Assembly (NCBI GenBank): GCA_050012855.1
Contig: JBEKGJ010000007.1
Coordinates: 34,241 to 98,240 of the forward strand
DNA from: Verrucomicrobiota bacterium
GTDB taxonomy: Bacteria > Verrucomicrobiota > Verrucomicrobiia > Limisphaerales > J093
Reading direction: 5' to 3'
DNA: 64,000 nt
Shown here: one piece after another, positions 1-64,000 of the stretch
How the letters are laid out: each line of letters begins with the position of its first letter
Position numbering within the stretch: position 1 is the stretch's first letter
Notes under the pieces: model-generated
What the model was told of the DNA's origin: nothing
Databases searched by the model: none
Seen by the model: only the letters and a program-made list of their open reading frames with translations
Program-made: the position numbers and the translations under genes

Positions 1-1747
1 GGGGTTCTGAACCGGATTCATACCAGATGTCGCGCGCCAGCAGGCGGCCGCCCTCGGTCACGCCGTAGCTGAGTTGGTTGTTCGAGGAAGAGCCGGCAAA
101 GATCGCCACCCGCCCCGGCGCAGACTGGCCGGCGGAGAGGCGTTCCCCGCCCCGCACCTTCACCCCCAGCGCGCAGCCGCCGTGGTTCATGTTCCGCAAC
201 TCGACATTGGCCAGTTCGACGCCATCCACGAAAAACCCGACGCGTTGGGCGGCGTCCACGTTGGGCTGTTCCATGTAAATGCGGGCGCCGGGCTGGTCGC
301 ACTTTTCGATCACGATGCCGTCGGCGCGCTTGGTGCCGTTAACCTCCAAATCCCGCAACGTCGCCCGCGATGGTCCGGCCAGGCGCAACACGGGTCCAGT
401 GCTCGGGCCAGTCCAAACCAGCCGTGTGCGCACACCATCCCCGACCAACTGGAGATCCCGGCCCGCCGGGATGGTCAAGGTTTGGGCGACGCGGAAGTCC
501 CCGGCCGGCAGATGCACGACCGCGTGTTGCCCGTCGAGCTTGCCAGCCTCATCCACAGCCCGCTGGATCGCCTCGTCTGTGGCCCCCGGCGGCACCTCGA
601 TGACGGACCGGTGCCGGTTGGGTGGCGTGCCCGGCAGCTCGGGCAGCGTCTCCTTGAGCGCGTCGAAGGGGACGACTTTGTCATCGAAAGCCAAACGGTT
701 GGTCTTGGCGACGATGGTGGGGTCGCAGGTGAACGTGTTGCCGACCGAGAGCAAACCTGCGTCGGCGCGCAGGCGCACGGCGGGTCCGCGACGGGTTTGG
801 AGGATGTTATCGAGCAGGAGGAGCGGGCCAAGGTTGCCGACTTCGACCAACGTCCCTTGTCCGCCATAGACCGCATTGCCCTGCAGGGTGACAAGGGCGG
901 CAGCCCCGACGGGCTTGCCCACAAAAAAAGCCTTGGACCCCAGCGATGTATTGTTGCGGAACGAGAAGTAGCCCGTGTTGCCAATGCCGATGTCGGCTTC
1001 CCTGGAGCGGCGGAAGAGGCTCTCGAAGACGTGGAAATTGCCGGCGCCGCGCAGGTTCGTCACGCCCAGGCCGCAGTCCTCGAAGACTGAATGCCAGACA
1101 AACCAGTCCAGCGAGTTGAAGTTCTGGATGCTGATGCCGGCAACCGCGCACCGCAGGAACTGGCAACGCAACACCGTCGTCTCGGCAATGCCCTGGCCGC
1201 CGGGAGCGCCGGCCTCGATGCCGATGCCAACGTCGCGGATCACGACATCGAAGAACTCGTTATAGGTGGCGAACGACTTGCCGTGCGCGATGGCGGTGCG
1301 GGCCTTCCCCTGGCCGTCGAAGGTGAGCCGTCCCAGCTTCGAATACCAGGCCCCATAGTCGAGCATCACGCCGTCCGCCGGGCCGTCCCAGCGCAGTGTC
1401 GCGGTCGCCGGATCCTCGCCAATGAATGCGACATCCTTGGACTCGTTGTGCTTCTCGCGGAACAGGACGAGCGTGCGCGTCACACGGTAGGTTCCGGCGG
1501 GGACATACAGGACGAAACACTTCCGGTCCTCGCGGTGCAGGTCGTCGAGCGCTTGTTGCAGGGCGGCGGTATCGTCGGCCCGGCCATCGCCGACCGCGCC
1601 GTAATCCCGTTTCACGTCGGCCCAGTTGGGAAAGGGACCGACGAATTCCTGCGCCGGCTCCGCAGGTCGAGCGGTGGCGGCAAGCCACAGCGATAATGCC
1701 GTCAAGATACCCCAGCTTGCGGTCGGCAACTTCCCGGCTCGGTTCAT
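1..1747 (-). CDS. Secreted beta-helix protein (pectate-lyase-3 / GH28-related family), 3' end cut by window edge
   Basis: Absent from the ORF track because it runs off the window. Manual minus-strand translation from the ATG at 1747 gives MNRAGKLPTASWGILTALSLWLAATARPAEP (signal peptide), then VKRDYGAVGDGRADDTAALQQALDDL, the hallmark N-terminal motif of pectate_lyase_3 beta-helix proteins. A second, degenerate copy follows (ATDEAIQRAVDEAGK...VVHLPAGDFRV). The frame is open to position 1. Confidence 0.7.
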   Translation of the reverse strand, partial: MNRAGKLPTASWGILTALSLWLAATARPAEPAQEFVGPFPNWADVKRDYGAVGDGRADDTAALQQALDDLHREDRKCFVLYVPAGTYRVTRTLVLFREKHNESKDVAFIGEDPATATLRWDGPADGVMLDYGAWYSKLGRLTFDGQGKARTAIAHGKSFATYNEFFDVVIRDVGIGIEAGAPGGQGIAETTVLRCQFLRCAVAGISIQNFNSLDWFVWHSVFEDCGLGVTNLRGAGNFHVFESLFRRSREADIGIGNTGYFSFRNNTSLGSKAFFVGKPVGAAALVTLQGNAVYGGQGTLVEVGNLGPLLLLDNILQTRRGPAVRLRADAGLLSVGNTFTCDPTIVAKTNRLAFDDKVVPFDALKETLPELPGTPPNRHRSVIEVPPGATDEAIQRAVDEAGKLDGQHAVVHLPAGDFRVAQTLTIPAGRDLQLVGDGVRTRLVWTGPSTGPVLRLAGPSRATLRDLEVNGTKRADGIVIEKCDQPGARIYMEQPNVDAAQRVGFFVDGVELANVELRNMNHGGCALGVKVRGGERLSAGQSAPGRVAIFAGSSSNNQLSYGVTEGGRLLARDIWYESGSEP

Positions 1748-2021
1748 GTTTGGGCTCTCCGTGTTCATTGCTTCTTCGTCGCTGGCGTTTTGGCTTCCCG
1801 CATCGCGCTCATTCATGGCGGAATCCGAGTCACGCCGACCGAATTCCACCGGGTTTAGCAAGTCGAAACTCATCCGCGCGCGGCTTCCGGGCTGAACCCT
1901 CCATTCCACCAATCCGTCAGCGCGGGTCGCTTGTCGCCGACTAAACGATCGGCCCCACCAGTCGGCCAGGCCGTTTGGGCGTACGCCCCGCCAGGGACGC
2001 CCGGACCGCTCGCCGGTTTTC

Positions 2022-2558
2022 TCAAGGATGCAACAAACGGAAGAATTCGCTCTGATTGGTCGCCGGCAGGGTGACGATCCGGAAGCCCCCGTTGGTGGTG
2101 CCAGCGGTCGTAACAGCCGTCCAGATATTCGAGGACGTGATCGCGGTCGCGTGCTGCAAAGTGAAATCAGAGTCAGCCGCCGGCCAGGTCACCTGCAGGG
2201 TCGAATTTGAGAACGCGCCGAACCACACGCGGGGGCCGAGCCCCGGGTCGGTCCAACGACCGAAGTTGTAGGCCTGGTAACCGCCGGCCTTCGCGAAGCT
2301 CCCGGCGACGTAGAGCCGCGAGCCGATCGTGAGGGTCGTGTAAACCTGCCCGTCCACACCCGGCAGGCAGAAACGCCGGTCCCAGTTCTCGTCTCCGGTC
2401 GCGGCAAAACAACCCGGAGCCAGCAGGACCAGGCACGCGCCGACCCAGCAAAAAAGCAGCCGCGAGAAAAAGCCCGGCAGTTTCACCGGCGAGATGGATC
2501 GGGGTCTGCTTTCTGACACGACGCAGGAGACGGGGTAACATTCTCCAGGAAGGCTCAT
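2022..2558 (-). CDS. Small secreted hypothetical protein with C-terminal Ig-like/FFRL tail
   Basis: ORF 2022..2702, with an internal Met start at 2558 preferred. Hydrophobic leader LLFCWVGACLVLLAPGCFA; C-terminus ...TLPATNQSEFFRLLHP resembles the tails of other secreted proteins in this window. Start is uncertain. Confidence 0.45.
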   Translation of the reverse strand: MSLPGECYPVSCVVSESRPRSISPVKLPGFFSRLLFCWVGACLVLLAPGCFAATGDENWDRRFCLPGVDGQVYTTLTIGSRLYVAGSFAKAGGYQAYNFGRWTDPGLGPRVWFGAFSNSTLQVTWPAADSDFTLQHATAITSSNIWTAVTTAGTTNGGFRIVTLPATNQSEFFRLLHP

Positions 2559-3045
2559 GAGTTCGAGCCTACTCCGCGGGTCAGCGGCGTCAAGCTTCAC
2601 CCTTGGCTGGTGGTGTCCGAATTTGCCTTGCACGGTGGGGCGAGCGGCCTCGCGAGCCGTCCTTCCCCCGCAACTTGTCGCGGTCCTCCTCTGCTCGCTC
2701 AACTCTCAACCATCAACCATCAACCTGTTTTCGGCTCGTCAGCGCCTCGTCCCACCAAATCAGGACACTGTCCCTTGGCTTATGACCAGGCAGACAGGGT
2801 CGCGCCACCCATCAGCGATCACGCTGGGCCTGGCACGCCCTCGAAGCGCGGCAAATCATTTGGTCCGTCAGAATCTCAATGACGGCATCCCCGCGCTTTC
2901 TCGCGCAGCTTGAGCAACCGTTTGCCCGCGGCGTGCAACGGCGGCGGTCGTTTGGCCAAATGGAACCGGATCGGGTGTTTCGCCGGCGCGCGAAAAAAGG
3001 TTCGAGCCAGGCCGGGCCGCCATGTCGAAACACCCCGGTCGGCCG

Positions 3046-3168
3046 CTATTTCTTGCCTGTCACCTGCTTCGCGGCGACGGCTTGCTGCTTCTTGGTGGCA
3101 GCCGCGTTGGATTTGACCTGCTTTTGTGCCGCTTGCTTGTGAACGGACTTCGGAGACTTGTCGCCCAT
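3046..3168 (-). CDS. Possible 40-aa Lys/Ala/Gln-rich small protein
   Basis: Manual translation gives MGDKSPKSVHKQAAQKQVKSNAAATKKQQAVAAKQVTGKK-stop. Too short for the ORF track. The composition looks non-random, but there is no other support. Confidence 0.25.
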   Translation of the reverse strand: MGDKSPKSVHKQAAQKQVKSNAAATKKQQAVAAKQVTGKK

Positions 3169-3312
3169 AATCAACTTTCTTCAATTCCGACGGTTTACTT
3201 TCCGGCTGGGTAAAGCCGATTGCCGGATATGGGTGATCATAAACGACCTTGGCCGGCACTGCAAACGCTGATTCTCCCCGCACAGGCAGCGTGGTCTGGC
3301 CCGACGGGCGCG

Positions 3313-3480
3313 TCAATCGGGCCAGACCATGCCGGCGAGCTGACTCCCCGCCGCTGCCACCAGCAGTCCGACCAGTGACACACCGACGGGTTTCCAGGTG
3401 GCCTTGGGGTTCAGGAAAAAGAAAATCAGCCCGACCAGCGCGAGTCCCAGCGATTTCGACAGGCACACGGGTCGTGTCAC
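3313..3480 (-). CDS. Possible small two-TM membrane protein, GTG start overlapping the upstream stop (GTGA)
   Basis: C-terminal part of ORF 3313..3696 reads VTRPVCLSKSLGLALVGLIFFFLNPKATWKPVGVSLVGLLVAAAGSQLAGMVWPD, with two hydrophobic helices. The GTG overlaps the stop of the 3477..3848 gene. Confidence 0.3.
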   Translation of the reverse strand: MTRPVCLSKSLGLALVGLIFFFLNPKATWKPVGVSLVGLLVAAAGSQLAGMVWPD

Positions 3481-3848
3481 GGCTGCTTCTCTGACTGCGC
3501 CTCTTTCACGCCCTCGGCGACAGCGCGCGTCACGGTCTTGACGGCGCCCTGCGCGCCCTCGGCCAGATCGTTGATGGCGTCCGTCGCCACGGGCACCTGC
3601 TCGGCCGCCGTGTACCGGGCAACCGCCCCCATGAAGCCGAGCATGGACAGGACACCACCCACAAACAGCAGCGGCATCCCGACAAAAGCGCACCAAAACA
3701 GACGGGGCGGGCCGCCCCCGGCAAAGGCCAGGAAGAAGCTGGCCATGCCAATGATGAGGAGAATAAGACCCACCGCGGCGATGACCGGCCCGGCGATGCG
3801 CAGGAAGGAACGGGCCGCCCCGTGCTTTTCAGTTTGTAGCTTGCTCAT
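3477..3848 (-). CDS. Membrane protein, function unknown
   Basis: 123-aa ORF with hydrophobic spans IAGPVIAAVGLILLIIGMASFFLAF and LFWCAFVGMPLLFVGGVLSMLGFMG. Codon usage is typical of the host. Confidence 0.55.
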   Translation of the reverse strand: MSKLQTEKHGAARSFLRIAGPVIAAVGLILLIIGMASFFLAFAGGGPPRLFWCAFVGMPLLFVGGVLSMLGFMGAVARYTAAEQVPVATDAINDLAEGAQGAVKTVTRAVAEGVKEAQSEKQP

Positions 3849-4342
3849 AATTCAAGTGCAGGCAGTCGGCCTGAGAGCGCGACACTGCGCGCGATTGCCG
3901 CCAACCAAGAGTCTTTTGGCGTGTTCGCCGACATGGGCGCGCAGCCTTCCAACTGGCCGGAATCAGCGACCGCGCGCCAGTGACGTCTGCCGTGGAACTG
4001 AGACGCAACCGCGGGGTTCGATGTATCCGGTTGGCTCGGCGAACAGTCTCTCACAAAACGCCCAATCCGACGAGCAAAACACCCGAACCGATCACCAGGC
4101 TCAAGCCAAAATACAACGGTGCCACGCGGCGACTGGCGGGTCGCGAGCAATCGGTTCACGTTTCATGGTTCCAAGTGTTCAGTGCCAGCCACGCGCGTTG
4201 GAATCTGAGCGAACAATCAAGAGTATAACCCGGTCGCCCGGTGTGCGTCACGGCTTTTCCGCCGGCTTGGCCTCGCCTCCACACACCCCTGCGGCCATCG
4301 CGCTGGCAGCAGAAACGCGCGCTGGCTTGCTGCTGACGGATG

Positions 4343-4432
4343 AGCTTCGTGGCGGCGTTTTCACCGGCCACGACGTAGTCGGTATTCTTGCTCACCGAGC
4401 TGGTGACGCTGCCGCCGGCGGCGGGGGTGAGC
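4343..4432 (-). pseudogene. ligA: Orphan duplicate of the ligA BRCT-coding segment (distal direct repeat)
   Basis: 90 bp, ~93% identical to 4951..5040 inside intact ligA. It translates in frame as [30 protein letters not shown], against [30 protein letters not shown] in ligA. Similarity is lost beyond both ends. Confidence 0.8.
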
Positions 4433-4484
4433 TCTGGAAACGGCCGACCCTGTCGGCTGCCAAAAGGAAGAGTGAGGGCAATCT

Positions 4485-4838
4485 CTACTTGAAGCCGTGC
4501 GTGAGTCCGTAGGCGAACCGCGCCTTTGTTTCCTTCTCTTGCTTAACCAGCTCAGTCTTCGTTGTGGTGATTCGATTGAGATCGCGCTCGTAGTCGTCCA
4601 TTCGCGCCAGTAATTCACCGAACTGCGGCCATTCCCTTATCTCCGAAAGAGCGGCAGTCTGCTTGGGATCGTATAACATGCCCGTATCGCCTTTGATCAA
4701 CGCGAGCTTGTGTTTACACATCTGCTGGAGAACACCGGCTTGGCAGTGGCAAAACACGCGGACGGAATTCTCGGTGGCCTCAAACTCAACGTCGTAGGAG
4801 CCGCCAGTGCTACTTCTCGCGAGCAGGGTGATTCTCAT
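4485..4838 (-). CDS. SWIM zinc-finger protein with coiled-coil-like C-terminus
   Basis: 117-aa ORF. FCHCQAGVLQQMCKHK matches the SWIM signature CxCx(n)CxH. GC is visibly lower than in neighbouring genes. The ATG lies 3 nt after the ligA stop codon (TGA GCC ATG). Confidence 0.7.
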   Translation of the reverse strand: MRITLLARSSTGGSYDVEFEATENSVRVFCHCQAGVLQQMCKHKLALIKGDTGMLYDPKQTAALSEIREWPQFGELLARMDDYERDLNRITTTKTELVKQEKETKARFAYGLTHGFK

Positions 4839-4841
4839 GGC

Positions 4842-8455
<3,614 letters not shown>

Positions 8456-8739
8456 CGAGTATCCGGCCGACCGCCTTGGCTTTCAAGAACCGTCCAGGCA
8501 GGCGTCACCAACTCAGGCCACAAGCCGCCGGCAGCGGGCCGGCCGCGACGAGTCTCTTTTTGCCTTCGAAATCGCACATAACGCCCGTGCTGTGCTCCGG
8601 GCGGCTGGCAATCAGCGCTTGACGGCGTCGGCCCGGCCCCACGAAGTTTACGGCGATGACAGGAGCAGGGATTCGCGGACGGCCGATGGCGTCCTTTCCA
8701 CGCAGCAGGTTCAACGAGCACAAACGGCAATCGCAGTTG

Positions 8740-11700
8740 ATGCGGGTGGCACATTTGATCCTGCTTTGGTCGTTTACGGCCGCGTTTCTCGCACACGCCG
8801 ACCGATTTGACCTCGATCTCAGCGGCGCGTGGCAATACCAGAACGTCGCACAGATCGCCTATCCGCCGCCCGCGGCGTGGCTGCCGACCACGGTTCCCGG
8901 CTATCTCTCGACGACCAACTACGAGCACGCATGGTTCCGCAAAACCTTCGACCTGCCGGCGGTGCCGGCTGGCAACCGGGTGCGCCTGCGCTTCGGCGGC
9001 GTGAAGTTCGCCAGCCAGGTCTGGGTCAACGGCACACCGGTCGGCGGCTATCTCAACGGCTACGAACCGTTCGAGTTCGACGTCACCGCCGCCGCGCGGT
9101 CGGGCGCAAACGAACTGCTGGTGGCGCTGACCGATTGGACCGCCACGTTTTCGTACCACGTTGATTTCAGCAACCTGGCGCCATACGAGAACCCGCGCGA
9201 CCACGCCATGAACGCGCTCCTCGCACCGATCGGCGGCCGTTACGATCTTTACGGCGTCTGGCAGCCGGTCCATGTGCTGAGCGTGCCGGCGGTGGCCACC
9301 GCCGACGTGTTCGTCATGCCGTCGGTGCGCCAGAAACAGCTCACGGCGCGCCTCACGTTGCGCAACGACACCGCCGCGCCCCAGACGGTGGTGGTGCGGA
9401 ACCAAGTGCTCGACGGCGACACCGCGGTGCTCGATTTCCCGCAGCAGAGTCTCACGCTCGCCGCCAGCGCCAGCCAGGAGGTCGAAGTCGCGGCGCCATG
9501 GGCCAATCCGCACCTGTGGAGTCACCTCGATCCGTATCTCTACCAGCTCCGGACCACCTTGGACAACGCGGGTGCGGCGGACGCGGTCACAAACCGTTTT
9601 GGTTTCCGCGAGCTCTGGACCGAGGGCTCCAATTATGTTTTCAACGGCACGCCCATTCACCTGCTGGCGACTGCGACCTGGCCGACGGCCAGCTTCCTGT
9701 CGAGTACACAAATCCAAACGATCTTTGCCGAAGTGAAGGCCGCGCACTGCGTGGCGATGCGGCTCCACACCCAGCCTTGGGATGAGCTTTTTTACAAGGT
9801 GGCCGATGAAACCGGCATTCTCCTCATCGAGGAAAACGCCGTGTGGTGCGACGCCTACTCCTATCGGCTGGCCGACCCGGTGTTTTGGACCAACTACCTC
9901 CAGCACGTCACCGCAGCCATTCGCCGCGACTGCAACCATCCTTCGATCGTGCAATGGAGCCTCGAAAACGAGCTGCTCAGCGTCGGCGGCGCCCTGGCCT
10001 GGACCGGCACCGTCCAGCAACTCGCGCTGCTCGGCGCGCGCGTGAAGGCGCTGGACCCGACGCGGCCGATCACCTACGAATCCGACCTGGATCCCAACGG
10101 CGCCGCCGACGTTCTGGGCCTGCATTACCCGCACGAATACCCCGATTTTGCCTTGTGGCCGAACACGGCGTACTGGATGGACACGCCGATCGCGCGCGAC
10201 TGGATGCCCGGCGGCACCTGGCAGTGGCACGGGGACAAGCCGCTTTATATTGGCGAGTTCCTGTACATCCCCGGCAATTCCGCGGACGGGTTCAGCATCC
10301 TTTTTGGCGATGACGCCTACCGCGACACCGCCACGAAACGCATCCTCGCCAAGTGCTGGACCTGGCAGATGCAGATCGAGGCCTACCGTTCCTATGGCGT
10401 CAGCGGCATCGCGCCCTGGACCATGTTCGAGGACCCGGCAGTCCCGGCTGGCACGCTCGATCTGAATCCGACCCAGAACCAGCTCTATCAGGCGCAGCAG
10501 GCCGCCTATCAACCCAACGCGGTTTTTGTCCAGCCCTACAACCCGCGGTTTTTCGTGGGCGACACGCCCTCGCGAACGCTTTCAATCTACAACGACACCT
10601 TGCAGCCGGGGAACTTCGTCTTGAAGTGGCGCACGGCGGACGGCGCGCCGTGGAATACCCGGCCGTTCAACCTGGCGCCCGCGGCAAAGCGCGTGGAAAC
10701 GGTTTCCGTGCCGACGCCGGCCACACCCGGCGCCTTCCCGTTCCAGATCGAACTCGACAACGGCACGACGCCGGTCTTCACCAACCAGCAGAATTACAGT
10801 GCCTGCGCGCGCCCAACCCTGCGGTTGCCGGCCGGCGTTCGGCTAGGCGTGTACGATCCGCCCGGCGCCAGCCGCACCTTGTTGACACGCCTGGGTGTTC
10901 CCTTTGATCTGGTTACGAACCTCATCACGAACTCTTATGGCCCGTGGAATGTACTCCTGATCGGCCAAGGCGCGCTGACCAACGACAGCAGCTTTCAGGT
11001 GGGCACCAACCTGCCAGCGACGCAATGGGAGCAGTTCGCGGGGCGCGGCGGGTGGATCCTGGTCATGGAACAGGACGTGTACCCGCGCTGGATGCCGCTG
11101 GGAGTGAATATCGAGGGCGTCGGCGCCAACTTCGCCTTCCCCAATCCGAACCACCCATTGGCGCAGGGCCTCGCGGCGGAGGATTTGCGGTGGTGGGCCG
11201 GCGACCACCTGGTGGCGGCCAAGGCCATCCGTGTGCCGGCGCGGGGCAACTTCCGTGTGCCCATCCAGATCGGCTCCAGCCAGGGACTCGAATACGCCGG
11301 CGTGCTCGAGCTGCCGATCGGCCAGGGCGGCCTGCTTTGCTCCCAATTGCTGCTGAACGAAAAGTTCGATGCCGAGCCGATGGCCGCGGCGATGTGGCAG
11401 CGGTTATTCGATTATGTCGCCCCGGCGGCGCCGCACCCGGCCTCGGTGGTAAGCGGGCTGGTGACGGAAACCAATTCGACTGTGGCGGCCGAACTGGCCG
11501 CGCTGGGGCTGGTGAGCGAAGCGCGGCTCGGCCAGTTGACGAACCTCGATGCGCGTACCTGTCCGCTCCTGATCGTCGGTGGCGGCGCGGCCGCGTGGAC
11601 CGACGCGTCGAACCACCTCGACCGGCTGGCCGCGTTCGTCCAGGCGGGCGGGCGGTTGCTGCTGCACCAACCGCCCGATGGTTTTCTGAACGCCGCCGCC

Positions 11701-13077
11701 ACGAGCCTCCTGTCCCAAGTCACCTGGGCCAACGGCCCCGTGGGCCAGGTTCTTCGTCGCGACGGAACCAACCTGGTCGCCCACTTTGCCAACCACGATT
11801 TGCATTGCCTGAGCCAGCCCGGCAACTGGAACCAGCCGGAGGTGCTCTCCACGAATCTGGCCCGCCGCACCTATCAGAAGCGTTTCAGCCTGTCAGCCTA
11901 CGCCATGCTGCACGCCGAAACGATGGCGATCCACAGCAGCGGCGGCGCCGTTGCCGGCGGATGGGAACTGTGGGAAAACGGCTACGTCGGCCAGAATCTC
12001 GTTTTCCCGGCCAGCGGCAGTTACCTCTTCAGCATCACCGCCCGGGGCACCCCGGTCGCCGGCGTTTACCCGCACATGTCGCTCAACCTCGACGGTCAGG
12101 TGCAGGACTCGATCTTCCTTCGGGACAATACCTGGCAAGCCTACACCCTCAGCGCCGACGTCACCGCCGGTTCCCATCTGTTCACCATTTCCTTCGATAA
12201 TGACGCCTATCAACCGCCCGAGGACCGGAACCTCTTCCTCGGCCAGATCCTTTATGGCCTGGACCCGGGGACCAACGGTGTGAACGTGCTGACGAAACCC
12301 GGCATCGTCGCCCAGGCGCCACTGGGCCGCGGGTTGGTCGTGGTGGACGAAATCGCTTGGGACACCGAAACCATGGAACAAGTGAAGACGGGGCGATTGG
12401 CCAGCAGCTTGCTCACGGGCCTGGGGGCGATTCTGGCCGCCCACCCGAGTCTGCGCATCCTTGGCACTGAAATGACCAACGTGGACATCGCCGCCTACAG
12501 CACCAATGGCGGCACGGCCAACCTCAATAGCAACGGACGAATTGAGCTGCCCGTAAATTTCACTTCCACCGGAAATTATCAATTCGACATCCAGGCCAGC
12601 GGCACGCCGGCGATCGGGGTCTGGCCGCTCGTGCAGCTTCGGCTGGATGGCGTGATCCGGCAGACTTTCTCGGTCACCAACACGGCGTTGGGCCACTACC
12701 TCGTCCGGCTGCCGGTCACTGCCGGCCGGCACGTCGTCGCTCTCGCTTTTATCAACGACTACTACGCGCCTCCGCAGGATCGGAATGCGGCGGTGGCGCA
12801 ACTTCTCATCACGCCGGAGCCGCCGCCCCGGTTTTTGAGTCTCAACCTCGACGCCACCAACGGACTGGCCACGCTCACTTGGGAGGCGGTCGTTGGCCGG
12901 ACCTACCAGATTGACGCGCTGGCGCGGTTGGGCGCTCTGGAAATCGGCACCGCGCGCGTGACCAACCTGACCGGCACCGCGCAGAGCTGGACCGACGACG
13001 GCACAGTCACGGGGGCGCCGCCCGGCAGCCCGGCGGCCCCATCGCGCTTCTACTGGCTCGAGGCGCTCACGCCCTGA
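8740..13077 (+). CDS. Large secreted GH2-family glycoside hydrolase with C-terminal carbohydrate-binding-like repeats
   Basis: ORF 8656..13077, with the start preferred at MRVAHLILLWSFTAAFLAHA (signal peptide). GH2 features: sugar-binding motif WFRKTFDLP, NGYEPFEFDVT, and TIM-barrel motif NHPSIVQWSLENE. Two repeated modules (ISFDNDAYQPPEDRNLFLGQI and LAFINDYYAPPQDRNAAVAQL). Tail is SRFYWLEALTP. Confidence 0.85.
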   Translation: MRVAHLILLWSFTAAFLAHADRFDLDLSGAWQYQNVAQIAYPPPAAWLPTTVPGYLSTTNYEHAWFRKTFDLPAVPAGNRVRLRFGGVKFASQVWVNGTPVGGYLNGYEPFEFDVTAAARSGANELLVALTDWTATFSYHVDFSNLAPYENPRDHAMNALLAPIGGRYDLYGVWQPVHVLSVPAVATADVFVMPSVRQKQLTARLTLRNDTAAPQTVVVRNQVLDGDTAVLDFPQQSLTLAASASQEVEVAAPWANPHLWSHLDPYLYQLRTTLDNAGAADAVTNRFGFRELWTEGSNYVFNGTPIHLLATATWPTASFLSSTQIQTIFAEVKAAHCVAMRLHTQPWDELFYKVADETGILLIEENAVWCDAYSYRLADPVFWTNYLQHVTAAIRRDCNHPSIVQWSLENELLSVGGALAWTGTVQQLALLGARVKALDPTRPITYESDLDPNGAADVLGLHYPHEYPDFALWPNTAYWMDTPIARDWMPGGTWQWHGDKPLYIGEFLYIPGNSADGFSILFGDDAYRDTATKRILAKCWTWQMQIEAYRSYGVSGIAPWTMFEDPAVPAGTLDLNPTQNQLYQAQQAAYQPNAVFVQPYNPRFFVGDTPSRTLSIYNDTLQPGNFVLKWRTADGAPWNTRPFNLAPAAKRVETVSVPTPATPGAFPFQIELDNGTTPVFTNQQNYSACARPTLRLPAGVRLGVYDPPGASRTLLTRLGVPFDLVTNLITNSYGPWNVLLIGQGALTNDSSFQVGTNLPATQWEQFAGRGGWILVMEQDVYPRWMPLGVNIEGVGANFAFPNPNHPLAQGLAAEDLRWWAGDHLVAAKAIRVPARGNFRVPIQIGSSQGLEYAGVLELPIGQGGLLCSQLLLNEKFDAEPMAAAMWQRLFDYVAPAAPHPASVVSGLVTETNSTVAAELAALGLVSEARLGQLTNLDARTCPLLIVGGGAAAWTDASNHLDRLAAFVQAGGRLLLHQPPDGFLNAAATSLLSQVTWANGPVGQVLRRDGTNLVAHFANHDLHCLSQPGNWNQPEVLSTNLARRTYQKRFSLSAYAMLHAETMAIHSSGGAVAGGWELWENGYVGQNLVFPASGSYLFSITARGTPVAGVYPHMSLNLDGQVQDSIFLRDNTWQAYTLSADVTAGSHLFTISFDNDAYQPPEDRNLFLGQILYGLDPGTNGVNVLTKPGIVAQAPLGRGLVVVDEIAWDTETMEQVKTGRLASSLLTGLGAILAAHPSLRILGTEMTNVDIAAYSTNGGTANLNSNGRIELPVNFTSTGNYQFDIQASGTPAIGVWPLVQLRLDGVIRQTFSVTNTALGHYLVRLPVTAGRHVVALAFINDYYAPPQDRNAAVAQLLITPEPPPRFLSLNLDATNGLATLTWEAVVGRTYQIDALARLGALEIGTARVTNLTGTAQSWTDDGTVTGAPPGSPAAPSRFYWLEALTP

Positions 13078-13453
13078 TCTCGCTGGGCGTTGAACGGCCC
13101 GCGCCGGACGGGATGGAGGGAGCCATGTTGTCAATATGTGGGACCGCCAATCGGCGACCCTTTCACGCCGGACCGGGTTCGAGCCCGCGAAGGGAATGAT
13201 GCAAATGCGCGACCCCTTGACCAAACCGTTTCCTGATTGTCAATTGTTAGAACCGACCCTTTCACGAAAAGCCCGCTAAACGCTACAGCCATCCCGACGC
13301 GCCGCTGGGTTATTGACGCTGGGCGAGTGACTGGATGGCCGCAGCGGAGGCCGGTTTTGTGTCACGCCAGACGCAGGGCGATGCGGAACGCGGACGGAAG
13401 CTGCTGGCTGAAATCCGCGACGGCGTCGCATCCCGTGCCAGGCCATAACGAGG

Positions 13454-14161
13454 TCACTTCCTGCAATCCTGAGCTCGTTTTCCATACAAGAAATCCAGTC
13501 CGTCCTTCTTCTTGTGGCGCGGACTGCGGATAGCAAGAGCAAGCAACAAACGAATCGCTTCCCAAGGACCAACCACGTCGAGCTTCCGCCCCGAAGTGAC
13601 CACCGTCGGCTTGGGCACCGCAAAGCGCCCGACCCTCTTGAGAGCCTGAATGAAGGCGATGTCCTCCCCGGCATATAAACGCTCGGAGAAGCCGCCAGCC
13701 GCATCGTAGGCCTCCCGCGTGCAGAACAGGAAGCAGCCGCCCACCCATCGAATCAGGCGGCCAATCCCAACTCCGACAGGATACATGATGCGGCCCCAAA
13801 GCGGCAAGGGGCGGTCGAATTCAAATACGCAACCGCCACCGGCAGCGCCGGAGCGGAGGGCGTCAAGAGCGGCGCCCACCGCCCATTCGTTTGCCTGTGT
13901 GTCAGCATCCACGAAGAAAAACACCTTGCCCTGAGCCGCGCTTGCTCCGGCATTGCGCGTGGCGGAGATGCGGCGATGCTCGACGCGAATGACACGCGCC
14001 CCCATCTCCTCCGCAATCTGAGGAGTCGAATCGGTTGAGGCGTCATCCACCACGATGACTTCGTGGGCTTCGCCAAGCTTTTCCATGGACGAGCGGATGC
14101 TGGCCAGGCATTTGCCAATCCACAGCTCTTCGTTGTGCGCGGGAATAATGAAGGAAATCAT
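13454..14161 (-). CDS. Family-2 glycosyltransferase
   Basis: MISFIIPAHNEELWIGKCLASI...VIVVDDASTDST...FFFVDADT is the classic GT2 N-terminal fold with a DxD motif. Confidence 0.85.
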   Translation of the reverse strand: MISFIIPAHNEELWIGKCLASIRSSMEKLGEAHEVIVVDDASTDSTPQIAEEMGARVIRVEHRRISATRNAGASAAQGKVFFFVDADTQANEWAVGAALDALRSGAAGGGCVFEFDRPLPLWGRIMYPVGVGIGRLIRWVGGCFLFCTREAYDAAGGFSERLYAGEDIAFIQALKRVGRFAVPKPTVVTSGRKLDVVGPWEAIRLLLALAIRSPRHKKKDGLDFLYGKRAQDCRK

Positions 14162-14251
14162 ACTGGCAGCTAACGGCCCAGCTCAGCGATGCGCCGCCGA
14201 GGGCTCCGGGTTGCAACCGAGACGCGACCGGCGCATTCGCTGAAGCACAAG

Positions 14252-14488
14252 TTAGGCTCCGTCGTCATCCAAAACCGGTGGCGTCGCCGCAAAAAACTCC
14301 AGGTGGCCACACTCGGCACATGCCAGTGAATGTAACCCAATCATGGCCCCACCTTTTCCAATCTTGAATCGGTCTTGGCCGCATAACTGACAAACGAACG
14401 CTTTGCCATGAACTCCATACCGCTTCGCGCCCGTTGCTTTCTTGAACGCGGTCGCGGCACGCTTGAGTGTTGATACTTTAGTGCTCAT
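14252..14488 (-). CDS. Small zinc-ribbon protein
   Basis: 78 aa, lower GC. Contains CQLCGQDRF...CAECGHLEFF (two CxxCG knuckles). The same motif pattern occurs at the C-terminus of the 23319..23654 product. Confidence 0.55.
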   Translation of the reverse strand: MSTKVSTLKRAATAFKKATGAKRYGVHGKAFVCQLCGQDRFKIGKGGAMIGLHSLACAECGHLEFFAATPPVLDDDGA

Positions 14489-14524
14489 AAAATCTTCTGC
14501 CGCCCTGGCAGCCTAACGCAGGTC

Positions 14525-14593
14525 AGCGACGGGAGCCAGCCGCCGATGACGTTCGTATTTCACTCCGAGCGAAACGGCTGGCTCCCGTTCGCT
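14525..14593. repeat. Long imperfect hairpin between two low-GC orphan genes
   Basis: AGCGACGGGAGCCAGCCG (14525-14542) pairs with CGGCTGGCTCCCGTTCGCT (14575-14593). The core is a perfect 13-bp stem with a ~32-nt loop, and no U-tract follows. Confidence 0.5.
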
Positions 14594-14618
14594 GGACCGA
14601 CTGGTTGGCCCCCCCGTT

Positions 14619-15050
14619 TCAATTGCCTCGACATTGGTCAGCATTCTCGGGCGCCTGCTGGACAGAGGCGATCATATGAGAAAACCAGCCGGTCCCAATC
14701 TTCAAAATGAATTCGGGTGCACCGCCCGCTCGAACCGACATCGAGCCCGGCTCGGAATCCTTGGTGAAACGAATATCAGGAGGTAGTCCTCCTTCGTGCA
14801 CCAGTTGGCACCTGAGCCATTTGTAGAAAATGTGCTCAACGGGATGACATTCACCTCGATACTCGACGCTGATGCGGACCGTATGGCAATCGGCGAGAAA
14901 CTTCTCGAATGCTTCTCTGTCTTTCAAGGTTGGATAGCGTCGCCGCGCCGCAGCCGCCACGGCGATCAGCGCGCTAAGGAACGCACCCTCCCGTCTGCCC
15001 GTCTTCCAGAGCAGGAGAGCGTCACCGAGTCTATTATCTATTCCGGACAT
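14619..15050 (-). CDS. Hypothetical protein (no recognisable domain)
   Basis: 143-aa ORF with lower GC than its surroundings and a coherent, non-repetitive sequence. Confidence 0.5.
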   Translation of the reverse strand: MSGIDNRLGDALLLWKTGRREGAFLSALIAVAAAARRRYPTLKDREAFEKFLADCHTVRISVEYRGECHPVEHIFYKWLRCQLVHEGGLPPDIRFTKDSEPGSMSVRAGGAPEFILKIGTGWFSHMIASVQQAPENADQCRGN

Positions 15051-15449
15051 TGCGCAGCAGAGATCAGGGCCAAAGTATTATTGGGACAAAGCCAGGGGCG
15101 AAAGCCGAAGTCGCGGGTGGTTTGTCATGGGATGGAGTGTGTCCGGTTCTGCAGGGCGCAGCAAGCGTGATTTCAAGGGCTTGCGAATGGTGGCCGGTGC
15201 CGGTGGACGGTCGTCCAACGCTTGTCGCAGACCGCTGGGCCGCGACTGGACTGTAATGTCGGCGCTGCGCTGCCGATCCCTGCGGCCACAAGCCGCAAAC
15301 GATGACGGCCTCCCCGCCGGACGATTCCCGGAGTCTTCGGCGGGACGCCGGAGACAGCGGCCGAGGACGGCCGCGCTCCTCAATTCCCACAACGGACCGC
15401 CTTAAACCCTGCTTTTTCGCGCGTTTGGCGGGAAAACCCATTCAGCCGG

Positions 15450-18400
15450 TCACGCGGCGGGCGCGGGCTGGAGGCCCCGGGCGGCCCGGCGACGCTCCCG
15501 CCATTGGGTGAACCGGTGTTGGAGCGCGTCCATGTAAAGATAGAAGACCGGCGTCAGGTAGAGCGTGATGAGCTGGGAAGTGAGCAGTCCGCCGACGATG
15601 ATCAGCCCCAACTGACGCCGGGCCCAGCCGCTGGTGCCCAGCGCAATCGGCAACGACGCCATCAGCGCGGCCATCGTGGTCATCATGATGGGGCGGAACC
15701 GGACGACGCAGCCTTTGAAGATGGCCTCCGTCGGCGGAAGACCTTCGTGGCGCTGCGCCTCCAGCGCGAAGTCAATCTGCATGATGGCGTTTTTCTTCAC
15801 GATACCGATCAACAGGATCAGGCCGACAAAGGAGTACACGTTGAGGTCGTTTTTGAAGATCACCGCGGTCAGGAGCGCGCCCAGCCCGGCTGAGGGCAGG
15901 CCGGAAAGGATGGTGAGCGGGTGGACGAAGCTCTCATACAGGATCCCGAGCACGATGTAGATGAACACGATGGACAGCACCAGGAGCAGACCCAGGCCGG
16001 TGATCGAGGCTTGGAACGCCTGCGCCGTGCCCTGGAAGCTGGGGGTGACCGAGGACGGAAGCGTGGCGCGCGCGTCCTCCTGGACCCGCTCCATCGCCTG
16101 GCTGAGGGCGACGTGCGGGCGCAGATTGAACGAGATGGTCACCGCCGGGAGCTGGCCCAGATGACTGATGGTTTGGGGACCCACGTTCTGCGTGAGTTTG
16201 CCCACGGTGTCGAGCCGCACCAGTTGGCCGGTCGCGGATTTGACATACAGTTTGGAAATGGTGTCAGGATCGCCCTGAAAACGGGGTTCGAGCTCGATCA
16301 GGACCTTGAACTGGTCGTTGGGCGCATAGATGGTGGAGATCCAGCGCGGGCCGAAGCCATCGGCGAGCGCCGATTCGATCTGCCCGGCGGTCAGGCCCAA
16401 CGCGGAGGCCTTGTCGCGGTCAATCTCCAGGTTCACCTGCGGGTTGCGGATTTGCAGGTCGCTGGTGACGTCCTGAAGTTCCGGCAGGTTGCGGAGCCGG
16501 GCTTCGAGCAGCGGGGCGGTGGCGTAGAGCTCGTCCAGATCGGGGCCCTGCAAGGCAAGCTGATAGAGGCTCTTGCTGACCTGGCCGCCGATCCGGATGG
16601 TGGGCGGGTTCTGCATGAACACCCAGATGCCCGGCACGGCGGCGAATTTCGTCCGCAGTTCCTCCATGACGCCGTACACGTCCAGCCGGCGCTCGCGCGT
16701 CGGTTTCAGATGGAGGAACATGCGCCCGTAATTCTGGCTGCCTCCGCCCGCGCTCGAGAAGAAGCCTTCGACATTCGGATCGGTGCGGGCGATTTCCACG
16801 ATGCGCTCCTGGCGACGGACCACCTCCGGAAACGCCGTGCCCAGCGGCGTCTCGGTCGTGATCATGATCTGGCTCGTGTCCTCGTCCGGCAGGAAACCCT
16901 TCGGAATCTTCACCAACATCCACCCGGTGGCCACAAGGACGCCCAGGTTGACGAGCATAACCAGGCGGCGGTGCTGCAAAACCCAGTGGAGCGTGGTCTG
17001 GTACCCCGCCAGCATGGACTCGAAGACCCGTTCGGACGCGCGGAACACCGGCCCATGTTTCGCGGCGCCGTGTGGCCGGAGGAAGCGGCTGCACAACATC
17101 GGCGTCAGCGTCAGCGAGACCATGCCGGAAATCAGAATCGAGGCGCAGATGGTCACCGAGAACTCGCGGAAGAGCCGCCCGATGATGCCGCCCATGAACA
17201 GCAGCGGGATGAAGACCGCCGCGAGGGACAGAGTCATGGACAGAATGGTGAACCCGATCTGCCGGGCGCCCTTCAAGGCCGCCTCCAGTGGCGGCTCGCC
17301 CATCTCCATGTGGCGAACGATGTTTTCGAGCATGACAATCGCGTCGTCCACGACGAACCCAATTGAGAGGGTCAGGGCCAGCAGCGACAGATTGTCGAGC
17401 GAAAAACCGAACAGGAACATGAGGCCGAAGGTGCCCATCAGGCTCAGCGGCAGCGCCAGGCTGGGAATCACGGTGGCCGACACGTTCCGCAAGAAAAGGA
17501 AAATCACCAGGATGACGAGCGCCAGGCTCAGCAGCAGCGTGAACTGCACGTCATGCACCGAATCGCGGATGGTCACCGACCGGTCGTAAACGGTGTGCAG
17601 CTCGACCGACGGCGGCAGATACGACTGGAATGTGGGAAAGAGCTTCTTGATCGAGTCGCAGACCTCGACGGTGTTGGCGCCGGGCTGCCGTTGGACAGCC
17701 AGGATGAGGGACCGGTCATGGTGCTCCGCGTCGTTGAACCAGGAAGCGGTCCGTTCGTCTTCCACGCTGTCGGTCGCACGGCCAATGTCGCGCAAGCGGA
17801 CGGGCGCGCCGTGGCGGTAGGCGACGATGATGTCATTGTAGCGGCTGGCGTCGAGGAGCTGGCCGGAGGCCTGGATCGTGAAGGTGCGTTCCTTGCCGAA
17901 AATCGTGCCCACGGCCAGGTTTACGTTGGCATTGCGGACGGCATTTTCGAATTCATCAATGCCGATGCCCCGATCCGCGAGCGCGTCGGGATTCGCCTGC
18001 ACGTGGACGGCATAGTGCTGGCTGCCGTACACGGAAACCTGGGCCACCCCGTTCACCATCGAGATCCGCTGGGCCATCATCACCTCGCCGTAATTGGCCA
18101 CCGTCCACATCGGCAGGGTCTTCGAGGTCAGCGCCAGGTAGAGGATGGGCGAATCCGCGGGGTTGACCTTGCGGTAGATCGGGGGCTGGGGCATGCCCGG
18201 CGGCAGCAGCGGGGTGGCCTGCGCGATGGCCGCCTCGATGTCCGGCGGGACGTCGGTGATTTTCCGGCGCAGGTTGAACTGGAGCGTGATGGAAACGGAG
18301 CCGAGGCTGCTGATCGAACTCATCGAGTCCACGCCGTCAATCGTCGAGAACTGCCGCTCCAACGGGGTTGCCACCGCCGAGGCCATGGTCGTGGGGTTCG

Positions 18401-18560
18401 CCCCCGGCAGGCTCGCCGACACCATGATCGTGGGAAAATCCACGTTGGGCAGGTCGCTCACCGACAGGGAGCGGTAGGCCATCAGGCCAAACAACAGAAT
18501 GCCCAGCATGACCAGCGTCGTGGCCACCGGCCGGCGGATAAATGGCTCAGACAGACTCAT
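15450..18560 (-). CDS. RND efflux pump inner-membrane transporter (AcrB/HAE1 family)
   Basis: 1036 aa. MSLSEPFIRRPVATTLVMLGILLFG...LPNVDFPTI is the canonical AcrB N-terminus, and the protein has a 12-TM architecture. Confidence 0.95.
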   Translation of the reverse strand: MSLSEPFIRRPVATTLVMLGILLFGLMAYRSLSVSDLPNVDFPTIMVSASLPGANPTTMASAVATPLERQFSTIDGVDSMSSISSLGSVSITLQFNLRRKITDVPPDIEAAIAQATPLLPPGMPQPPIYRKVNPADSPILYLALTSKTLPMWTVANYGEVMMAQRISMVNGVAQVSVYGSQHYAVHVQANPDALADRGIGIDEFENAVRNANVNLAVGTIFGKERTFTIQASGQLLDASRYNDIIVAYRHGAPVRLRDIGRATDSVEDERTASWFNDAEHHDRSLILAVQRQPGANTVEVCDSIKKLFPTFQSYLPPSVELHTVYDRSVTIRDSVHDVQFTLLLSLALVILVIFLFLRNVSATVIPSLALPLSLMGTFGLMFLFGFSLDNLSLLALTLSIGFVVDDAIVMLENIVRHMEMGEPPLEAALKGARQIGFTILSMTLSLAAVFIPLLFMGGIIGRLFREFSVTICASILISGMVSLTLTPMLCSRFLRPHGAAKHGPVFRASERVFESMLAGYQTTLHWVLQHRRLVMLVNLGVLVATGWMLVKIPKGFLPDEDTSQIMITTETPLGTAFPEVVRRQERIVEIARTDPNVEGFFSSAGGGSQNYGRMFLHLKPTRERRLDVYGVMEELRTKFAAVPGIWVFMQNPPTIRIGGQVSKSLYQLALQGPDLDELYATAPLLEARLRNLPELQDVTSDLQIRNPQVNLEIDRDKASALGLTAGQIESALADGFGPRWISTIYAPNDQFKVLIELEPRFQGDPDTISKLYVKSATGQLVRLDTVGKLTQNVGPQTISHLGQLPAVTISFNLRPHVALSQAMERVQEDARATLPSSVTPSFQGTAQAFQASITGLGLLLVLSIVFIYIVLGILYESFVHPLTILSGLPSAGLGALLTAVIFKNDLNVYSFVGLILLIGIVKKNAIMQIDFALEAQRHEGLPPTEAIFKGCVVRFRPIMMTTMAALMASLPIALGTSGWARRQLGLIIVGGLLTSQLITLYLTPVFYLYMDALQHRFTQWRERRRAARGLQPAPAA

Positions 18561-18588
18561 GGGAACGGGTTCCTTTCACGACCGCGCT

Positions 18589-19791
18589 TCACGCCCCCGG
18601 CCTTGCGCCGCCCCCGACCACCTTCACCCGCGAACCCTCAACCAGCCGGAGCTGACCGCTGGTGACGACCCGTTCGCCCGGCCGCAGGCCCTTTGTGACG
18701 ATCGTGACGCCCCCGAAGGCCTGGCCGATTTCCACCGGTCGAATCTCCACGGTGTCGTCCGACCTCACCACGCAAACGTGCTGGCCGGTCTGATCCAATT
18801 GCACCGAGGCCGACGGCACGGTCGCCGTCCCGCGCTCGACGGCCAGTGTCAGCGTGGCCTTCACGAACTGCCCCGGCCAGAGCAGTTCGTCCTCGTTGGG
18901 AAACTCGGCCCGCAGGAGAATCGTGCCGGTGTCCTGGTCCACCTGGTTGTTGATGAGCACGAGGGTGCCCTCGGCGCGGCGCTGATCGTTGCCCGGAATT
19001 GCGACCTCCACCTTCAACGGCGCTTGCTTCTGCCGCTCGCGCAAGGCTGGCAGGAACTGCTCGGGCACGGAGAAATCCACGTAAGTCGGCCGGAGCTGGT
19101 TGATCACGGCCAGCACGGTGTCCACGTCCTTGACGATGTTGCCCTGGTTGACCAGGAGCGTGCCGATGCGGCCGGTGATGGGCGAGGCGATGGTGCAGAA
19201 GCCCAGTTGCACCTCGGCATTGGTGATGGTGGCGGCATCGGCGGCCACGGTGGCTTTCAGCGCGTCCACGTTGGCCCGGCTCTGTTCGTAGTCGGACTCG
19301 GCCACGATCTGGCTGGCCCGCAATTCGTCGGCCCGCCGCAAATCCGCCTGGGCCTTCACCAACCCCGCCTGATCGCGCGCAAGCACCGCCTTCGCCAGGT
19401 CCAGCGACGCCTGCAACGGCCGCGGATCAACCAGGAAAATCAGGTCGCCGGCCCGTACCTCGTCCCCCTGCCGGAAGCCGATCCGGGCCAGTTCACCGAC
19501 CACCCGGCTCTTGACCGACACCGTGGAATAAGGATGGACATTGCCGATCCCGGTGATCTGAACGGGCACGTCCTGGGCCACCACATTCGTGACCCACACC
19601 GGCACCGGCGCGTTGGTCAGGGCACCGCGACCTGGCCGCGCGGCGGGCGCGTTGGTCGGGCCCGGTGTGGCCGCGACGACGCCGGTTGCGGGCGAACAGG
19701 CGGCCAGCAGCAAGAGCACGGCGCCACTGAGACAGACCACCACCGCCACCCGGCTGCACCCGGGCCTGCATTGTTGAAGCATCTGGTCCAT
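18589..19791 (-). CDS. RND efflux periplasmic adaptor (membrane fusion protein, HlyD/AcrA family)
   Basis: Lipoprotein-like leader LLLLAACSP. Sequence shows coiled-coil plus beta-barrel pattern. It lies directly upstream of the RND pump gene. Confidence 0.9.
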   Translation of the reverse strand: MDQMLQQCRPGCSRVAVVVCLSGAVLLLLAACSPATGVVAATPGPTNAPAARPGRGALTNAPVPVWVTNVVAQDVPVQITGIGNVHPYSTVSVKSRVVGELARIGFRQGDEVRAGDLIFLVDPRPLQASLDLAKAVLARDQAGLVKAQADLRRADELRASQIVAESDYEQSRANVDALKATVAADAATITNAEVQLGFCTIASPITGRIGTLLVNQGNIVKDVDTVLAVINQLRPTYVDFSVPEQFLPALRERQKQAPLKVEVAIPGNDQRRAEGTLVLINNQVDQDTGTILLRAEFPNEDELLWPGQFVKATLTLAVERGTATVPSASVQLDQTGQHVCVVRSDDTVEIRPVEIGQAFGGVTIVTKGLRPGERVVTSGQLRLVEGSRVKVVGGGARPGA

Positions 19792-19824
19792 AAAATCGTG
19801 ATGAGGGTGGGCAATGGGTCGGGA

Positions 19825-20445
19825 CTACGGCTGCCGGGCGCCCTGGGCGAAGAGGTCCACGATCCACTCCGCCTGGGCGGCCAGCCCCTCGGACCGCCGG
19901 TGACTGAGGCCCTCACGGGCCAGTTGGTTGATCATGCCGAGCAGCGCCAGCGCCAGCCGGCGCGCATCGCCCTTCCGGACGACGCCCTGCCGCTGGCCGC
20001 GCCGGATGAAGCCCGAAAGGAGCCGGGTATGGCGCTCGACCGCGCCCGTCACGCGCTTCCAGTTGCGTCGCTGGAGGCGCGCCTTCATCTCCAGCCGCTC
20101 GCGCACGAAGGTTTGAAAGAACGTCCGGTTGCGCTCGTAGAACTCCAGTTGCGCCCGCACGGCCCGGGCCAGGACCGCCCACGCCGCGGTTTCATCCCGG
20201 GCCGCCCCTTTCACCTCGCGGCTCAACTCGAGGATCTTTTCCTCAAGCAGCGCGACGTAGAGCTCCTCCTTGTTCTGGAAATAGAGGTAGAGCGTCCCGG
20301 TCGCCGCGCCGGCCGCGCCGGCGATGTCCGCCATCGAAGCGCCCTGGTAGCCCTGAGCCCCGAAAACCCCGGCCGCCGCGGCCAGGAAGGCCAGCCGTCG
20401 CTGGGCGCGCGAACACGCCCGGCCTGGGAGTGAACCGGGATTCAT
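19825..20445 (-). CDS. TetR-family transcriptional regulator
   Basis: Inside ORF 19825..21255, with the true start at MNPGSLPGR (20445). The HTH region [36 protein letters not shown] is typical of the TetR N-terminal domain. It heads the efflux operon. Confidence 0.85.
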
Positions 20446-20456
20446 TTTTTGAATCC
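20438..20456. promoter_or_regulatory. Candidate TetR operator palindrome
   Basis: GGATTCA-TTTTT-TGAATCC is a perfect 7-bp inverted repeat overlapping the TetR start codon, within the 99-bp divergent tetR/thiM intergenic region. Confidence 0.35.
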
Positions 20457-20544
20457 TAGTTCCTGCGCATCCGCCGTCAACAACGCAGCGGCACGCCGGG
20501 GCCACGGCTTGCGCCCGGCCATCCCCCGCCGTAGCTTCGGCCGC

Positions 20545-21357
20545 ATGGACGATCTTCCGGGACGCATCGCCGACCGGCTCGAGGCCCTGCGCGCCCGCCC
20601 GCCGCTGGTCCACAACCTCACCAATTACGTGGCAATGAACTTTACGGCGAACGCCCTGCTCGCCCTCGGCGCCTCGCCCGTCATGGCTCACGCGCCGGAG
20701 GAAGTCGAGGAGATGGCCGGCCTCGCCGACGCGCTGATCCTCAACCTCGGCACGCTGTCCACCCCCTGGATCGAGTCCATGTTCCGCGCCGCCAACGCGG
20801 CCGACGCCCACGGCATCCCGGTGATCCTCGATCCCGTCGGCGCCGGCGCGACCCGTTTTCGGACGGACACGGCGCAACGCATGTTGAGCGCCTTGCGGCT
20901 GACGGTCGTGCGCGGCAACGCCTCCGAAATCCTGGCGGTCGCCGGCCAGCCCAGCCGCGCCCGCGGCGTGGACGCCACCGACGACGCCGAATCCGCCCGG
21001 GCCGCCGCCCGCGAACTCGCCCGGCAGCACGGCCTGGTCGTCGCCCTGACCGGCGCCGTGGATTTCGTCACCGACGGCACGCGCGCCGCCACCATTGCGA
21101 ATGGCCATCCGCTGATGGCGCGGGTCACCGGCACCGGTTGTGTGGCGACGGCCCTGACCGGGGCGTTCTGCGCGGTCGAGCCGGATGCCTTTTTCGCGGC
21201 AGGCGCGGCGCTCGTGGTGTGGGGGATTGCCGGCGAGTTGGCGGCGCAAGCCCATGATGCGCCCGGTTCGTTCCAGGTGGCCCTGCTCGACGCGCTATTC
21301 CGGATTGACCGGACGACGCTGCGCGAACGCGCGCGGCTGAGTCTGATCTCTACGTAG
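20545..21357 (+). CDS. thiM: Hydroxyethylthiazole kinase
   Basis: Start preferred at [54 protein letters not shown], a characteristic ThiM N-terminus. Confidence 0.85.
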
Positions 21358-21412
21358 TTCCAAAGCCTGCGCCAGCATTTCGGCCTAATGCCGGCGCGCG
21401 GTGGGCCGTGTG

Positions 21413-22204
21413 TCATCGGTGCCAGACGGTGGGGGATTTGGCGCCAGGCGACACCACTGGCGGCGGCACGGGAAGTGGTTTGGCGGCCGGTGGCGCCGAC
21501 GGCGGCGGCGTTTCCGGAGCTTTTGCCGCGGCTTCACCAATCTTGGTCGGCGGGAAGGCCATCTCGCCGATATTGAAACTGGCCAGCGACTTGAGCGCGT
21601 CCGTGGCTAATCCGATGGCCTTGGCGATTTCGGGTGAACGAGCGGTGGTGGTTTCCAGCGATTGATAACCGTTGACGATCCATTCCAGCCCGCCGGTTTG
21701 AATGTCCACGACGAGTCCATGCACCGGGATGCGAGCGCCGATGAGCGGGCTGTGCCGGACGAGCTCACAGGCCTTGATGACGTTTTGTCGTTCGCTGGCG
21801 AACATGCCGAAAAACTCGTTGAGGTTCTCCGGCAGCGCCTGCCGCTCGATGCCCAGCGCCTTCAACTGCTCGAGCAATTGCATCGTGGTCGTTTTACACA
21901 CCTGGCAATCCGTGTGGCCGAGGATGGCGATCTCCCGGCCGCCCTTGACGGCACACGCCAGCGCGAGCGACCGCATCGTGCTGGAGAACGGCCCGGTGAT
22001 GATGTTCCCCGCATTCCGCAACCAGATGAACGCCTCACCCGGCAGGCCGAGCGCATTGGGCATAATCGCGTTGAGCCGCGGGTCCACACACGTCAGCGCG
22101 ATCACCGGCAGCTCGGCGGCGAAGTCGCCCGGCCGCAAGCCCGCGTTCGGGTCGCCCGCGACCGCGCGGTGGTTGGCCTCCAGGATGGCTTCAAACAGGC
22201 GCAT
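21413..22204 (-). CDS. Beta-class carbonic anhydrase with Pro-rich C-terminal extension
   Basis: Zinc ligand motifs CVDPR and GHTDC. C-terminal tail PPPSAPPAAKPLPVPPPVV. The start lies 1 nt after the stop of the upstream gene. Confidence 0.8.
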   Translation of the reverse strand: MRLFEAILEANHRAVAGDPNAGLRPGDFAAELPVIALTCVDPRLNAIMPNALGLPGEAFIWLRNAGNIITGPFSSTMRSLALACAVKGGREIAILGHTDCQVCKTTTMQLLEQLKALGIERQALPENLNEFFGMFASERQNVIKACELVRHSPLIGARIPVHGLVVDIQTGGLEWIVNGYQSLETTTARSPEIAKAIGLATDALKSLASFNIGEMAFPPTKIGEAAAKAPETPPPSAPPAAKPLPVPPPVVSPGAKSPTVWHR

Positions 22205-22205
22205 A

Positions 22206-22745
22206 TCAAAACCATCCTTTCGCCACCCGCGCGCTGCCGACGCCGACCTTGAACGAGGCGTAATCGTTGGTGGCCCGGGCCGGCGCGATCACAACGCGAA
22301 AGGCTGCGTCATCGTGCGGCAACGCGGTGAAACGGCTACGGGCGTTGGCCGCGTCCACCATCACCCCATTGGCGTCGAGGAAACGGCAATCGAATTCCAC
22401 GTCGTGCCAGGCCTCGGAGCTTTGGTTGGTCACCGTGCCGGTCAGGAAGATGCGCAACCCGTCCTTGGTTTCCACCCAGTTCAGCCGCGATTGGAGGACT
22501 TGGAGCGAACCGGGCATTTCCGAGTAAAACGGCCGCGGATTGACGGACCGATCCCATCTTGCTAGGGCAACGTGGCCGAGCCAAGCGAAGGCGATCACCA
22601 TCGGAACTACCCCGGCGGACACGGCGACAATGGGGTGACGGAGCCAACGCCACGTCAGCCACTGCCGGCACCGCGGACATATCTTCGCCAAGGTACTTAT
22701 CTCCTCCGCGCAGCACGGGCAGGTCCGGCGGTCATTGGTGTTCAT
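22206..22745 (-). CDS. Zinc-ribbon / single-TM / beta-rich domain protein (paralog A)
   Basis: Start at MNTNDRRTCPCCAEEISTLAKICPRCRQW (CPxC...CPxC), followed by a TM helix and then LTGTVTNQSSEAWHDVEFDCRFLDANGVMVDA. Paralogous to 22780..23322. Confidence 0.6.
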   Translation of the reverse strand: MNTNDRRTCPCCAEEISTLAKICPRCRQWLTWRWLRHPIVAVSAGVVPMVIAFAWLGHVALARWDRSVNPRPFYSEMPGSLQVLQSRLNWVETKDGLRIFLTGTVTNQSSEAWHDVEFDCRFLDANGVMVDAANARSRFTALPHDDAAFRVVIAPARATNDYASFKVGVGSARVAKGWF

Positions 22746-22779
22746 GTTCCAATCAAGGTTCGAGGTATTGCCACGGACT

Positions 22780-23322
22780 TCAGTCGGGTTCGGCAGCGCG
22801 GTTGCCGTCGGTGGCCATTTGGACGCGGGCCTGGATCGTGGCGATGCGATTCGTGCTAACGGTGGTTCCCAATTCGGAGCGAAAAGCACGTTCGGTATGG
22901 GGCAGCACGACGAACGGCTCTTCCATATCCGGGTGCTGGGCGTCCACCAGGTTGGTGCCCGCATCGAGGAAACGAATCTCCAGCTCCTTCACGCGCCATG
23001 GGTAATCGCCCCGGTTGGTGACGCTGCCGGTCAACCAGAAAATGGCAGGACTCCTGCCCGGCATGAGCGCCGGGCGCATCACCTGGAGTTCGCCGCGCTC
23101 ACGCACAAACCGGCGGCCATCGGCGGCGTCCTCGCGATCAAGCATGGCGCCGACCAGCCCGAACACTAGCAGGAAACCGACGGACACGGAGATGGGAACC
23201 AGCGCTGCCGCCCAGACGGCGCGGCGGGTCTGCAGCGTCTGACAAAAAGGACACTTCTTCGCCGCCGCCTTGATCGTCTCCGCGCACAGCGGGCAGACCT
23301 TGGTATCGGCGGCCGGGTTCAT
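22780..23322 (-). CDS. Zinc-ribbon / single-TM / beta-rich domain protein (paralog B)
   Basis: MNPAADTKVCPLCAETIKAAAKKCPFCQT, a TM helix, then LTGSVTNRGDYPWRVKELEIRFLDAGTNLVDA. The ATG overlaps the upstream stop (ATGA). Confidence 0.6.
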   Translation of the reverse strand: MNPAADTKVCPLCAETIKAAAKKCPFCQTLQTRRAVWAAALVPISVSVGFLLVFGLVGAMLDREDAADGRRFVRERGELQVMRPALMPGRSPAIFWLTGSVTNRGDYPWRVKELEIRFLDAGTNLVDAQHPDMEEPFVVLPHTERAFRSELGTTVSTNRIATIQARVQMATDGNRAAEPD

Positions 23323-23654
23323 GTCGGCATGAACCAGTGCAAACAGCCGCACTGTGCGCAGGTGTAGGCCACATCGGCGCGGCCGGGTGTTGGAGCCGAG
23401 GTGCGGAACGTGTCGTGGCCGCAAACGAGGCATTTCAAGGGCCGGCCTTGCACCTGGACCGGCCCGGGCAAAATGCTGGTTGCGAAAACAGGCGCGGCGA
23501 CGGCAGCCATCGGTTGCACCGTCCCCGAGCGCGACCGTTTCGCCACGAGCATGAGGACCGCAGCTAAAGCCAGGGCGGGCAGGACAATGAAGACGAACAA
23601 CACCGCCAGGATGATGATCACCTCGCCACCGCTCATTCCCATAATCGCAAACAT
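23319..23654 (-). CDS. Single-TM protein with C-terminal zinc ribbon
   Basis: TM helix EVIIILAVLFVFIVLPALALAAVLMLV, then CLVCGHDTF...CAQCGCLHWF. This matches the motif pattern of the 14252..14488 product. Confidence 0.55.
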   Translation of the reverse strand: MFAIMGMSGGEVIIILAVLFVFIVLPALALAAVLMLVAKRSRSGTVQPMAAVAAPVFATSILPGPVQVQGRPLKCLVCGHDTFRTSAPTPGRADVAYTCAQCGCLHWFMPT

Positions 23655-23655
23655 A

Positions 23656-23922
23656 TCAGCCTCCTCGTTTTATCCGCCGGGTTTTTCCGGGGACGGCGGT
23701 TCGTCTTTCGCCATCGCCTTGCGCCGGGGGGGCGACTTTCTGTCGGTGTGGGCGCGACACCAGCGGGTGCCCGGATTGCTGCTCGCGCTGGCGTGTTGTG
23801 GCCAGGAGCTTGTCCAGATTGTAGCCGCAGGCGGCGGACAGACTGTCTTTGGCCCGCCAGACTTCCCGCAAGACCACATCGCCTGCCGCCATCATTCGCG
23901 GATGGTCATTCGCCACCTTCAT
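23656..23922 (-). CDS. Small partner protein of the PIN gene (putative antitoxin)
   Basis: DVVLREVWRAKDSLSAACGYNLDKLLATTRQREQQSGHPLVS resembles the small proteins I recall encoded downstream of this PIN subfamily. Start is ambiguous (23922 or about 23895). The C-terminal ~25 aa read through the flotillin 3' remnant in another frame. Confidence 0.5.
   Translation of the reverse strand: MKVANDHPRMMAAGDVVLREVWRAKDSLSAACGYNLDKLLATTRQREQQSGHPLVSRPHRQKVAPPAQGDGERRTAVPGKTRRIKRGG
23670..23726 (-). pseudogene. Remnant of an ancestral flotillin 3' end
   Basis: Translates as RRKAMAKDEPPSPEKPGG-stop, against LRKAMAKDDAGEKP-stop at the end of intact flotillin. A 20-nt perfect core (23701-23720) equals 24428-24447. 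The remnant stop lies 15 nt upstream of the next operon gene (ATG at 23654). Confidence 0.6.
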
Positions 23923-24391
23923 GATCGTTCTCCATCAGCTCCTCCGGGGTGCAAATCACCGGGAGCGTGAAACCGGCGACTTCAGCCAAACGCCGCAAAC
24001 GCGTTTGAAGGACGGCGTTGGCGATATGCCGGCAATTCCAACTCAACAATATCTCCATTTCGTAGCTGGTGGCGAGAGCAATGTGCGTCGCATCGCGGCC
24101 AGCGGTGGCCGGCAGCAACCCCGAGTTCACAATTGTGCGGGCCAGTTCGATGACTTCTTCGTCCACCTGCAGGAGCGGCAGAGATTCCAGGGTTTTCAGC
24201 CGCAACTGAGCCATTTCCGGGTCGCCGAATGAAATCTCATCCAGCACGACTTGCGACGTGAAAAGCTCGTGGTCATGGCCTTTCAAGTCCCACCAGTCTT
24301 TGGTGATTTGTTGCCGGGCGGCTTGTAGCAAGTCGCGAGCGGGGCGGGCCACCACGTAGCTCGGGATTGTGCTTTCGATGTAGATGCGCAT
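23906..24391 (-). CDS. PIN-domain protein (VapC-like toxin family)
   Basis: Start at MRIYIESTIPSYVV. Further motifs are ...DATHIALATSYEMEILLSWNCRHIAN and a C-terminal ICTPEEL, a PIN-like acidic/SWN pattern. The start is 17 nt after the flotillin stop. Confidence 0.7.
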   Translation of the reverse strand: MRIYIESTIPSYVVARPARDLLQAARQQITKDWWDLKGHDHELFTSQVVLDEISFGDPEMAQLRLKTLESLPLLQVDEEVIELARTIVNSGLLPATAGRDATHIALATSYEMEILLSWNCRHIANAVLQTRLRRLAEVAGFTLPVICTPEELMENDHEGGE

Positions 24392-24408
24392 GAGGGCCCA
24401 GCCCGGCA

Positions 24409-25977
24409 TCAAGGTTTCTCGCCCGCATCGTCTTTCGCCATCGCCTTCCGCAGGGCAGGCACCTGTTCGAGCAGTTTCTCGAACTTGACGCCGGTGAGGC
24501 TCTCGATCACCGGCGGCAACTGGCTGATGATCTGGGTGACGTCGCCGGTCAGCTTGCTGGCGCCCCCGCCGGGGCCGTTGCCGGAGTTGATGATGACGAT
24601 CTTCTCGGTCTTGGCCAGCGGCTCGCTGATCTTGCCCGCCACCTCAGGCAGGACGCGCACGATCATCTCGATGACCGCGGCTTCGTTGTACTGCTTGAAG
24701 CTTTCGGCCTTCACGCGCATCGCCTCGGCGGTCGCCTTGCCCTGGGCCTCGATGACGGCGGCCTCGGCCAGACCGCGCGCCTTGTTCGCCTCGGCCTCGG
24801 CCACGCCGGTGGCCTTGACGACATCGGCGCCCGCGAAACCCGTGGCTTTGGTCGCCGATGCGGCGCCCGCCGCCTCGGTTTCGAGCTGGAATTTCTTCGC
24901 GTTGGCGAGGGTTTCGACCCGGTAACGCTCGGCATCAGCGGGTTTCTGAACGTTCGCTTCGAGTTCGCGCTGGCGGCGCTGGATTTCCTGCTGTTGCAGC
25001 TCGATTTGTTTCTGCTTCTCGATGATTTGGACCTGCACTTCCTCGGCCTTGACGAGCTGGCCGGTCTTGAACTTCTGCAAATCGTAGGCGAGATCGGCCT
25101 GCGCCTTCTGCTGGTTCACCGAGGCCTGGTAATTCGCGACGTTCATCTGGTAGTCGCGCTGGGCTTCGGCGACCTTCGTATCGGCGGCGAACTTGGCTTC
25201 CTGGCCGGCCTGGTTGGCCTGGGCCGAGCGGATGACGGAATCACGGTCCGCCTCCGCCTGGGCGATGATGGCATCGCGTTTGACCTGGGCGATCCGCGGC
25301 TTGCCCAGGGCGTCGAGGTAGCCCTGGCCGTCGCGGATGTCACGGATGGTGAAGCTGACAATGCCCAGGCCCATGTTGGCCATGTCGCCGGCGGCCACCT
25401 CCTGGACCTTGGAGGCGAAGGCGTCGCGGTTCTGGTAGATCTCCTCGACGGTCATCGTGCCCAGAATGGCGCGCAGATGACCCTCGAGCGTCTGCATGGC
25501 GATGTTCTTGATGTCGGCGGTGCCCTTGCTCAGGAACTGCTCGGCTGAGGTGGCGATCGAGATATCGTCCCCCTTGACCTTGATCTGGGCTACGCCGTCC
25601 ACCCGTACCGGCACGCCCTTGCTCGTGTAAACCTCGGGCGTCTGGACATCAATGGTCAGCAGTTCGAGCGAGAGGAGATCCACCTTCTCGACGATCGGAT
25701 AGACGAACGTGCCGCCACCCTTGACGACCCGGAAACCCCGCATGCGCGGCGTGCCGTCGGGATCAACGTAGCGGTGACGCCGGCCGGAGACGACGAGCAC
25801 CTGGTTGGGGCCGACCTTGGTGTAGCGGCTGAGGATCATCCACAGCAGCAGGAAGACGCCGACACCGAGGGCGACGATGACCAACGGAATCATGCCTTCG
25901 GCCGCAAGCATGACTGGCGGTGCGGCGGTAACAACGGGGGTGAACATGAACTTTCCTAGGTTGAGGGTGATGCCCAA
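24409..25977 (-). CDS. Flotillin (SPFH/Band-7 family, FloT/YqiK-like)
   Basis: 522 aa with an N-terminal TM helix, an SPFH domain (GPNQVLVVSGRR...RVVKGGGTFVYPI) and long Ala/Glu/Gln-rich flotillin repeats. The start may be the internal MFTPV. Confidence 0.9.
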   Translation of the reverse strand: MGITLNLGKFMFTPVVTAAPPVMLAAEGMIPLVIVALGVGVFLLLWMILSRYTKVGPNQVLVVSGRRHRYVDPDGTPRMRGFRVVKGGGTFVYPIVEKVDLLSLELLTIDVQTPEVYTSKGVPVRVDGVAQIKVKGDDISIATSAEQFLSKGTADIKNIAMQTLEGHLRAILGTMTVEEIYQNRDAFASKVQEVAAGDMANMGLGIVSFTIRDIRDGQGYLDALGKPRIAQVKRDAIIAQAEADRDSVIRSAQANQAGQEAKFAADTKVAEAQRDYQMNVANYQASVNQQKAQADLAYDLQKFKTGQLVKAEEVQVQIIEKQKQIELQQQEIQRRQRELEANVQKPADAERYRVETLANAKKFQLETEAAGAASATKATGFAGADVVKATGVAEAEANKARGLAEAAVIEAQGKATAEAMRVKAESFKQYNEAAVIEMIVRVLPEVAGKISEPLAKTEKIVIINSGNGPGGGASKLTGDVTQIISQLPPVIESLTGVKFEKLLEQVPALRKAMAKDDAGEKP

Positions 25978-25980
25978 ATT

Positions 25981-26535
25981 TCAGGCGGTTCTGACGAAAA
26001 ACTGGGACCCGGTGATCCGGGTGATCCGGACGCTTTGTCCGCTGGCGAGGGCCACCCCGGTTTCCTCCCGGGCCGGGGCAGTGTAACGTGTGCCGGATTG
26101 CACGTAGGCGATCTCGCCCACGCCGTTGGCGGGGATCGGGCTGATGACGGTGGCGTTGGTTCCCACGAGCCCGGCCACCTTGCCCTCGCTGGAACTCTGG
26201 GTGTGCCGGAAGAGTTCACGCAGGACGAATACGAGTGCGGTGGCGGTCAACAGACCGCCGAGCAGCGCCAGCGGTGCACTGACATACGGGCGGCTCGTGG
26301 CGGGAATCTCGTGAAAAACGATGCCGAAGCCACCGAACGCCATGATAAATGCGGCGATGATCGTCGGACTGAACAAGGAAACTCCCGGGCTATCACTGGC
26401 GTCCGCTCCGGCCTCGGCATGACCACCGCTGCCGTCCACATGCCCGATGTGGCCGGCAAAATGCCCCGCCAACGCGCTCAGGACGGTGAAAAGCAGTCCG
26501 GTCCCCAGGCAAATCAGGTAGATGGCGAATTCCAT
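25981..26535 (-). CDS. NfeD-like membrane protein (flotillin partner)
   Basis: Start preferred at MEFAIYLICLG. It has several TM helices and a C-terminal OB-like segment (GLVGTNATVISPIPANGVGEIAYVQSGTRYTAPA). It lies immediately upstream of flotillin. Confidence 0.75.
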   Translation of the reverse strand: MEFAIYLICLGTGLLFTVLSALAGHFAGHIGHVDGSGGHAEAGADASDSPGVSLFSPTIIAAFIMAFGGFGIVFHEIPATSRPYVSAPLALLGGLLTATALVFVLRELFRHTQSSSEGKVAGLVGTNATVISPIPANGVGEIAYVQSGTRYTAPAREETGVALASGQSVRITRITGSQFFVRTA

Positions 26536-26723
26536 AGCACAGCCTTGAGTGATGACGGGTGGAGTAAAGCCTGTGGCGATCGCCTCGGCAACCAAGAAAT
26601 GAAGCCGTGCGCCACCGGCCGCAGCGTCGGATCAGGTGTGTTTATCAACCACCCGCGCTTGCCTGCGCGTCATGCGCCGACCGATGGCTGAACCGCAAGA
26701 AGACCTTGGGCTTGAACCGGCGC

Positions 26724-27839
26724 CTAGTTCATGCGCATGGGCATGATGACGTAGAGGAACGGGCCGTTGATCTTCACGACGCCGGGACTGAGTTCGTCGG
26801 TGAGTTCGAGAAAAACCTCGTCGGTATCGAGCGCTTTGAGCGCGTCGAGCAAGTAGGTGGGGTTGAAAGCGATGGCAAGGTCCTTGCCTTTGTAGTTCAC
26901 GGCCAGGTTCTCGCGTGCCTCGCCGACATCCGGTGTGTTGGCGGTGACGGCCAGCGAATTCTTGCTGAAGGCCAGTTTGACCGAGTTGTTCTTGTCACTG
27001 GTCATGATCTCCGCACGGCGCAACGCCTGGAGAAGTTCCTCCCGGATCAATGGGATCCGTTCCTTGGATTCGCCGGGAATTACCTGCCGGTAGTTTGGGT
27101 AGGTGCCATCCACCAGCTTGGTGATGACGAGAATGTTACTTCCAGCTTCAGGTTCGCTCTTCACCGTGAAAGCCGCTTGATTGTCGGTAAACGTGATTTC
27201 CACGTCGCCTTTCTCTTGGAGGAGCCGGCTTAGTTCGCTGATGGCCTTGGTGGGCACGATGAATTCCGCCTGACTGTCGGCGGTAATGTCCACTTCCTCG
27301 TCGGTAAGCGCCAAGCGACGACCGTCAGTCGCCACCAACGTCATCTTGTGCTCTTTCAGGCTGAAAAAAATACCGTTGAGCACATAGCGGGCCTCGTCGT
27401 TGGAAACCGCGAAGGAGGTTCGCCGGAGCATGCCCTTGAGCTTGTCCTGTGGCAAAACCACGCGGCGCTTCTCGGCAAATTTCGGCAAGGGCGGAAATTC
27501 CTCCGCCGACAACCCGTTGATCCGGAAGAACGAGGCCCCGGCGCGGAGGCTACAGCAATTCTTGTCATCCACTTCCAATTCGAGCTCGGCCGTGGCCAGT
27601 TCACGGACAATGCTGACGAGTTTTTTGACCGGGAGAGTCGTGGCCCCCGGTTTGGCCACGGTTGCCCCCACCGAGCAAACAATGGTGACGTCGAGGTCGG
27701 TCGCGGTTAACTCGAGCGACCCTTCCGTGGCCCGGAGCAGCACGTTCGAGAGAATCGGCAGGGTGGTGCGCACGCCGACGATGTTTTGTACGGCCTGGAG
27801 CCCACTGCTGAGCTGGTCCTTGGCGATCGTAAGTTTCAT
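26724..27839 (-). CDS. dnaN: DNA polymerase III beta sliding clamp
   Basis: 371 aa. MKLTIAKDQLSSGLQAVQNIVGVRTTLPILSNVLL is the canonical DnaN N-terminus, and the C-terminus is ...YVIMPMRMN. Confidence 0.95.
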   Translation of the reverse strand: MKLTIAKDQLSSGLQAVQNIVGVRTTLPILSNVLLRATEGSLELTATDLDVTIVCSVGATVAKPGATTLPVKKLVSIVRELATAELELEVDDKNCCSLRAGASFFRINGLSAEEFPPLPKFAEKRRVVLPQDKLKGMLRRTSFAVSNDEARYVLNGIFFSLKEHKMTLVATDGRRLALTDEEVDITADSQAEFIVPTKAISELSRLLQEKGDVEITFTDNQAAFTVKSEPEAGSNILVITKLVDGTYPNYRQVIPGESKERIPLIREELLQALRRAEIMTSDKNNSVKLAFSKNSLAVTANTPDVGEARENLAVNYKGKDLAIAFNPTYLLDALKALDTDEVFLELTDELSPGVVKINGPFLYVIMPMRMN

Positions 27840-28032
27840 GACAGCTTTACTGTATTTCTTTCTTCTGAAAGAAGCTTCTTATTAAGGGTGGTGAATAAAA
27901 CAAAGAATCCGCAGTGTCAAGGTTGCGTACAAGCAGTTACACCAAAAATTGCACGACCAACAACCTGGCAACAGCGACCAACAAGTTGGTTCTCCGGCCG
28001 TTTGTTTGCTGAAATTCCAGGTCATTCACCGG

Positions 28033-29193
28033 TTATTGGTGCGCTCCTTGGCTGCGCCGGATCTGGTCAACGATCATCGCCAGCGTTACTGCCGCCAGTT
28101 CGACGTCCTCGAAGGACGATTCCCGGCCCAACGAAAAGCGGACAAGCCCATTCGCCGCGGACAGTCCGTAACCCATTGCCAGCAAGACGTGTGATGGTTG
28201 AAGCGAACCCGTTGAGCAGGCAGCTCCGCTGGAAGCGCACACCCCGGCCAAATCCAGTCCGGCGAGCAGCGACAAGCTGTCGCAGTCCTCGAAAGTCACG
28301 CTGATCGTGTTGGCCAGACATTGCGCCAGCGGGCTGCAAACTTCCGCGCCGGGAATGGCTCCCAGTCGTGAACGCAACCGGGCCGCCAAAGGCGTGAGCC
28401 GGTTGGCCGCGAAGACCGGGATTGGGACAAAACGTATGAAAGCGCTGACGAGGCCCATAATCGCCGCCAAATTCTCGGTGCCCGCCCGGCGCTCGTTTTC
28501 CTGACCACCCCCGAACAGAATCGGTTCCGGCTGCAGCGGCGAGCGGATGTACAGGGCACCGGCGCCACGAGGGCCATGGAACTTATGCGCGCACACCGAA
28601 ACCAGATCGGCATTGAACTGCTGAATGCTGGCAAACGGCTGCTTGCCGAACCACTGCGCCGCATCGGTGTGAAAGGCCACGCCTCGCTCACGGCACAACG
28701 CGCCAATCTCGGCCACCGGTTGCAAGGCGCCCACCTCATTGTTGGCTGCCATCACGGAGACCAACACCGTGTCAGGACGCAATGCTGCGCGAACGCCACT
28801 GGGATCCACCCGGCCCTCATGATCCACCGGCACAATCGTCAACTTGAATCCCTCCCGGCGGGCGAGGTATTCGCACGGACGCAGCGCCGCGTGATGTTCA
28901 ACCGCCGACGTGATGATGTGGCGGCCGTGATCGCGCAGGCGCCGGGCCGTGCCCAAAATCGCCAGGTTGTTGCTCTCGGTGCCTCCGCTGGTGAACACCA
29001 CCTCGCCGGGCCGGCACTGCCAGCAGGCGGCCAGCCGTTCGCGGGCGTCGTCCAGCAACGCGCGGGCCTGCCTGCCAGACTGGTGGATGCTCGAAGGATT
29101 TCCTTCGATCCCATCGAGGAACGGCAGCATGGCCTCGCGCACCGCCCGGTCGAGCGGCGTAGTGGCATTATAATCGAGATAAACTGTGCGCAT
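28033..29193 (-). CDS. Cysteine desulfurase (class V aminotransferase, NifS/IscS-like)
   Basis: VYLDYNATTPLDRAVREAM...GNPSSIHQSGRQAR...FTSGGTESNN...SVCAHKFHGPRGAGALY (PLP lysine), plus the active-site segment SSGAACS. Confidence 0.9.
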   Translation of the reverse strand: MRTVYLDYNATTPLDRAVREAMLPFLDGIEGNPSSIHQSGRQARALLDDARERLAACWQCRPGEVVFTSGGTESNNLAILGTARRLRDHGRHIITSAVEHHAALRPCEYLARREGFKLTIVPVDHEGRVDPSGVRAALRPDTVLVSVMAANNEVGALQPVAEIGALCRERGVAFHTDAAQWFGKQPFASIQQFNADLVSVCAHKFHGPRGAGALYIRSPLQPEPILFGGGQENERRAGTENLAAIMGLVSAFIRFVPIPVFAANRLTPLAARLRSRLGAIPGAEVCSPLAQCLANTISVTFEDCDSLSLLAGLDLAGVCASSGAACSTGSLQPSHVLLAMGYGLSAANGLVRFSLGRESSFEDVELAAVTLAMIVDQIRRSQGAHQ

Positions 29194-29205
29194 GGTTGCC
29201 GGTGT

Positions 29206-29991
29206 TTAACCGGCGGACCCGATTCGCGACGCCTGCTGGCGCCGGTTGAAGGCCACGGCGTCCGCGTAACGCACCCCGGTGCCGCCGAAGATGTCCAGGG
29301 CCGAACCAATCGTCAGATCCACGCGGCCGTTCCCCAAACGAGTTACCGTTTCGAGATCGGCCAGTGAAGTCGCGCCGCCCGCGTAGGTGACCGGGATCGG
29401 GCTTGCGTCGCCCAGTTGCGTGACGAGCCGTTCATCAATGCCGCGGCAGAGTCCTTCGAGATCGGCCGCGTGAACCAGGAACTCGGCGCACGAGTTCGCC
29501 AGCGTCGCCAGCAGGGCGGGGCTGACGGCCAGCCGGGTGAACTTCTGCCAGCGGTCAGTCACCACCCAGTAACTGCCCGTGCGGGCCCGGCAGCTCAGAT
29601 CGAGCACCAGCCGGGACACACCGACGGCGCGGACCAGGGCCGCCAGCCGCCCGGCGTGCAATTCCCCCGCGTGGAAAACCCAGGAAGTGACGATGACGTG
29701 GGAAGCACCCGCGTCCAGCCAGGCCGCCGCGTTGTCGGCGGTGATGCCGCCGCCAACCTGCAGGCCGCCGGGGAACGCCGCCAAGGCCGCGCGGGCCGCT
29801 GCTTCGTTGCCCGGGCCGAGCATGATCACGTGCCCGCCACGGAGGCCGTCCCGCCGGTACTGCTCCGCGAACCACGCCGCCGGGTATGGCGAAGTGAAGT
29901 TCGTCTGCGGCGGCGTGCCATCGTCCCGGAGCGTGCCGCCGATGATTTGTTTGACGCGGCCTTCGTGGAGATCAATGCACGGTCTGAACAC
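29206..29991 (-). CDS. hisA: ProFAR isomerase, His6/eukaryote-type HisA
   Basis: (V)FRPCIDLHEGRVKQIIGGTL...VGGGIT...LDLSCR...WVVTDRWQKFT. A GTG start at 29991 is preferred over the upstream ATG at 30099, which would add an Arg-rich non-homologous extension. Confidence 0.75.
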   Translation of the reverse strand: MFRPCIDLHEGRVKQIIGGTLRDDGTPPQTNFTSPYPAAWFAEQYRRDGLRGGHVIMLGPGNEAAARAALAAFPGGLQVGGGITADNAAAWLDAGASHVIVTSWVFHAGELHAGRLAALVRAVGVSRLVLDLSCRARTGSYWVVTDRWQKFTRLAVSPALLATLANSCAEFLVHAADLEGLCRGIDERLVTQLGDASPIPVTYAGGATSLADLETVTRLGNGRVDLTIGSALDIFGGTGVRYADAVAFNRRQQASRIGSAG

Positions 29992-30194
29992 GCCGGCAAA
30001 ATAGCGCCGGCGGCGGGCGCGGCGCAAGCCGGGGGGCGCGCGGGCAGGGTCCTCATTTGCTGGGTCGCGGACCGCTGGGCGGCGACAACTCCTGGCCACC
30101 CAGCGGTCGGGCGGCCACCAGCTCGCAAATCAGGACATCACCGGCGCGTGCCGATTTTTTTGGATTTCAGCGCCAGAGTGGCTAGGTTATACGG

Positions 30195-31049
30195 ATGTTT
30201 CACGCCGTTGACACCAAGGATGCGTCTGCTGTCGAACGCGAGGTGGAGGAGTCCTACCGGGAGTTGTATGCGGACAGTGACCCGCAGTTTGTGCCCCGCG
30301 CGTTCCGGTGGCTGGTGGACTGTTTCGCGGGTCGCTACCGCGATTTCCAGGCGATCGACGTCCAATATCACGACCTCGAGCACACGCTCCAGGGGACGCT
30401 ATGCATGGGGCGGTTGCTGACGCGCTACCAGCGGGCCGGGGCGGTTCCCGCGCTGGACCGGCGGCGGTTCGAACTCGGCCTTCTCGCGATCCTGCTTCAC
30501 GACTCGGGCTACTTGAAGAAACGGGGCGACCACCTCGGCACCGGGGCGAAATACACGTTCACGCACGTCGCCCGCAGCGTGGAGTTCGGCGCCCTGTTGC
30601 TGGCGGAGAAGGGCTTTTCCGTACGGGACATCCGCGCCGTGCAGAACATGATTCGCTGTACCGGGTTGAACGTGGAACTCGCCGCAATTCCCTTTGACGA
30701 TGAATTGGACCGGGTGGTCGGTTACGCCCTCGGCACGTCGGACCTCGTCGGCCAGATGGCCGCCCCGGACTATGTGGACAAACTGCCGATGCTGTTTGCG
30801 GAATTCGACGAAGCCCGCGCCCACGAGCGCAGCGAGACGCCCGACGCGGTCAATTTCAGCGACGCCGAGGACCTGATGCGCCAGACCCCCGCCTTCTGGC
30901 GCAACTATGTCCTGGACCGGATCACGCGCGAATTTCGCGGCCTTTTCCACTACCTCGACGATCCCTATCCCGGCGGCCGGAACGAGTATGTCGAGCGCGT
31001 CGAGGCCAATCTGACGCGCCTGGTCCAGGTGATCTCCGCCGCGGGTTGA
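30195..31049 (+). CDS. HD-domain phosphohydrolase
   Basis: YHDLEHTLQGT...AILLHDSGY gives the H...HD metal-binding signature. Confidence 0.7.
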   Translation: MFHAVDTKDASAVEREVEESYRELYADSDPQFVPRAFRWLVDCFAGRYRDFQAIDVQYHDLEHTLQGTLCMGRLLTRYQRAGAVPALDRRRFELGLLAILLHDSGYLKKRGDHLGTGAKYTFTHVARSVEFGALLLAEKGFSVRDIRAVQNMIRCTGLNVELAAIPFDDELDRVVGYALGTSDLVGQMAAPDYVDKLPMLFAEFDEARAHERSETPDAVNFSDAEDLMRQTPAFWRNYVLDRITREFRGLFHYLDDPYPGGRNEYVERVEANLTRLVQVISAAG

Positions 31050-31109
31050 TCCGCCCGGCCCCCGCGCCGGGTTTGCGCCCGCAGCCGCCGGCCGCTAATC
31101 TCCTCCGAC

Positions 31110-33503
31110 ATGCAAGTCCAACGGTTCCTGCCTGGCATCGCCGCCCTCGCGCTGTGGCTCCTTGCCTGCGGTTGCGGCACCAAAACCACGGCCCCGGCAC
31201 CCGAGCCTCGGACCGTCCCCGCGCCAAGCAACCTTGTCTTTCAACCAGACCGGCTGGCCGAAATGGACAACGTGATCCGCCAGGCCATCGCCGACAAGAA
31301 ATGCCCCGGCGGCGTGCTGTGGCTCGAGCGGCTCGGCACCGCCTACTACCAGGCCTACGGCCAGCGCGCTGGGGTCCCCGCGCCGGAGCCGATGACCGAG
31401 GACACGATTTTCGACGCCGCGTCGCTGACAAAAGTGCTCGCCACCGCGCCGGCCATCATGTCCCTGGTCGAGCGCGGGCAGATCCAGCTTGATGCAACCG
31501 CCCAAAGCTACCTGGCGGAATTCACCGGCGACGGCAAGGAGGCCATCACGATCCGTCAATTGCTCACCCACACGTCCGGCCTGCCGTCGGGCATCGGCCG
31601 GAGTCCCGACTGGACCGGCTATGACACCGCGATCCGACTGGCCTGCGCGGTGAAGCTGATCAACCGCCCGGGCACGACGTTCGTTTACAGCGACATCAAT
31701 TTCATCGTCCTCGGCGAGATCGTCCGTCGCGTCAGCGGTCGCGGACTGGACATGTTCACGGCCGAAAGCTTCTACCGGCCGCTGGGGATGGTGGACACGG
31801 AGTTTAACCCGCCCCCGGCGAAGCTCCCGCGCATTGCACCGACCGAGGTAGTAGATGGCAAGCCGTTCCGCGGCGTGGTGCATGATCCGACGTCCCGCCG
31901 CATGGACGGCGTCGCGGGCCACGCTGGCCTGTTCACCACCGCCGCCGACCTCGCCCGGTTCTGCCGCATGATGCTCAACGGTGGCGAACTCGATGGGGTG
32001 CGCGTGTTGCGGACGGAAACCGTCGCGCTCATGACCAGCGTCCAGACGCCGCCGGCGGTTCCGGCCCGGCGCGGGCTGGGCTGGGACATTGACTCGCCCT
32101 ATGCCGGCGAGCGCGGCGACCGTTTTCCGCTGGGCGGCTACGGCCACACGGGCTGGACCGGCGGATCGCTCTGGATTGATCCGTTTTCGCGCACGTTTTT
32201 GATTTTCCTCTCGAACCGCAATCATCCCGACGAAAGCGGGAACGTTCTCCCGCTGCGCCACATGCTGGGCACGCTGGCGGCCGAAGCGGTCGTAGGTTTC
32301 GATTTCAGTGCCGTGCCGGGCGCCCTGCCCGCCCGCACGAACGCCGCACCCGCGTGGCCAATGCCGACGGCGACCAATATGACCGTGCTCAACGGGATTG
32401 ACGTGCTCGCCCGACAGCAGTTCGCCCCGTTGCGTGGGTTGCGCGTCGGGCTGATCACCAACCCCACCGGCCACGACCGTGAGCGCCGGGCCACGATTGA
32501 TCTCCTCAAGGCTGCGCCCGAGGTCCGGCTCGTCGCCCTCTTCAGTCCGGAGCACGGCCTGCGCGGCGAACGCGACGAGCGGATCGGCGACAGCATGGAT
32601 GAACGGACCGGTCTGCCCGTTTACAGTCTCTATGGTGAGCGTCGCCAGCCGACCGCCGCGCAGTTGCAGGGGCTCGACGCCCTGGTGTTCGACATCCAGG
32701 ACATCGGCTGCCGGTTTTACACCTACATCGCGACAATGGGCCTGAGCATGGAGGCGGGGGCGAAGGCGGGCGTGAAATTCGTCGTGCTCGACCGCGTCAA
32801 TCCCATCGGCGGCGTGGCGGTGGACGGCCCGGTTTACGCGGGCCAGCCGGGCTTCACCGCGTTCCACGCGCTGCCGTTGCGCCACGGCATGACCGTCGGC
32901 GAGCTGGCGCGGATGTTCAACGCCGAGCGCGGCTGGCACTGCGACCTGACTGTGATTCCCGTCGCCGGCTGGTCGCGCACTCAGTGGTTTGACCAGACCG
33001 GTCTGCCGTGGACGAATCCATCGCCGAACATGCGGAGCCTGGCGGCGGCGACCCTTTACCCCGGCGTTGGCCTGCTGGAGACGGCGTTGTCCGTGGGTCG
33101 CGGGACGGAGACGCCGTTCGAGCTGGTGGGGGCGCCTTACATTGACGAGGCGGCGTTGGCGGCGGAACTCAACCGCGCCGGTCTGGCGGGCGTGCAGTTC
33201 GAGCCGGTGCGGTTCACCCCGACGGCGAGCGTGTTCAAGGACCGGCCCTGCGGTGGCGTGCGAATCCGCCTGGCCGATCGCAACCATGCCGACGCCGTGG
33301 GGCTGGGCATTGTGCTGGCGCAGACGTTGCACCGGCTCTATCCGCAGCAGTTCAAGCTGGAGAAGATGAACACGCTGCTACAGGACCCCGGCACCCTCGA
33401 CGCGATCCGGGCGGGCGCATCGCTCGCGGAGATCCGCGCCCGGTGGAACGCGCCGCTGGCGGCATTTCGGGAACGTCGGTCAAAATACCTCCTCTATCCA
33501 TGA
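31110..33503 (+). CDS. Fusion: beta-lactamase-family serine hydrolase (AmiE-like) + DUF1343 (NamZ-like exo-muramidase)
   Basis: N-terminal half has the SxxK motif (ASLTKVLAT), YSDIN and GHTGWTGG. C-terminal half (from about aa 400) has LNGIDVL...VGLITNPTG...LFSPEHG...PVYSLYG...FDIQDIGCRFYTYI, typical of DUF1343. Confidence 0.85.
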   Translation: MQVQRFLPGIAALALWLLACGCGTKTTAPAPEPRTVPAPSNLVFQPDRLAEMDNVIRQAIADKKCPGGVLWLERLGTAYYQAYGQRAGVPAPEPMTEDTIFDAASLTKVLATAPAIMSLVERGQIQLDATAQSYLAEFTGDGKEAITIRQLLTHTSGLPSGIGRSPDWTGYDTAIRLACAVKLINRPGTTFVYSDINFIVLGEIVRRVSGRGLDMFTAESFYRPLGMVDTEFNPPPAKLPRIAPTEVVDGKPFRGVVHDPTSRRMDGVAGHAGLFTTAADLARFCRMMLNGGELDGVRVLRTETVALMTSVQTPPAVPARRGLGWDIDSPYAGERGDRFPLGGYGHTGWTGGSLWIDPFSRTFLIFLSNRNHPDESGNVLPLRHMLGTLAAEAVVGFDFSAVPGALPARTNAAPAWPMPTATNMTVLNGIDVLARQQFAPLRGLRVGLITNPTGHDRERRATIDLLKAAPEVRLVALFSPEHGLRGERDERIGDSMDERTGLPVYSLYGERRQPTAAQLQGLDALVFDIQDIGCRFYTYIATMGLSMEAGAKAGVKFVVLDRVNPIGGVAVDGPVYAGQPGFTAFHALPLRHGMTVGELARMFNAERGWHCDLTVIPVAGWSRTQWFDQTGLPWTNPSPNMRSLAAATLYPGVGLLETALSVGRGTETPFELVGAPYIDEAALAAELNRAGLAGVQFEPVRFTPTASVFKDRPCGGVRIRLADRNHADAVGLGIVLAQTLHRLYPQQFKLEKMNTLLQDPGTLDAIRAGASLAEIRARWNAPLAAFRERRSKYLLYP

Positions 33504-34552
33504 ACCTCGAACCACCGGTTGTCGGATCCTCCGCCCGGCCCAGCACCCGGGCCGCGGCGTGGATGTTGTTCTTCCTCGCCCCGGCCGTCGGCGAACTGCT
33601 GAGCGGTTCGTCGCCGCCGCTCCGGTTTTTCAATCCCTTCACGCTGCTGATGGAGGCTTTCCTCTACGGCAGCGGCGCGTTGCTGGCGCGCGAGTTCACC
33701 CTCCGGTGGCGGCGAGGCTGGCCGACACTGCTGGCCCTGGGCGCGGCTTATGCCATCATTGAGGAGGGCTTGTGCTGCAAAAGCTTCTTTGACGCCAACT
33801 GGCCGGACGTCGGCCTGCTGGGCAGCTACGGGCGGTGGCTGGGGGTGAACTGGGCGTGGGCCGCCATGTTGATCCTGTTCCACACCGTGTTCAGCATTCT
33901 CCTCCCGATCACGCTGGTGGAGCTGACTTTTCCGGCGGCGCGCCATGAATCCTGGGTCGGCCCCCGGTGGCGCTGGGTGCTCGTCGGCCTGCTCACCCTG
34001 GTGGTCGTAACCGGGTTCCTGTTTTTCCCGGAGGGCAAGCACCCGTTCCGGCCGCCGCCGCTGGGCTATGGGCTCGCCGTGGTGAGCGTGGTGGTTCTCG
34101 GGGTCGTCGCCCGGCGGATGCCATTATTTCCCGCGCGGGCGGGCGGGCGCACGACGGCGGCCCGACCCTGCTGGTTCGTGCTGGTGGGGTTCTTCGGGAC
34201 GGTGGGGTTGTTTGCGACGTTCTGGCTGTTGCCGAACACGCCGCTGCATCCGTTGTTGACGGTGGCCGTGGGCCTGGTGCTGGGCGCCGGCGTGCTGGTC
34301 CTGGTCCTGTGGATGTCGGGTGGCGCGCACGCGTGGGGCGACCGGCATCGGGTGGCGCTCGTGTCCGGCGGGTTATGTTTCTTCGTGCTGCTGGCGCCGT
34401 TGCTGGAATTTGGCAAGCAGAACCCCTCCAAGCCGATGACCGGCATGGCGCTGGTGGGGCTGGCGACGCTGGGCTTCCTCCTCTGGCTGGGCCGGCGACT
34501 TCGGCGAATTCGGAGGTTGAATCCCCCGGGCGCGGCCGCAACATGCGCCTGA
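33500..34552 (+). CDS. Polytopic membrane protein, function unknown
   Basis: The start at 33500 overlaps the upstream stop (ATGA). At least 8 hydrophobic helices. The last ~17 codons lie inside direct repeat DR-A. Confidence 0.6.
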   Translation: MNLEPPVVGSSARPSTRAAAWMLFFLAPAVGELLSGSSPPLRFFNPFTLLMEAFLYGSGALLAREFTLRWRRGWPTLLALGAAYAIIEEGLCCKSFFDANWPDVGLLGSYGRWLGVNWAWAAMLILFHTVFSILLPITLVELTFPAARHESWVGPRWRWVLVGLLTLVVVTGFLFFPEGKHPFRPPPLGYGLAVVSVVVLGVVARRMPLFPARAGGRTTAARPCWFVLVGFFGTVGLFATFWLLPNTPLHPLLTVAVGLVLGAGVLVLVLWMSGGAHAWGDRHRVALVSGGLCFFVLLAPLLEFGKQNPSKPMTGMALVGLATLGFLLWLGRRLRRIRRLNPPGAAATCA

Positions 34553-34593
34553 CACTGCCTTATGAAAAGTCGCACTACTCCGCTGCTGGCCGC
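34502..34593. repeat. Island direct repeat DR-A (left boundary)
   Basis: 92 bp with 82/92 identity to 40692..40783. It covers the 3' end of the membrane-protein gene, the spacer, and an ATG plus ~10 codons homologous to the GH172 signal peptide ([11 protein letters not shown] versus MKNRTTLLLAA). Confidence 0.85.
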
Positions 34594-34987
34594 CAGTGCC
34601 TTCTGGCTGCCGCCCGAAGGGCGCTGGCAGACCATCCAGGCGACGGCCAAGTTGGCTGGGGTTGAAAAGGGTGGCGGGACCTTCAGGTCGGCCAAAACAA
34701 GTTGCCGCAATCGGCGAATGCACCGCGACTTCTCCCTCGCCGCCGCGAACGGGAACTTGAGCTGCTTGAGAGGCGGCGAAAGGGATTCGGCGAAGCCGAA
34801 GGACCGCTGCGGGCCGAGCGAGCGGGCGCGAGCGAGTCACTGGGCTGGGGTGAGACGTCGAGTTCAGCGCAACGCCGACATTTTTCAACATTTCATCCAT
34901 CACCTCTCGCCCGTGGGCGTGGCCGGATTCGTCCTCGCTGGTGGCACTATGTCCTCCAACCAGTCCGGCGATGCATTTGAAAACTAG
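34594..34987 (+). pseudogene. hsdM: Type I R-M methylase (HsdM) remnant, internally deleted and interrupted by a repeat element
   Basis: Two in-frame fragments: [19 protein letters not shown] (HsdM N-domain FxVPxxARW motif) and [33 protein letters not shown] (region after the catalytic motif; consensus WxQHFIxHLxPxGxAGFVLANGSMSS). About 250 aa between them are missing. The fragments are fused to the DR-A pseudo-start. Confidence 0.65.
34731..34845. repeat. Inverted-repeat element, left copy (IR-L)
   Basis: The reverse complement of core 34755-34845 matches 39459-39549 at about 93% (42 nt perfect: GCCCAGTGACTCGCTCGCGCCCGCTCGCTCGGCCCGCAGCGG). Contains internal small hairpins (TTCGGC-GAA-GCCGAA). 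Confidence 0.8.
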
Positions 34988-34993
34988 AAGCTC

Positions 34994-36223
34994 ATGATTG
35001 TTCGCCACATCACCCAGCCGGATCAATTTCACGGTCAAATTCTGGCCACTTTACTGGCACAGGCTCCTCATCCAAGAAGAGTAGTGCTTGTTTCAGCATT
35101 CGCTGGGTTACAGACCGTGATGCGTTTCAAACATTCCTTGATCGGTTTATCGGAACGTGGTGCCTTGGTTCGCCTTGTGATTGGTGTCGACATGCAGGGC
35201 ACTAGCCGAGAAGTGCTACAAGAATTGGCATCTTGGACACAAGTAGAAGTCTTCGTTTATCGGCACAGGAGGCCGGGACACACATTCCATCCGAAGATTG
35301 CTCTCATCGAATCGCCCACCGCATCTGATGTCTTTGTTGGTTCAAACAATCTCACCGAAGGGGGGCTCTTTCGGAATTATGAGGCCGCTAGCCATATTAC
35401 ATATTCGCTCCCGGCAGATTCTGATGCCTACACCCAAGCATGTCTTGGCCTTCGGCGGTTCCTAGAGCCAACATTGCCACTCGGACTGCGGCTAACTCCA
35501 AACCTTTACCAAGCACTCGCCCAAAGAACCGACATCCCGTCAGAAGCGCAACTCCAAGCAGATCGTCGCCGACAACGGGCTCAGTCTCAGGCCGGCGAAC
35601 CTGCGCAGAGACCTGAGGAAATATTTGGAACAGAGGCAATTCCCGCCCCGCCGCCGCTTCCGGCCGAACTGCTTGACGCGCTTTCGCTCGCCGTGAACCG
35701 CCGCCGTCGGGCGGTGGCGCAGCCAAATGCGGCCGCGCCTGCGATTGTCTCACCAGCACAAATAGCACCAGCGTCTTTTTACATGACGCTTCCAACGTTA
35801 CAGGGACCAAACATTCCGGGTGAAGGGCGAATACCACTCGCTGCCATTGAAATGGCGGAGGATTTTTGGGGATGGCCGGACGCCTATGAACGTCGTGAAA
35901 GCCCACGAGGTGGCGCGGAACGCGTCTATTTCAACTGGAGAAGTCGCTGGCAAATTGCCAATGCAGCGAATCCCGGAGTTCATACCCGCCAAGAGGTTCG
36001 AATGTACATGTACGAAAACAGTTCAGATTTTCGATTCTATGCCCGCCCTTTGGTGAATGCAGGAGCCGACCTTGGCGATATTGTGAGAATTACGCGAATC
36101 GGCTCGGAGGACGTCGATTTTGAATGCCTTCTCGCCCACCAAGGAACACCCGAGCATGCCACTTGGCTTCCGTTTTGCACGACTCTCGTCCGGAGCAGCA
36201 CGAGGAGATTCGGCTACGGGTGA
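34994..36223 (+). CDS. PLD-superfamily (single HKD) nuclease with putative B3-like DNA-binding C-terminal domain; BfiI/NgoFVII-like restriction endonuclease candidate
   Basis: 409 aa. One HKD motif, HTFHPKIALIESPTASDVFVGSNNLTEGG (aa 99-123). A Pro/Ala/Gln-rich linker follows. The C-terminal ~150 aa (FYMTLPTL...GEGRIPLAAIEMAEDFWGW...VYFNWRSRWQI...VRMYMYENSSDFRFY...GDIVRITRI) are beta-rich, in a pattern reminiscent of B3/EcoRII-N/BfiI-C pseudobarrels. GC is lower than the host. Confidence 0.7.
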   Translation: MIVRHITQPDQFHGQILATLLAQAPHPRRVVLVSAFAGLQTVMRFKHSLIGLSERGALVRLVIGVDMQGTSREVLQELASWTQVEVFVYRHRRPGHTFHPKIALIESPTASDVFVGSNNLTEGGLFRNYEAASHITYSLPADSDAYTQACLGLRRFLEPTLPLGLRLTPNLYQALAQRTDIPSEAQLQADRRRQRAQSQAGEPAQRPEEIFGTEAIPAPPPLPAELLDALSLAVNRRRRAVAQPNAAAPAIVSPAQIAPASFYMTLPTLQGPNIPGEGRIPLAAIEMAEDFWGWPDAYERRESPRGGAERVYFNWRSRWQIANAANPGVHTRQEVRMYMYENSSDFRFYARPLVNAGADLGDIVRITRIGSEDVDFECLLAHQGTPEHATWLPFCTTLVRSSTRRFGYG

Positions 36224-36264
36224 TATAGCATCACAAACACTCGGCGGCAGCCATGATTTTGGCA

Positions 36265-39162
36265 CTATGCTGTTTTTTCACACCAAATGATCTCATTCTC
36301 CGTGATGCTGTGCCTTGCGTGACGCCGGTTCTCGGTAGTTACGGTAATGGGAATCCGATCACGAATGTTCCACCCAAGTTCTGCCGCAGTTTCGGTCAAA
36401 ACATCCGCGCTCTTTATTATTACTTCCTGATCACCGGCGGTCGTGACGTTGTCGCCGATGACAAAAAAAGCTGACGCGCCGAGCTTGAGACACATGTCGA
36501 GATTTCGGAAGACCTTCGTCATGTCGGCGAAATAACGCAAGAGAAGCGCAGCCATGTTCTTCCTGCGGAAACCAACATCGGCGCTTTTATTGAGGCGATG
36601 GATTTTGGTGACGATAGCGCGAGCGGTAACGGATGGCACGTCATCGAATAGTGCAGCCTCGATTGTTGCTTCGAGCTTACGTCGGTCGCCATTGCGAATT
36701 TCTCTACTTCCTGTCAAAGACTCTTCAATTTGCGAACGCTCTGAGGACGAAACGCCGCAAAGAAGCAAGATGCTCAACCGGTCCGTGTCGATGTAGGGTA
36801 GCGCAGTCGCATAGGGAGGGCTCGTGATTACAGCGTTCACGCTCTCTTTTGTAATTCCAGCCGAGCTAAAACTGCGCACGTCTCGGCTGTCGTTCTGCCA
36901 GATATGTGAATCGCGGAATTTACACGGAGCTTTGTTTGATCGTGACGCGAATTCGCTTAACCGACCACGCTGTTCGGCAAGGTGCGACAAAAACAATTCA
37001 AAGACTGGCGCATCTTCAATCGGTTTGTCACGGCGTCGAATCCGAAGGTCTTTTGGGTCTTGCTGGGAAATATCTCGCACGATGCTGCTGAGCAGGACTT
37101 CGAGAAATTCTTTTACTCGCACCTCTGGCGTCTCACGGATTGCACGGAGCAACGCTGCGAGCTTGCGAAGCACCATTGTTGGAAACCAAGCCTCAAGTTC
37201 TTTCATTGAGGTTTGTGGGAAAACATCCAATTCAGACGATGGCTTTAATGCTGCAACTCGTTGTTGAAAAAGCGCCAGAAGCCGGTCTCGTAAATAGGGG
37301 TCAACCAATACAACCTCGGTTTTCGCCTTGGCAATCTTGATGGCCAACGGATTCATGTCGAAACCGACACCCTCAAATCCGTTGAGATACGCTTCAAGCG
37401 GGACAGTCCCACTTCCACAGAACGGGTCGAGAACTCGTTGGCCAATCGAAAGCCCCGCGAGATTAAAGAGGCTGCGGGCCAGTTGGGGGTAAAATTTGCC
37501 CTTGTAGGCATGTATGCCATGCGTGACATATTTCGGGTCTTTTCTCGCAGAAGTTTTCAGGGCATCGCCGTTTTCAAGAATCGCCTGCCAAGTTGGTTCT
37601 TCATGGATGGAAGTTGCAGCAAAGCTGTGACTAAACGTAAGCTGTCGCAGCTTGTCGATTTGAAGGGGACTGATTCGGGCCGTCAATATGTTGCCAAGCT
37701 CTTCTTGGGCGCTGACGCCGAGCAAGTGACTAATTTCAACTTTCCGAAGTTCCGCCTCATAGGGCCAAAGTTTGTATGGGGGTGGAAAGATCCGAATCTT
37801 CACTTGTTCAAGCGGCTTCCTTAACACCAGTAAACTTTCGGAGCGCAGCCGTCGCGCAGTTGAAATGAACGACCGGCGATGTTTGGGAAGGTCGCGTTCA
37901 ATTTCTCCGACGACCTCAAATCCTACTTCTTGAGCTCGCTCTCCGAGCAGACCAGCCGTGTGGGATAGTTTCCCAGCAAACAGGGAATCTCCAACAACCA
38001 TTACCGCAAAGCGCCCTGGACGGAGGCCATGCATCATGTGTCCGAGGCACTGCTGCATTTCGTTCAGGTATTCCTGAATTCCAGATTGCTCTTTCTGGTG
38101 TCGAAGGTGCGAGCCTATCTCCTTTTTCGCCAGCTCACGCGGATCGAATCCGAGCCAGAAGAGTCGGAAACGGTGGTAAAGATGGTAATCGTTGGCGTTG
38201 GCGTAGGGCGGCGACGTTACGATCAAGTCCACCGATCCCGGTTTGACGACATCGCCTTGCCGCAGGTCCGCAGTCAGGAATTGCGCTTCGCGAAATTGCA
38301 GAAACGTGCCGAGGTAACGAACCTTCTTCAGTGACGATTCCAATGCACCGGCAAACAGCCGGATGATCTTTCCTAGCGGGAATTCTTTCTGACAACGCGC
38401 ATATCGTGTCTCACTGTCTTGAAACGAAGCCTTGAGAATAATCTTCGACAGGCAGACCGACGCAAGGCGTTGGCATTTTTCCGACTGGAAAGTCTTGATT
38501 CGCGCTCTCAAATAAGAAAGCTCGGCAACTGCGTTTGGGTGAAACCATTGATCACAGTTTGGAATGTCAGGGGCAAACTGTGAAAGAGGGGCAAACCTGT
38601 TTAATGCTTCCGAGACAGAACCTTCACTTGCCGAAATGATGAACAACTGTTCAACAAGACTGGTCAGAAAATCGTCATCCTCTTTTGTGGGGGTGAGCAG
38701 CTTCGCCTTGCCAATGACTTCGGCAAGAGGATTCAAATCAGAACTGATTGCCTGCCGTCCCAAAAGCACGCTTTCGAGAGCTGTTGTGCCGCTGCCGCCA
38801 AATGGATCCCAAACCGTTTCTCCCGGAAGAGACAGGCGAGCAATCAGGTTGCGTGGGATTTGAGGGACAAACTTCGAAGGGTAGGGATGAATGTCGTGAG
38901 AAAGATAAGTCGTGTCATCGTCGGTGAAAGCCCAGTCAAGTTGCTGCAACTGGCGCAAAACTTCATCAGCGTCCGCTAACGATTCCAGGTTTTGAGGGTC
39001 TTGAGGGGTTTGTATCGGCTCAAACGAAAAATCGGCTGTGGCCTCGGCGATGTTGTCCGTGAACCACTCGGTCAAGGTCGCCCCGTTCTCTTTCAGCACA
39101 GAGGCGAGCGCCTGTTTCTGCGACTTGGTGGTTTCTACAAGGATTTGCGTTCCGGTTCGCAT
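36265..39162 (-). CDS. Tandem double DNA methyltransferase (two N4C/N6A-type modules) with putative N-terminal ribbon-helix-helix segment
   Basis: 965 aa, the lowest GC in the window. Module 1: HPYPSKFVPQIPRNLI...WDPFGGSGTT (aa 119-127) and IVTSPPY (317-320). Module 2: HAYKGKFYPQLARSLF...LDPFCGSGTV (579-587) and VITSPPY (781-784). N-terminal TQILVETTKSQKQALASVLKENGATLTEWFTDNI has a strand-helix-helix pattern. Convergent with the PLD gene. Confidence 0.85.
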   Translation of the reverse strand: MRTGTQILVETTKSQKQALASVLKENGATLTEWFTDNIAEATADFSFEPIQTPQDPQNLESLADADEVLRQLQQLDWAFTDDDTTYLSHDIHPYPSKFVPQIPRNLIARLSLPGETVWDPFGGSGTTALESVLLGRQAISSDLNPLAEVIGKAKLLTPTKEDDDFLTSLVEQLFIISASEGSVSEALNRFAPLSQFAPDIPNCDQWFHPNAVAELSYLRARIKTFQSEKCQRLASVCLSKIILKASFQDSETRYARCQKEFPLGKIIRLFAGALESSLKKVRYLGTFLQFREAQFLTADLRQGDVVKPGSVDLIVTSPPYANANDYHLYHRFRLFWLGFDPRELAKKEIGSHLRHQKEQSGIQEYLNEMQQCLGHMMHGLRPGRFAVMVVGDSLFAGKLSHTAGLLGERAQEVGFEVVGEIERDLPKHRRSFISTARRLRSESLLVLRKPLEQVKIRIFPPPYKLWPYEAELRKVEISHLLGVSAQEELGNILTARISPLQIDKLRQLTFSHSFAATSIHEEPTWQAILENGDALKTSARKDPKYVTHGIHAYKGKFYPQLARSLFNLAGLSIGQRVLDPFCGSGTVPLEAYLNGFEGVGFDMNPLAIKIAKAKTEVVLVDPYLRDRLLALFQQRVAALKPSSELDVFPQTSMKELEAWFPTMVLRKLAALLRAIRETPEVRVKEFLEVLLSSIVRDISQQDPKDLRIRRRDKPIEDAPVFELFLSHLAEQRGRLSEFASRSNKAPCKFRDSHIWQNDSRDVRSFSSAGITKESVNAVITSPPYATALPYIDTDRLSILLLCGVSSSERSQIEESLTGSREIRNGDRRKLEATIEAALFDDVPSVTARAIVTKIHRLNKSADVGFRRKNMAALLLRYFADMTKVFRNLDMCLKLGASAFFVIGDNVTTAGDQEVIIKSADVLTETAAELGWNIRDRIPITVTTENRRHARHSITENEIIWCEKTA

Positions 39163-39191
39163 TTCTGGGATGGTAGTCTATCATCCCAGAA
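39163..39191. promoter_or_regulatory. Perfect 10-bp inverted repeat abutting the methyltransferase start codon (candidate operator)
   Basis: TTCTGGGATG-N9-CATCCCAGAA. On the coding strand the right arm runs directly into the ATG (CATCCCAGAAATG). Confidence 0.45.
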
Positions 39192-39209
39192 TCTGACAAT
39201 AGATTTTTT

Positions 39210-39445
39210 CACCTTTTTTGCATGGCCATGCCGGACATTTCGATTTTGTCCGACGAATTTCTGGCCGAGGTCCAGCGGCTGCCACGGCGCGACCTTGCCG
39301 TGGAATTGTTCCAGAAGCTGCTGAACAACGAGTTGAAAACTCGGCAGAAGAAATACCTGGTCCAGTCCTGCTCGTTCGCTGAAATGCTGGAAGCCACCAT
39401 CCGCAAATAGCAAAACCGCACCATCGAGGCCGCGCAGGGATTTCG
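39210..39445 (+). pseudogene. hsdR: Type I restriction subunit HsdR, C-terminal fragment only
   Basis: [71 protein letters not shown] matches the conserved HsdR C-terminal (DUF3387-type) region. The in-frame TAG (39408-39410) sits where homologs have Tyr (RKYQNR). Nothing N-terminal to this survives. Confidence 0.65.
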
Positions 39446-39458
39446 ACAGCTCGCCCCG

Positions 39459-39573
39459 GCCCAGTGACTCGCTCGCGCCCGCTCGCTCGGCCCGCAGCGG
39501 GCCTGCGGCTTCGCCGAATTCCTTTCGCCGCCTCCCAAGCGGCTCAAGTCCCCGGACGAGGCGGAGAGGGTGT
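39459..39573. repeat. Inverted-repeat element, right copy (IR-R)
   Basis: See IR-L. Lies between the hsdR remnant and the four-helix-bundle gene. Confidence 0.8.
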
Positions 39574-40005
39574 CGGTCCTGGCCTGACCTGCCGCTTCTC
39601 CAGCGTGCCGTTGCCCGGGATGGGCCGGGTCGGCTCAAACCTGTGTAAACGCCTGAGAATCAGCGTCTCGCGTTCAAGCACCGGGGGCTGATTGGCGTGC
39701 GGCAGGCCCGGAACGGCGCGTTTTGACCGCTGACGGCCGCGCGGAGGACGCTTTCCGGAACGCGGATCGTTCTGATCCGGTCGCGGACGGTGCTTTCGCT
39801 TTCGCGGGAGACGCTTAGGGCGGCGGGGCAACCGCTTTCAGCGGCGCGGAGGGCGCTGACGGGGCGGCGGACGACGGGGACATTTGCGCGGCGCCTGCCG
39901 CTCCTCCGGCGGAAGGCCCTGCGGGTCGTGCGCGTCAGGCCGTCCCATTCGCGGCGGACGATTACGAGGAGGAGATGCTGCGCCTCTGCCGCCGCACTGC
40001 CTGGC

Positions 40006-40650
40006 ATGAAGCAAGGGCCGGAGAGACTGATTCCCTTGCATCGCGGGTACCGGAAGCTGAAGAGCTTCCAGGTTGCCCAACTGGCCTACGATGTGACGGT
40101 GCGTTTCTGCGACCGCTATATTGACAGGCGGAGCCGGACCCACGACCAGATGGTCCAGGCGGCGCGGTCGGGCGTGCAGAACATCGCCGGGGGCAGTCAG
40201 GCGAGTGGAACGTCCAAGAAGACCGAGCTCAAGCTCACAAACGTGGCCCGGGCCAGCCTGGAGGAACTGCGGCTGGACTATGAGGATTTTCTGCGGCAGC
40301 GCGGTCTGGCGCAGTGGCCCAGCGAAGACGTGCGCCGGGCGGAACTGATAGCAGCGCGGCCCGGCACCGCCGATGATGTGGCGGAGTGGGTGCGGGCCGT
40401 GCATGAGGGACTACATGGACGACGTGGACAGGATGGACAAAGCCCGGTAGAACAAAAGTCCACGGTGTCCATTCAGGCCACCACGTCCACCTATGCTGAG
40501 ATTTCAGCCAACGGCGCGCTGGCGCTGCTGACGGTGGCGTGCAGCCTGCTGGACCGCCAGATAACTTCTCTCGAAAAGGCCTTCGTGGAAGAGGGCGGTT
40601 TCACCGAGCGGCTCTATCGTGTCCGCAGCCAGAGGAGAAGGCGCGGTTGA
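40006..40650 (+). CDS. Four-helix-bundle protein (23S rRNA IVS-protein family) with C-terminal suffix domain
   Basis: Start preferred at MKQGPERLIPLHRGYRKLKSFQVAQLAYDVTVRFCDRY...QMVQAARSGVQNIAGGS...SLEELRLDYEDFLRQRGL, the family signature. As I recall, this family is often embedded in Type I R-M loci. Confidence 0.8.
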   Translation: MKQGPERLIPLHRGYRKLKSFQVAQLAYDVTVRFCDRYIDRRSRTHDQMVQAARSGVQNIAGGSQASGTSKKTELKLTNVARASLEELRLDYEDFLRQRGLAQWPSEDVRRAELIAARPGTADDVAEWVRAVHEGLHGRRGQDGQSPVEQKSTVSIQATTSTYAEISANGALALLTVACSLLDRQITSLEKAFVEEGGFTERLYRVRSQRRRRG

Positions 40651-40691
40651 ACTTGCCGTGCCTGCCGCCGCCGGAGTGCCGGGGGCGGTCC

Positions 40692-40783
40692 CGGCGAATT
40701 CGGAGGTTGAATTCCCCGCCCCCGGCCGCAACATGCGGCTGACACTGCTTTATGAAAAACCGCACCACCCTGCTGCTGGCCGC
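40692..40783. repeat. Island direct repeat DR-B (right boundary)
   Basis: Partner of DR-A. Contains the real start and signal-peptide codons of the GH172 gene. Confidence 0.85.
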
Positions 40784-42296
40784 GCTCGTCGCCGGCGCCA
40801 CCTCCCTGCTCGCCCAATCGTCCCCCGGTTTCCCCACCGGCAACCCGCTCGCCGGTCTGGAGAAACTCAAGAACTTCGAGACCCGCCGGGCCTCGTCGTC
40901 CGACCCGAACTGGAAGAATGGCAACAACGACGCCCGGCCGATCGCGCCCGGAGGCACGTTGACCCTCGGCGAATTCGACGGTCCGGGCGTCATCACCCAC
41001 TTCTGGTGCACCATCGCCCACGACGCCCCCTACTACTCGCGGCTGATGACGCTCCGGATCTACTGGGACGGCGAGGAACATCCCAGCGTCGAATGCCCCA
41101 TCGGCGATTTCTTCGGGATCGGCCACGGCGTGGACCAGTCGTTCACGTCGCTGCCGATCCGGGTCACGTCGAACGGACGCGCCCGGAATTGTTACTGGCC
41201 GATGCCGTTCCGGAAGTCGGCGCGCATCACCGTCACGAATGAGAGCGAGCAGCGCTGTCATGCCTTTTACTACTACCTGGACTGGCAAAAGCACGATTCG
41301 CTGCCGGACGACACCGCCTATTTTCACGCGATGTACCGCCAGGAATATCCGTGCGTGATGGGGCAGAACTATCTGCTGGCGGACCTCGTCGGCCGCGGCC
41401 ACTACATCGGCACCATCCAGAGCGTGTATCACGTGTCGCCCGGCTGGTACGGCGAAGGCGACGATTTCTTCTTCATTGACGGCGCGGCCGAACCGCAACT
41501 GCGCGGCACGGGCACGGAGGATTATTTCTGCAACGGCTGGGGCTTCGAGCAGCAGGCCGGTCCCTTTTACGGCACGCCACTGTGGGAGGGTTTCGACACG
41601 GGCGACCGCGGCACGGCCTACCGTTTCCACATCCCCGACCCGGTGACGTTCACCAAATCCCTGCGGGTCGAGATCGAACACAAGGGCTCGGAGACGTTCC
41701 CGGACGGGAAGTTCGACGGCTTCATCGAGCGCGACGATCTGATGTCGAGCGTGGCGTTGTGGTATCAGACCGAGCCGCACAAGGTCTGGCTGGCGTTGCC
41801 GCCCGGCGCGGAGCGGCTGCCGTTCCGGGAACAATCGCTGGTCGTGGGCTGGAAATCGGTCAAGGAAGCGAAACACTCCGCGGCGCCGCTCGAGGTGCAG
41901 GAAGTCGGCGGCCTGACCGACAACAAGCAGCTCTGGTTCAAGCCCACCGACACGAACGCGTGGGTGGAGGTGCCGTTCAGCACGGAAAAAGAGGCCACCG
42001 CGCAGTTGTGGGTGAAACTGCTGCATTCCTGGGACTACGGGACGTATCGGGTGCGGCTCGATGGCAAGGAACTGGCCACTCTCGACCTGCTCAACGCGGA
42101 CGCGGTTCCGGAAGCGCACAAGCTGGGCTTCGTCACACTTGCGGCCGGGCCGCACACGCTGCGGTTCGAGTGCGTGGGCAAGGCCGAGAAATCCAAGGGC
42201 TACTTTTTCGGATTCGATACCCTGACGGCGCGGATCCCGGTCTATTCCCGGCCCGCGAGCAAGGATCTGCGCGAACTGCAGGTGGCGCCGAAGTGA
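40752..42296 (+). CDS. DUF2961 / GH172-family glycoside hydrolase, secreted
   Basis: Signal peptide MKNRTTLLLAALVAGATSLLAQ. Motifs GVITHFWCTIAH, IGDFFGIGHG, NCYWPMPFRKSARITVTNES, FYYYLDWQKH and WYGEGDDFFFIDG...LRGTGTEDYF. Confidence 0.85.
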   Translation: MKNRTTLLLAALVAGATSLLAQSSPGFPTGNPLAGLEKLKNFETRRASSSDPNWKNGNNDARPIAPGGTLTLGEFDGPGVITHFWCTIAHDAPYYSRLMTLRIYWDGEEHPSVECPIGDFFGIGHGVDQSFTSLPIRVTSNGRARNCYWPMPFRKSARITVTNESEQRCHAFYYYLDWQKHDSLPDDTAYFHAMYRQEYPCVMGQNYLLADLVGRGHYIGTIQSVYHVSPGWYGEGDDFFFIDGAAEPQLRGTGTEDYFCNGWGFEQQAGPFYGTPLWEGFDTGDRGTAYRFHIPDPVTFTKSLRVEIEHKGSETFPDGKFDGFIERDDLMSSVALWYQTEPHKVWLALPPGAERLPFREQSLVVGWKSVKEAKHSAAPLEVQEVGGLTDNKQLWFKPTDTNAWVEVPFSTEKEATAQLWVKLLHSWDYGTYRVRLDGKELATLDLLNADAVPEAHKLGFVTLAAGPHTLRFECVGKAEKSKGYFFGFDTLTARIPVYSRPASKDLRELQVAPK

Positions 42297-42326
42297 CCGG
42301 GCCGCCCGGCGAACCAAGGACCTGAT

Positions 42327-44951
42327 ATGCGGAACGGCGTCTGGTTTCTAGCCGCGTGTCTGGCCGGCACGACAGCGTGGTCGGCACCCGTGCTGCGTGT
42401 GGCGCGCGAGACAGCGCCGGGCACGGTGTTGCTGCGCAACGGCGGTTTCGAGGAATTGCGCGAGGCGCGGCCCGCCGGCTGGCAGCCGTTCGGTGCCGGC
42501 TTCCGATCCGCGCCTGGCGCGGGCCGCAACGGCTCCACGGCGATTTTCTGTCAGAACGAGACTGACCGGACGGCCAGCGGCGCGAGCCAGACCGTGGTGC
42601 TCGCGCGCACGAACACCGCCCCGCTGGTCGTGCGCGGCTGGAGCCGGGCCGAAGGGGTGACCGGCGGCACGGACGGCGACTACTCGCTCTACGTGGACCT
42701 CGTGTACACCGATGACACGCCGTTGTGGGGGCAGACCGCCAGTTTCCGCTGCGGCACCCACGACTGGGAATACCACGAGTTCGTGATCCTGCCGGAAAAG
42801 CCGGTCAAATCGCTGACCCTCAACTGCCTTCTCCGCGGCCACTCAGGCAAGGTGTGGTTCGACGACGTGTCGGTGGAGGAACTGCGCGCGGCGGAAGGCG
42901 CGACGCTCTTTCAGGGCGTGGCCGTCCAGCCCGCGCCCAATTCCAATTCTCCATCGCGCAAACCCGACGAGCGCCGCGCAACGCAGGACGGCTTGATGCT
43001 CGGCTTGCGCGACGACGCCGTGGTTTCGCTACGCCTCGACGGCCGCGAACTCGCGTCGCCTTCGTTGCCCGGCGGTTTCCTCGTCCGCGACGTGGCGACG
43101 AACTCCGACTTTTGCGCCTTTGAAAACGGCGCGTGCCCGGAGCTGGGCCTCAAGCTGAACGCGCAGGTCCAGGCCGCGGCGGACCATCTCACCGTCACCG
43201 GCCGGGTCACCGACACGGCGGGCCGGGATCGCGCGGTGACGCTGGTGTTTGCGTTGCCGCTCGACGCCACCGGCTGGCGTTGGGGCGACGACATCCGGCG
43301 CAGCCGCGTGATCCACGGTCAGGGCGAGTTCGCGAACGTCATCAGTGTGCGCTCGGGTGCGACCGGCACGATGTCGCTCTATCCCGTCGGCGCCGTGTGG
43401 AACGAGCGCGCCGGCCTGGCGCTGGCGCTGGACATGGCGGAGCCGGCGCAGTTCCGCGTCGGTTATCACGCCAGCACGCGCCAATTGTTCATGGCGTACG
43501 ATTTCGGGCTGGTGAAGGAGGCCGAGCGCTTTCCGGGCGGCGCGGATTTCCGGTTTGTGATCTACCGCTTCGAGCCGCGCTGGGGTTTTCGCGCCGCGTT
43601 CCAGAAGCTGCGGACGATCTTCCCGGACTACTTTGCGGTGCGCTCGCGGGACCAGGGCCTGTGGATGCCGTTCACCGACGTGAGCACGGTCCACGGCTGG
43701 GAGGACTTCGGCTTTCGCTACCACGAGGGCAACAACAACGTGCCGTGGGACGACGCGCACGGCGTGCTCAGCTTCCGCTACACCGAGCCGATGACTTGGT
43801 GGATGGCGATGAAACCGGAGCTGCCGCGGACGCCCGCGGCGGCGTTCCGCGTGCGCGAGGAACTGGCCGCCGGCGCGAATGCGGAGCAGCGCCGCTTTGC
43901 CGCGGCCTCGCGCGTCGCCGCCATGTCCGACGAAGCCGGCGAACCGGGCCTGATCTTCCGCAACGAACCGTGGTGCAACGGCGCCGTGTGGAGCCTCAAT
44001 CCGAATCCGCATCTGCCGGGCTCACCGAACGCGGCAACGCTGCACTGGAACGACGCGACCAAGCAGCAGCTCTACGGCCCGGCGGCCACGGGCCACCTGG
44101 ACGGCGAATATCTGGATTCGCTCGAAGGCTACGTCACCGCGGAGCTGAATTTCCGCCGCGAGCATTTCCGGTTTACCACGGTGCCGCTCACGTTTTCCGC
44201 CGACACCCACCAGCCGACGCTGCTGAAGGGGCTGGCGGTGTTCGAGTTCACCAAGTGGTTCTGCGACGACGTGCACCGTCTGGGGAAGCTGACCTTCGCC
44301 AACGGCGTGCCTTATCGCTTCTCCTTCCTGTGTCCGTGGCTCGACGTGATGGGCACCGAGACGGATTGGCTGCGCGACGGCCGTTACGCGCCGGTGCCGG
44401 TGTCGCAGACAGATCTCTGGCGCACGATGGCGGGCGGGAAACCGTATCTGCTGCTGATGAACACGGACTACGACGTGTTCGGGCCACCGATGGTGGAGAA
44501 GTATTTTCAGCGCGCGCTGTTTTACGGCATGTGGCCGGGTTTCTTCAGCCACAACGCGTCGGAGAACCCGTATTGGCAGAACCCAAAATGGTACGAGCGC
44601 GACCGGCCGCGGTTCAAAGAGTACCTGCCGCTTATCAAACGCGTCGCGGAGGCCGGGTGGCAGCCGGTCACCCAAGCGGCGAGCGACAACGGCGCGATCC
44701 TCGTGGAGCGCTTCGGTCCGGACACTGCGGGCACGCTTTATTTCACCGTGTTCAACGACACCGCGCAGGAGCAAAGCGGGACGGTGCAGTGCGATTTCAA
44801 AGCCCTGCACCTGCCCCGCAGCGTCGCGGCCCAAGAGCTGATCACGGGAACGCCGGTGGCCTCGGTGGGTGGCGGCTGGCCGGTCCGGTTGGCACCACAG
44901 GACGCGAGGCTGTTTTGTGTCACGGCCCCCGGCGCCCACCCTGCGAAGTGA
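42327..44951 (+). CDS. Secreted protein with N-terminal CBM-like jelly-roll; putative glycoside hydrolase of unknown family
   Basis: 874 aa with a signal peptide. N-terminal LLRNGGFEE...GWQPFG...SQTV...KVWFDDVSVEEL resembles a CBM4/9-type module. The rest is not recognised. Confidence 0.65.
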   Translation: MRNGVWFLAACLAGTTAWSAPVLRVARETAPGTVLLRNGGFEELREARPAGWQPFGAGFRSAPGAGRNGSTAIFCQNETDRTASGASQTVVLARTNTAPLVVRGWSRAEGVTGGTDGDYSLYVDLVYTDDTPLWGQTASFRCGTHDWEYHEFVILPEKPVKSLTLNCLLRGHSGKVWFDDVSVEELRAAEGATLFQGVAVQPAPNSNSPSRKPDERRATQDGLMLGLRDDAVVSLRLDGRELASPSLPGGFLVRDVATNSDFCAFENGACPELGLKLNAQVQAAADHLTVTGRVTDTAGRDRAVTLVFALPLDATGWRWGDDIRRSRVIHGQGEFANVISVRSGATGTMSLYPVGAVWNERAGLALALDMAEPAQFRVGYHASTRQLFMAYDFGLVKEAERFPGGADFRFVIYRFEPRWGFRAAFQKLRTIFPDYFAVRSRDQGLWMPFTDVSTVHGWEDFGFRYHEGNNNVPWDDAHGVLSFRYTEPMTWWMAMKPELPRTPAAAFRVREELAAGANAEQRRFAAASRVAAMSDEAGEPGLIFRNEPWCNGAVWSLNPNPHLPGSPNAATLHWNDATKQQLYGPAATGHLDGEYLDSLEGYVTAELNFRREHFRFTTVPLTFSADTHQPTLLKGLAVFEFTKWFCDDVHRLGKLTFANGVPYRFSFLCPWLDVMGTETDWLRDGRYAPVPVSQTDLWRTMAGGKPYLLLMNTDYDVFGPPMVEKYFQRALFYGMWPGFFSHNASENPYWQNPKWYERDRPRFKEYLPLIKRVAEAGWQPVTQAASDNGAILVERFGPDTAGTLYFTVFNDTAQEQSGTVQCDFKALHLPRSVAAQELITGTPVASVGGGWPVRLAPQDARLFCVTAPGAHPAK

Positions 44952-45174
44952 AGCGGCCTCCGGTGCGGTAGTGTCATTTACCCGGAGCGCGGGTCTGTGA
45001 CCCGCAGCAGGTTCGCTTGCAAGCGGGCCTTGTGACAAGGCCGACGCGGTCTTTGATGCGGGCATTTCTGCGGCTCGCCGAGCCGCGGTCCGTCGCCGGA
45101 TCGCTGGATGGGGAGACTACCTGCGCTGCAACCGGCTTGACGCTGCGGTGTACCTGACCAACACTCGCGCCACC

Positions 45175-46506
45175 ATGAAATCGCCCTTTTCCGCGTTGCG
45201 GCGCGCCCTTGCCCAGGTGGCCCTACCCGCGCTGCTGGTCCCTTCGCTGCTCGCCGCCGCCGAACTGGAAACCAAACCCGCCGACGCGTTTTTCGCGAAA
45301 TTCGCGCCTGTCAAGGCGCCGCCCGTCACCGGCCTGTTGCTGCGCGAGGGCGACCGGCTCGCCATCTGCGGCGACTCGATCACCGAGCAGAAAATGTATT
45401 CGCGGATCATGGAGACCTACCTCACGGTCTGCGTGCCGCAGTTGAAGGTCACCGTCCGGCAATACGGCTGGAGCGGCGAGGTGGCCGAAGGGTTCCTCCA
45501 CCGGATGACCAATGATTGTCTGCGTTTCCACCCGACGATTGCCACGACGTGCTACGGCATGAACGACCACCGCTACCGGGCCTACGACGAGGCCAACGGG
45601 CGCTGGTACGTCGCCAACCAGACCGCGATCGTCCGCGCGTTCAAGACGGCCGGTGCACGGGTCGTGCTGGGCTCGGCCGGCTGCGTTGGCAAGATACCGG
45701 GCTGGGTGCAGAGCGCGAGCGGCACCGTCGAGGACCTTAACCTGAACCTCTGCCTGCTCCGCAACCTGGACATCCAGATCGCTGAAAAGGAAAAGGTCCG
45801 TTTCGCCGACGTGTTCTGGCCGATGTTCGTCGCCGGGTTCAACGCCCGCCAGCAATACGGCGCGGACTACGCGATCGCCGGCAAGGACGGCGTGCATCCC
45901 GGCTGGGCGGGACACCTGTTCATGGCGCGGGCGTTCCTGAAGGCTTTTGGCCTCAACGGCGCGATCGGCACCATCACCGTGGATCTCGCGGGCAAACAGC
46001 CCAAGGCCACCGCGACCACCGGTCATGTCGTCAAAGCCGTCGCTCTTGGGGCGATCATGATCGAGAGCCACCGGTATCCTTTCTGCGCCACCGGCGTGCC
46101 GGACAAGGACAATTCGATGCGCTCGGCGATGACGCTGATGCCGTTCAACCCGGAGTTGAACCGGTTTCTGCTCGTGGCGAAACGGGGGAAGGCGGCGCGC
46201 TACCAGGTCACGTGGGGCGACACCACGAAGAGTTACTCCGCGGCGCAGCTCGCCAGGGGTGTGAACCTCGCCGAGGACTTCGCGGTGAACCCGTTCTCGG
46301 AGGCCTTCAAGCGGGTGGACGAGGCGGTCGCGGCCAAACAGAACTACGAGACGCAGCAGATCAAAGGCGCCTTCCACGGCAACGAAGGCAAGGCGGACAT
46401 GGAGAAAACGGCCGCGAGCACGGAAGCCAAACGCCAGCCGCTGGCCGACGCCGTCGCCGCCGCGTTCGTGCCGGTCACGCACACGATCCGCATCGAGGCG
46501 GAATAA
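45175..46506 (+). CDS. SGNH/GDSL-family hydrolase (esterase), secreted
   Basis: Start at MKSPFSALRRALAQVALPALL. Block I is ICGDSITEQ and block V is GKDGVHPGWAGH. Confidence 0.75.
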   Translation: MKSPFSALRRALAQVALPALLVPSLLAAAELETKPADAFFAKFAPVKAPPVTGLLLREGDRLAICGDSITEQKMYSRIMETYLTVCVPQLKVTVRQYGWSGEVAEGFLHRMTNDCLRFHPTIATTCYGMNDHRYRAYDEANGRWYVANQTAIVRAFKTAGARVVLGSAGCVGKIPGWVQSASGTVEDLNLNLCLLRNLDIQIAEKEKVRFADVFWPMFVAGFNARQQYGADYAIAGKDGVHPGWAGHLFMARAFLKAFGLNGAIGTITVDLAGKQPKATATTGHVVKAVALGAIMIESHRYPFCATGVPDKDNSMRSAMTLMPFNPELNRFLLVAKRGKAARYQVTWGDTTKSYSAAQLARGVNLAEDFAVNPFSEAFKRVDEAVAAKQNYETQQIKGAFHGNEGKADMEKTAASTEAKRQPLADAVAAAFVPVTHTIRIEAE

Positions 46507-46718
46507 CGACCCGTTGGTGCGCCAGCCTTCACCTCTGATCCGAGAACGGAGGTTGGAAGAGGGAGCGCGCCCGCCCCGGGCACGGTTTTCCCGCCCCGGC
46601 GGAAAACAACCAGTGCATCCTGACAGGCTCGGGCCGCAGAGGGCTGGACGCGAGGCGCGTCCAGCAACGCCCGAGACGGGCGTGCTCCCCACCTCCCGAA
46701 TGCTCCGCGAATGGTGCG

Positions 46719-50080
<3,362 letters not shown>

Positions 50081-50097
50081 GGGTGTTTGACGGTCGG

Positions 50098-50493
50098 TTA
50101 GGCCGCCGTGGCCAATTCCCGGCGGGACAAGGTCAGCGGATACGACTGGATGAGGACATCGGCGGAGATTCCCAGGCCGGCGTGCAGGCGCCGGATCATC
50201 GCCATCGTCAGAGCCCGGCGGCGGCCGAGGATGTCGTGAACGATCCGGGCGCTGCCAATATACGGAATCAGATCGCTGGCCGATAAGCCGCGGCTTTCCA
50301 GGTGGTATCGGATCGCCTCCACGGGGTCGGGTGCCGGCATCGGTTCGTGCTCGCTTTCGTAGGCTTCCACCAGCGTGGTGAGCACATCCAATTGATCGCC
50401 AGTCGGCGTGCCGGGCTTGGCGTCGAAGAGACGCTCGATTTGCGCCAGGGCCGCCTGGTGGTCTGCTTCCGTCCGGATGGGGCGAATTTGCAT
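50098..50493 (-). CDS. higA: HigA-family antitoxin (XRE HTH)
   Basis: Start at MQIRPIRTEADHQAALAQIERLFDAKPGTPTGDQLDVLTTLVEAYE, the typical HigA N-terminal region, followed by an HTH segment (ALTMAMIRRLHAGLGISADVLI). Confidence 0.8.
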   Translation of the reverse strand: MQIRPIRTEADHQAALAQIERLFDAKPGTPTGDQLDVLTTLVEAYESEHEPMPAPDPVEAIRYHLESRGLSASDLIPYIGSARIVHDILGRRRALTMAMIRRLHAGLGISADVLIQSYPLTLSRRELATAA

Positions 50494-50510
50494 GGCTCTC
50501 GCCTTTCCTG

Positions 50511-50804
50511 TCAAACCGTCGTCACGTTGATTCGGTCGTAGTCCACATGCGTTCCAACGAACCGCACATACACAATGCCATAGCCGTAATGGATGGCAAC
50601 CACCAGACGGTAGGCGTTGCCCTTGATGTTGAAGACCACCCGGTTGTTGGCCACGACGCTCGCATTGCGGTAAATCCGTTTCAGGTCGGCTGGCGACCGC
50701 CAGTCGGCCCGCTTGGCATCCCGGAACCACGCCAGCAACGGCTGACGGGCATCCGGGTGACGCTCCCAGAATTCCCGGAGAATCCGGCGGGAGATGATGC
50801 GCAT
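50511..50804 (-). CDS. higB: HigB-family mRNA interferase toxin
   Basis: MRIISRRILREFWERHPDARQPLLAWFRDAKRADWRSPADLKRIYRNASVVANNRVVFNIKGNAYRLVVAIHY is the HigB toxin signature. The ATG lies 6 nt after the decarboxylase stop. Confidence 0.85.
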   Translation of the reverse strand: MRIISRRILREFWERHPDARQPLLAWFRDAKRADWRSPADLKRIYRNASVVANNRVVFNIKGNAYRLVVAIHYGYGIVYVRFVGTHVDYDRINVTTV

Positions 50805-50809
50805 CGCCG

Positions 50810-50845
50810 CTCAGGTGTTCACGTGCACCACCTTCGCGGGCGGGA
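50810..50845. repeat. Proximal copy of the 36-bp direct repeat (3' end of the intact decarboxylase gene)
   Basis: Identical to 50045..50080. Confidence 0.9.
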
Positions 50846-51944
50846 AACCGTTGAACCAGGTGGCCGACGCGTTGCTGTAGGCGCCGATGTTCTCGGCGAA
50901 CACCAGGTCGCCAATCGCCAGGTCCGGCAGTTCCTCGGATTGCGAGATGATGTCCAGGCCGTCGCAGGTCTGGCCGAACACGGCGCAGAACCGCTTCGGC
51001 CCCCGTTTGAACGGCTTCAGGTGATACTGGCCGTGGTCGAAAATGATGCCGGAGAACGTGTGATACACGCTGTCGTCAATGAAGAAACAGGGCTTGCCGT
51101 CGCGCACGGCCTTGCCGATGACGCTGGCCACGCTCGTGGCCGCGGTGGCGACGAGAAACCGCCCGGGCTCGGCGATGATCTGGATGTCGGGCGCGAACAA
51201 CCGGTCAATCTCGGCGTTGATCTTCCGCGCGAGTTCGCTGAACGGCCGCACATGCTTGTCATACGGCGCCGGAAAACCGCCGCCGATGTCGAGAATCTTG
51301 ATCGCGTGTCCGCGCGACTTGGCCTCCTTCATCACCGCGGCGGCAACATTGAGCGCCTGGACGAAATTCTCGAAATTCGTGCACTGGCTGCCGACATGGA
51401 AGCTCAGGCCTTCGACGACGAGGCCGTTCTTGAACGCGGCCAGAACCAGGTCCACCGCTTCGCCGGGGTCGCAGCCGAACTTCGACGAGAGTTCGCATTG
51501 CGAGCCGGTGTTGGGCACGCGGAGGCGCAGCACCACGCCGGCGTGGGGCGCGTAGGCCTTGATCTTGCGGATCTCCTCGGGGTTGTCGTAGGTGACCAGC
51601 GGCTTGTACTGGTCGAGCGCCTGCAGCGTGGCCTTCGGTTTGGTGGGATTGGCGTAGATGATCTTGTCCCAGATGAAGTCCTGCTGCGCCTGGGCGGGGA
51701 GGTGTTTGATGTTCTCGTAAACCAGCATGAACTCCGGCAGCGAGGCCACGTCGAAACTTGTGCCGGCCTGGTAGAAGGTGCGGATGATGGCCGGCTCGGG
51801 GTTGGCCTTCACCGCGAAATACGCCTGCACCTTGGGCAAATGCTTTTTGAAGACGGCGTAGTTGCGGCGGAGCACGTCGTGGTCAATCAGCACGAGCGGC
51901 GTGCCGTGCTCGCGGGCGAGGGCCTGGAGTTGTCTCGTGGTCAT
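50811..51944 (-). CDS. Type III PLP-dependent decarboxylase (ornithine decarboxylase-like)
   Basis: Start at MTTRQLQALAREHGTPLVLIDHDVLRRNY...YFAVKANPEPAI (PLP lysine)...ILDIGGGFP...EPGRFLV. Belongs to the Orn/DAP/Arg decarboxylase family. Confidence 0.85.
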   Translation of the reverse strand: MTTRQLQALAREHGTPLVLIDHDVLRRNYAVFKKHLPKVQAYFAVKANPEPAIIRTFYQAGTSFDVASLPEFMLVYENIKHLPAQAQQDFIWDKIIYANPTKPKATLQALDQYKPLVTYDNPEEIRKIKAYAPHAGVVLRLRVPNTGSQCELSSKFGCDPGEAVDLVLAAFKNGLVVEGLSFHVGSQCTNFENFVQALNVAAAVMKEAKSRGHAIKILDIGGGFPAPYDKHVRPFSELARKINAEIDRLFAPDIQIIAEPGRFLVATAATSVASVIGKAVRDGKPCFFIDDSVYHTFSGIIFDHGQYHLKPFKRGPKRFCAVFGQTCDGLDIISQSEELPDLAIGDLVFAENIGAYSNASATWFNGFPPAKVVHVNT

Positions 51945-52381
51945 GGCGAATCCTGCGTCGGCCGGTTTGTGAAGACTTTCGGCCGCCGGCACAAGGCAAA
52001 ACACGCCGCCCGAGCCGGCGTCTGCCAGTGGCTCTCCCGCCTTGGGCCGAACCTTCGCAACGGGAGAGGAGCGGTCGGGGTCCAAGACTGCCAACATATT
52101 TCTTGATTCCAGCCAGGTCTTGGAAACCGACTCGGGTTAAACCACTTCGTGGAAAGAAACGCAAACCCGACGGCGCAAAACCTATCCACCTCTTTTCCCC
52201 CGCTCGACGGCCGGGAAGTGGCCACCGGCGCCTCGTAAAACTGCGAGAGTACATCTTTTCAGGCTTGCGGCAGGCCCGGTTTCGGCTCCAATCCCCGTGT
52301 GCAAGCGTTGAAGGACACGTTCGCGGCGTTCCCGCTGCTGGCACGGGTCGTGCCGTTCGACAGGCGCATCGTGGTTCCTTT

Positions 52382-52786
52382 ATGAAAGTAGAACTCTTCG
52401 CATTGTGTGATTTCGCCGCTGATTACGGTGGGAAGCTGAGCGTGATGGCCGTCTTCGACACGCTGTTTGCGCGGCAGACGCCCGTGGTTCATCCGCATTG
52501 CTGCATTGCCGTCAAACTGCGTTTCGAGAAGATCGAGGAAGGGCAGAAGCGCCTGCGCCTGTCGGTGACCGATGCGGATGGAAAGCCGGTGTTGCCCGCA
52601 GTGGAGTCGCCGCTCGAGGTGGCCATGCCGGCCAGCGAACACACTTCGACGGTCCAGGTGGTCGCGAACATCGGCGGCATCAAATTCGAGTCCTTCGGCG
52701 AATACTCGATTGATCTGGCCATAGACGGCCGGCAAGAGGGGAGCATTCCGTTGTTCGTCCGGGCGCACCCGCAGCCCGGTCGGTGA
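52382..52786 (+). CDS. Hypothetical small beta-rich protein
   Basis: 134 aa, starting at MKVELFALCDFAADYGGKLSVMAVFDTL inside ORF 52028..52786. No domain recognised with confidence. Confidence 0.5.
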   Translation: MKVELFALCDFAADYGGKLSVMAVFDTLFARQTPVVHPHCCIAVKLRFEKIEEGQKRLRLSVTDADGKPVLPAVESPLEVAMPASEHTSTVQVVANIGGIKFESFGEYSIDLAIDGRQEGSIPLFVRAHPQPGR

Positions 52787-52911
52787 TCCGGCGGCCCGAA
52801 CTGCCCCATCGCGCGCCGCGCGCACGAAGCCTCGGCAAGCGGCTTCACGCCCTGGTGGACCGCTTCGTCCGTCCGGCTTTGGGCCAGCCTCAAAGACGGG
52901 CGCGACCCTGA

Positions 52912-54120
52912 TCAGTCCAGCACTGGATCGGAGCCGTCAATCATCTTCACCTTGTTGTGGGCGAAGTATTCCTTCGTCAGCGCCTTGAGCATGGCCGCGC
53001 GCTGGTCGTAAAGGCGGCGCAGCTTGCGCGGCTTGTGGCGGGCCAGCGCGTAGTGCGTGAGCAGCGGCATGGCGATGGTGGTGTCCGTGTAGCACACCAC
53101 GGCGTCAGGCAGGCGGTCGGGGTCCACCTTGCCCCAGCTCACGGCCTCGCTCGGCGTGGCGCCGGACAGGCCGCCCGTGTCGGGACGCGCGTCGGTCACC
53201 TGCAGGAAATAGTCCTGGCCGTATTCCTTGATGCGAAGGACTTCCTGGATTTGCGGCTCGGTCTGGAGCATGAAGTTCTTGGGACTCCCGCCGCCCCACA
53301 GGACGACGGCGCTTTTGCCGCCCGAGCGCTTGGCCGCGAGCACGATCGCCGTGCTCTCGTTCACGTCAATCGAGGGGTTGACGCGGAGCTTGTTGCCGCG
53401 CAGTTCCACGCCGGCAAAGTTCATCCCGATGGTCGAATCGCCCGGGGACGACGTGAAGCACGGCACGCCGGCGCGATACGCGGCGGCGAGCACCGACACG
53501 TCCTTCAAGCCGGCCTTGCGTTCCCACTCGGCGCAGTACTTGCCGATGAGATAATGCAGCTCGGCGGTGCCCATTTCCTTCTGGAATTCCGGCTGAATGA
53601 GGATGCTGCGGAGGATTTCGTCCGTGGCCATCAGGCAGTCGCTGTAGCCCAGGAGCACGTCATAGACGCGGACGATGTCGTTGTTGCGCAGCTCGGTGTC
53701 GTCGAACTTGAAGCTGCCGACCTTCACCGGGTAGTTCAGGGCGAAGTGCATGTCGTGATACAGATTCGCGCCGGTGGCGACGATCCAGTCCACGAAGCCG
53801 GCTTTGATGAGGGGGACGATGCTGGAGCAGCCCATCCCGGCGGGCGTGAGCGCGCCGGAAAGGCTCATGCCGATCGTGACATCGGGTTCGAGCATCTTTT
53901 CGGCGAACAACTGCGCGCCTTCGCGGAGACGGGCGCCGTTGTAGGCGAGGAAGGTTTCGTCAATGAGGTCGGGGAGCTTCTCTTTGCCGGTGATGTTCTT
54001 CGGCAGGATGCGTTTCCCCGAGAGGAATTTGTCCCGGTGGGGACATTTTTGCTTCTTCAGCCAGTCCGGCGTTTCGGAAAGGTCCTCGCGATAGCGCGCC
54101 GTTCGTTTTGGTGTAGCCAT
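52912..54120 (-). CDS. Deoxyhypusine synthase-like protein (homospermidine synthase-like)
   Basis: Start at [10 protein letters not shown]. Motifs [34 protein letters not shown] and WGGGSPKNF are typical of the DHS family. Confidence 0.85.
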
Positions 54121-54231
54121 AAATTCAAATCGTCGGGGAACAATAAAGCGGCGACCGGGGATGCCAATCATTTAATGAAGGCGTGTCGAATTGCTTTGAC
54201 GCCCGGGGCGAACTTCGTTTGAACGTGGCTC

Positions 54232-55263
54232 ATGAGATTCCCACGATCCTGCTTTTACGCCCTTGGTTTCGCCGGAGCGATCCTGTTCGCCTCTGCGGCC
54301 GAGCCCGCCAATCCGCGCGCGAACGCGCCGGCCCGGGCCATCCTGAATTACTTCGACGGTCTGGCGGCGCGGAAGGAAAAGCGCGTGCTCTCGGGCCAGT
54401 TCACCGATTTTGGCAACGGCGCAAAGTTGAAGCTGATCGAGGACATCCACACCCAGACCGGGCATTGGCCGGCGCTCATCGGGGTTGACTACGCGGATTT
54501 CGGCAAGGGCGGCCTCACGTTCGCCGCGCCGAACCGCACGGCCATCGAATACTGGCGCCAGCGCGGCCTGGTGACCGTCAGCGCCCACCTCTACAATCCG
54601 GCCAATCCCAAGGGCGGTGGACTGCGCGACAAGGGGGTGAACCTGGCCGATCTGCTGGCGCCCGACTCCGAGACGCACACCCGCTGGATGCGCGAACTGG
54701 ACGAACTCGCCGGCGGGCTGCAGGAGTTGAAGGAGGCCGGCGTGGTCGTCCTCTGGCGGCCGTTCCACGAAATGAACGGCGGCTGGTTCTGGTGGGGCAC
54801 GCAGGATCCGGAGACGTTCATCAAGGTCTGGCGCCACATGTTCGATTACTTCAGCCAGACGAAGGGGCTCGACAACCTGCTCTGGGTGTACGGGCCCAAT
54901 CATGGCGACAGAACCGCAGCGTATTATGCCGGCGACCGCTACGTGGACCTGGTCGGGCTGGATGCCTACACGGATTTCGTTGACTCACAGCATATCAAGG
55001 GCTTCGCGGCCGTCGCGGCGCTGGGCAAGCCGGTCGGGTTCAGCGAATACGGACCCCACGGGCCGCAGAATCCGCCCGGCGATTTCGATTACCGCCGACT
55101 GCTGGACGGCCTCGCGAAGGATTTCCAGCCCACCGTGTTTTTCATGAGCTGGAACTGGAAATGGAGCCTGGCGATGAATCCGCATGCGAAGGAGTTGCTC
55201 GACGACCTGCGCATCGCGAACCGTGAGGATTTGCCGGCGGCGCTGTTCAAGGCCGGCAAATGA
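54232..55263 (+). CDS. GH26-family glycoside hydrolase (beta-mannanase-like), secreted
   Basis: Signal peptide present. LWRPFHEMNGGWFWWG is the catalytic-acid motif characteristic of GH26. Confidence 0.8.
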   Translation: MRFPRSCFYALGFAGAILFASAAEPANPRANAPARAILNYFDGLAARKEKRVLSGQFTDFGNGAKLKLIEDIHTQTGHWPALIGVDYADFGKGGLTFAAPNRTAIEYWRQRGLVTVSAHLYNPANPKGGGLRDKGVNLADLLAPDSETHTRWMRELDELAGGLQELKEAGVVVLWRPFHEMNGGWFWWGTQDPETFIKVWRHMFDYFSQTKGLDNLLWVYGPNHGDRTAAYYAGDRYVDLVGLDAYTDFVDSQHIKGFAAVAALGKPVGFSEYGPHGPQNPPGDFDYRRLLDGLAKDFQPTVFFMSWNWKWSLAMNPHAKELLDDLRIANREDLPAALFKAGK

Positions 55264-55389
55264 CCCGCGCCCGCCGCACGGTTTGGGATGATTCGTCGTT
55301 GGACTTTGCGGCTAAACTCAATTAAACCTGCGCGGCGCTCTGACCCGGGCGGCGTGCCGAAACGCGCCCGACCGGAGCCGCCACCTGAC

Positions 55390-56709
55390 ATGAAGTGGAA
55401 ACAAATCCCCGGCTCGATCGTCGCGCCCCAGGGCTTCCTGGCGGCCGGCGTTTTTTGTGACATCAAACGCCTCGGCACCGGCAAGGGCTCGAACAAGGGA
55501 CCCAAGCGCGATCTCGCCCTGCTCCTGTCCGAGGTCCCGGCCACCGTGGCCGGCATGTTCACCACGAACCAGGTCTGTGCCGCGCCGGTGAAGGTCTGTG
55601 CCGAGCGCGTCAAGGGCGGCCTGGCGCAGGCGGTCGTCATCAATTCCGGCAACGCCAACGCCTGCACCGGCCAACAAGGCCTGCGGGACGCCTACGCCAT
55701 GACCGAACTGGCGGCGGAGGAACTCCGGTTGCCCGCCGAACACGTCCTCGTCGGCTCCACCGGCCGCATCGGTGTCACGTTGCCGATGGCCAACATGCAG
55801 GCCGGCATTCGCGCCGCTGCCCGGGCGCTCGGCAGCACGCCCGAACACGCCGCCGCCGCGGTCGAGGCCATCATGACCAGCGACACCCGGCCGAAAGCGG
55901 TCGCCGTCGAGTTCAAGGTGGACGGCCGGCCGGTGCGGATTGGCGGCATCTGCAAGGGGGCGGGCATGATTCAGCCGGGCATGAGTGCCACCGGCGCGCG
56001 CCCGGCGGCGACCCCGCTCCACGCCACCATGCTGGGTTTCATCACGACTGATGCCGTCATCGAGCCCGGTCCGCTTCAGGTCGCCTTGGGCGAAGCCGTG
56101 GCGAACGGTTTCAACCGCATCACCGTGGACGGCGACATGAGCACGAACGACACCGTGCTCGTGCTGGCCAACGGTCTCGCCGGGACACGCCCGCTGAAGC
56201 CGCGGAGCGCTGGGCTGCGCCAGTTCCAGGCCGCGCTGAATCATGTCTGTCTCGAACTGGCCAAAATGATCGTCCGCGACGGTGAAGGCGTGACGCGGTT
56301 TGTGACCGTGCGCGTCAACGGCGCGAAGTCGTTTGCCGACGCCAATGCCGCCGCCCGCGCCGTGGCCAACAGCGCGCTGGTGAAGACAAGCTGGTTCGGC
56401 GGCGACCCGAACTGGGGACGCATCATGGCCGCACTCGGCTACAGCGCGGCGACCTTTGTCGAGTCGAAAGTGGACATCGGCTATAGCGCGCCCGGCAGCC
56501 GCAAAATCCTCTGGAGCCTGCGCCGCGGCCAGCCGACCAAGGCCACCTTCAAGGCCCTGTGCGCCGCCGTGGCGGCCAGGGAATTCGATTTCCACATCCA
56601 TCTTAACCTTGGCCGCGCCGGCGCGTTGATGTACGCCGCCGACCTGACCGAGGAATATGTGGATTTTAACAAAGGCGACGTGAGTGATCCGTCGTCGCTC
56701 GGTGGCTGA
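55390..56709 (+). CDS. argJ: Bifunctional ornithine acetyltransferase / N-acetylglutamate synthase
   Basis: Start at MKWKQIPGSIVAPQGFLAAGVFCDIK. Motifs NSGNANACTG and the autocleavage region ATMLGFITTDA. Confidence 0.9.
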   Translation: MKWKQIPGSIVAPQGFLAAGVFCDIKRLGTGKGSNKGPKRDLALLLSEVPATVAGMFTTNQVCAAPVKVCAERVKGGLAQAVVINSGNANACTGQQGLRDAYAMTELAAEELRLPAEHVLVGSTGRIGVTLPMANMQAGIRAAARALGSTPEHAAAAVEAIMTSDTRPKAVAVEFKVDGRPVRIGGICKGAGMIQPGMSATGARPAATPLHATMLGFITTDAVIEPGPLQVALGEAVANGFNRITVDGDMSTNDTVLVLANGLAGTRPLKPRSAGLRQFQAALNHVCLELAKMIVRDGEGVTRFVTVRVNGAKSFADANAAARAVANSALVKTSWFGGDPNWGRIMAALGYSAATFVESKVDIGYSAPGSRKILWSLRRGQPTKATFKALCAAVAAREFDFHIHLNLGRAGALMYAADLTEEYVDFNKGDVSDPSSLGG

Positions 56710-56768
56710 CGCCGCCCGCCCGCACTTTCTTTTCGACCCGGCGCGGCCGGGCCGGTATCCTCGGGACC

Positions 56769-59408
56769 ATGGCTTCGGACGCCCAGTTGACGCCCATGAT
56801 GGCGCAGTATCGGCGGATCAAGAGCGAACTGCCAAAGGACGCGCTGCTGCTCTTCCGTCTGGGCGATTTTTACGAGTTGTTCTTCGAGGACGCGCAGGCC
56901 GGGGCGCAACTTCTGAACCTTGCGCTCACCAACCGCCAGGGCGTCCCGATGTGCGGCCTGCCCTACCACGCCGCCGGCGGTTACATCGCCCGCATCCTGC
57001 GCGCCGGCCGCAAGGTCGCCATCTGCGACCAGCTCGAAGAGCCCCGGCCGGGCAAACTCGTCCAGCGCGATGTCACGCAAATCCTCAGCCCCGGCGCGCA
57101 TTTCGACGAACGGATGCTCGCGGCCGACCGGAACAACTATCTCGCCGCGGTCGCGCACACCGGCCGGGCGTTCGGCCTGGCGCTCGTGGATCTGACCACG
57201 GCCGATTTCAAGGTCACCGAACTGCCGACCGAGGCCGCGCTGCTCGCCGAAATCGAGCGCGTCCGGCCCGCGGAGATCGTCCTGCCCGCCGAGGCCGCCA
57301 CCCTGCGCGACCTGCTCCAGCCCGCCTGCCGCCTCCTCACCGGCTACGATGGGTGGACCTTTGCGCCGGAGACGGCTCAGTTCACATTGCGCGATCATTT
57401 CAAAGTCACCGCGCTCGACGGCTTCGGCCTGCGCGACCGGTCCGCGGCCATCGGTGCCGCCGGGGCGGTCCTGCATTACCTGGTCAACCAGTTGCGACGC
57501 GACGTCGCGCACCTCACGCGGCTCACGTTTTACCAGGCCGCCGATTTTCTGGTCCTCGACCGCACAACGCTGCGCAACCTCGAAGTGCTCGAACCGCTGC
57601 AGCGGGACGCCCCGCGCGAAACCTCGCTCTACGGCGTGGTCAACCGCACCGTCACGCCCATGGGCGCGCGGCGCCTGCGCGACTGGCTTTCGCAGCCGCT
57701 CGCCGCCGTCGAGCCGATCCGCCGCCGCCAGGACGCCGTGCAGGCCTGGCTCGACCAGGGCGCCGTGCTCGACCGGTTCCGCGCTGCGTTGGCGGACGTG
57801 CGCGATCTCGAACGCACGATCAGCCGCTTGAGCGTCGGCACCGGCAACGGGCGCGACCTCGCCGCCCTCCGGCTCGGATTGCAGCAGGTGCCGGCGTTGA
57901 AGGCCTTGCTCGCCACGCTCGCGGCCCCGCCCCGCCCCGCCGCCGCAGAAGTTCGCGAACTGCCCATCGCGGCCCCGGTCGCGCCGATGCACGCCGCCGC
58001 GCCGCCCGCGGACGGCTTGATCCCGGAGCTGACCCATCAACTGGCCGAGTGCCCGGAACTGGTGGAATTGATCAGTCGGGCCATCGTGGACGAACCGCCG
58101 CTTGCGCTCAAGGAAGGCGGGCTGATTCGCGACGGCTTCGATCCGGCGCTCGACGAACTTCGCGCGGCCCAGCGCGGCGGCCGCGACTGGATCGCCCAGC
58201 TCCAGCGCGATGAGATCGCCCGCACCGGCATCCCGTCGCTGAAGGTCGGCTTCAATTCGGTGTTCGGCTATTACATCGAGGTCACGAAGGCGAATCTCGA
58301 CAAGGTGCCGCCGCAGTACCACCGCAAACAAACCATCGCCAACGGCGAGCGGTTCATCACGCCCGAGCTCAAGGCGATGGAGGCGAAAATCCTCGGCGCC
58401 GAGGAACGCGGGATGAAACTCGAATACGAGCTGTTCCTGCGCGTGCGCGAGGCCGCCTTGGGCCGGCTGGCCGAGATCCAGCAAACCGCGCAGGCCCTGG
58501 GCCAGCTCGACGTGCTGGCCGCATTCGCCGAAGCCGCGCGGCTGCACAACCACTGCCGGCCGTTCGTCGGCGATGAGGGCGTGCTCCAGATCAGCGACGG
58601 CCGGCATCCGGTGCTCGAACAGGCGATGACCGAGGAGCGTTTCGTGCCGAACGACACGGAGCTGGCCAGCGAAGTGCGAACAGGCGCCCCTCATTCGACA
58701 TCCGACATTCGCCACTCGGCACTTCCTCAGATCGCCCTCATAACCGGGCCGAACATGGCCGGCAAGAGCACGTACATCCGGCAGGCGGCGTTGCTGACCC
58801 TGCTCGCGCACACCGGTTCGTTCGTGCCGGCGAAGGCGGCGCGCATTGATCTCGTGGACCGCATCTTCACGCGCATCGGCGCGAGCGACGACCTTGCGCG
58901 CGGCCAGAGCACGTTCATGGTCGAGATGAGCGAGACGGCGAACATCCTCAACAGCGCCACGGCGCGCAGCCTGGTGATCCTCGACGAGATCGGCCGCGGC
59001 ACAAGCACGTTCGACGGCCTGAGCCTGGCCTGGAGCATCGTCGAGCACCTGCACCACCAGGTCGGCGCGAAAACGCTCTTCGCCACGCACTATCACGAGC
59101 TGACCGAGCTGGCCGCGCGCCTGCCACGCCTGAAAAACTTCAATGTCGCCGTGCGCGAGTGGAACGAACAGATCATCTTTCTGCGCAAGATCGTGGCGGG
59201 CGGCACGGACAAGAGCTACGGCATCCAGGTGGCGCGGCTGGCCGGCGTGCCGAAAGAGGTGATCGAGCGGGCGAAAACCATTTTGCGCAACCTGGAGGAA
59301 TCGGAGCTGACGCCCGAAGGCAACGTCCGCCAGGCCGCGCGCCATCGCGCCGAACGCGAGAAGCTCAAAACCCTCGAACCCCTGCCGCAGTTGGATTTGT
59401 TCGGGTGA
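56769..59408 (+). CDS. mutS: DNA mismatch repair protein MutS
   Basis: TPMMAQYRRIKSELPKDALLLFRLGDFYELFFEDA, Walker A motif ITGPNMAGKSTYIRQ, and DEIGRGTSTFDG. Confidence 0.95.
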   Translation: MASDAQLTPMMAQYRRIKSELPKDALLLFRLGDFYELFFEDAQAGAQLLNLALTNRQGVPMCGLPYHAAGGYIARILRAGRKVAICDQLEEPRPGKLVQRDVTQILSPGAHFDERMLAADRNNYLAAVAHTGRAFGLALVDLTTADFKVTELPTEAALLAEIERVRPAEIVLPAEAATLRDLLQPACRLLTGYDGWTFAPETAQFTLRDHFKVTALDGFGLRDRSAAIGAAGAVLHYLVNQLRRDVAHLTRLTFYQAADFLVLDRTTLRNLEVLEPLQRDAPRETSLYGVVNRTVTPMGARRLRDWLSQPLAAVEPIRRRQDAVQAWLDQGAVLDRFRAALADVRDLERTISRLSVGTGNGRDLAALRLGLQQVPALKALLATLAAPPRPAAAEVRELPIAAPVAPMHAAAPPADGLIPELTHQLAECPELVELISRAIVDEPPLALKEGGLIRDGFDPALDELRAAQRGGRDWIAQLQRDEIARTGIPSLKVGFNSVFGYYIEVTKANLDKVPPQYHRKQTIANGERFITPELKAMEAKILGAEERGMKLEYELFLRVREAALGRLAEIQQTAQALGQLDVLAAFAEAARLHNHCRPFVGDEGVLQISDGRHPVLEQAMTEERFVPNDTELASEVRTGAPHSTSDIRHSALPQIALITGPNMAGKSTYIRQAALLTLLAHTGSFVPAKAARIDLVDRIFTRIGASDDLARGQSTFMVEMSETANILNSATARSLVILDEIGRGTSTFDGLSLAWSIVEHLHHQVGAKTLFATHYHELTELAARLPRLKNFNVAVREWNEQIIFLRKIVAGGTDKSYGIQVARLAGVPKEVIERAKTILRNLEESELTPEGNVRQAARHRAEREKLKTLEPLPQLDLFG

Positions 59409-59575
59409 CACGCTGGCGATTCCGCGCCAATGCGAGCCGGATTGACTATGAGCACGCCGACACAAACGAAGCCCGGCTCCACGTTCAAAACCGTGCCGGT
59501 CACGCCGCCGAGCCAGCACACTATCATCCGCGCCCGCTCGCTCTAGCCTGCCGGCGGTCGGTCGGGATTCGATTC

Positions 59576-59693
59576 GGGGAGCACAGGCGGCTCGCCTGTT
59601 GCGTCCGGCGGCCCGCCGGACGCTTCATTCTGGCGGAGTGGGCAGGTTTTCGGCGGGCCGCCGAAAACCACACGCCGGCGGCATGTGCTCCCC
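59576..59693 (+). other. GC-rich multi-hairpin structured element (candidate ncRNA or repeat)
   Basis: Closing stem GGGGAGCACA (59576-85) pairs with TGTGCTCCCC (59684-93). It encloses three near-perfect hairpins: CAGGCG-GCT-CGCCTG, GCGTCCGGC-GGCC-GCCGGACGC and GGTTTTCGGCG-GGC-CGCCGAAAACC. Confidence 0.3.
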
Positions 59694-59869
59694 GGAAAAG
59701 GGGTCGGTTCTTGATAATGGATACTCATCGCCCGGCTTCCTCCGGCGAGACAACCGGTGGTTCGGATGACCGCGCGTTGCCATCCACGGCGGCCCGGCGG
59801 TCCACGACCCACCGCGCCATTTCGCCAGTTGCGTCCCCGGCGCGCCGTCGGCTAGATTGTTCCCGGTTT

Positions 59870-61246
59870 ATGACATTGACGGAAAAAGTGCTGGCCCGCG
59901 CCGCCGGCAAGGCGCAGGTCCAGGCCGGCGACAACCTCTGGGTGAACGCGGACATCCTCATGACGCACGACGTCTGCGGGCCCGGGACCATCGGCGTCTT
60001 CAAACGCGAGTTCGGCCCCACCGCGAAAGTCTGGGACCGCCGCAAGGTCGTCATCATTCCCGACCATTACATTTTCACCGCCGATTCGCTCTCGAACCGC
60101 AACGTGGACATCCTCCGCGATTTCGTGAAGGAGCAGGACCTGGTCTATTTCTACGACGTGATTGACGATCCCAACGGCACGTGGCGGTTCGACGCGGCGA
60201 AGGGAAACTTGAAACGCCAGTTCGGCTCGCATTACGCAGGGGTCTGTCATACGGCGCTGGCGGCGAAAGGTCACATCCGGCCGGGCGAAGTGCTGTTCGG
60301 CACCGACTCGCACACCTGCATGGCCGGCGCGTTCAACGAGTTCGCCACCGGCATCGGCAACACCGACGCCGGCTTCATCCTGGGCACCGGCAAGCTGCTC
60401 ATCAAGGTGCCCGAGACGATGCATTTCCGGCTCGAAGGCCGGCTCCAGCCCGGCGTCATGGCCAAGGACGTCATCCTCCACGTCATCGGCGAAATCGGCT
60501 TCGACGGCGCGACGTACCGCGCGATGCAGTTCGACGGCTCCGGCGTGGCCGGTCTCTCGATGGACGACCGCATGACCATCGCGAACATGGCGATCGAGGC
60601 CGGCGGCAAGAACGGCATCTTCCCGTTCGACGCGCGAACCGCGGAATACGTCGAAGCCCGCACGCACCTGAACGACACCAAGCAGGCGTATGAGCCTGTC
60701 GAACCGGACTCCGACCAGCGGTTCATTTGCGAACTGACGCTGGATTTGTCGCAGCTCGAGCCCACCGTGGCGTGTCATCCAAACCCGGGCCAGCGGAAGA
60801 AGGCAAAGGAACTCGGGAGCATCAAGCTGGATCGCGCCTACATCGGGTCCTGCACTGGCGGCAAGGCAAGCGACTTCGTCGAGTTCGCGCGCATCGTCCG
60901 AGGCCGGCAGGTCAGCATTGATACCTTTGGCGTGCCGGCGACGCCGGAGGTCGCCAACGAGTTGCAGATGACGCAGTGGAACGGCGTGGCGATCTGGGAC
61001 GTCCTGCTCGCTGCCGGCGTGCGGATGACGGAGAACGCCGGTTGCGCCGCCTGTCTCGGCGGGCCGGTGGACACGTTCGGCCGGATGAACCAGCCCGGGC
61101 TCAAGTGTATCAGCGCCACCAACCGGAACTTCCCCGGTCGCATGGGGAACAAGGAATCCGAGGTCTATCTCGCCTCGCCGGCGACCGTGGCGGCCAGCGC
61201 GATCACGGGCCGGATCACCGACCCGCGCGAATTCCTGCCGAATTGA
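59870..61246 (+). CDS. leuC: Aconitase-family dehydratase large subunit (3-isopropylmalate dehydratase / homoaconitase LeuC-type)
   Basis: Start at MTLTEKVLARAAG...ILMTHDVCGPG. Motifs GTDSHTCMAGAFNEFATGIG and IGSCTGG, with cluster cysteines. No small-subunit gene follows in the window. Confidence 0.8.
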   Translation: MTLTEKVLARAAGKAQVQAGDNLWVNADILMTHDVCGPGTIGVFKREFGPTAKVWDRRKVVIIPDHYIFTADSLSNRNVDILRDFVKEQDLVYFYDVIDDPNGTWRFDAAKGNLKRQFGSHYAGVCHTALAAKGHIRPGEVLFGTDSHTCMAGAFNEFATGIGNTDAGFILGTGKLLIKVPETMHFRLEGRLQPGVMAKDVILHVIGEIGFDGATYRAMQFDGSGVAGLSMDDRMTIANMAIEAGGKNGIFPFDARTAEYVEARTHLNDTKQAYEPVEPDSDQRFICELTLDLSQLEPTVACHPNPGQRKKAKELGSIKLDRAYIGSCTGGKASDFVEFARIVRGRQVSIDTFGVPATPEVANELQMTQWNGVAIWDVLLAAGVRMTENAGCAACLGGPVDTFGRMNQPGLKCISATNRNFPGRMGNKESEVYLASPATVAASAITGRITDPREFLPN

Positions 61247-61448
61247 GCCGGCGGCGGCGTCTGTCTCATGCCCTCGGCCGCGCGCGATGTGCGCGCCACG
61301 GCCTGGTCGTCGCTCGACTCCCCGCAGGGTTGAGTTTGGCGGTGCTCAACAACGGACGGATTGGCATTGGTTATGCTCATTTTGCTATGACTTCCTGGTC
61401 GCCGCTGATTGCGGATGGACCCCGGGGCCGAACAACAAACCAAGCATT

Positions 61449-62621
61449 ATGAAGACTCGGCAAATGACACTCCCACGGGCGCGACGGTCCGGCGGCAAGG
61501 ACTCGGCCGCATTCACCTTGGTGGAACTCCTGGCCGTGATGGCCGCGCTGGCGCTGCTGGCCGCCGTGCTGCTGCCGGCTTTGGCCCGGGCGGGTGGGAG
61601 CCGCCAGGGCGCAAGCTGCCTCAACAACCTTCAGCAACTCGGCCGCGCACTTCAGCTCTACGCGGGGGATTACGCGACCTACCTGCCACCGAACGGGGAC
61701 TACGGCAGCACCGATCCGTATTCCAGTTGGGTCTGTGGTGAAGCGGGCATGGGTGGTCTGGACGAATTCAACCCGGACATTCTGAAGGATCCGACGCGTT
61801 CCTTGCTTGTGTCCTACCTGAATGGCGATGCCAGCGTTTTCCATTGTCCCTCCGATTTGCGGACGGGCCTTTACCAAGGCACCGATCCGGCGCTGACGAA
61901 CACGATTGTCCCGTCGGCGCGGAGCTACTCGATGAGCCAAGCGGTAGGGACTCTTCCGTATTCCGTAGCTGGCCAAGGGGTCAGAGCCCCGGTGTATGGG
62001 CCGTGGTTGAGCGGCAACCACAGCGAGGCCTACAACGCCTGGTTCACCTTCGCCCGGACGACCGACATGTCCCAGCCTGGACCGGCGAACACCTTTGTGT
62101 TTCTCGACGAAGACCCTTACAGCATCAATGACGGCAGCTTTAGCAACGTGGGACCGAATCCGGCGAACCAGCAATACTTCTGGATTGACTGGCCGGCCAC
62201 CTATCACGGCTACGGAGCGAATTTTGCCTTTGGCGACGGTCACGTCGAAACCCACACCTGGCAGGACGCGCGGACCCAGGTGCAAAACGGCAACGTGGCC
62301 CAGAGCCCCCAGCCCGGCAATCCGGACATCGTCTGGCTGGCCGAGCACACATCAGCGTTGGTCCCGACGAACCCGCCCGCGCTTTCCGCCGTGGGACCGG
62401 ACGCCGCAAACAACATTACCATCAGCTTGGTGCCCGGACGCGCCGGCTTCCGATACTACTTGTATCCCAAGGATTCCCTGTCCACAGCTTGGTCTGGAGG
62501 AACGTCGGGATTGACGAACCAGTTGGTTCAATACTTAGGGACCAACGGCGGACCTGTCACCTTCACCGTTTCGGTGGTGACGAACAGCCAGCGGTTCTAC
62601 GAAGGCGCGGTGCGGTGGTGA
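61449..62621 (+). CDS. Prepilin-type N-terminal cleavage/methylation protein with DUF1559 (H-X9-DG) domain
   Basis: Start at MKTRQM...AFTLVELLAVMAALALLAAVLLPAL. Further motifs ...FHCPSD... and HGYGANFAFGDGHVE (H-X9-DG). Confidence 0.8.
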   Translation: MKTRQMTLPRARRSGGKDSAAFTLVELLAVMAALALLAAVLLPALARAGGSRQGASCLNNLQQLGRALQLYAGDYATYLPPNGDYGSTDPYSSWVCGEAGMGGLDEFNPDILKDPTRSLLVSYLNGDASVFHCPSDLRTGLYQGTDPALTNTIVPSARSYSMSQAVGTLPYSVAGQGVRAPVYGPWLSGNHSEAYNAWFTFARTTDMSQPGPANTFVFLDEDPYSINDGSFSNVGPNPANQQYFWIDWPATYHGYGANFAFGDGHVETHTWQDARTQVQNGNVAQSPQPGNPDIVWLAEHTSALVPTNPPALSAVGPDAANNITISLVPGRAGFRYYLYPKDSLSTAWSGGTSGLTNQLVQYLGTNGGPVTFTVSVVTNSQRFYEGAVRW

Positions 62622-62706
62622 TCGGAAGGCCTGGGATGACGCGGCTCGGCCTCCGCGCAGCGAGTGGAAGCGCGGTTTGCCAACGGACGCAACTTGACAC
62701 TACCGC

Positions 62707-62801
62707 CGGAGCGCCGGCTTCCAGCCGGCTTTGGACTGGGTTGCGAAGGCATGTTCCGATGAGCCAAGCACATCACAAGCCGGCTGCAAGCCGGCGCTCC
62801 G
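62707..62801. repeat. 23-bp inverted repeat, each arm itself a hairpin
   Basis: CGGAGCGCCGGCTTCCAGCCGGC (62707-29) against GCCGGCTGCAAGCCGGCGCTCCG (62779-801), with 1 mismatch and a 49-bp spacer. The right arm continues into GCTCCG-TTTT-CGGAGC. Confidence 0.45.
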
Positions 62802-62908
62802 TTTTCGGAGCATTGCCTGGCGGCAGTGCCAAGTTGCGCCCTTTGCCAACGCGGGCGCGGGAAAAGTATTGTCTTCCCCGCGCGACGCCCTAGTTTTGCA
62901 GCGAACCG

Positions 62909-63592
62909 ATGAAATCGTTTGCGGAGCTTGGTTTTCCCGGCCGCCTCGTCGCGGTGGAAGGCATTGACGGATCGGGCAAGTCCACTCAGATCTACCTGCT
63001 CAAACGGTGGCTCGAACAGCAGAAGCTGAAGGTCTTCTTCAGCGAATGGAATTCCTCCGAACTGGTCAAGAGCGCCACCAGCAAGGGCAAAAAGCAGGCC
63101 CTGCTCACGCCCACCACCTTCAGTCTGATCCATGCCACCGACTTCGCGGACCGCTACGAGCGCCAGCTCCTGCCGCTGTTGCGCGCCGGCTACCTGGTCC
63201 TGTGCGACCGCTATATCTTCACCGCGTTCGCGCGGGATGTGGTGCGCGGCTGCCCGCCGGAATGGGTGCGGGGCATTTACAGCTTTGCGGCGCTGCCGGA
63301 CATCACCTTCTTCTTCAAGGCCCAGCTCGAGGTGTCGCTGCAGCGCATCCTCGACGGCCGGCCGCAGTTGAAGTTCTTCGAGGCCGGCATGGACCTTGGT
63401 CTGTCCGCCGATCCCCAGGAAAGCTTTCGCATCTTCCAGGGCCGCCTGCTCGAGCAGTACCTCGCCATGAGCACCGAGTTCGATTTCCGGGTCATTGACG
63501 CCAACCAGGCGGTCGAGGTCCAGCAGTCCTTGCTCCGGCGACTGGTCGCCGACCACACTGACTTGAAAGCGTATCTGGCTCCGAACCGTTGA
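62909..63592 (+). CDS. Thymidylate-kinase-like P-loop kinase (paralog 1)
   Basis: VAVEGIDGSGKSTQ (P-loop), LCDRYIFTAF, FSLIHATDFADRY. Confidence 0.75.
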   Translation: MKSFAELGFPGRLVAVEGIDGSGKSTQIYLLKRWLEQQKLKVFFSEWNSSELVKSATSKGKKQALLTPTTFSLIHATDFADRYERQLLPLLRAGYLVLCDRYIFTAFARDVVRGCPPEWVRGIYSFAALPDITFFFKAQLEVSLQRILDGRPQLKFFEAGMDLGLSADPQESFRIFQGRLLEQYLAMSTEFDFRVIDANQAVEVQQSLLRRLVADHTDLKAYLAPNR

Positions 63593-63596
63593 CCCC

Positions 63597-64000
63597 ATGC
63601 GCGACGACTCCTCCGCCCCGAACCCGGCACCCGCGCCGCCGCTCCATCACCGCCCGCCCGCGTCGCATGTTCTCGTGCCGAAACCGTCCACCAAGCGCTT
63701 CTTCGGCCACGGCGTCCCCGGGGTCGAAATGCCGCAGCTCTCCGGCAAGTTGATCGTGGTCGAGGGTGCCGACGGATCGGGTCGCTCAACCCAGATTGCG
63801 CGACTGGTGGAATGGCTCGAAGGCCGCGGCCACGCCACCGTCCAGGTCGGCCTCAAGCGTTCCGATCTCGTGCGTGAGGAATTGGACCATGCCCAGCAGG
63901 GCAATGTGCTGAGCCGGACCACCTTCAGCCTGTTCTACGCAACCGACTTCGCCGACCAGCTCGAAAACGTGATCCTGCCCGCCCTCAAGTCGGGTTTCAT
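63597..64000 (+). CDS. Thymidylate-kinase-like P-loop kinase (paralog 2), 3' end cut by window edge
   Basis: Not in the ORF track because it runs off the window. ATG at 63597, a ~45-aa Pro-rich N-extension, then IVVEGADGSGRSTQ and FSLFYATDFADQL, parallel to paralog 1. Confidence 0.7.
   Translation, partial: MRDDSSAPNPAPAPPLHHRPPASHVLVPKPSTKRFFGHGVPGVEMPQLSGKLIVVEGADGSGRSTQIARLVEWLEGRGHATVQVGLKRSDLVREELDHAQQGNVLSRTTFSLFYATDFADQLENVILPALKSGF

Follow-up and report, generated by a model that had tools for sequence, protein, structure and literature searches.

Organisation of the locus

The window, the 64-kb stretch of DNA that was analysed, carried an island of defence genes between a gene for an AF_0692-family membrane protein and a GH172 glycoside hydrolase gene, with a direct repeat at either end (DR-A and DR-B, Table 1). 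The initial annotation had placed the two 92-bp repeats correctly, but their identity was 81/92 (88%) and not 82/92. Each repeat was composed of the final codons of the membrane gene, a 10-nt spacer and the initial 11 codons of the GH172 gene. As previously described, DR-A closed the intact membrane gene (…RRIRRLNPPGAAATCA and stop) and started a chimeric pseudo-ORF fused to hsdM sequence, and DR-B formed the start of the intact GH172 gene (MKNRTTLLLAA). The ORF terminating within DR-B ended in …RRIRRLNSPPPAATCG. The membrane protein gene was called with 329 or 350 aa, and homologues aligned up to its C-terminal RR(I/L)RR tail. Both parts of the repeat matched true gene ends in relatives: the left ~58 nt were homologous to the 3′ end of the membrane gene of L083 (a 74%-identical relative) and the right 32 nt to the GH172 start of L094 (an 85%-identical relative). 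The repeats are thus homologous copies of the gene junction, as had been proposed.

The interior of the island was defence-related or decayed throughout, in agreement with the initial annotation, and consisted of type I restriction-modification (R-M) debris, an R-M pair and a four-helix-bundle (4HB) gene. The pseudo-ORF included two hsdM fragments (34594-34733 and 34862-34987), and its residues 96-137 matched the PADLOC MTase_I profile PDLC03019 (profile positions 295-336). The hsdR fragment was recognised by Pfam T1RH-like_C with E = 4.6e-17. For the 4HB gene, a Pfam match to 23S_rRNA_IVP fell below cut-off. Searches for integrase and transposase domains were negative for the island ORFs, as reported before, and also for the surrounding 20 kb and for another 10 large ORFs of the window, and the whole window contained no tRNA. 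A 128-nt inverted repeat, 89% complementary between its arms and overlooked in the initial annotation, roughly bracketed the R-M pair.

GC content dropped sharply inside the island, as had been noted, from 0.64-0.70 outside to 0.49-0.55 at ~34.75-39.25 kb. However, low GC did not extend across the whole repeat-bounded island but was restricted to 34862-39442, and the right 1.25 kb (inverted-repeat arm, spacer and 4HB gene) had a host-like GC of 0.66-0.74. Nor was the low-GC DNA bounded by the direct repeats, contrary to the earlier claim: the imported module ended at 34982 and 39175, nested in an older type I R-M wreck.

Table 1. Features of the island and its flanking genes, in window coordinates.
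Feature	Coordinates	Strand	Remarks
Membrane protein gene, AF_0692 family, PF27245	33500..34552	+	ORF, Pfam match; last 17 codons within DR-A
DR-A, membrane-gene-adjacent repeat copy	34502..34593	+	Real membrane-gene tail and stop, 10-nt spacer, decaying copy of GH172 start
Chimeric 141-aa pseudo-ORF	34562..34987	+	Copied GH172 start, hsdM fragment 1, left inverted-repeat arm, hsdM fragment 2
Inverted repeat, left arm (inverted copy of element X)	34734..34861		GC 0.70; matches L087 16426-16334 at 89%
Imported two-gene type IIS R-M module	34982..39175		4.2 kb, 52% GC; real low-GC core; limits set by homology
Restriction endonuclease, BfiI-like	34994..36223	+	N-terminal PLD/HKD nuclease domain, C-terminal BfiI-type DNA-binding domain
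Fused double DNA methyltransferase	36265..39162	-	Two N6_N4_Mtase domains, SPPY in each; convergent with endonuclease gene
hsdR C-terminal fragment, type I restriction subunit	39222..39462	+	T1RH-like_C, PADLOC REase_I; in-frame TAG at 39411
Inverted repeat, right arm (element X)	39443..39570		Apparently native context; shared with L087
Four-helix-bundle protein gene	40006..40650	+	TIGR02436 and 4helix_suffix TIGR04258, NCBIfam above cut-off
DR-B, GH172-adjacent repeat copy	40692..40783	+	Non-coding copy of membrane-gene tail, spacer, real GH172 start
GH172 (DUF2961) glycoside hydrolase gene	40752..42296	+	Pfam E = 9.7e-80; opens conserved right flank

The type IIS restriction-modification module

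The module was collinear with the R-M pairs of L096 and L097, found in unrelated contexts, at 67-68% nucleotide identity, and the homology ran from 12 nt before the start codon of the endonuclease gene to 13 nt beyond that of the methyltransferase gene. The endonuclease scored above cut-off for Pfam PLDc_2 and BfiI_DBD and also matched PADLOC REase_II. Both of its domains aligned to BfiI (PDB 2c1l) with distant similarity (E = 1.7e-10), the HAK motif of BfiI being aligned to HPK and its SSGN motif to GSNN. The methyltransferase was matched by PF01555 in two stretches and by two different PADLOC MTase_II models (residues 65-449 and 456-951).

The arrangement resembles that of BfiI (R.BfiI, PDB 2c1l/3zi5) in combining an N-terminal PLD/HKD domain with a C-terminal BfiI-type DNA-binding domain and in the presence of two methyltransferase activities beside the nuclease. 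Unlike in BfiI, the methyltransferases were joined in one protein encoded convergently with the nuclease, which was itself longer (409 aa vs 358 aa) and only distantly similar. By homology to BfiI, the predicted role of the fused methyltransferase is protection of an asymmetric site on both strands, and that of the PLD-type nuclease is cleavage of unmodified incoming DNA. The R-M pair is presumably active, and the module appears to be the only obviously working part of the slot.

Repeats and cargo in related lineages

Both types of repeat were present in every relative found, mostly around different cargo. Three relatives with flanks 90-93% identical kept the repeats and differed in cargo. In L088, two repeat copies enclosed a type III Mod/Res pair and PDC-M24A/B. 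L087, the source of a three-copy array known from a single MAG contig, carried an hsdM wreck, a PDC-S60-like metallophosphatase-nSTAND system and an hsdR/4HB wreck, followed by DUF4256. Two short contigs (L092 and L093) had two further upstream contexts, and the right flank was syntenic from GH172 onward in L087, L088 and L094. In a distant relative (membrane protein 74% and GH172 85% identical in amino acids), the core of the repeat was found at both genes. Diverse defence cargo thus lies between old repeats shared by related lineages, the sample being about five lineages of uncultured peat Verrucomicrobiota. The initial annotation had held that an ancient duplication would be indicated if all relatives carried the same island with both repeats; the repeats were indeed in every relative found, the same island was not.

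The decayed type I R-M system and the 4HB gene were common to the window and one relative, L087. The L087 counterpart of the pseudo-ORF also matched PDLC03019, ending at about position 297, and hsdM fragment 1 was common to both as far as 34670. On the right side, the hsdR fragment matched the hsdR wreck of L087 at 39408-39462, and element X with its downstream sequence (39472-39793) corresponded to L087 16334-16777 at 89-92%. The 4HB gene was intact in the window and N-terminally truncated in L087. The block from the 4HB gene through DR-B (40133-40784) was 95.6% identical to L087 14917-15568, compared with 90-93% for core genes. Since the junction of DR-A with hsdM and the 4HB-DR-B block were both shared with L087 despite differing interiors, the repeats predate the cargo of the window. 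These shared junctions, together with the restriction of R-M-pair homology to 34982-39175, establish that the low-GC module has a nested origin. The window cargo is a mosaic of a decayed type I R-M system and a 4HB gene, with a type IIS R-M module nested in it later.

A 24-nt core (CGGCG[A/C]ATTCGGAGGTTGAATTCC), laid out as an imperfect 10-7-10 palindrome, was far better conserved than the surrounding repeat. It was (near-)invariant in 11/11 independent copies, non-coding copies included, and in the distant relative the copy preceding GH172 retained 23/24 positions, with 65-73% identity over the next 36 nt.

Age of the duplication and exchange of cargo

The duplication is old and the repeats predate the present island, since both types occurred in all relatives and their non-functional halves had decayed to 66-84% identity; the GH172-adjacent copies of five lineages were 92-97% identical to one another. 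In L088 and at the third copy of L087 the duplication reached ~50-60 nt further left (p <= 0.003), and the original duplication was at least about 150 bp long. The left boundary was fuzzy, the decayed membrane-gene sequence there varying in length, and the right boundary (…GGCCGC) was identical in three different cargo contexts. The middle part of DR-A was 94% identical to the first copy of L088, although the cargo differs, and only 83% identical to the first copy of L087, although cargo is shared. This mismatch indicates that breakpoints were not fixed in the core, and the haplotype breakpoints lay to its right, around positions 55-65. Recombination between repeat copies is supported by the three copies in L087 and by repeat haplotypes that were shuffled relative to the flanks.

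We consider that the repeats are probably the scar of an “insertion with long target duplication” at what is now a defence hot spot lacking a recombinase, with cargo exchanged by homologous recombination. An old insertion at the junction of the membrane and GH172 genes would have duplicated its target, leaving the 92-bp repeats. One half of each copy would still be in use, as the membrane-protein tail in DR-A and as the GH172 leader and start in DR-B, and the other halves would be decaying. Thereafter the site would have remained a permanent slot in which defence genes are accommodated without a recombinase of its own. Its cargo could change by allelic replacement, through homologous recombination in the conserved flanks and repeat copies, by occasional repeat-by-repeat recombination able to add a cassette, and by nested insertion and deletion within older cargo. 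The low-GC BfiI-like module entered the slot of type I wreck and 4HB gene by such nesting. That homologous recombination is the mechanism of exchange is what we infer. No empty site, in which the membrane gene is directly followed by GH172, was found among the sequences reached, so the ancestral adjacency of the two genes can be deduced only from the repeat. A second insertion in the window, around a HigB pair (see below), also speaks for this reading. Read in this way, the locus is an example of an already known kind of phenomenon, for which criteria have been published (PMC2853133).

Alternative explanations

The initial annotation had favoured Campbell-type integration, in which the 6.1-kb island came as circular DNA with a diverged (88%) copy of the junction, creating DR-A and DR-B. 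This proposal is only partly supported: recombination between repeat copies is retained from it, but Campbell-type entry is not the demonstrated origin of the present island, and we regard such an entry as unlikely. The direct repeats of the junction flanking the island and the tandem array of L087 are consistent with it. The internal repeat copy of L087 had a near-intact GH172 start (94-97%) and a middle-part haplotype like that of L093, which fits the import of a cassette plus repeat from a different strain, and the similarity of the 4HB-DR block between lineages exceeded that of core genes. However, both repeat classes were already present in all relatives, including the distant one, the shared junctions place the repeats before the cargo, and the low-GC limits lie away from the repeats. 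Neither a free, plasmid- or phage-borne copy of the repeat nor a circular or attP-bearing form could be found. For the gain of a cassette, a Campbell-type step is possible.

The conservation of the core would not be predicted by passive decay, and the core could be the site of action of a recombinase. Such an enzyme, with its gene elsewhere in the genome, would then insert and excise cassettes site-specifically, as an integron-like or Xer-exploiting platform. The near-invariance and palindromic layout of the core, the identity of 65-80% on either side of it, the several cassettes in one array and the constant right boundary all point in this direction. Yet no recombinase was detected in three complete cargo sets, 20 kb of flanks and the large ORFs of the window, the core was absent elsewhere in 1.5 Mb of related loci, viral contigs, plasmids and phages, the haplotype breakpoints lay to the right of it, and the left boundary was fuzzy. 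A hairpin was weakly supported, with z = -2.3, -0.8 and +0.9 and hardly any covariation, and double duty as membrane-protein tail codons and GH172 leader can also explain the conservation. We therefore think site-specific recombination at the core improbable.

That the match is due to chance, composition or misassembly, or that copies of a dispersed repeat (MITE/REP) flank the island by coincidence, is effectively refuted: the GC-rich genome does contain many 25-35-nt pseudo-repeats at 70-75% identity, but the repeats agree at 81 of 92 positions and consist of the coding ends of both flanking genes, and 21- and 25-nt sub-strings of them gave no match in 100 dinucleotide shuffles. Copies were confined to these two gene ends across 1.5 Mb of related loci, DR-A and DR-B being the only two in the window. 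The repeat-flanked arrangement was present on at least 24 contigs from many independent samples and is therefore real.

Comparison with known systems

Insertion of R-M and other genes with long target duplication has been described by Nobusato et al. (2000, Gene 259:99) and by Furuta, Abe & Kobayashi (2010, NAR, PMC2853133); the latter also covers allelic substitution of one R-M type by another and R-M units with long flanking inverted repeats. The window locus shares with these cases an insert of R and M genes below 20 kb without mobility genes, and flanking direct repeats, over 30 bp in length, that are duplications of the target and extend across both a stop and a start codon, so that the two neighbouring genes are left intact. 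It differs in that each published case has a sister genome whose empty site defines it, and no such site was found here, and in that its repeats are old (88% identical, with decayed halves). Despite the turnover of cargo they have also persisted, in lineages whose flanks are 90-93% identical as well as in a more distant relative, and one relative has three copies.

The defence hot spots lacking mobile elements in Pseudomonas aeruginosa (cDHS1/cDHS2, PMC10250203) and Escherichia coli (hotspot #37, PMC10121019) are likewise fixed, nearly always occupied loci between conserved core genes, and hold lineage-specific defence systems of low GC, often without detectable mobility genes. For them it has been proposed that exchange takes place by recombination within the conserved flanks (PMC10250203, PMC10121019). 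Unlike the window locus they adjoin a non-coding RNA gene, and we did not find a flanking duplication of a core-gene junction reported in either paper. The slot in the window is small (6-7 kb) and belongs to uncultured peat Verrucomicrobiota, of which about five lineages were sampled.

With integrase islands (attL/attR) and integron arrays the locus has in common direct repeats that include the end of the target gene and so reconstitute it, tandem accretion up to three repeats, and swappable cassettes. Unlike them, it had no integrase, tRNA target or attC-like structure, its cassettes were multi-gene and on both strands, and its left boundary was fuzzy, with breakpoints outside the conserved core.

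A second insertion nearby

A HigB toxin-antitoxin pair at 50098-50804 lay between 41-nt repeats that extend across a stop codon, and in L094 there was an empty site with a single copy. The HigB pair is thus a second nearby insertion by the same mechanism, in this case with its empty site preserved.

A defence island between two copies of a gene junction

Direct comparison bore out both the positions of the two direct repeats DR-A and DR-B (see table) and the overall observation, made in the initial annotation, of an island enclosed by them. Their identity, previously put at 82/92, was measured as 81/92 (88%). No further copy was present in the 64 kb of the window, and repeat sub-strings of 21 and 25 nt had zero occurrences in shuffled sequence. 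DR-A takes in the 3′ end of the left-flanking membrane-protein gene (its 17 final codons and the stop), a 10-nt spacer, and an ATG followed by 10 codons, and this ATG opens a chimeric ORF of 141 aa. In DR-B the copy of the membrane-gene tail is non-coding and the GH172 start is the true one. The repeats are separated by 6098 bp, in which the reported drop in GC was also seen (0.49-0.55 across about 34.75-39.25 kb). The locus belongs to an uncultured Verrucomicrobiota bacterium of peat and recurs identically in many samples (at least 24 contigs), so it is not an assembly artefact.

No tRNA was found in the window and no transposase in the island. Pfam, PADLOC and precomputed Pfam annotation over the island and flank genes of the window and of two relatives (L087 and L088) recovered no integrase or recombinase in or near the island, and recombinase domains were absent from the island ORFs, the surrounding 20 kb and 10 further large ORFs of the window. 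The locus thus differs from integrase-mediated genomic islands in having no integrase or recombinase gene in or beside it. An Rfam search of 33-42 kb returned no known RNA, and neither a sigma-70 promoter nor a terminator was reported within the repeat.

The tail of the membrane gene contains a 9-nt tandem duplication (CGGCGACTT-CGGCGAATT; window 34490-34510), giving RRLRRIRRL, which is found in the window and L088 and is missing in L087 and in another strain, L091. In the strain variant L086 (1230-1270), compensating +1/-1 indels recode eight tail residues, which suggests that the protein sequence of the tail is only weakly constrained.

Features of the defence slot in the window and in related contigs, and of the second insertion in the window
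Contig	Feature	Position	Strand	Remarks
Window	Membrane-protein gene	33500-34552	+	AF_0692 family; left flank
Window	DR-A	34502-34593
Window	hsdM fragment 1	34594-34733		In-frame fusion with copied GH172 start
Window	Left inverted-repeat arm	34734-34861
Window	hsdM fragment 2	34862-34987		PADLOC MTase_I match, profile positions 295-336
Window	Nuclease (R), 409 aa	34994-36223		PLD/HKD domain and BfiI-type DNA-binding domain, both aligning to BfiI (PDB 2c1l)
Window	Methyltransferase (M), 965 aa	36265-39162		Convergent with R; two fused N6/N4 methyltransferase domains
Window	hsdR C-terminal fragment	39222-39462		Internal stop
Window	Right inverted-repeat arm (element X)	39443-39570		Followed by spacer
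Window	Four-helix-bundle gene, intact	40006-40650		TIGR02436 and TIGR04258
Window	DR-B	40692-40783
Window	GH172 gene	40752-42296	+	Right flank
Window	41-nt direct repeats	50040-50080, 50805-50845		95% identical
Window	HigB partner, 131 aa	50098-50493	-
Window	HigB-family toxin gene	50511-50804	-
L088	Two repeat copies			7 kb between: type III Mod and Res, PDC-M24A/B-like genes
L087	Three repeat copies			Two cargo intervals; single MAG contig (GCA_936414465.1)
L087	Interval 1			hsdM wreck; split metallophosphatase-nSTAND (PDC-S60-like); hsdR fragment fused to truncated four-helix-bundle gene
L087	Interval 2			DUF4256
L092	At least one repeat copy			Further context immediately upstream of GH172-adjacent copy
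L093	At least one repeat copy			Another distinct context upstream of GH172-adjacent copy

A restriction-modification module within type I remnants

The R protein exceeded the Pfam cut-offs for PLDc_2 (35.1 bits; cut-off 27) and, narrowly, for BfiI_DBD (25.2; cut-off 25), and its alignment to 2c1l spans both domains with the H and K residues aligned. As in BfiI-like type IIS systems, a PLD domain (HxK...GSxN) is joined to a B3-like DNA-binding domain of BfiI type. Systems of this kind cut without metal ions, a set distance away from their asymmetric recognition site, and methylate in a strand-specific manner; by homology, the pair in the window may do likewise. R and M constitute a two-gene unit that recurs in unrelated contexts on two other contigs (L096 and L097), and the homology of the window to these (67-68% nt) covers exactly 34982-39175. 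The imported low-GC DNA is thus a 4.2-kb type IIS R-M module nested within the wreck of a type I system. Its edges do not lie at the direct repeats and lie only roughly at a GC-rich inverted repeat.

This 128-nt inverted repeat (arms 89% complementary), which the initial annotation had missed, encloses hsdM fragment 2, the R-M module and the hsdR fragment. It was considered as the boundary of the imported module and rejected, as the homology stops at 34982 and 39175, within the segment that the arms enclose. The right arm appears to occupy its native place, as L087 holds a single copy at 16334-16577, and the left arm is an inverted copy within the hsdM wreck. The arms may permit inversion of the 4.6-kb segment. 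Each arm carries one ACTGGG, the BfiI recognition sequence, 17 nt from its inner end (34839-34844 on the plus strand and 39460-39465 on the minus strand), and the two face inward. Across the window this hexamer occurs 21 times against 25.9 expected, so there is no avoidance. Site avoidance and a cleavage role were considered and rejected, neither the count nor the arm sites being informative; the placement of the latter may be a coincidence, and the specificity of the window's own enzyme may differ from that of BfiI.

Ahead of the four-helix-bundle gene, 39726-39893 consists of degenerate repeat units of about 21 nt each (approximate consensus ACGCTGACGGSCGSGCGGAGG), and comparable sequence was found at 183-240 of the short contig L092, just upstream of its direct repeat.

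The same slot holds other cargo in relatives

The membrane protein and GH172 each fall in a protein cluster at 90% identity, from which variants of the locus in related lineages were drawn. In L087 and L088, whose flanking genes are 90-93% identical to those of the window at the nucleotide level, the shared core genes enclose different defence systems (see table). The contigs of two other strains, L090 and L091, stop within the repeat, as is to be expected where a repeat varies among strains.

The window and L087 share the exact DR-hsdM junction (up to 34670), the hsdR remnant 'YQNRT(I/M)EAA', and the block 40133-40784, comprising the C-terminal part of the four-helix-bundle gene (4HB) and the repeat. 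This last block is 95.6% identical, above the 89.7-92.7% of the core genes. Their interiors differ, with BfiI-like R-M in the window and an nSTAND system in L087. Shared blocks around different interiors indicate that the common ancestor had an island with type I R-M and the four-helix-bundle gene, inside which each lineage would later have gained a different module. The shared blocks are partly permuted, the order being hsdR'-X-Y-4HB-DR in the window and hsdR'-4HB'-DR2-DUF4256-X-Y-pseudo-membrane-gene-DR3 in L087. Both hsdM wrecks break at one position of the PADLOC MTase_I profile (about 295-297), the part before it being kept by L087 (11054-11518) and the part after it by the window; an older insertion may have left this common breakpoint.

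In the internal repeat copy of L087 (15537-15590), the copied GH172 start opens an ORF of 17 codons (MKSRTTLLLAAMRVLLP*), the TGA of which overlaps the ATG of the DUF4256 gene (ATGA). This arrangement suggests that a copied GH172 start can drive translation of downstream cargo. On L092, a minus-strand gene (1-99) that begins 150 nt upstream of the GH172-adjacent repeat runs off the end of the contig. The protein starts with MTKLTVHNSEVRAEQVASTKPQTLKLGLDVHAD, and the LGLDVH motif in it resembles the N-termini of IS110-family transposases; the 33-aa N-terminal fragment had no Pfam match.

The duplication is older than its cargo

The repeat is homologous in its left part to the real 3′ end of the membrane gene, and in its right part to the real 5′ end of GH172. 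In L088 and in DR3 of L087, the GH172-adjacent copy extends 50-60 nt further into a decayed membrane-gene copy (p <= 0.003), so the original duplication measured at least about 150 bp. Identity is 66-84% for the copied GH172 starts beside the membrane gene and 92-97% within the set of five GH172-adjacent copies; the unused halves of the repeat have drifted.

A more distant relative (sample ERZ27236874; membrane protein 74% and GH172 85% identical at the amino acid level) retains both flanks, the left one as far as the membrane gene and the right one from GH172 onward. The flanks are on different contigs (L083 and L094, respectively) and are bordered by non-defence genes. An overlap between these contigs was considered and rejected, the repeat core being the only sequence that they share. 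At the end of the membrane gene the core matches at 20 of 24 positions and is followed by a decayed GH172 start, and 61 to 38 nt upstream of the GH172 ATG it matches at 23 of 24. Since both ends carry the repeat in this relative and the unused halves have drifted, the duplication predates all of the present cargo.

The initial annotation had envisaged an empty site in relatives, where GH172 would come straight after the membrane gene. This arrangement was not found in any genome or contig reached: in protein searches and among the contigs of membrane-gene and GH172 variants every lineage was occupied (three over their full length, and two more with cargo upstream of GH172), and a GH172-based scan of GTDB species representatives yielded 80 loci, all of them non-syntenic and lacking both the membrane gene and p874 in the neighbourhood. 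A scan of metagenome DNA with two patterns of the repeat core gave 0 matches; as JGI contigs with the motif exist, the collection scanned evidently lacks the source samples. An ancestral adjacency of the membrane gene and GH172 is what the repeat itself would imply.

Exchange of cargo at the repeat

The initial annotation had proposed Campbell-type integration, which finds support in part. Duplication of the junction and recombination of repeat with repeat both stand, but the repeats were not created by the entry of the present low-GC DNA. The founding event would have duplicated a long target at the core-gene junction, leaving a scar that is still recognisable and that would have survived the turnover of type I, type IIS, type III and STAND-type cargo. 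We infer that this exchange took place by homologous recombination and not through a site-specific enzyme. Downstream of the recently shared 4HB-DR block lies GH172 in the window and DUF4256 in L087, which implies that crossing-over took place within or at the repeat. In its middle part, DR-A matches the L088 copy (different cargo) at 94% and the L087 copy (same cargo) at only 83%.

All 11 copies have a nearly invariant 24-nt core, CGGCG[A/C]ATTCGGAGGTTGAATTCC, an imperfect 10-7-10 palindrome amid much more divergent flanks, as might be expected of a dedicated site at which a recombinase encoded elsewhere inserts, stacks and excises multi-gene defence cassettes. If so, the locus would be an integron-like defence platform without an adjacent integrase, kept across well-diverged lineages of Verrucomicrobiota. 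We consider this very unlikely, as no recombinase was found nearby, the left boundary of the repeat is fuzzy and, in the few sequences compared, haplotype breakpoints fall outside the core, to its right. The core was not found elsewhere in the window, in 1.5 Mb of related loci, or in viral contigs, plasmids and phages, and searches of IMG/VR, plasmids and phages likewise returned no attP-like copy. Integrons consist of an IntI integrase, an attI site and promoterless single-gene cassettes ending in attC hairpins. The locus, in contrast, has no IntI and several genes per cassette on both strands, and the two hairpins predicted in the repeat are weak, with no convincing covariation of a structured RNA or DNA. 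Conservation of the core can also be explained by its double use, as RRIRRLN tail codons in one copy and as leader of GH172 in the other, with a possible contribution from gene conversion. A regulon operator was rejected, there being no other good GAATTC-N7-GAATTC site in the window.

Relation to known insertions

Insertion with long target duplication was defined for type I-IV R-M genes by Furuta, Abe and Kobayashi, after Nobusato et al. 2000, with repeats of more than 30 bp, no mobility genes, and start or stop codons often spanned (PMC2853133). Long inverted repeats around R-M units and allelic substitution between R-M types were described as well (PMC2853133). At our locus the insert contains homologues of both R and M, is shorter than 20 kb (6098 bp) and has no other mobile-element genes, and the target is duplicated as a repeat of 92 bp (at least ~150 bp in L088). 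The only feature of the class not found here is an empty single-copy site. The locus thus extends the phenomenon described by Kobayashi's group and is no new mechanism. It differs from the published cases in that the duplication persisted over considerable divergence, that four kinds of cargo passed through it, and that two cassettes are stacked between three repeats in L087 (a single MAG contig). It behaves like the defence hot spots of P. aeruginosa and E. coli that lack mobile genetic elements, whose build-up and exchange without mobility genes is described as enigmatic (PMC10250203, PMC10121019), and offers a small, readable example of such a slot from an uncultured phylum. In metagenome-assembled genomes, such slots might be found quite generally by looking for duplicated gene junctions.

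A second insertion in the window

A gene pair with a HigB-family toxin lies 9 kb from the defence slot, flanked by 41-nt direct repeats that take in the stop codon of an ornithine/DAP decarboxylase gene. The GH172 contig of the distant relative (L094, 14215-14370) has the uninterrupted empty site with a single repeat copy. The pair is therefore a clean insertion with long target duplication, younger than that of the defence slot, and shows that the process operates in this lineage.

Two further repeats were noted in the window: a 91-nt direct repeat (4342-4432 and 4950-5040; 93% identical, 608-nt spacing) and, just downstream of mutS, a hairpin at 59575-59694 with 44-nt arms and a 32-nt loop.

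Follow-up and report, generated by a model that had tools for sequence, protein, structure and literature searches.

An apparently intact two-gene restriction–modification cassette within a broken Type I restriction system of a peat Verrucomicrobiota genome

How does one restriction system come to stand inside the ruins of another? The question is raised by a composite segment of about 6.1–6.2 kb in the window, that is, the whole 64-kb stretch of DNA analyzed here, which derives from a peat Verrucomicrobiota genome. As read from its sequence, the composite is an apparently intact two-gene restriction–modification (R-M) cassette held within a broken, older Type I restriction system. A 92-nt copy of the 5′ end of a neighboring GH172 gene stands on either side of it. 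Defence-gene replacement of this sort is already known; at this locus, the joints are readable almost base by base.

The older system is represented by scraps of two genes. Two pieces of hsdM lie on the plus strand within a single chimeric open reading frame (34562–34987), the ATG of which (34562) is supplied by the left copy of the 92-nt repeat. Fragment A (34586–34669) corresponds to residues ~92–118 and fragment B (34869–34977) to residues ~320–358 of ~460, the latter lying past the catalytic NPPF motif; these are the only surviving parts of the gene. Fragment A gave no match in a Pfam search. It shares 86–87% DNA identity over 53–64 nt with the hsdM of a related remnant (L005), and its FWLPPEGRW motif aligns in tblastx with FWVPREARW or FWVPPEARW in L014 and L013. 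Fragment B matches Pfam N6_Mtase only at E 0.072, yet at the right profile position (156–192), and the stretch 34886–34972 shows 79% protein identity to residues 330–358 of L014 HsdM and 76% to L013. These comparisons use L012–L014, frameshifted full-length Type I operons from long-read assemblies, which served as reference sequences only. Neither the AdoMet-binding motif I nor the catalytic NPPF (residue 295 in L014) has survived in the remnant. The filler between fragment A and the next feature (34670–34733) was considered as rearranged hsdM and set aside, its similarity not being significant (20–59% of shuffles score equally).

The hsdR piece (39204–39437, plus strand; residues ~865–940 of ~1090) matches the Pfam family T1RH-like_C (PF11867) at E 1.8e-23 and shares 82–83% protein identity with the hsdR remnant in L005. 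An in-frame TAG (39408–39410) stands opposite a Tyr present in all homologs. Since the match covers profile positions 143–220 of 329 and L014 HsdR runs ~120 residues beyond its end, the fragment is internal and has been cut at both ends. It is best read as a remnant and not as a working member of a Type I R-M system. Compared with the hsdR fragment of L005 or of a second related remnant, L169, that of the window gives a dN/dS of 0.12–0.15, which indicates that these fragments diverged mostly while they were working genes. A conserved family of hsdR-like mini-genes was also considered and rejected. All 73 matches to the 70-aa query are 54–123 aa long, which is at least partly a search effect, probably of a length filter on candidates.

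Searches of the interval 33000–41500 found no further Type I homology with tblastn or tblastx using the Type I references, no hsdS match with L014 HsdS as the tblastn query, and no HSDR_N, ResIII or SWI2_SNF2 homology. The preliminary description of this DNA had reported an hsdM remnant in two in-frame pieces, and these searches bear it out, with 79% protein and 87% DNA identity to real HsdM genes at collinear positions. Its statement that the hsdM catalytic core, the whole hsdS gene and over 90% of hsdR are missing likewise agrees with what was found. For hsdR, the fragment is real and the TAG does sit at a Tyr position, but the piece is not the last ~75 codons of the gene, as ~110–120 C-terminal codons are missing as well.

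Between fragment B and the hsdR piece lies a cassette (34978–39203) that appears to be an intact BfiI-like Type IIS R-M system, a function predicted from homology. The predicted restriction endonuclease gene (34994–36223, plus strand) encodes a full-length protein of 409 aa, with homologs covering 100% of it. A PLD (HxK) domain is followed by a BfiI-type B3-like DNA-binding domain. Pfam PLDc_2 is matched at 1.4e-8, above the Pfam cut-off, and BfiI_DBD at 1.6e-5, with 25.2 bits against a cut-off of 25. Against the BfiI structure PDB 2C1L, both domains are matched (E 1.7e-10). Residues 338–408 are matched by 2C1L and by 3ZI5, and the PLD domain aligns to BfiI residues 33–138. The PADLOC model REase_II scores 5e-11, and the HxK motif GHTFHPK is invariant in 20 homologs. 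The convergent second gene (36265–39162, minus strand) encodes a predicted fused double DNA methyltransferase of 965 aa with two N6_N4_Mtase domains and two SPPY motifs. Pfam N6_N4_Mtase matches it in two stretches, and two full-length PADLOC MTase_II models cover residues 65–449 and 456–951. By homology, the nuclease would be metal-independent, and the two beta-class methyltransferases in a single polypeptide would modify the two strands of an asymmetric target.

The same convergent pair of PLD nuclease and double methyltransferase is kept in ~55 other loci with enough flanking sequence, and none of the 72 other PLD-bearing loci fetched has Type I homology in its flanks. Because the cassette is an independent module elsewhere, it entered a Type I operon, and the hsdM and hsdR fragments are not parts of it. 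An apparent hsdM scrap upstream of the PLD gene in L095 had some local similarity (z 3.4, with 5 of 500 shuffles as good) and was rejected because Type I homology is lacking in all 72 of those loci. Continuous DNA homology of 67–68% to the free-standing cassettes L095 and L096 sets the limits of the module, with none beyond it: the homology extends from 34982/34988 to 39169/39175, and in alignment up to ~39203. The breakpoints first proposed, ~34988 and ~39205, thus lie within ~10 bp of the homology limits (~34980 and ~39203). The preliminary description had also seen a low-GC PLD/methyltransferase pair filling the space between the fragments, with which both the Pfam matches and the GC content (51–55% for the cassette versus 64% for the window) agree.

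The outer ends of the inner Type I remnants are capped by an inverted repeat. Its two halves, 34734–34861 and 39443–39570 (128 nt; arms of 128–135 nt), are 89% complementary. Each arm represents the longer of two forms of a REP-like palindromic unit, which is inverted on the left (34734–34868, minus strand) and direct on the right (39438–39575, plus strand). The short form of 51 nt is GC-rich and palindromic (CCCTCTCC...GGAGAGGG; TTCGACACCTCACCCCGGCCCTCTCCCC-N4-CGAGGCGGAGAGGGTG) and occurs in several copies, in both orientations, in non-functional DNA. The long form equals the short form plus a nested 84-nt insert, which breaks the palindrome. Consideration of the arms as a structured RNA or DNA element led nowhere, with no Rfam match at E up to 1 and folding no better than for shuffled sequences. 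The left arm aligns with three short units in L169, and its flanks match both flanks of the unit on the hsdM side of that locus. The right arm abuts hsdR directly after ...IEAAQ, and this hsdR-to-unit junction is also present in the database fragment P0066. Unit-to-hsdR junctions recur in P0066, P0070, P0072 and L011; the junctions read as the unit followed by CTGCTGAACAACGA, and as GCCGCGCAG followed by GRATTTCGAC. In 2.2 Mb of fetched DNA, the unit is confined to the neighborhood of these Type I remnants, and three scans of viral contigs returned zero matches to the unit or to its junction with hsdR. Similar CCCTCTCCCC...GGGGAGAGGG palindromes are generic in Verrucomicrobia (L021, L041). Within the 64-kb window, neither the inverted repeat nor the 92-nt direct repeat has a further copy.

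The outermost joints involve the GH172 gene. The left copy of the direct repeat (34502–34593, plus strand) comprises the GH172 leader and first 11 codons, and the right, native copy (40692–40783, plus strand) is the 5′ end of the intact gene (40752–42296). The copies are only 88% identical, which points to an old event or to copies from two lineages. At the left outer junction, an 8-nt microhomology, CTGGCCGC, joins the repeat to hsdM fragment A, which lies outside the inverted repeat and is thereby fused to a copy of the GH172 start-codon region. The same eight nucleotides are present in both GH172 copies, in the relative described below and in L005 hsdM, exactly at the junction. Between the right arm and the native copy, the inserted segment continues (39576–40691, plus strand) with 430 nt of high-GC filler and a four-helix-bundle gene (40006–40650) of the 23S rRNA IVS family with a suffix domain (NCBIfam TIGR04258, 7.7e-20; TIGR02436, 6.2e-6).

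A single syntenic relative was found, L167/L168, in which the 92-nt sequence occurs once (L167 5161–5250) and matches both window copies. Positions 5161–9440 of L167 align with 40692–44951 of the window at 81% DNA identity (blastn), so that collinearity starts at the first base of the repeat and runs rightwards. The relative has no Type I system and no island, its left neighbor differs, and segment 39576–40691 has no homolog in it. Because collinearity ends exactly at the left edge of the repeat, the left flank does not confirm a simple target duplication. No relative has an intact hsdMSR at the site, and no genome was found with an empty site, in which the AF_0692 gene would be followed directly by GH172. 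The order of events and the place of the replacement are therefore ones that we infer. As a separate observation, the closest GH172 relative, P0194, is 97% identical. An attempt to find the ancestral locus through the NamZ gene was abandoned, as 80 genome loci (at most 70% protein identity) share no neighbor genes with the window.

The account that we favor, and hold to be probable, is that a composite of 6.2 kb and foreign origin sits at the GH172 5′ end, consisting of a BfiI-type module within a dead Type I operon, and that its arrival was not site-specific. The central claim of the preliminary description, a Type I system gutted and a different R-M system in its space, is upheld by an hsdM-(hsdS)-hsdR operon that lacks its center and holds the cassette there. 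By illegitimate recombination, the cassette would have replaced the ~100 codons at the hsdM 3′ end, the entire hsdS and ~80% of hsdR, leaving only hsdM residues ~320–358 and hsdR residues ~865–940 next to it. The loss of the hsdM core (residues ~119–319, including the catalytic motif) and of the hsdR C-terminus would be events apart from this insertion. The same would apply to the capping of both outer breaks by an inverted pair of the REP-like unit and to the fusion of the hsdM 5′ end, at CTGGCCGC, to a duplicated GH172 leader and start. The microhomology fusion, the unit caps and the recurrence of junctions in the different context of L169 argue for separating the hsdM 5′ truncation and core loss from the cassette insertion. 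Possibly the composite was already broken on arrival. Two related routes would account for the 92-nt duplication and the microhomology. One is the mode of R-M mobility called "insertion with long target duplication", and the other is a one-sided event combining homologous and illegitimate joining. By either route, the composite would have been placed or re-joined by non-site-specific recombination, without an integrase or transposase.

A stricter reading follows the preliminary description in full. An intact hsdM-hsdS-hsdR would have stood at this exact site, its center would have been overwritten there, and the other lesions would be later local decay. Its appeal is that the hsdM and hsdR fragments share a strand, follow the expected order and are spaced by about the size of a cassette, that the region upstream of GH172 differs between genome and relative as it would at a variable spot, and that the hsdR dN/dS suggests a gene functional until fairly recently. 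Against this stand the lack of Type I genes at the site in any relative and the microhomology fusion to a duplicated neighbor start, which is easier to obtain when an already 5′-truncated hsdM arrives or is re-joined. The hsdM-unit-hsdM lesion is moreover common to L169, in an unrelated context, and the Type I fragments inside the inverted repeat have a GC content of 56–59% versus 64–70% in the host flanks. The wording "in place at a fixed hotspot" finds no support, L167/L168 being collinear only from 40692 rightwards and the NamZ-based relatives lacking synteny. We regard this reading as unlikely.

Less likely again, the segment 34734–39575 would be a non-autonomous module, either transposon-like or bounded by recombination sites, which travels with its cargo of cassette and inner Type I scraps through the action in trans of an enzyme recognizing the unit. 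Long inverted repeats do bracket R-M genes in transposon-like R-M units (PMC2853133), and the unit arrangement seen here recurs in L169 around a different cassette. The confinement of the unit to these remnants and its recurrent junctions with hsdR point the same way. However, no transposase, recombinase or integrase was found within or beside the module, and there is no short target duplication outside the arms, where the flanks read ...CGCGACTTCT and TGTCGGTCCT.... The DNA beyond the arms is also Type I-derived (fragment A here; hsdM residues 1–91 and hsdR in L169), the long form lacks the palindrome, neither arm folds better than shuffled sequence, and palindromes of similar type are generic in Verrucomicrobia. 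The least credible reading is artefact, whether through chimeric assembly of the metagenome or through short matches to Type I motifs that arose by chance. The source is indeed a metagenome contig, and Pfam support for the hsdM fragments is poor. Yet all 24 contigs carrying the nuclease gene that were read fall into two near-identical neighborhoods (L001 and L002, from JGI samples), which agree with the window at every position of the repeats and the gap (100% identity). The hsdR profile match and the collinear identities of the hsdM pieces also contradict chance, and we attach next to no weight to this explanation.

Related remnants at two other metagenomic loci give a wider setting. In L005–L010, a GAAD/DO-GTPase/GAP1 cassette lies between remnants of this Type I lineage. 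L005 was rejected as an orthologous locus, since a whole-locus comparison shares only hsdR and hsdM scraps with the window. In L169/L170, remnants of this lineage enclose a cassette of RadC with Type III Mod and Res. Around the L169 cassette, the unit is inverted next to hsdM and direct, in more than one copy, next to hsdR. The nuclease gene in the window and the cassettes of L005 and L169 are transcribed in the direction of hsdM. The interior of this operon appears to have received defence cassettes repeatedly, perhaps because a cassette there inherits the operon promoter. The hsdM-unit junction common to the window and L169 suggests a common, already-broken ancestor, with which the low dN/dS of hsdR sits badly.

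A bolder proposal, to which we give little credence, is that Type I remnants bracketed by the units are more than passive wreckage and give Verrucomicrobiota a platform on which defence cassettes can be exchanged repeatedly. The hsdM and hsdR arms, together with the units, could serve as recombination handles, by analogy with inversely oriented pdif modules and integron attC sites. If true, such a platform would explain why three related remnants hold BfiI-like Type IIS, Type III plus RadC, and GTPase-centred systems, as well as the constrained look of the hsdR fragments.

Defence turnover is usually inferred from presence and absence among strains. Here, all joints of one replacement are readable. 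The limits of the cassette can be placed to ~10 bp, the outer junction shows a microhomology of 8 nt, the 92-nt repeat is a probable target duplication, and an inverted repeat caps the broken genes. The locus is a concrete example of the interior of a Type I operon being overwritten, and the three related remnants with different defence systems hint that such systems may land preferentially in Type I operons. With more than 380 relatives, the uncharacterised module of PLD nuclease and fused double methyltransferase is widespread, and it is a candidate source of new metal-independent Type IIS enzymes.

BfiI is accompanied by two separate N4-cytosine methyltransferases. The methyltransferases predicted here are instead fused in one protein encoded on the opposite strand; a putative capacity to methylate two strands would adjoin the nuclease here as well. 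The nuclease shares the two-domain architecture of BfiI (PDB 2C1L, 3ZI5) and the HxK motif, and no ATPase partner gene is adjacent, as in BfiI rather than NgoAVII. Sequence identity is low, with a good score for the DNA-binding domain alone and an i-Evalue of 0.43 for the PLD domain in the PDB match.

The short 51-nt form of the unit resembles REP/REPIN repeats in being GC-rich, palindromic and present in multiple copies in both orientations. It differs in being seen only beside the remnants of one Type I lineage, and in the window copies the palindrome is interrupted by the nested insert.

Allelic substitution and cassette-like variation of R-M systems have been described by Furuta et al. 2010 (PMC2853133) and for the enterobacterial immigration control region (PMC12707154). 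The latter treats the enterobacterial hsd locus, with its cassette-like variation, and also a gene that lies within a Type IC locus. Both those cases and the present one show local defence turnover, with one restriction system in the place of another. There, whole systems are swapped between conserved host anchor genes (PMC2853133, PMC12707154), whereas here the cassette is flanked by old Type I scraps, with breakpoints inside hsdM and hsdR. The prrC gene in the EcoprrI Type IC locus (PMC12707154) offers another parallel, as a foreign defence gene between Type I genes that follows the direction of hsdM. The Type I system is intact there and cooperates with the embedded gene, while in the window, L005 and L169 the Type I genes have been destroyed.

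Insertion of R-M systems with long target duplication was reported by Nobusato et al. 2000, as cited in Furuta et al. 2010 (PMC2853133), with Type IIS systems as the first described cases. Such mobility is known mainly from Helicobacter, Haemophilus and a few other groups. The inserts are defined there by R and M genes, a length below 20 kb, no mobility genes and a direct repeat of more than 30 bp. The composite measures 6.1 kb (34594–40691), carries R and M genes without an integrase or transposase, and is flanked by a repeat that is single-copy in the relative. It departs from the published pattern in that its repeats are 88% identical, where the tables of that paper typically give >90% (PMC2853133), in that its left flank is not conserved in L167, and in that a microhomology within a Type I pseudogene forms its left junction. 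A HigB toxin pair 10 kb away (50098–50804) lies between 41-nt direct repeats, and for this pair the relative shows the empty site, with a single 41-nt copy and both flanks collinear, as in an insertion with long target duplication. Together, the composite and the HigB pair would extend this mode of R-M mobility to uncultured peat Verrucomicrobiota. The composite is a well-resolved case of a known kind of event.

GC content drops from the 64% of the window, a metagenome contig, to 50-55% between about 34950 and 39450, where a BfiI-like Type IIS restriction-modification (R-M) cassette lies between scraps of a Type I operon. Contigs from JGI peat metagenomes, up to 146 kb long, carry the nuclease and GH172 genes with identical sequence, and the gene neighbourhood was the same in all 24 contigs read.

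The cassette pairs a nuclease gene (34994-36223, plus strand) with a convergent gene (36265-39162, minus strand) for a 965-aa protein with two complete Type II methyltransferase domains. The 409-aa nuclease combines a PLD domain (PLDc_2, 1.4e-8) with a BfiI DNA-binding domain (1.6e-5), matches BfiI (PDB 2C1L) across both, and also matches the PADLOC REase_II model. It has more than 380 relatives, and one source assigns its cluster to a protein of a Verrucomicrobiota MAG. Both of the closest contexts, the free-standing cassettes L095 and L096 (78-81% identity), have this convergent pair, as do about 55 of 70 further metagenome loci; at none of these 72 loci was Type I homology found beside it. 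DNA homology to L095 and L096 extends from 34982/34988 to 39169/39175, and to about 39203 in a multiple alignment, which places the cassette limits at about 34978-39203, in agreement with the breakpoints of 34988 and 39205 proposed in the preliminary description. Both its occurrence without Type I neighbours and these limits argue that the cassette, a widespread pair of R-M genes, is an independent module that moved into a Type I operon.

Only the position of the hsdR piece had been misjudged in the earlier account of the remnants. Described there as the last ~75 codons, it comes from the interior of the gene: when read through its TAG, the translation matches Pfam T1RH-like_C (E 1.8e-23) at profile positions 143-220 of 329. 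Its counterpart in the reference operon L014 spans about residues 865-940 of ~1090, with about 120 more residues after it. The TAG (39408-39410) does stand opposite Tyr in every homolog. The two pieces of hsdM are likewise borne out by matches to HsdM of L005, L013, and L014. Piece B reaches only E 0.072 against the N6_Mtase profile and shares 79% identity over 29 residues with a stretch of L014 HsdM (residues 330-358) that closely follows the NPPF motif (residue 295). Piece A gave no hits in a profile search; it shows 86-87% DNA identity over 53-64 nt to L005 hsdM and aligns with FWVPREARW / FWVPPEARW of L014 and L013. A search of 33000-41500 returned no hsdS and no further hsdR or hsdM homology. 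Long-read assemblies contain complete Type I operons from a related family (L012, L013, and L014), split into many short ORFs by frameshifts that may be sequencing errors or real decay; in L014, IS1595- and DDE-type transposase genes also separate hsdM, hsdS, and hsdR.

Two repeats, and the junction of piece A, had escaped the preliminary description. An inverted repeat (34734-34868 and 39438-39575; 128 nt, 89% complementary, extendable to ~135 nt) adjoins hsdM piece B and the hsdR piece with its inner ends. A direct repeat of 92 nt (34502-34593 and 40692-40783, 88% identical) covers the GH172 leader together with the first 11 codons of that gene. No further copy of either repeat occurs in the 64-kb window. 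Piece A lies outside the inverted repeat and is joined to the left direct-repeat copy at CTGGCCGC, an 8-mer found at the same position in both GH172 copies and also in L005 hsdM; the GH172 gene of the syntenic relative has CTGGCTGC there. GH172 start, piece A, filler, repeat arm, and piece B form in series a chimeric ORF of 141 codons (34562-34987), annotated as a gene in the source annotation. Because its stop lies 6 nt ahead of the nuclease start, expression of the nuclease might be driven from the duplicated GH172 leader. At its right end, the inserted segment contains a four-helix-bundle gene (40006-40650; 23S rRNA intervening-sequence protein family plus TIGR04258 suffix domain) that is absent from the relative. 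Elsewhere in the window, a 91-nt direct repeat (4342-4432 and 4950-5040; 93% identical, 608 nt spacing) is probably internal to a coding region, and a 44-nt inverted repeat (59575-59694) is 80% complementary with a 32-nt gap between arms.

Collinearity with the closest relative compared at the DNA level (L167/L168; GH172 85% identical) sets in precisely at 40692, where the right repeat begins, and continues past 51948 with a DNA identity of about 81%. This relative has one repeat copy, an unrelated upstream gene, and neither Type I genes nor the island at the site; NamZ-based relatives share no synteny with the window. Hence, neither set documents an intact Type I operon here, and a true empty site was not among them. 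The earlier account is right that a Type I system was gutted and that another restriction system filled its space, and this is well resolved. That this happened in place, at a fixed hotspot, is not borne out: none of the relatives compared has the intact operon at this site, and the composite contains at least four separate lesions. It may have arrived already broken.

A model for its arrival is found nearby. Between 41-nt direct repeats (50040-50080 and 50805-50845, 95% identical) sit a gene for a HigB toxin (50511-50804, minus strand; Pfam 6.9e-32) and its 131-aa partner (50098-50493). L167 has a single 41-nt copy, no HigB insert, and collinear flanks on both sides; this clean empty-site comparison identifies the toxin-antitoxin pair as a clean insertion with long target duplication. 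Such insertion, described for R-M genes by Furuta et al. (PMC2853133), has therefore happened in this lineage. The most economical reading of the 92-nt repeat would be the same process. As a variant, one-sided homologous recombination in GH172 could have been combined with an illegitimate join at microhomology, which would also account for the 12% difference between the copies and for the repeat starting exactly where collinearity with the relative begins. We take this variant to be homology-facilitated illegitimate recombination, reportedly described by de Vries and Wackernagel in 2002.

The same Type I lineage is broken at other loci. The hsdR most similar to that of the window (83% protein identity), in L005-L010, belongs to another remnant: after hsdM residues 1-215 come GAAD, DO-GTPase2, DO-GTPase1, GAP1-N1, and an hsdR pseudogene whose end falls within about 5 codons of the window hsdR end, between flanking genes unrelated to those of the window. 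This four-gene insert (L005 3877-10279, wood metagenome) encodes proteins without matches to PADLOC models. In L169/L170, hsdM residues 1-91 and hsdM scraps precede RadC, Type III-like Mod and Res (L169 2380-10190), and several hsdR scraps; the codon order in L169 hsdM is disturbed, with 320-323 ahead of 274-295, a pattern suggestive of template switching. L011 retains no more than a ~105-nt hsdR scrap. Since the inner breakpoints differ in each case (hsdM residues 358, 295, and 215; three different points in hsdR), the three replacements were independent events. Cassette genes in L005 and L169, and the nuclease gene in the window, point in the same direction as hsdM, an orientation that would allow use of an upstream promoter.

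A palindromic unit marks several of these joints. L169 has three 51-nt copies (TTCGACACCTCACCCCGGCCCTCTCCCC...CGAGGCGGAGAGGGTG) at Type I fragment boundaries, two direct between hsdR scraps and one inverted inside hsdM. The window arms consist of this unit plus an 84-nt nested insert, and the left arm shares both flanks with the L169 hsdM copy, TGTCGGCGTTGCGC (hsdM codons 320-323) and AAGTCGCG. The same joints recur in database fragments: hsdR ending in IEAAQ meets the unit in P0066, and the unit meets LLNNELK in P0070, P0072, and L011. Across 2.2 Mb of fetched DNA, the specific unit was confined to positions beside these Type I remnants, and other Verrucomicrobia (L021, L041) have generic relatives of the palindrome. 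Neither a short target duplication outside the window arms nor a transposase at them was found. We read the unit as a REP-like element that colonised, or helped break, this Type I lineage, and it may serve as a recombination handle.

Judging by the hsdM-unit junctions that they share, the window and L169 would derive from one already broken operon. This conflicts with the hsdR scraps, which differ mainly at synonymous sites, as if hsdR had been functional for most of their divergence (dN/dS 0.12 against L169 and 0.15 against L005, from samples of 84-207 nt, too short to choose among the explanations that follow). The remnants could be mosaic in origin, a unit-bearing segment could have spread through recombination, or the unit could have inserted site-specifically.

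New here are the lineage, the base-level joints, and the BfiI-like fused-methyltransferase module, together with a hint of repeated overwriting of this Type I lineage. Events of this kind are already known. R-M systems can undergo allelic substitution, insert with long target duplication, or lie between long inverted repeats (PMC2853133), and hsd loci can show cassette variation or, in Type I systems, harbour embedded genes (PMC12707154).

Follow-up and report, generated by a model that had tools for sequence, protein, structure and literature searches.

The window, which is the whole analysed stretch of 64,000 nucleotides, carries a cassette best read as a type IIS-like restriction-modification (R-M) system of the BfiI kind that is self-contained and was acquired horizontally (estimated probability about 0.75). 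A nuclease gene (R) encoding PLD and B3-like domains stands beside a gene (M) for a tandem double DNA methyltransferase, and the BfiI-like type IIS module put forward in the preliminary description agrees with the sequence comparisons reported here. At the M promoter a single cis-element is conserved, an inverted TCTGGG pair, which is new here and may reveal the target sequence of the cassette. The features of the locus are as follows.

34502–40783 (no strand): R-M cassette island of about 6.1 kb, defined by 92-nt direct repeats and gene content
34595–34987 (+): hsdM remnants at 34595–34680 and 34862–34987, from in-frame translation
34994–36223 (+): intact R gene for a 409-aa BfiI-like restriction endonuclease (ORF; Pfam PLDc_2 and BfiI_DBD; BfiI top by sequence and fold)
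34994–35488 (+): PLD (HxK) nuclease domain, about aa 1–165 (BfiI alignment, family conservation, fold matches)
35489–35767 (+): Pro/Ala/Gln-rich linker, about aa 166–258, of low pLDDT (52–76)
35768–36220 (+): B3-like/BfiI-C-type DNA-binding pseudobarrel, about aa 259–409
36265–39162 (−): intact M gene for a 965-aa fused double DNA methyltransferase, M1-M2 fusion (ORF; PADLOC; model; unfused homologues)
36268–37800 (−): module B, about aa 455–965, with HAYKGKF, DPFCGSGT, a helical insert and TSPPY (781–784)
37813–38985 (−): module A, about aa 60–450, with HPYPSKF, DPFGGSGT (motif I), a helical insert and TSPPY (motif IV, 317–320)
39028–39162 (−): RHH-like segment, N-terminal ~45 aa of M, with candidate strand 5–11, helices 13–26 and 30–43 and a G27-x-T29 turn
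39163–39191 (no strand): TTCTGGG-N15-CCCAGAA inverted pair directly next to the M start codon, a perfect 10+10 palindrome; candidate cognate sites or autoregulatory element
39170–39199 (−): predicted sigma-70-like M promoter, −35 TTGTCA (39199–39194) and −10 TACCAT (39175–39170), from a consensus scan
39222–39570 (+): hsdR C-terminal remnant (T1RH-like_C) followed by the right arm of an inverted repeat

Genomic setting of the cassette

As had been described earlier, the two genes are convergent, full length and of low G+C content: the ORF scan found both intact with 41 nt between them, and G+C falls to 51–55% at 35–39 kb against about 63–69% on both sides. The bounding direct repeats (34502–34593 and 40692–40783; 88% identical) are a duplicated 5′ end of a DUF2961/GH172 gene. 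Because of the G+C dip and the position of the island between these repeats, the cassette is regarded as horizontally acquired. A 128-nt inverted repeat (arms 34734–34861 and 39443–39570, 89% identity) separates the hsdM remnants with its left arm. The idea of a decayed defence locus was sound for the HsdR C-terminal fragment, which starts at 39222, ends near 39440, contains an in-frame TAG (39408–39410) and matches T1RH-like_C with an E-value of 3.4e-23; the HsdM part is weaker, with an N6_Mtase match at E 0.06.

Nuclease and fused methyltransferase

In a phmmer comparison, BfiI (2c1l) was the top sequence match of R (E 1.7e-10), with an overall identity of about 16%. The AlphaFold model of R (pLDDT 83.9) showed the anticipated PLD plus B3-like pseudobarrel fold, and the fold search again ranked BfiI best, over the full length and both domains (E 4.9e-18), with further matches to Nuc, NucT, Zucchini, the SauUSI PLD domain, and the NgoAVII R-protein (4rct). 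The expected single HxK motif is present in one copy; residues H99, K101, N119, and E130, encoded within 35288–35383, align with the BfiI catalytic set H105, K107, N125, and E136 and are invariant in 51 homologues. Two helices (184–199 and 224–242) were predicted in the linker. For the C-terminal domain, the proposed BfiI-C-type pseudobarrel was recovered by Pfam BfiI_DBD, at 25.2 bits barely above the cutoff of 25, and by comparison of the model with the BfiI-C/DNA structure (3zi5; TM 0.58). The C-arm hairpin (326–349) holds N342, D345, and R347, which pair in the alignment with BfiI N279, D282, and R284; D345 and R347 are invariant in the family. In BfiI, these three residues make essential base contacts, reading TGG and sensing the methylated cytosine N4 (PMC3973309). 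BfiI E276 is replaced by M339, and the BfiI N-arm contacts R212, T225, Y227, and W229 could not be placed on the R sequence. By analogy, R would dimerize via its single-HxK PLD domain to form one metal-independent active site, and the B3-like pseudobarrel would read an asymmetric site.

Two complete methyltransferase modules occur in one M chain, as noted previously: PADLOC MTase_II models match residues 65–449 and 456–951, the predicted model (pLDDT 87) contains two complete Rossmann modules, and each has DPFxGSGT followed by SPPY. The modules are paralogous (30% identical). Modules A and B are 34% and 36% identical to the stand-alone M1 and M2, respectively, of a Rhizobium plasmid, and unfused M1 and M2 homologues were found at loci L031 and L032. 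Judging from these distant relatives, the 965-aa protein is a fusion of M1 and M2, since in them the two are encoded separately, in the same order. Both modules contain SPPY, a rule-of-thumb indicator of m4C, and so probably make N4-methylcytosine, one per strand.

Ahead of the modules, a strand-helix-helix segment of RHH type had been suggested. Its topology is compatible (the secondary structure of the model gives coil-helix-helix with an 'ENG-A-T' turn), and hhalign gave weak, in-register alignments to ParD (P 2e-4) and CopG (P 1.7e-3); profile searches of this segment against Pfam and PDB gave no match. The segment is a plausible candidate RHH. It is confined to one M subfamily: among close M homologues roughly one in four is without it, as are most of the GTDB loci. 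Conservation along M is lowest at the N-terminus, where the first alignment column to reach 90% comes no earlier than residue 59.

Relatives and known systems

Hundreds of homologues were found. The convergent pair of R and fused M is present at more than 20 independent loci of over ten phyla, where it is the sole conserved unit across unrelated neighbourhoods; the members are all MAG-derived. On Rhizobium anhuiense plasmid pRA_T24_3 (NZ_CP098802) and at L032, R, M2, and M1 are separate genes in the same order. Cassettes of this kind are common among uncultured bacteria, and the TCTGGG pair aside, this one is mostly ordinary. To call the architecture undescribed was an overstatement, given these pairs, the unfused relatives, and the fused methylases of AlwI; M.AlwI exemplifies two methylases in one chain as a known type IIS arrangement (PMC4081073).

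Two other readings of the cassette were considered. R might belong to an ATP-dependent system of the NgoAVII/CglI type or to a modification-dependent PLD system (SauUSI-like or DISARM DrmC-like) rather than to a stand-alone BfiI-type type IIS system, as its fold matches to 4rct and SauUSI, weak DrmC matches, and a weak RE_NgoFVII Pfam match in the R of L029 could indicate. However, BfiI ranks first and spans both domains, the DrmC score is 20 bits against a cutoff of 133, and no helicase or ATPase (N-protein) gene adjoins R in the window or in the more than 20 loci, where only M is conserved. The double methylase is tightly linked to R, so classical R-M is favoured, and this alternative is barely credible. 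It is slightly less improbable, though still very unlikely, that the cassette is carried along in a decaying or inactive state, as the nearby type I remnants are, or that M is in effect an orphan methylase. The cassette does sit in an island of gene fragments, and decayed relatives with fragmentary R exist (L026 and L027), but here neither ORF is truncated, each aligning with its homologues over the entire length, every catalytic and SAM-binding motif is intact, and the promoter palindrome is perfect. Moreover, an identical R protein occurs on many Verrucomicrobiota MAG contigs, distributed over 61 blocks of the collection.

BfiI and BmrI are Bacillus type IIS systems with the site ACTGGG (5/4), and BfiI is metal-independent. 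The cassette shares with them the single-HxK N-terminal PLD domain with the same H/K/N/E residues, the flexible linker, the C-terminal B3-like domain with conserved C-arm N/D/R, and the capacity to methylate both strands, probably at N4 of cytosine. Beyond the low identity to BfiI, it differs in a linker about 50 aa longer, a single chain that fuses the methylases and has an RHH-like segment added at its N-terminus, the probable site TCTGGG instead of ACTGGG, the inverted site pair on the M promoter, and its hosts, uncultured Verrucomicrobiota and many other phyla. M.FokI is likewise a fused double methyltransferase of a type IIS system. M.AlwI and M.FokI also have two complete modules per polypeptide, each module serving one strand of an asymmetric site, but they are adenine methylases accompanying PD-(D/E)XK-type nucleases, whereas M here accompanies a PLD nuclease and both its modules are of the SPPY (m4C-like) type, with motif I before motif IV and a helical insert of ~150 aa between them. 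In the unfused relatives pRA_T24_3 and L032, a PLD plus BfiI-like R (about 30% identity) converges on homologues of modules A and B; there, in contrast, M1 bears a MerR/excisionase-type HTH in place of the RHH-like segment, short repeats rather than TCTGGG lie upstream, and the C-arm sequence of R differs. The R-proteins of NgoAVII and CglI combine the same PLD and B3-like domains but need a separate ATPase N-protein.

The TCTGGG pair at the methyltransferase promoter

TCTGGG-N13–15-CCCAGA was present at the 5′ end of M in 24 of the 26 loci (chance ~0.01 per locus), with invariant arms and a spacer of varying length. In the window, the predicted −10 lies within the spacer and 7 nt ahead of the ATG, a leaderless geometry, and a TANNNT hexamer occurs in the spacer at 17 of 21 loci. 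Sigma-70-like consensus matches of the kind behind this promoter prediction were no commoner than in shuffled sequence. The arm agrees with BfiI ACTGGG at 5/6 positions, one base apart (~1–3% by chance). Inside the cassettes, TCTGGG is modestly depleted, a weak signal (17 observed against 30 expected, rank 33/2080); no depletion was detected in host flanks. We tentatively suggest, at slightly less than even odds, that the pair consists of recognition sites of the system itself that serve in autoregulation: the M promoter would have its −10 flanked by two copies facing head to head, and binding or methylation of these sites by M may feed back on its own transcription.

Alternatively, the palindrome could be a dedicated operator and not an enzyme target, bound by the RHH-like or another shared part of M in SsoII-type autorepression. 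DNA-binding extensions recur at methylase N-termini (at the unfused L031 and L032, the first methylase carries a MerR-type HTH and short repeats adjoin its start codon), the M N-terminus has RHH-like topology with a G-x-T turn, the palindrome overlaps the predicted core promoter, and the element could serve a part of M common to all members. There is also precedent: methylases of SsoII, Ecl18kI, EcoRII, and MspI autoregulate via an N-terminal HTH and an operator (PMC3874152). Against this stands a double dissociation, the palindrome being intact at about 17 loci with an M devoid of the RHH-like segment and incomplete at the RHH-type loci L029 and L030. The arms are invariant although the M N-terminus is so variable, the N13–15 spacing is unsuited to a rigid dimer, and the agreement with the BfiI site would be a coincidence. 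The operator explanation is accordingly rated unlikely. As the element occurs with and without the RHH, and some RHH loci lack its full form, the data do not establish the RHH as the regulator that the preliminary description had made of it; in the subfamily of the window, it may add DNA binding other than reading of the TCTGGG element.

The cassette resembles the SsoII group in its DNA-binding-like N-terminal extension, which is, however, RHH-like rather than HTH and dispensable for the conserved element. Autoregulation through target sites has its own precedent in CfrBI and LlaDII, where cognate sites control the M promoter (PMC3874152). As in those systems, the candidate sites overlap the predicted methylase core promoter, but here two head-to-head sites, not one, appear to bracket the predicted −10.

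Gene pair and surrounding island

The two open reading frames named in the preliminary description were recovered as claimed: R, encoding a 409-aa BfiI-like nuclease, and M, encoding a 965-aa fused double methyltransferase, which are convergent and separated by 41 nt. The G+C content is 51-55% over 35-39 kb versus approximately 63-69% around it, which points to horizontal acquisition of both genes. Many contigs of a Verrucomicrobiota MAG from JGI metagenomes encode an identical copy of the 409-aa protein. The pair lies in an island of approximately 6.1 kb with the following features.

34502-34593: left 92-nt direct repeat, island boundary
34595-34680: hsdM-like fragment
34734-34861: left arm of a 128-nt inverted repeat
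34862-34987: hsdM-like fragment
34994..36223 (+): R, nuclease gene
36265..39162 (-): M, fused methyltransferase gene
39163-39191: palindrome at the M promoter
39222-39440: hsdR C-terminal remnant, in-frame TAG at 39408-39410
39443-39570: right arm of the 128-nt inverted repeat
40006-40650: 214-aa ORF, right end of the island
40692-40783: right 92-nt direct repeat, island boundary

The two direct repeats are 88% identical and duplicate the upstream intergenic end and the first ~11 codons of a DUF2961/GH172 gene. They resemble an att-type duplication, and no integrase is left within the island. The arms of the inverted repeat are 89% complementary, have no other copies in the window, and enclose the R-M cassette with an hsdM fragment on one side and the hsdR fragment on the other; this repeat may stem from an old inversion or from a mobile element whose ends it represents. 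The hsdR remnant (T1RH-like_C, E 3.4e-23) is a pseudogene fragment whose frame runs on past the stop codon ('...EATIRK*QNRTIEAAQ'). The hsdM-like pieces on the left side gave weak matches (E 0.06), and the flanks contain fragments only of a type I operon, with no intact copy and no hsdS. The earlier remark that the pair sits in a decayed defence locus is fair. The 214-aa ORF showed a weak match to 23S_rRNA_IVP (four-helix bundle); genes of this type often accompany those of type I R-M systems. The 64-kb window gave no match in Rfam and tRNA scans.

Domain architecture of the nuclease and the fused methyltransferase

R contains Pfam PLDc_2 (E 1.4e-8) and BfiI_DBD domains, the latter at a borderline score (25.2 bits, cutoff 25). 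In a phmmer search against PDB sequences, its sole match was BfiI, the characterised metal-independent type IIS enzyme recognising ACTGGG, with both domains aligned to the structure 2c1l (E 1.7e-10) and a second hit to 3zi5, the C-terminal domain of BfiI with DNA (E 7.7e-7). The protein has a single HxK motif, and its residues H99, K101, N119, and E130, which correspond to BfiI H105, K107, N125, and E136 in the phmmer alignment, show no variation among 51 aligned homologues. With this alignment as input, AlphaFold gave a model (pLDDT 83.9) that was searched with Foldseek; 2c1l was the best hit (E 4.9e-18), covering both the PLD and the B3-like domains. The runners-up were the SauUSI PLD domain, the NgoAVII R-protein, NucT/Nuc/Zucchini, and DNA-bound BfiI-C (3zi5, TM 0.58). 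The interdomain linker of R is ~50 aa longer than that of BfiI and was predicted by AlphaFold with low confidence.

The essential base contacts of BfiI-C are made by an N-arm (R212, T225, Y227, and W229) and a C-arm (E276, N279, N280, D282, and R284) (PMC3973309). In BfiI, TGG is read through D282 and R284, with equivalent residues in EcoRII-N, and D282 also touches the cytosine N4 that is modified by the BfiI methylases (PMC3973309). The comparison with R covers the C-arm, where it matched N342, D345, and R347 to BfiI N279, D282, and R284. Of these, D345 and R347 do not vary within the family, and two further C-arm contacts are changed in R (N280 to S343 and E276 to M339).

The claim that M comprises two methyltransferase modules was borne out by its AlphaFold model (pLDDT 87, pTM 0.87), in which two complete Rossmann cores are present. 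PADLOC models of stand-alone type II methylases matched residues 65-449 and 456-951, corresponding to module A (~aa 60-450) and module B (~aa 455-965). Within each module the order is motif I (DPFxGSGT), a helical insert of ~150 aa, and motif IV (SPPY); the modules are paralogues sharing 30% identity from motif I to motif IV. A Pfam N6_N4_Mtase match spans residues 311-612 and so links motif IV of the first module with motif I of the second; it was judged an artefact, since that beta-class model has a permuted motif order, and such a cross-junction match could mislead automatic annotation of the M domains. A fold search with the M model returned generic class I methyltransferases only, with no close solved structure. 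As a rule of thumb, SPPY is typical of N4-cytosine methyltransferases. Its presence in M is in line with the N4-cytosine methylation carried out by the BfiI methylases (PMC3973309). Judged by gene content, the two SPPY modules encoded next to R would provide a methylation capacity for both strands.

The segment ahead of the modules of M (~40 aa) had been described as ribbon-helix-helix (RHH). For residues 1-45, the AlphaFold monomer predicts a coil (1-12) and two helices (13-26 and 30-43) at pLDDT 64-76, a strand being expected only in a dimer, and the helices are joined by the turn 'ENG-A-T' with G27-A-T29. A G-x-S/T turn is found in Arc, CopG, and ParD. A Pfam scan of the 82-aa N-terminus of M at E up to 10 gave no match, and a profile of 22 M N-termini searched against PDB sequences returned only noise. 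With hhalign, the same 22-sequence profile gave weak in-register matches to ParD, at P 2e-4 (probability 47%), and to CopG, at P 1.7e-3 (probability 15%). The helix-helix arrangement and the G-x-T turn may fit the earlier claim, but these searches gave no significant match to a known RHH family, and the assignment is plausible but unproven. No other part of M is as poorly conserved as this segment; approximately one quarter of the aligned homologues, and nearly all GTDB loci, have an unrelated N-terminus in its place.

Distribution, unfused relatives, and nuclease exchange

Both R and M have hundreds of full-length homologues in metagenomes, distributed over many phyla. A search of R against 1.84 billion cluster representatives gave 65 matching clusters at E <= 1e-30, a number that rose to 619 at E <= 1e-10; many are full-length two-domain proteins with 28-35% identity. 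The convergent R and fused-M genes were the sole conserved unit among otherwise unrelated neighbourhoods (loci L003-L008 and 19 loci from GTDB MAGs), and the pairing of R with a two-module M is conserved in more than 20 loci. The MAG loci derive from Nitrospira, Fermentibacteria, Desulfobacterales, Syntrophus, Latescibacterota, Gemmatimonadales, Binatia, Dehalococcoidia, Bacteroidota, and Terriglobia. A search of viral contigs gave no relatives. The cassettes often have integrase, resolvase, or transposase genes nearby, consistent with a mobile cassette. A phage integrase together with IS110 and DDE transposases adjoins the cassette in L006/L007.

An ATP-dependent system of the NgoAVII/CglI type was considered and excluded because its ATPase partner is never linked: a gene for the DEAD-family ATPase N-protein is absent from the island in the window and from beside R in L003-L030.

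Two loci of more remote relatives, L031 (Rhizobium anhuiense plasmid NZ_CP098802, 210661-214882) and the metagenomic L032, encode R together with separate M2 and M1 genes. M1 is a homologue of module A (34%) and M2 one of module B (36%), and the gene order follows that of the modules in M; M is accordingly a fusion of M1 with M2. M1 of these unfused relatives carries an N-terminal MerR/excisionase-type HTH in place of the RHH-like segment, so that extension of the first methylase by a DNA-binding segment is a recurring theme (RHH-like here, HTH in unfused M1). Short repeats adjoin the M1 start codon (CTATATGCA twice in L031; CCTATA...CCTATAGG in L032) and are likely an SsoII-style operator. 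These distant relatives were also checked for co-varying palindromes; their repeats differ from the TCTGGG pair described below and belong to an HTH-type M1, and are uninformative on cognate sites.

In three loci with a close relative of M (53-72% identity to M of the window), the adjacent nuclease is distant. L028 (5902-7023) encodes an M with 72% identity and keeps the palindrome, and its neighbouring PLD nuclease is only ~21% identical to R; in L029 (5899-7140) and L030 (5914-7164), an RHH-type M lies beside nucleases 24-25% identical to R. This pattern indicates that the methylase and its promoter were kept while the nuclease was exchanged. On sequence comparison, the fused methylase and its promoter appear to form a stable evolutionary unit into which different PLD + B3-like nucleases have been swapped. 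The L029 nuclease retains a C-arm-like 'YENRSEFR'. An IS66 transposase and DruA were noted beside the L028 cassette, and a resolvase beside that of L029.

Among metal-independent type IIS restriction enzymes, only BfiI and BmrI have, to our knowledge, been studied well. Chimeric nucleases have been built with their cleavage domain (PMC2094064), and PLD-type restriction enzymes have been called 'far from rare' (PMC4081073). The cassettes point to a large uncharacterised environmental clade that shares the two-domain logic of BfiI and differs from it by the single-chain double methylase and, probably, by a TCTGGG target. The preliminary description was right in kind in proposing a BfiI-like R-M system of type IIS whose two strand-specific methylases share one chain, as the PLD and BfiI-type domains of R and the two modules of M indicate; it overstated the novelty of the architecture, since fused type IIS methylases have already been described for AlwI (PMC4081073) and the pair recurs in many phyla. 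No description of the M.BmrI organisation was found in the literature. Nothing established is overturned; PLD nuclease, fused methylases, and methylase autoregulation each have precedent.

The TCTGGG pair at the methylase promoter

The most useful new lead is a conserved TCTGGG pair, which may predict both specificity and autoregulation. In the window, a perfect palindrome, TTCTGGGATG-N9-CATCCCAGAA, lies directly upstream of the M start codon (39163-39191). Of the 26 loci retrieved (L001-L027), 24 have the arms [T/A]TCTGGG ... CCCAGA[A/T] at the matching position, among proteins that are only 45-50% identical, against a chance expectation of ~0.01 per locus. The two exceptions are L019, with a single-base change in one arm, and L026, a decayed cassette. 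The spacer is variable (13-15 nt) and usually AT-rich. Because the arms are invariant without compensatory changes and the spacer is free, a protein-binding DNA site is suggested; the same features, together with an overlap with a promoter-like site, ruled out an RNA hairpin. In a consensus scan, the M strand was predicted to have a sigma-70-like promoter whose -10 falls within the spacer, and a TANNNT hexamer is present in the spacer of 17 of 21 loci; the half-sites therefore bracket the predicted -10. No TCTGGG site was found upstream of R in 15 loci.

The RHH-like segment would be a candidate reader of the palindrome, as in SsoII-type systems, where the operator goes with the DNA-binding domain of the methylase. 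Here, the two do not co-occur: the palindrome is intact in ~17 loci whose M has no RHH-like segment, and two loci of the RHH type, L029 and L030, have it only in part. The element and the segment thus dissociate both ways, the RHH operator was rejected, and the role earlier given to the RHH was overstated. The reading we favour, with a probability slightly short of even (about 0.4-0.45), is that TCTGGG is the recognition site of the system itself; the family would then comprise metal-independent type IIS R-M systems of new specificity. It is favoured because TCTGGG differs from the BfiI site ACTGGG at the first base alone (~1-3% for a random hexamer), because the TGG-reading C-arm residues are kept in R, and because the arms are invariant and the DNA-binding domain and methylase inserts are strongly conserved, unlike the N-terminus. 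Modest depletion of TCTGGG inside the cassettes points the same way: 17 copies were observed in 19 cassettes versus 30 expected, ranking 33rd of 2080 in an unbiased hexamer-depletion test whose list is dominated by palindromic hexamers, partly through double-counting of palindromes. Hexamer counts in the host flanks showed no depletion of TCTGGG, and a literature search on TCTGGG/CCCAGA methylation motifs found nothing relevant. Less probably, the pair is a dedicated operator read by another part common to the M proteins.

Control of a methylase promoter by cognate sites is known in CfrBI and LlaDII (PMC3874152). In those systems the site in the methylase promoter is the system's own. Here a TCTGGG pair brackets a -10-like hexamer, and its identity as the target is inferred from the likeness to BfiI and from the conserved C-arm residues. 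If TCTGGG is the cognate site, the system could sense its own methylation state at the promoter sites and thereby time methylase expression: upon entry into a new host the sites would be unmethylated and a methylase burst would follow, and once methylated or occupied they would throttle expression. The promoter pair thus offers a concrete hypothesis for both specificity and establishment control; if it holds, the target of an uncharacterised R-M family would be readable straight from its promoter, and prediction of R-M specificity from promoter-embedded cognate sites might serve as a general shortcut.

The distance between the right arm and the M start codon varies with the type of N-terminus. 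In RHH-type loci (window 39160-39199, L008, and L028), the arm lies directly against the ATG, with only 7 nt between this codon and the end of the predicted -10, so the methylase mRNA of these three loci may be leaderless. Where the RHH-like segment is lacking, the start codon mostly lies 11-18 nt further downstream (2 nt in L017 and 6 nt in L023), and a Shine-Dalgarno-like GGAG is present in the arm-to-start gap of L005 and L006.
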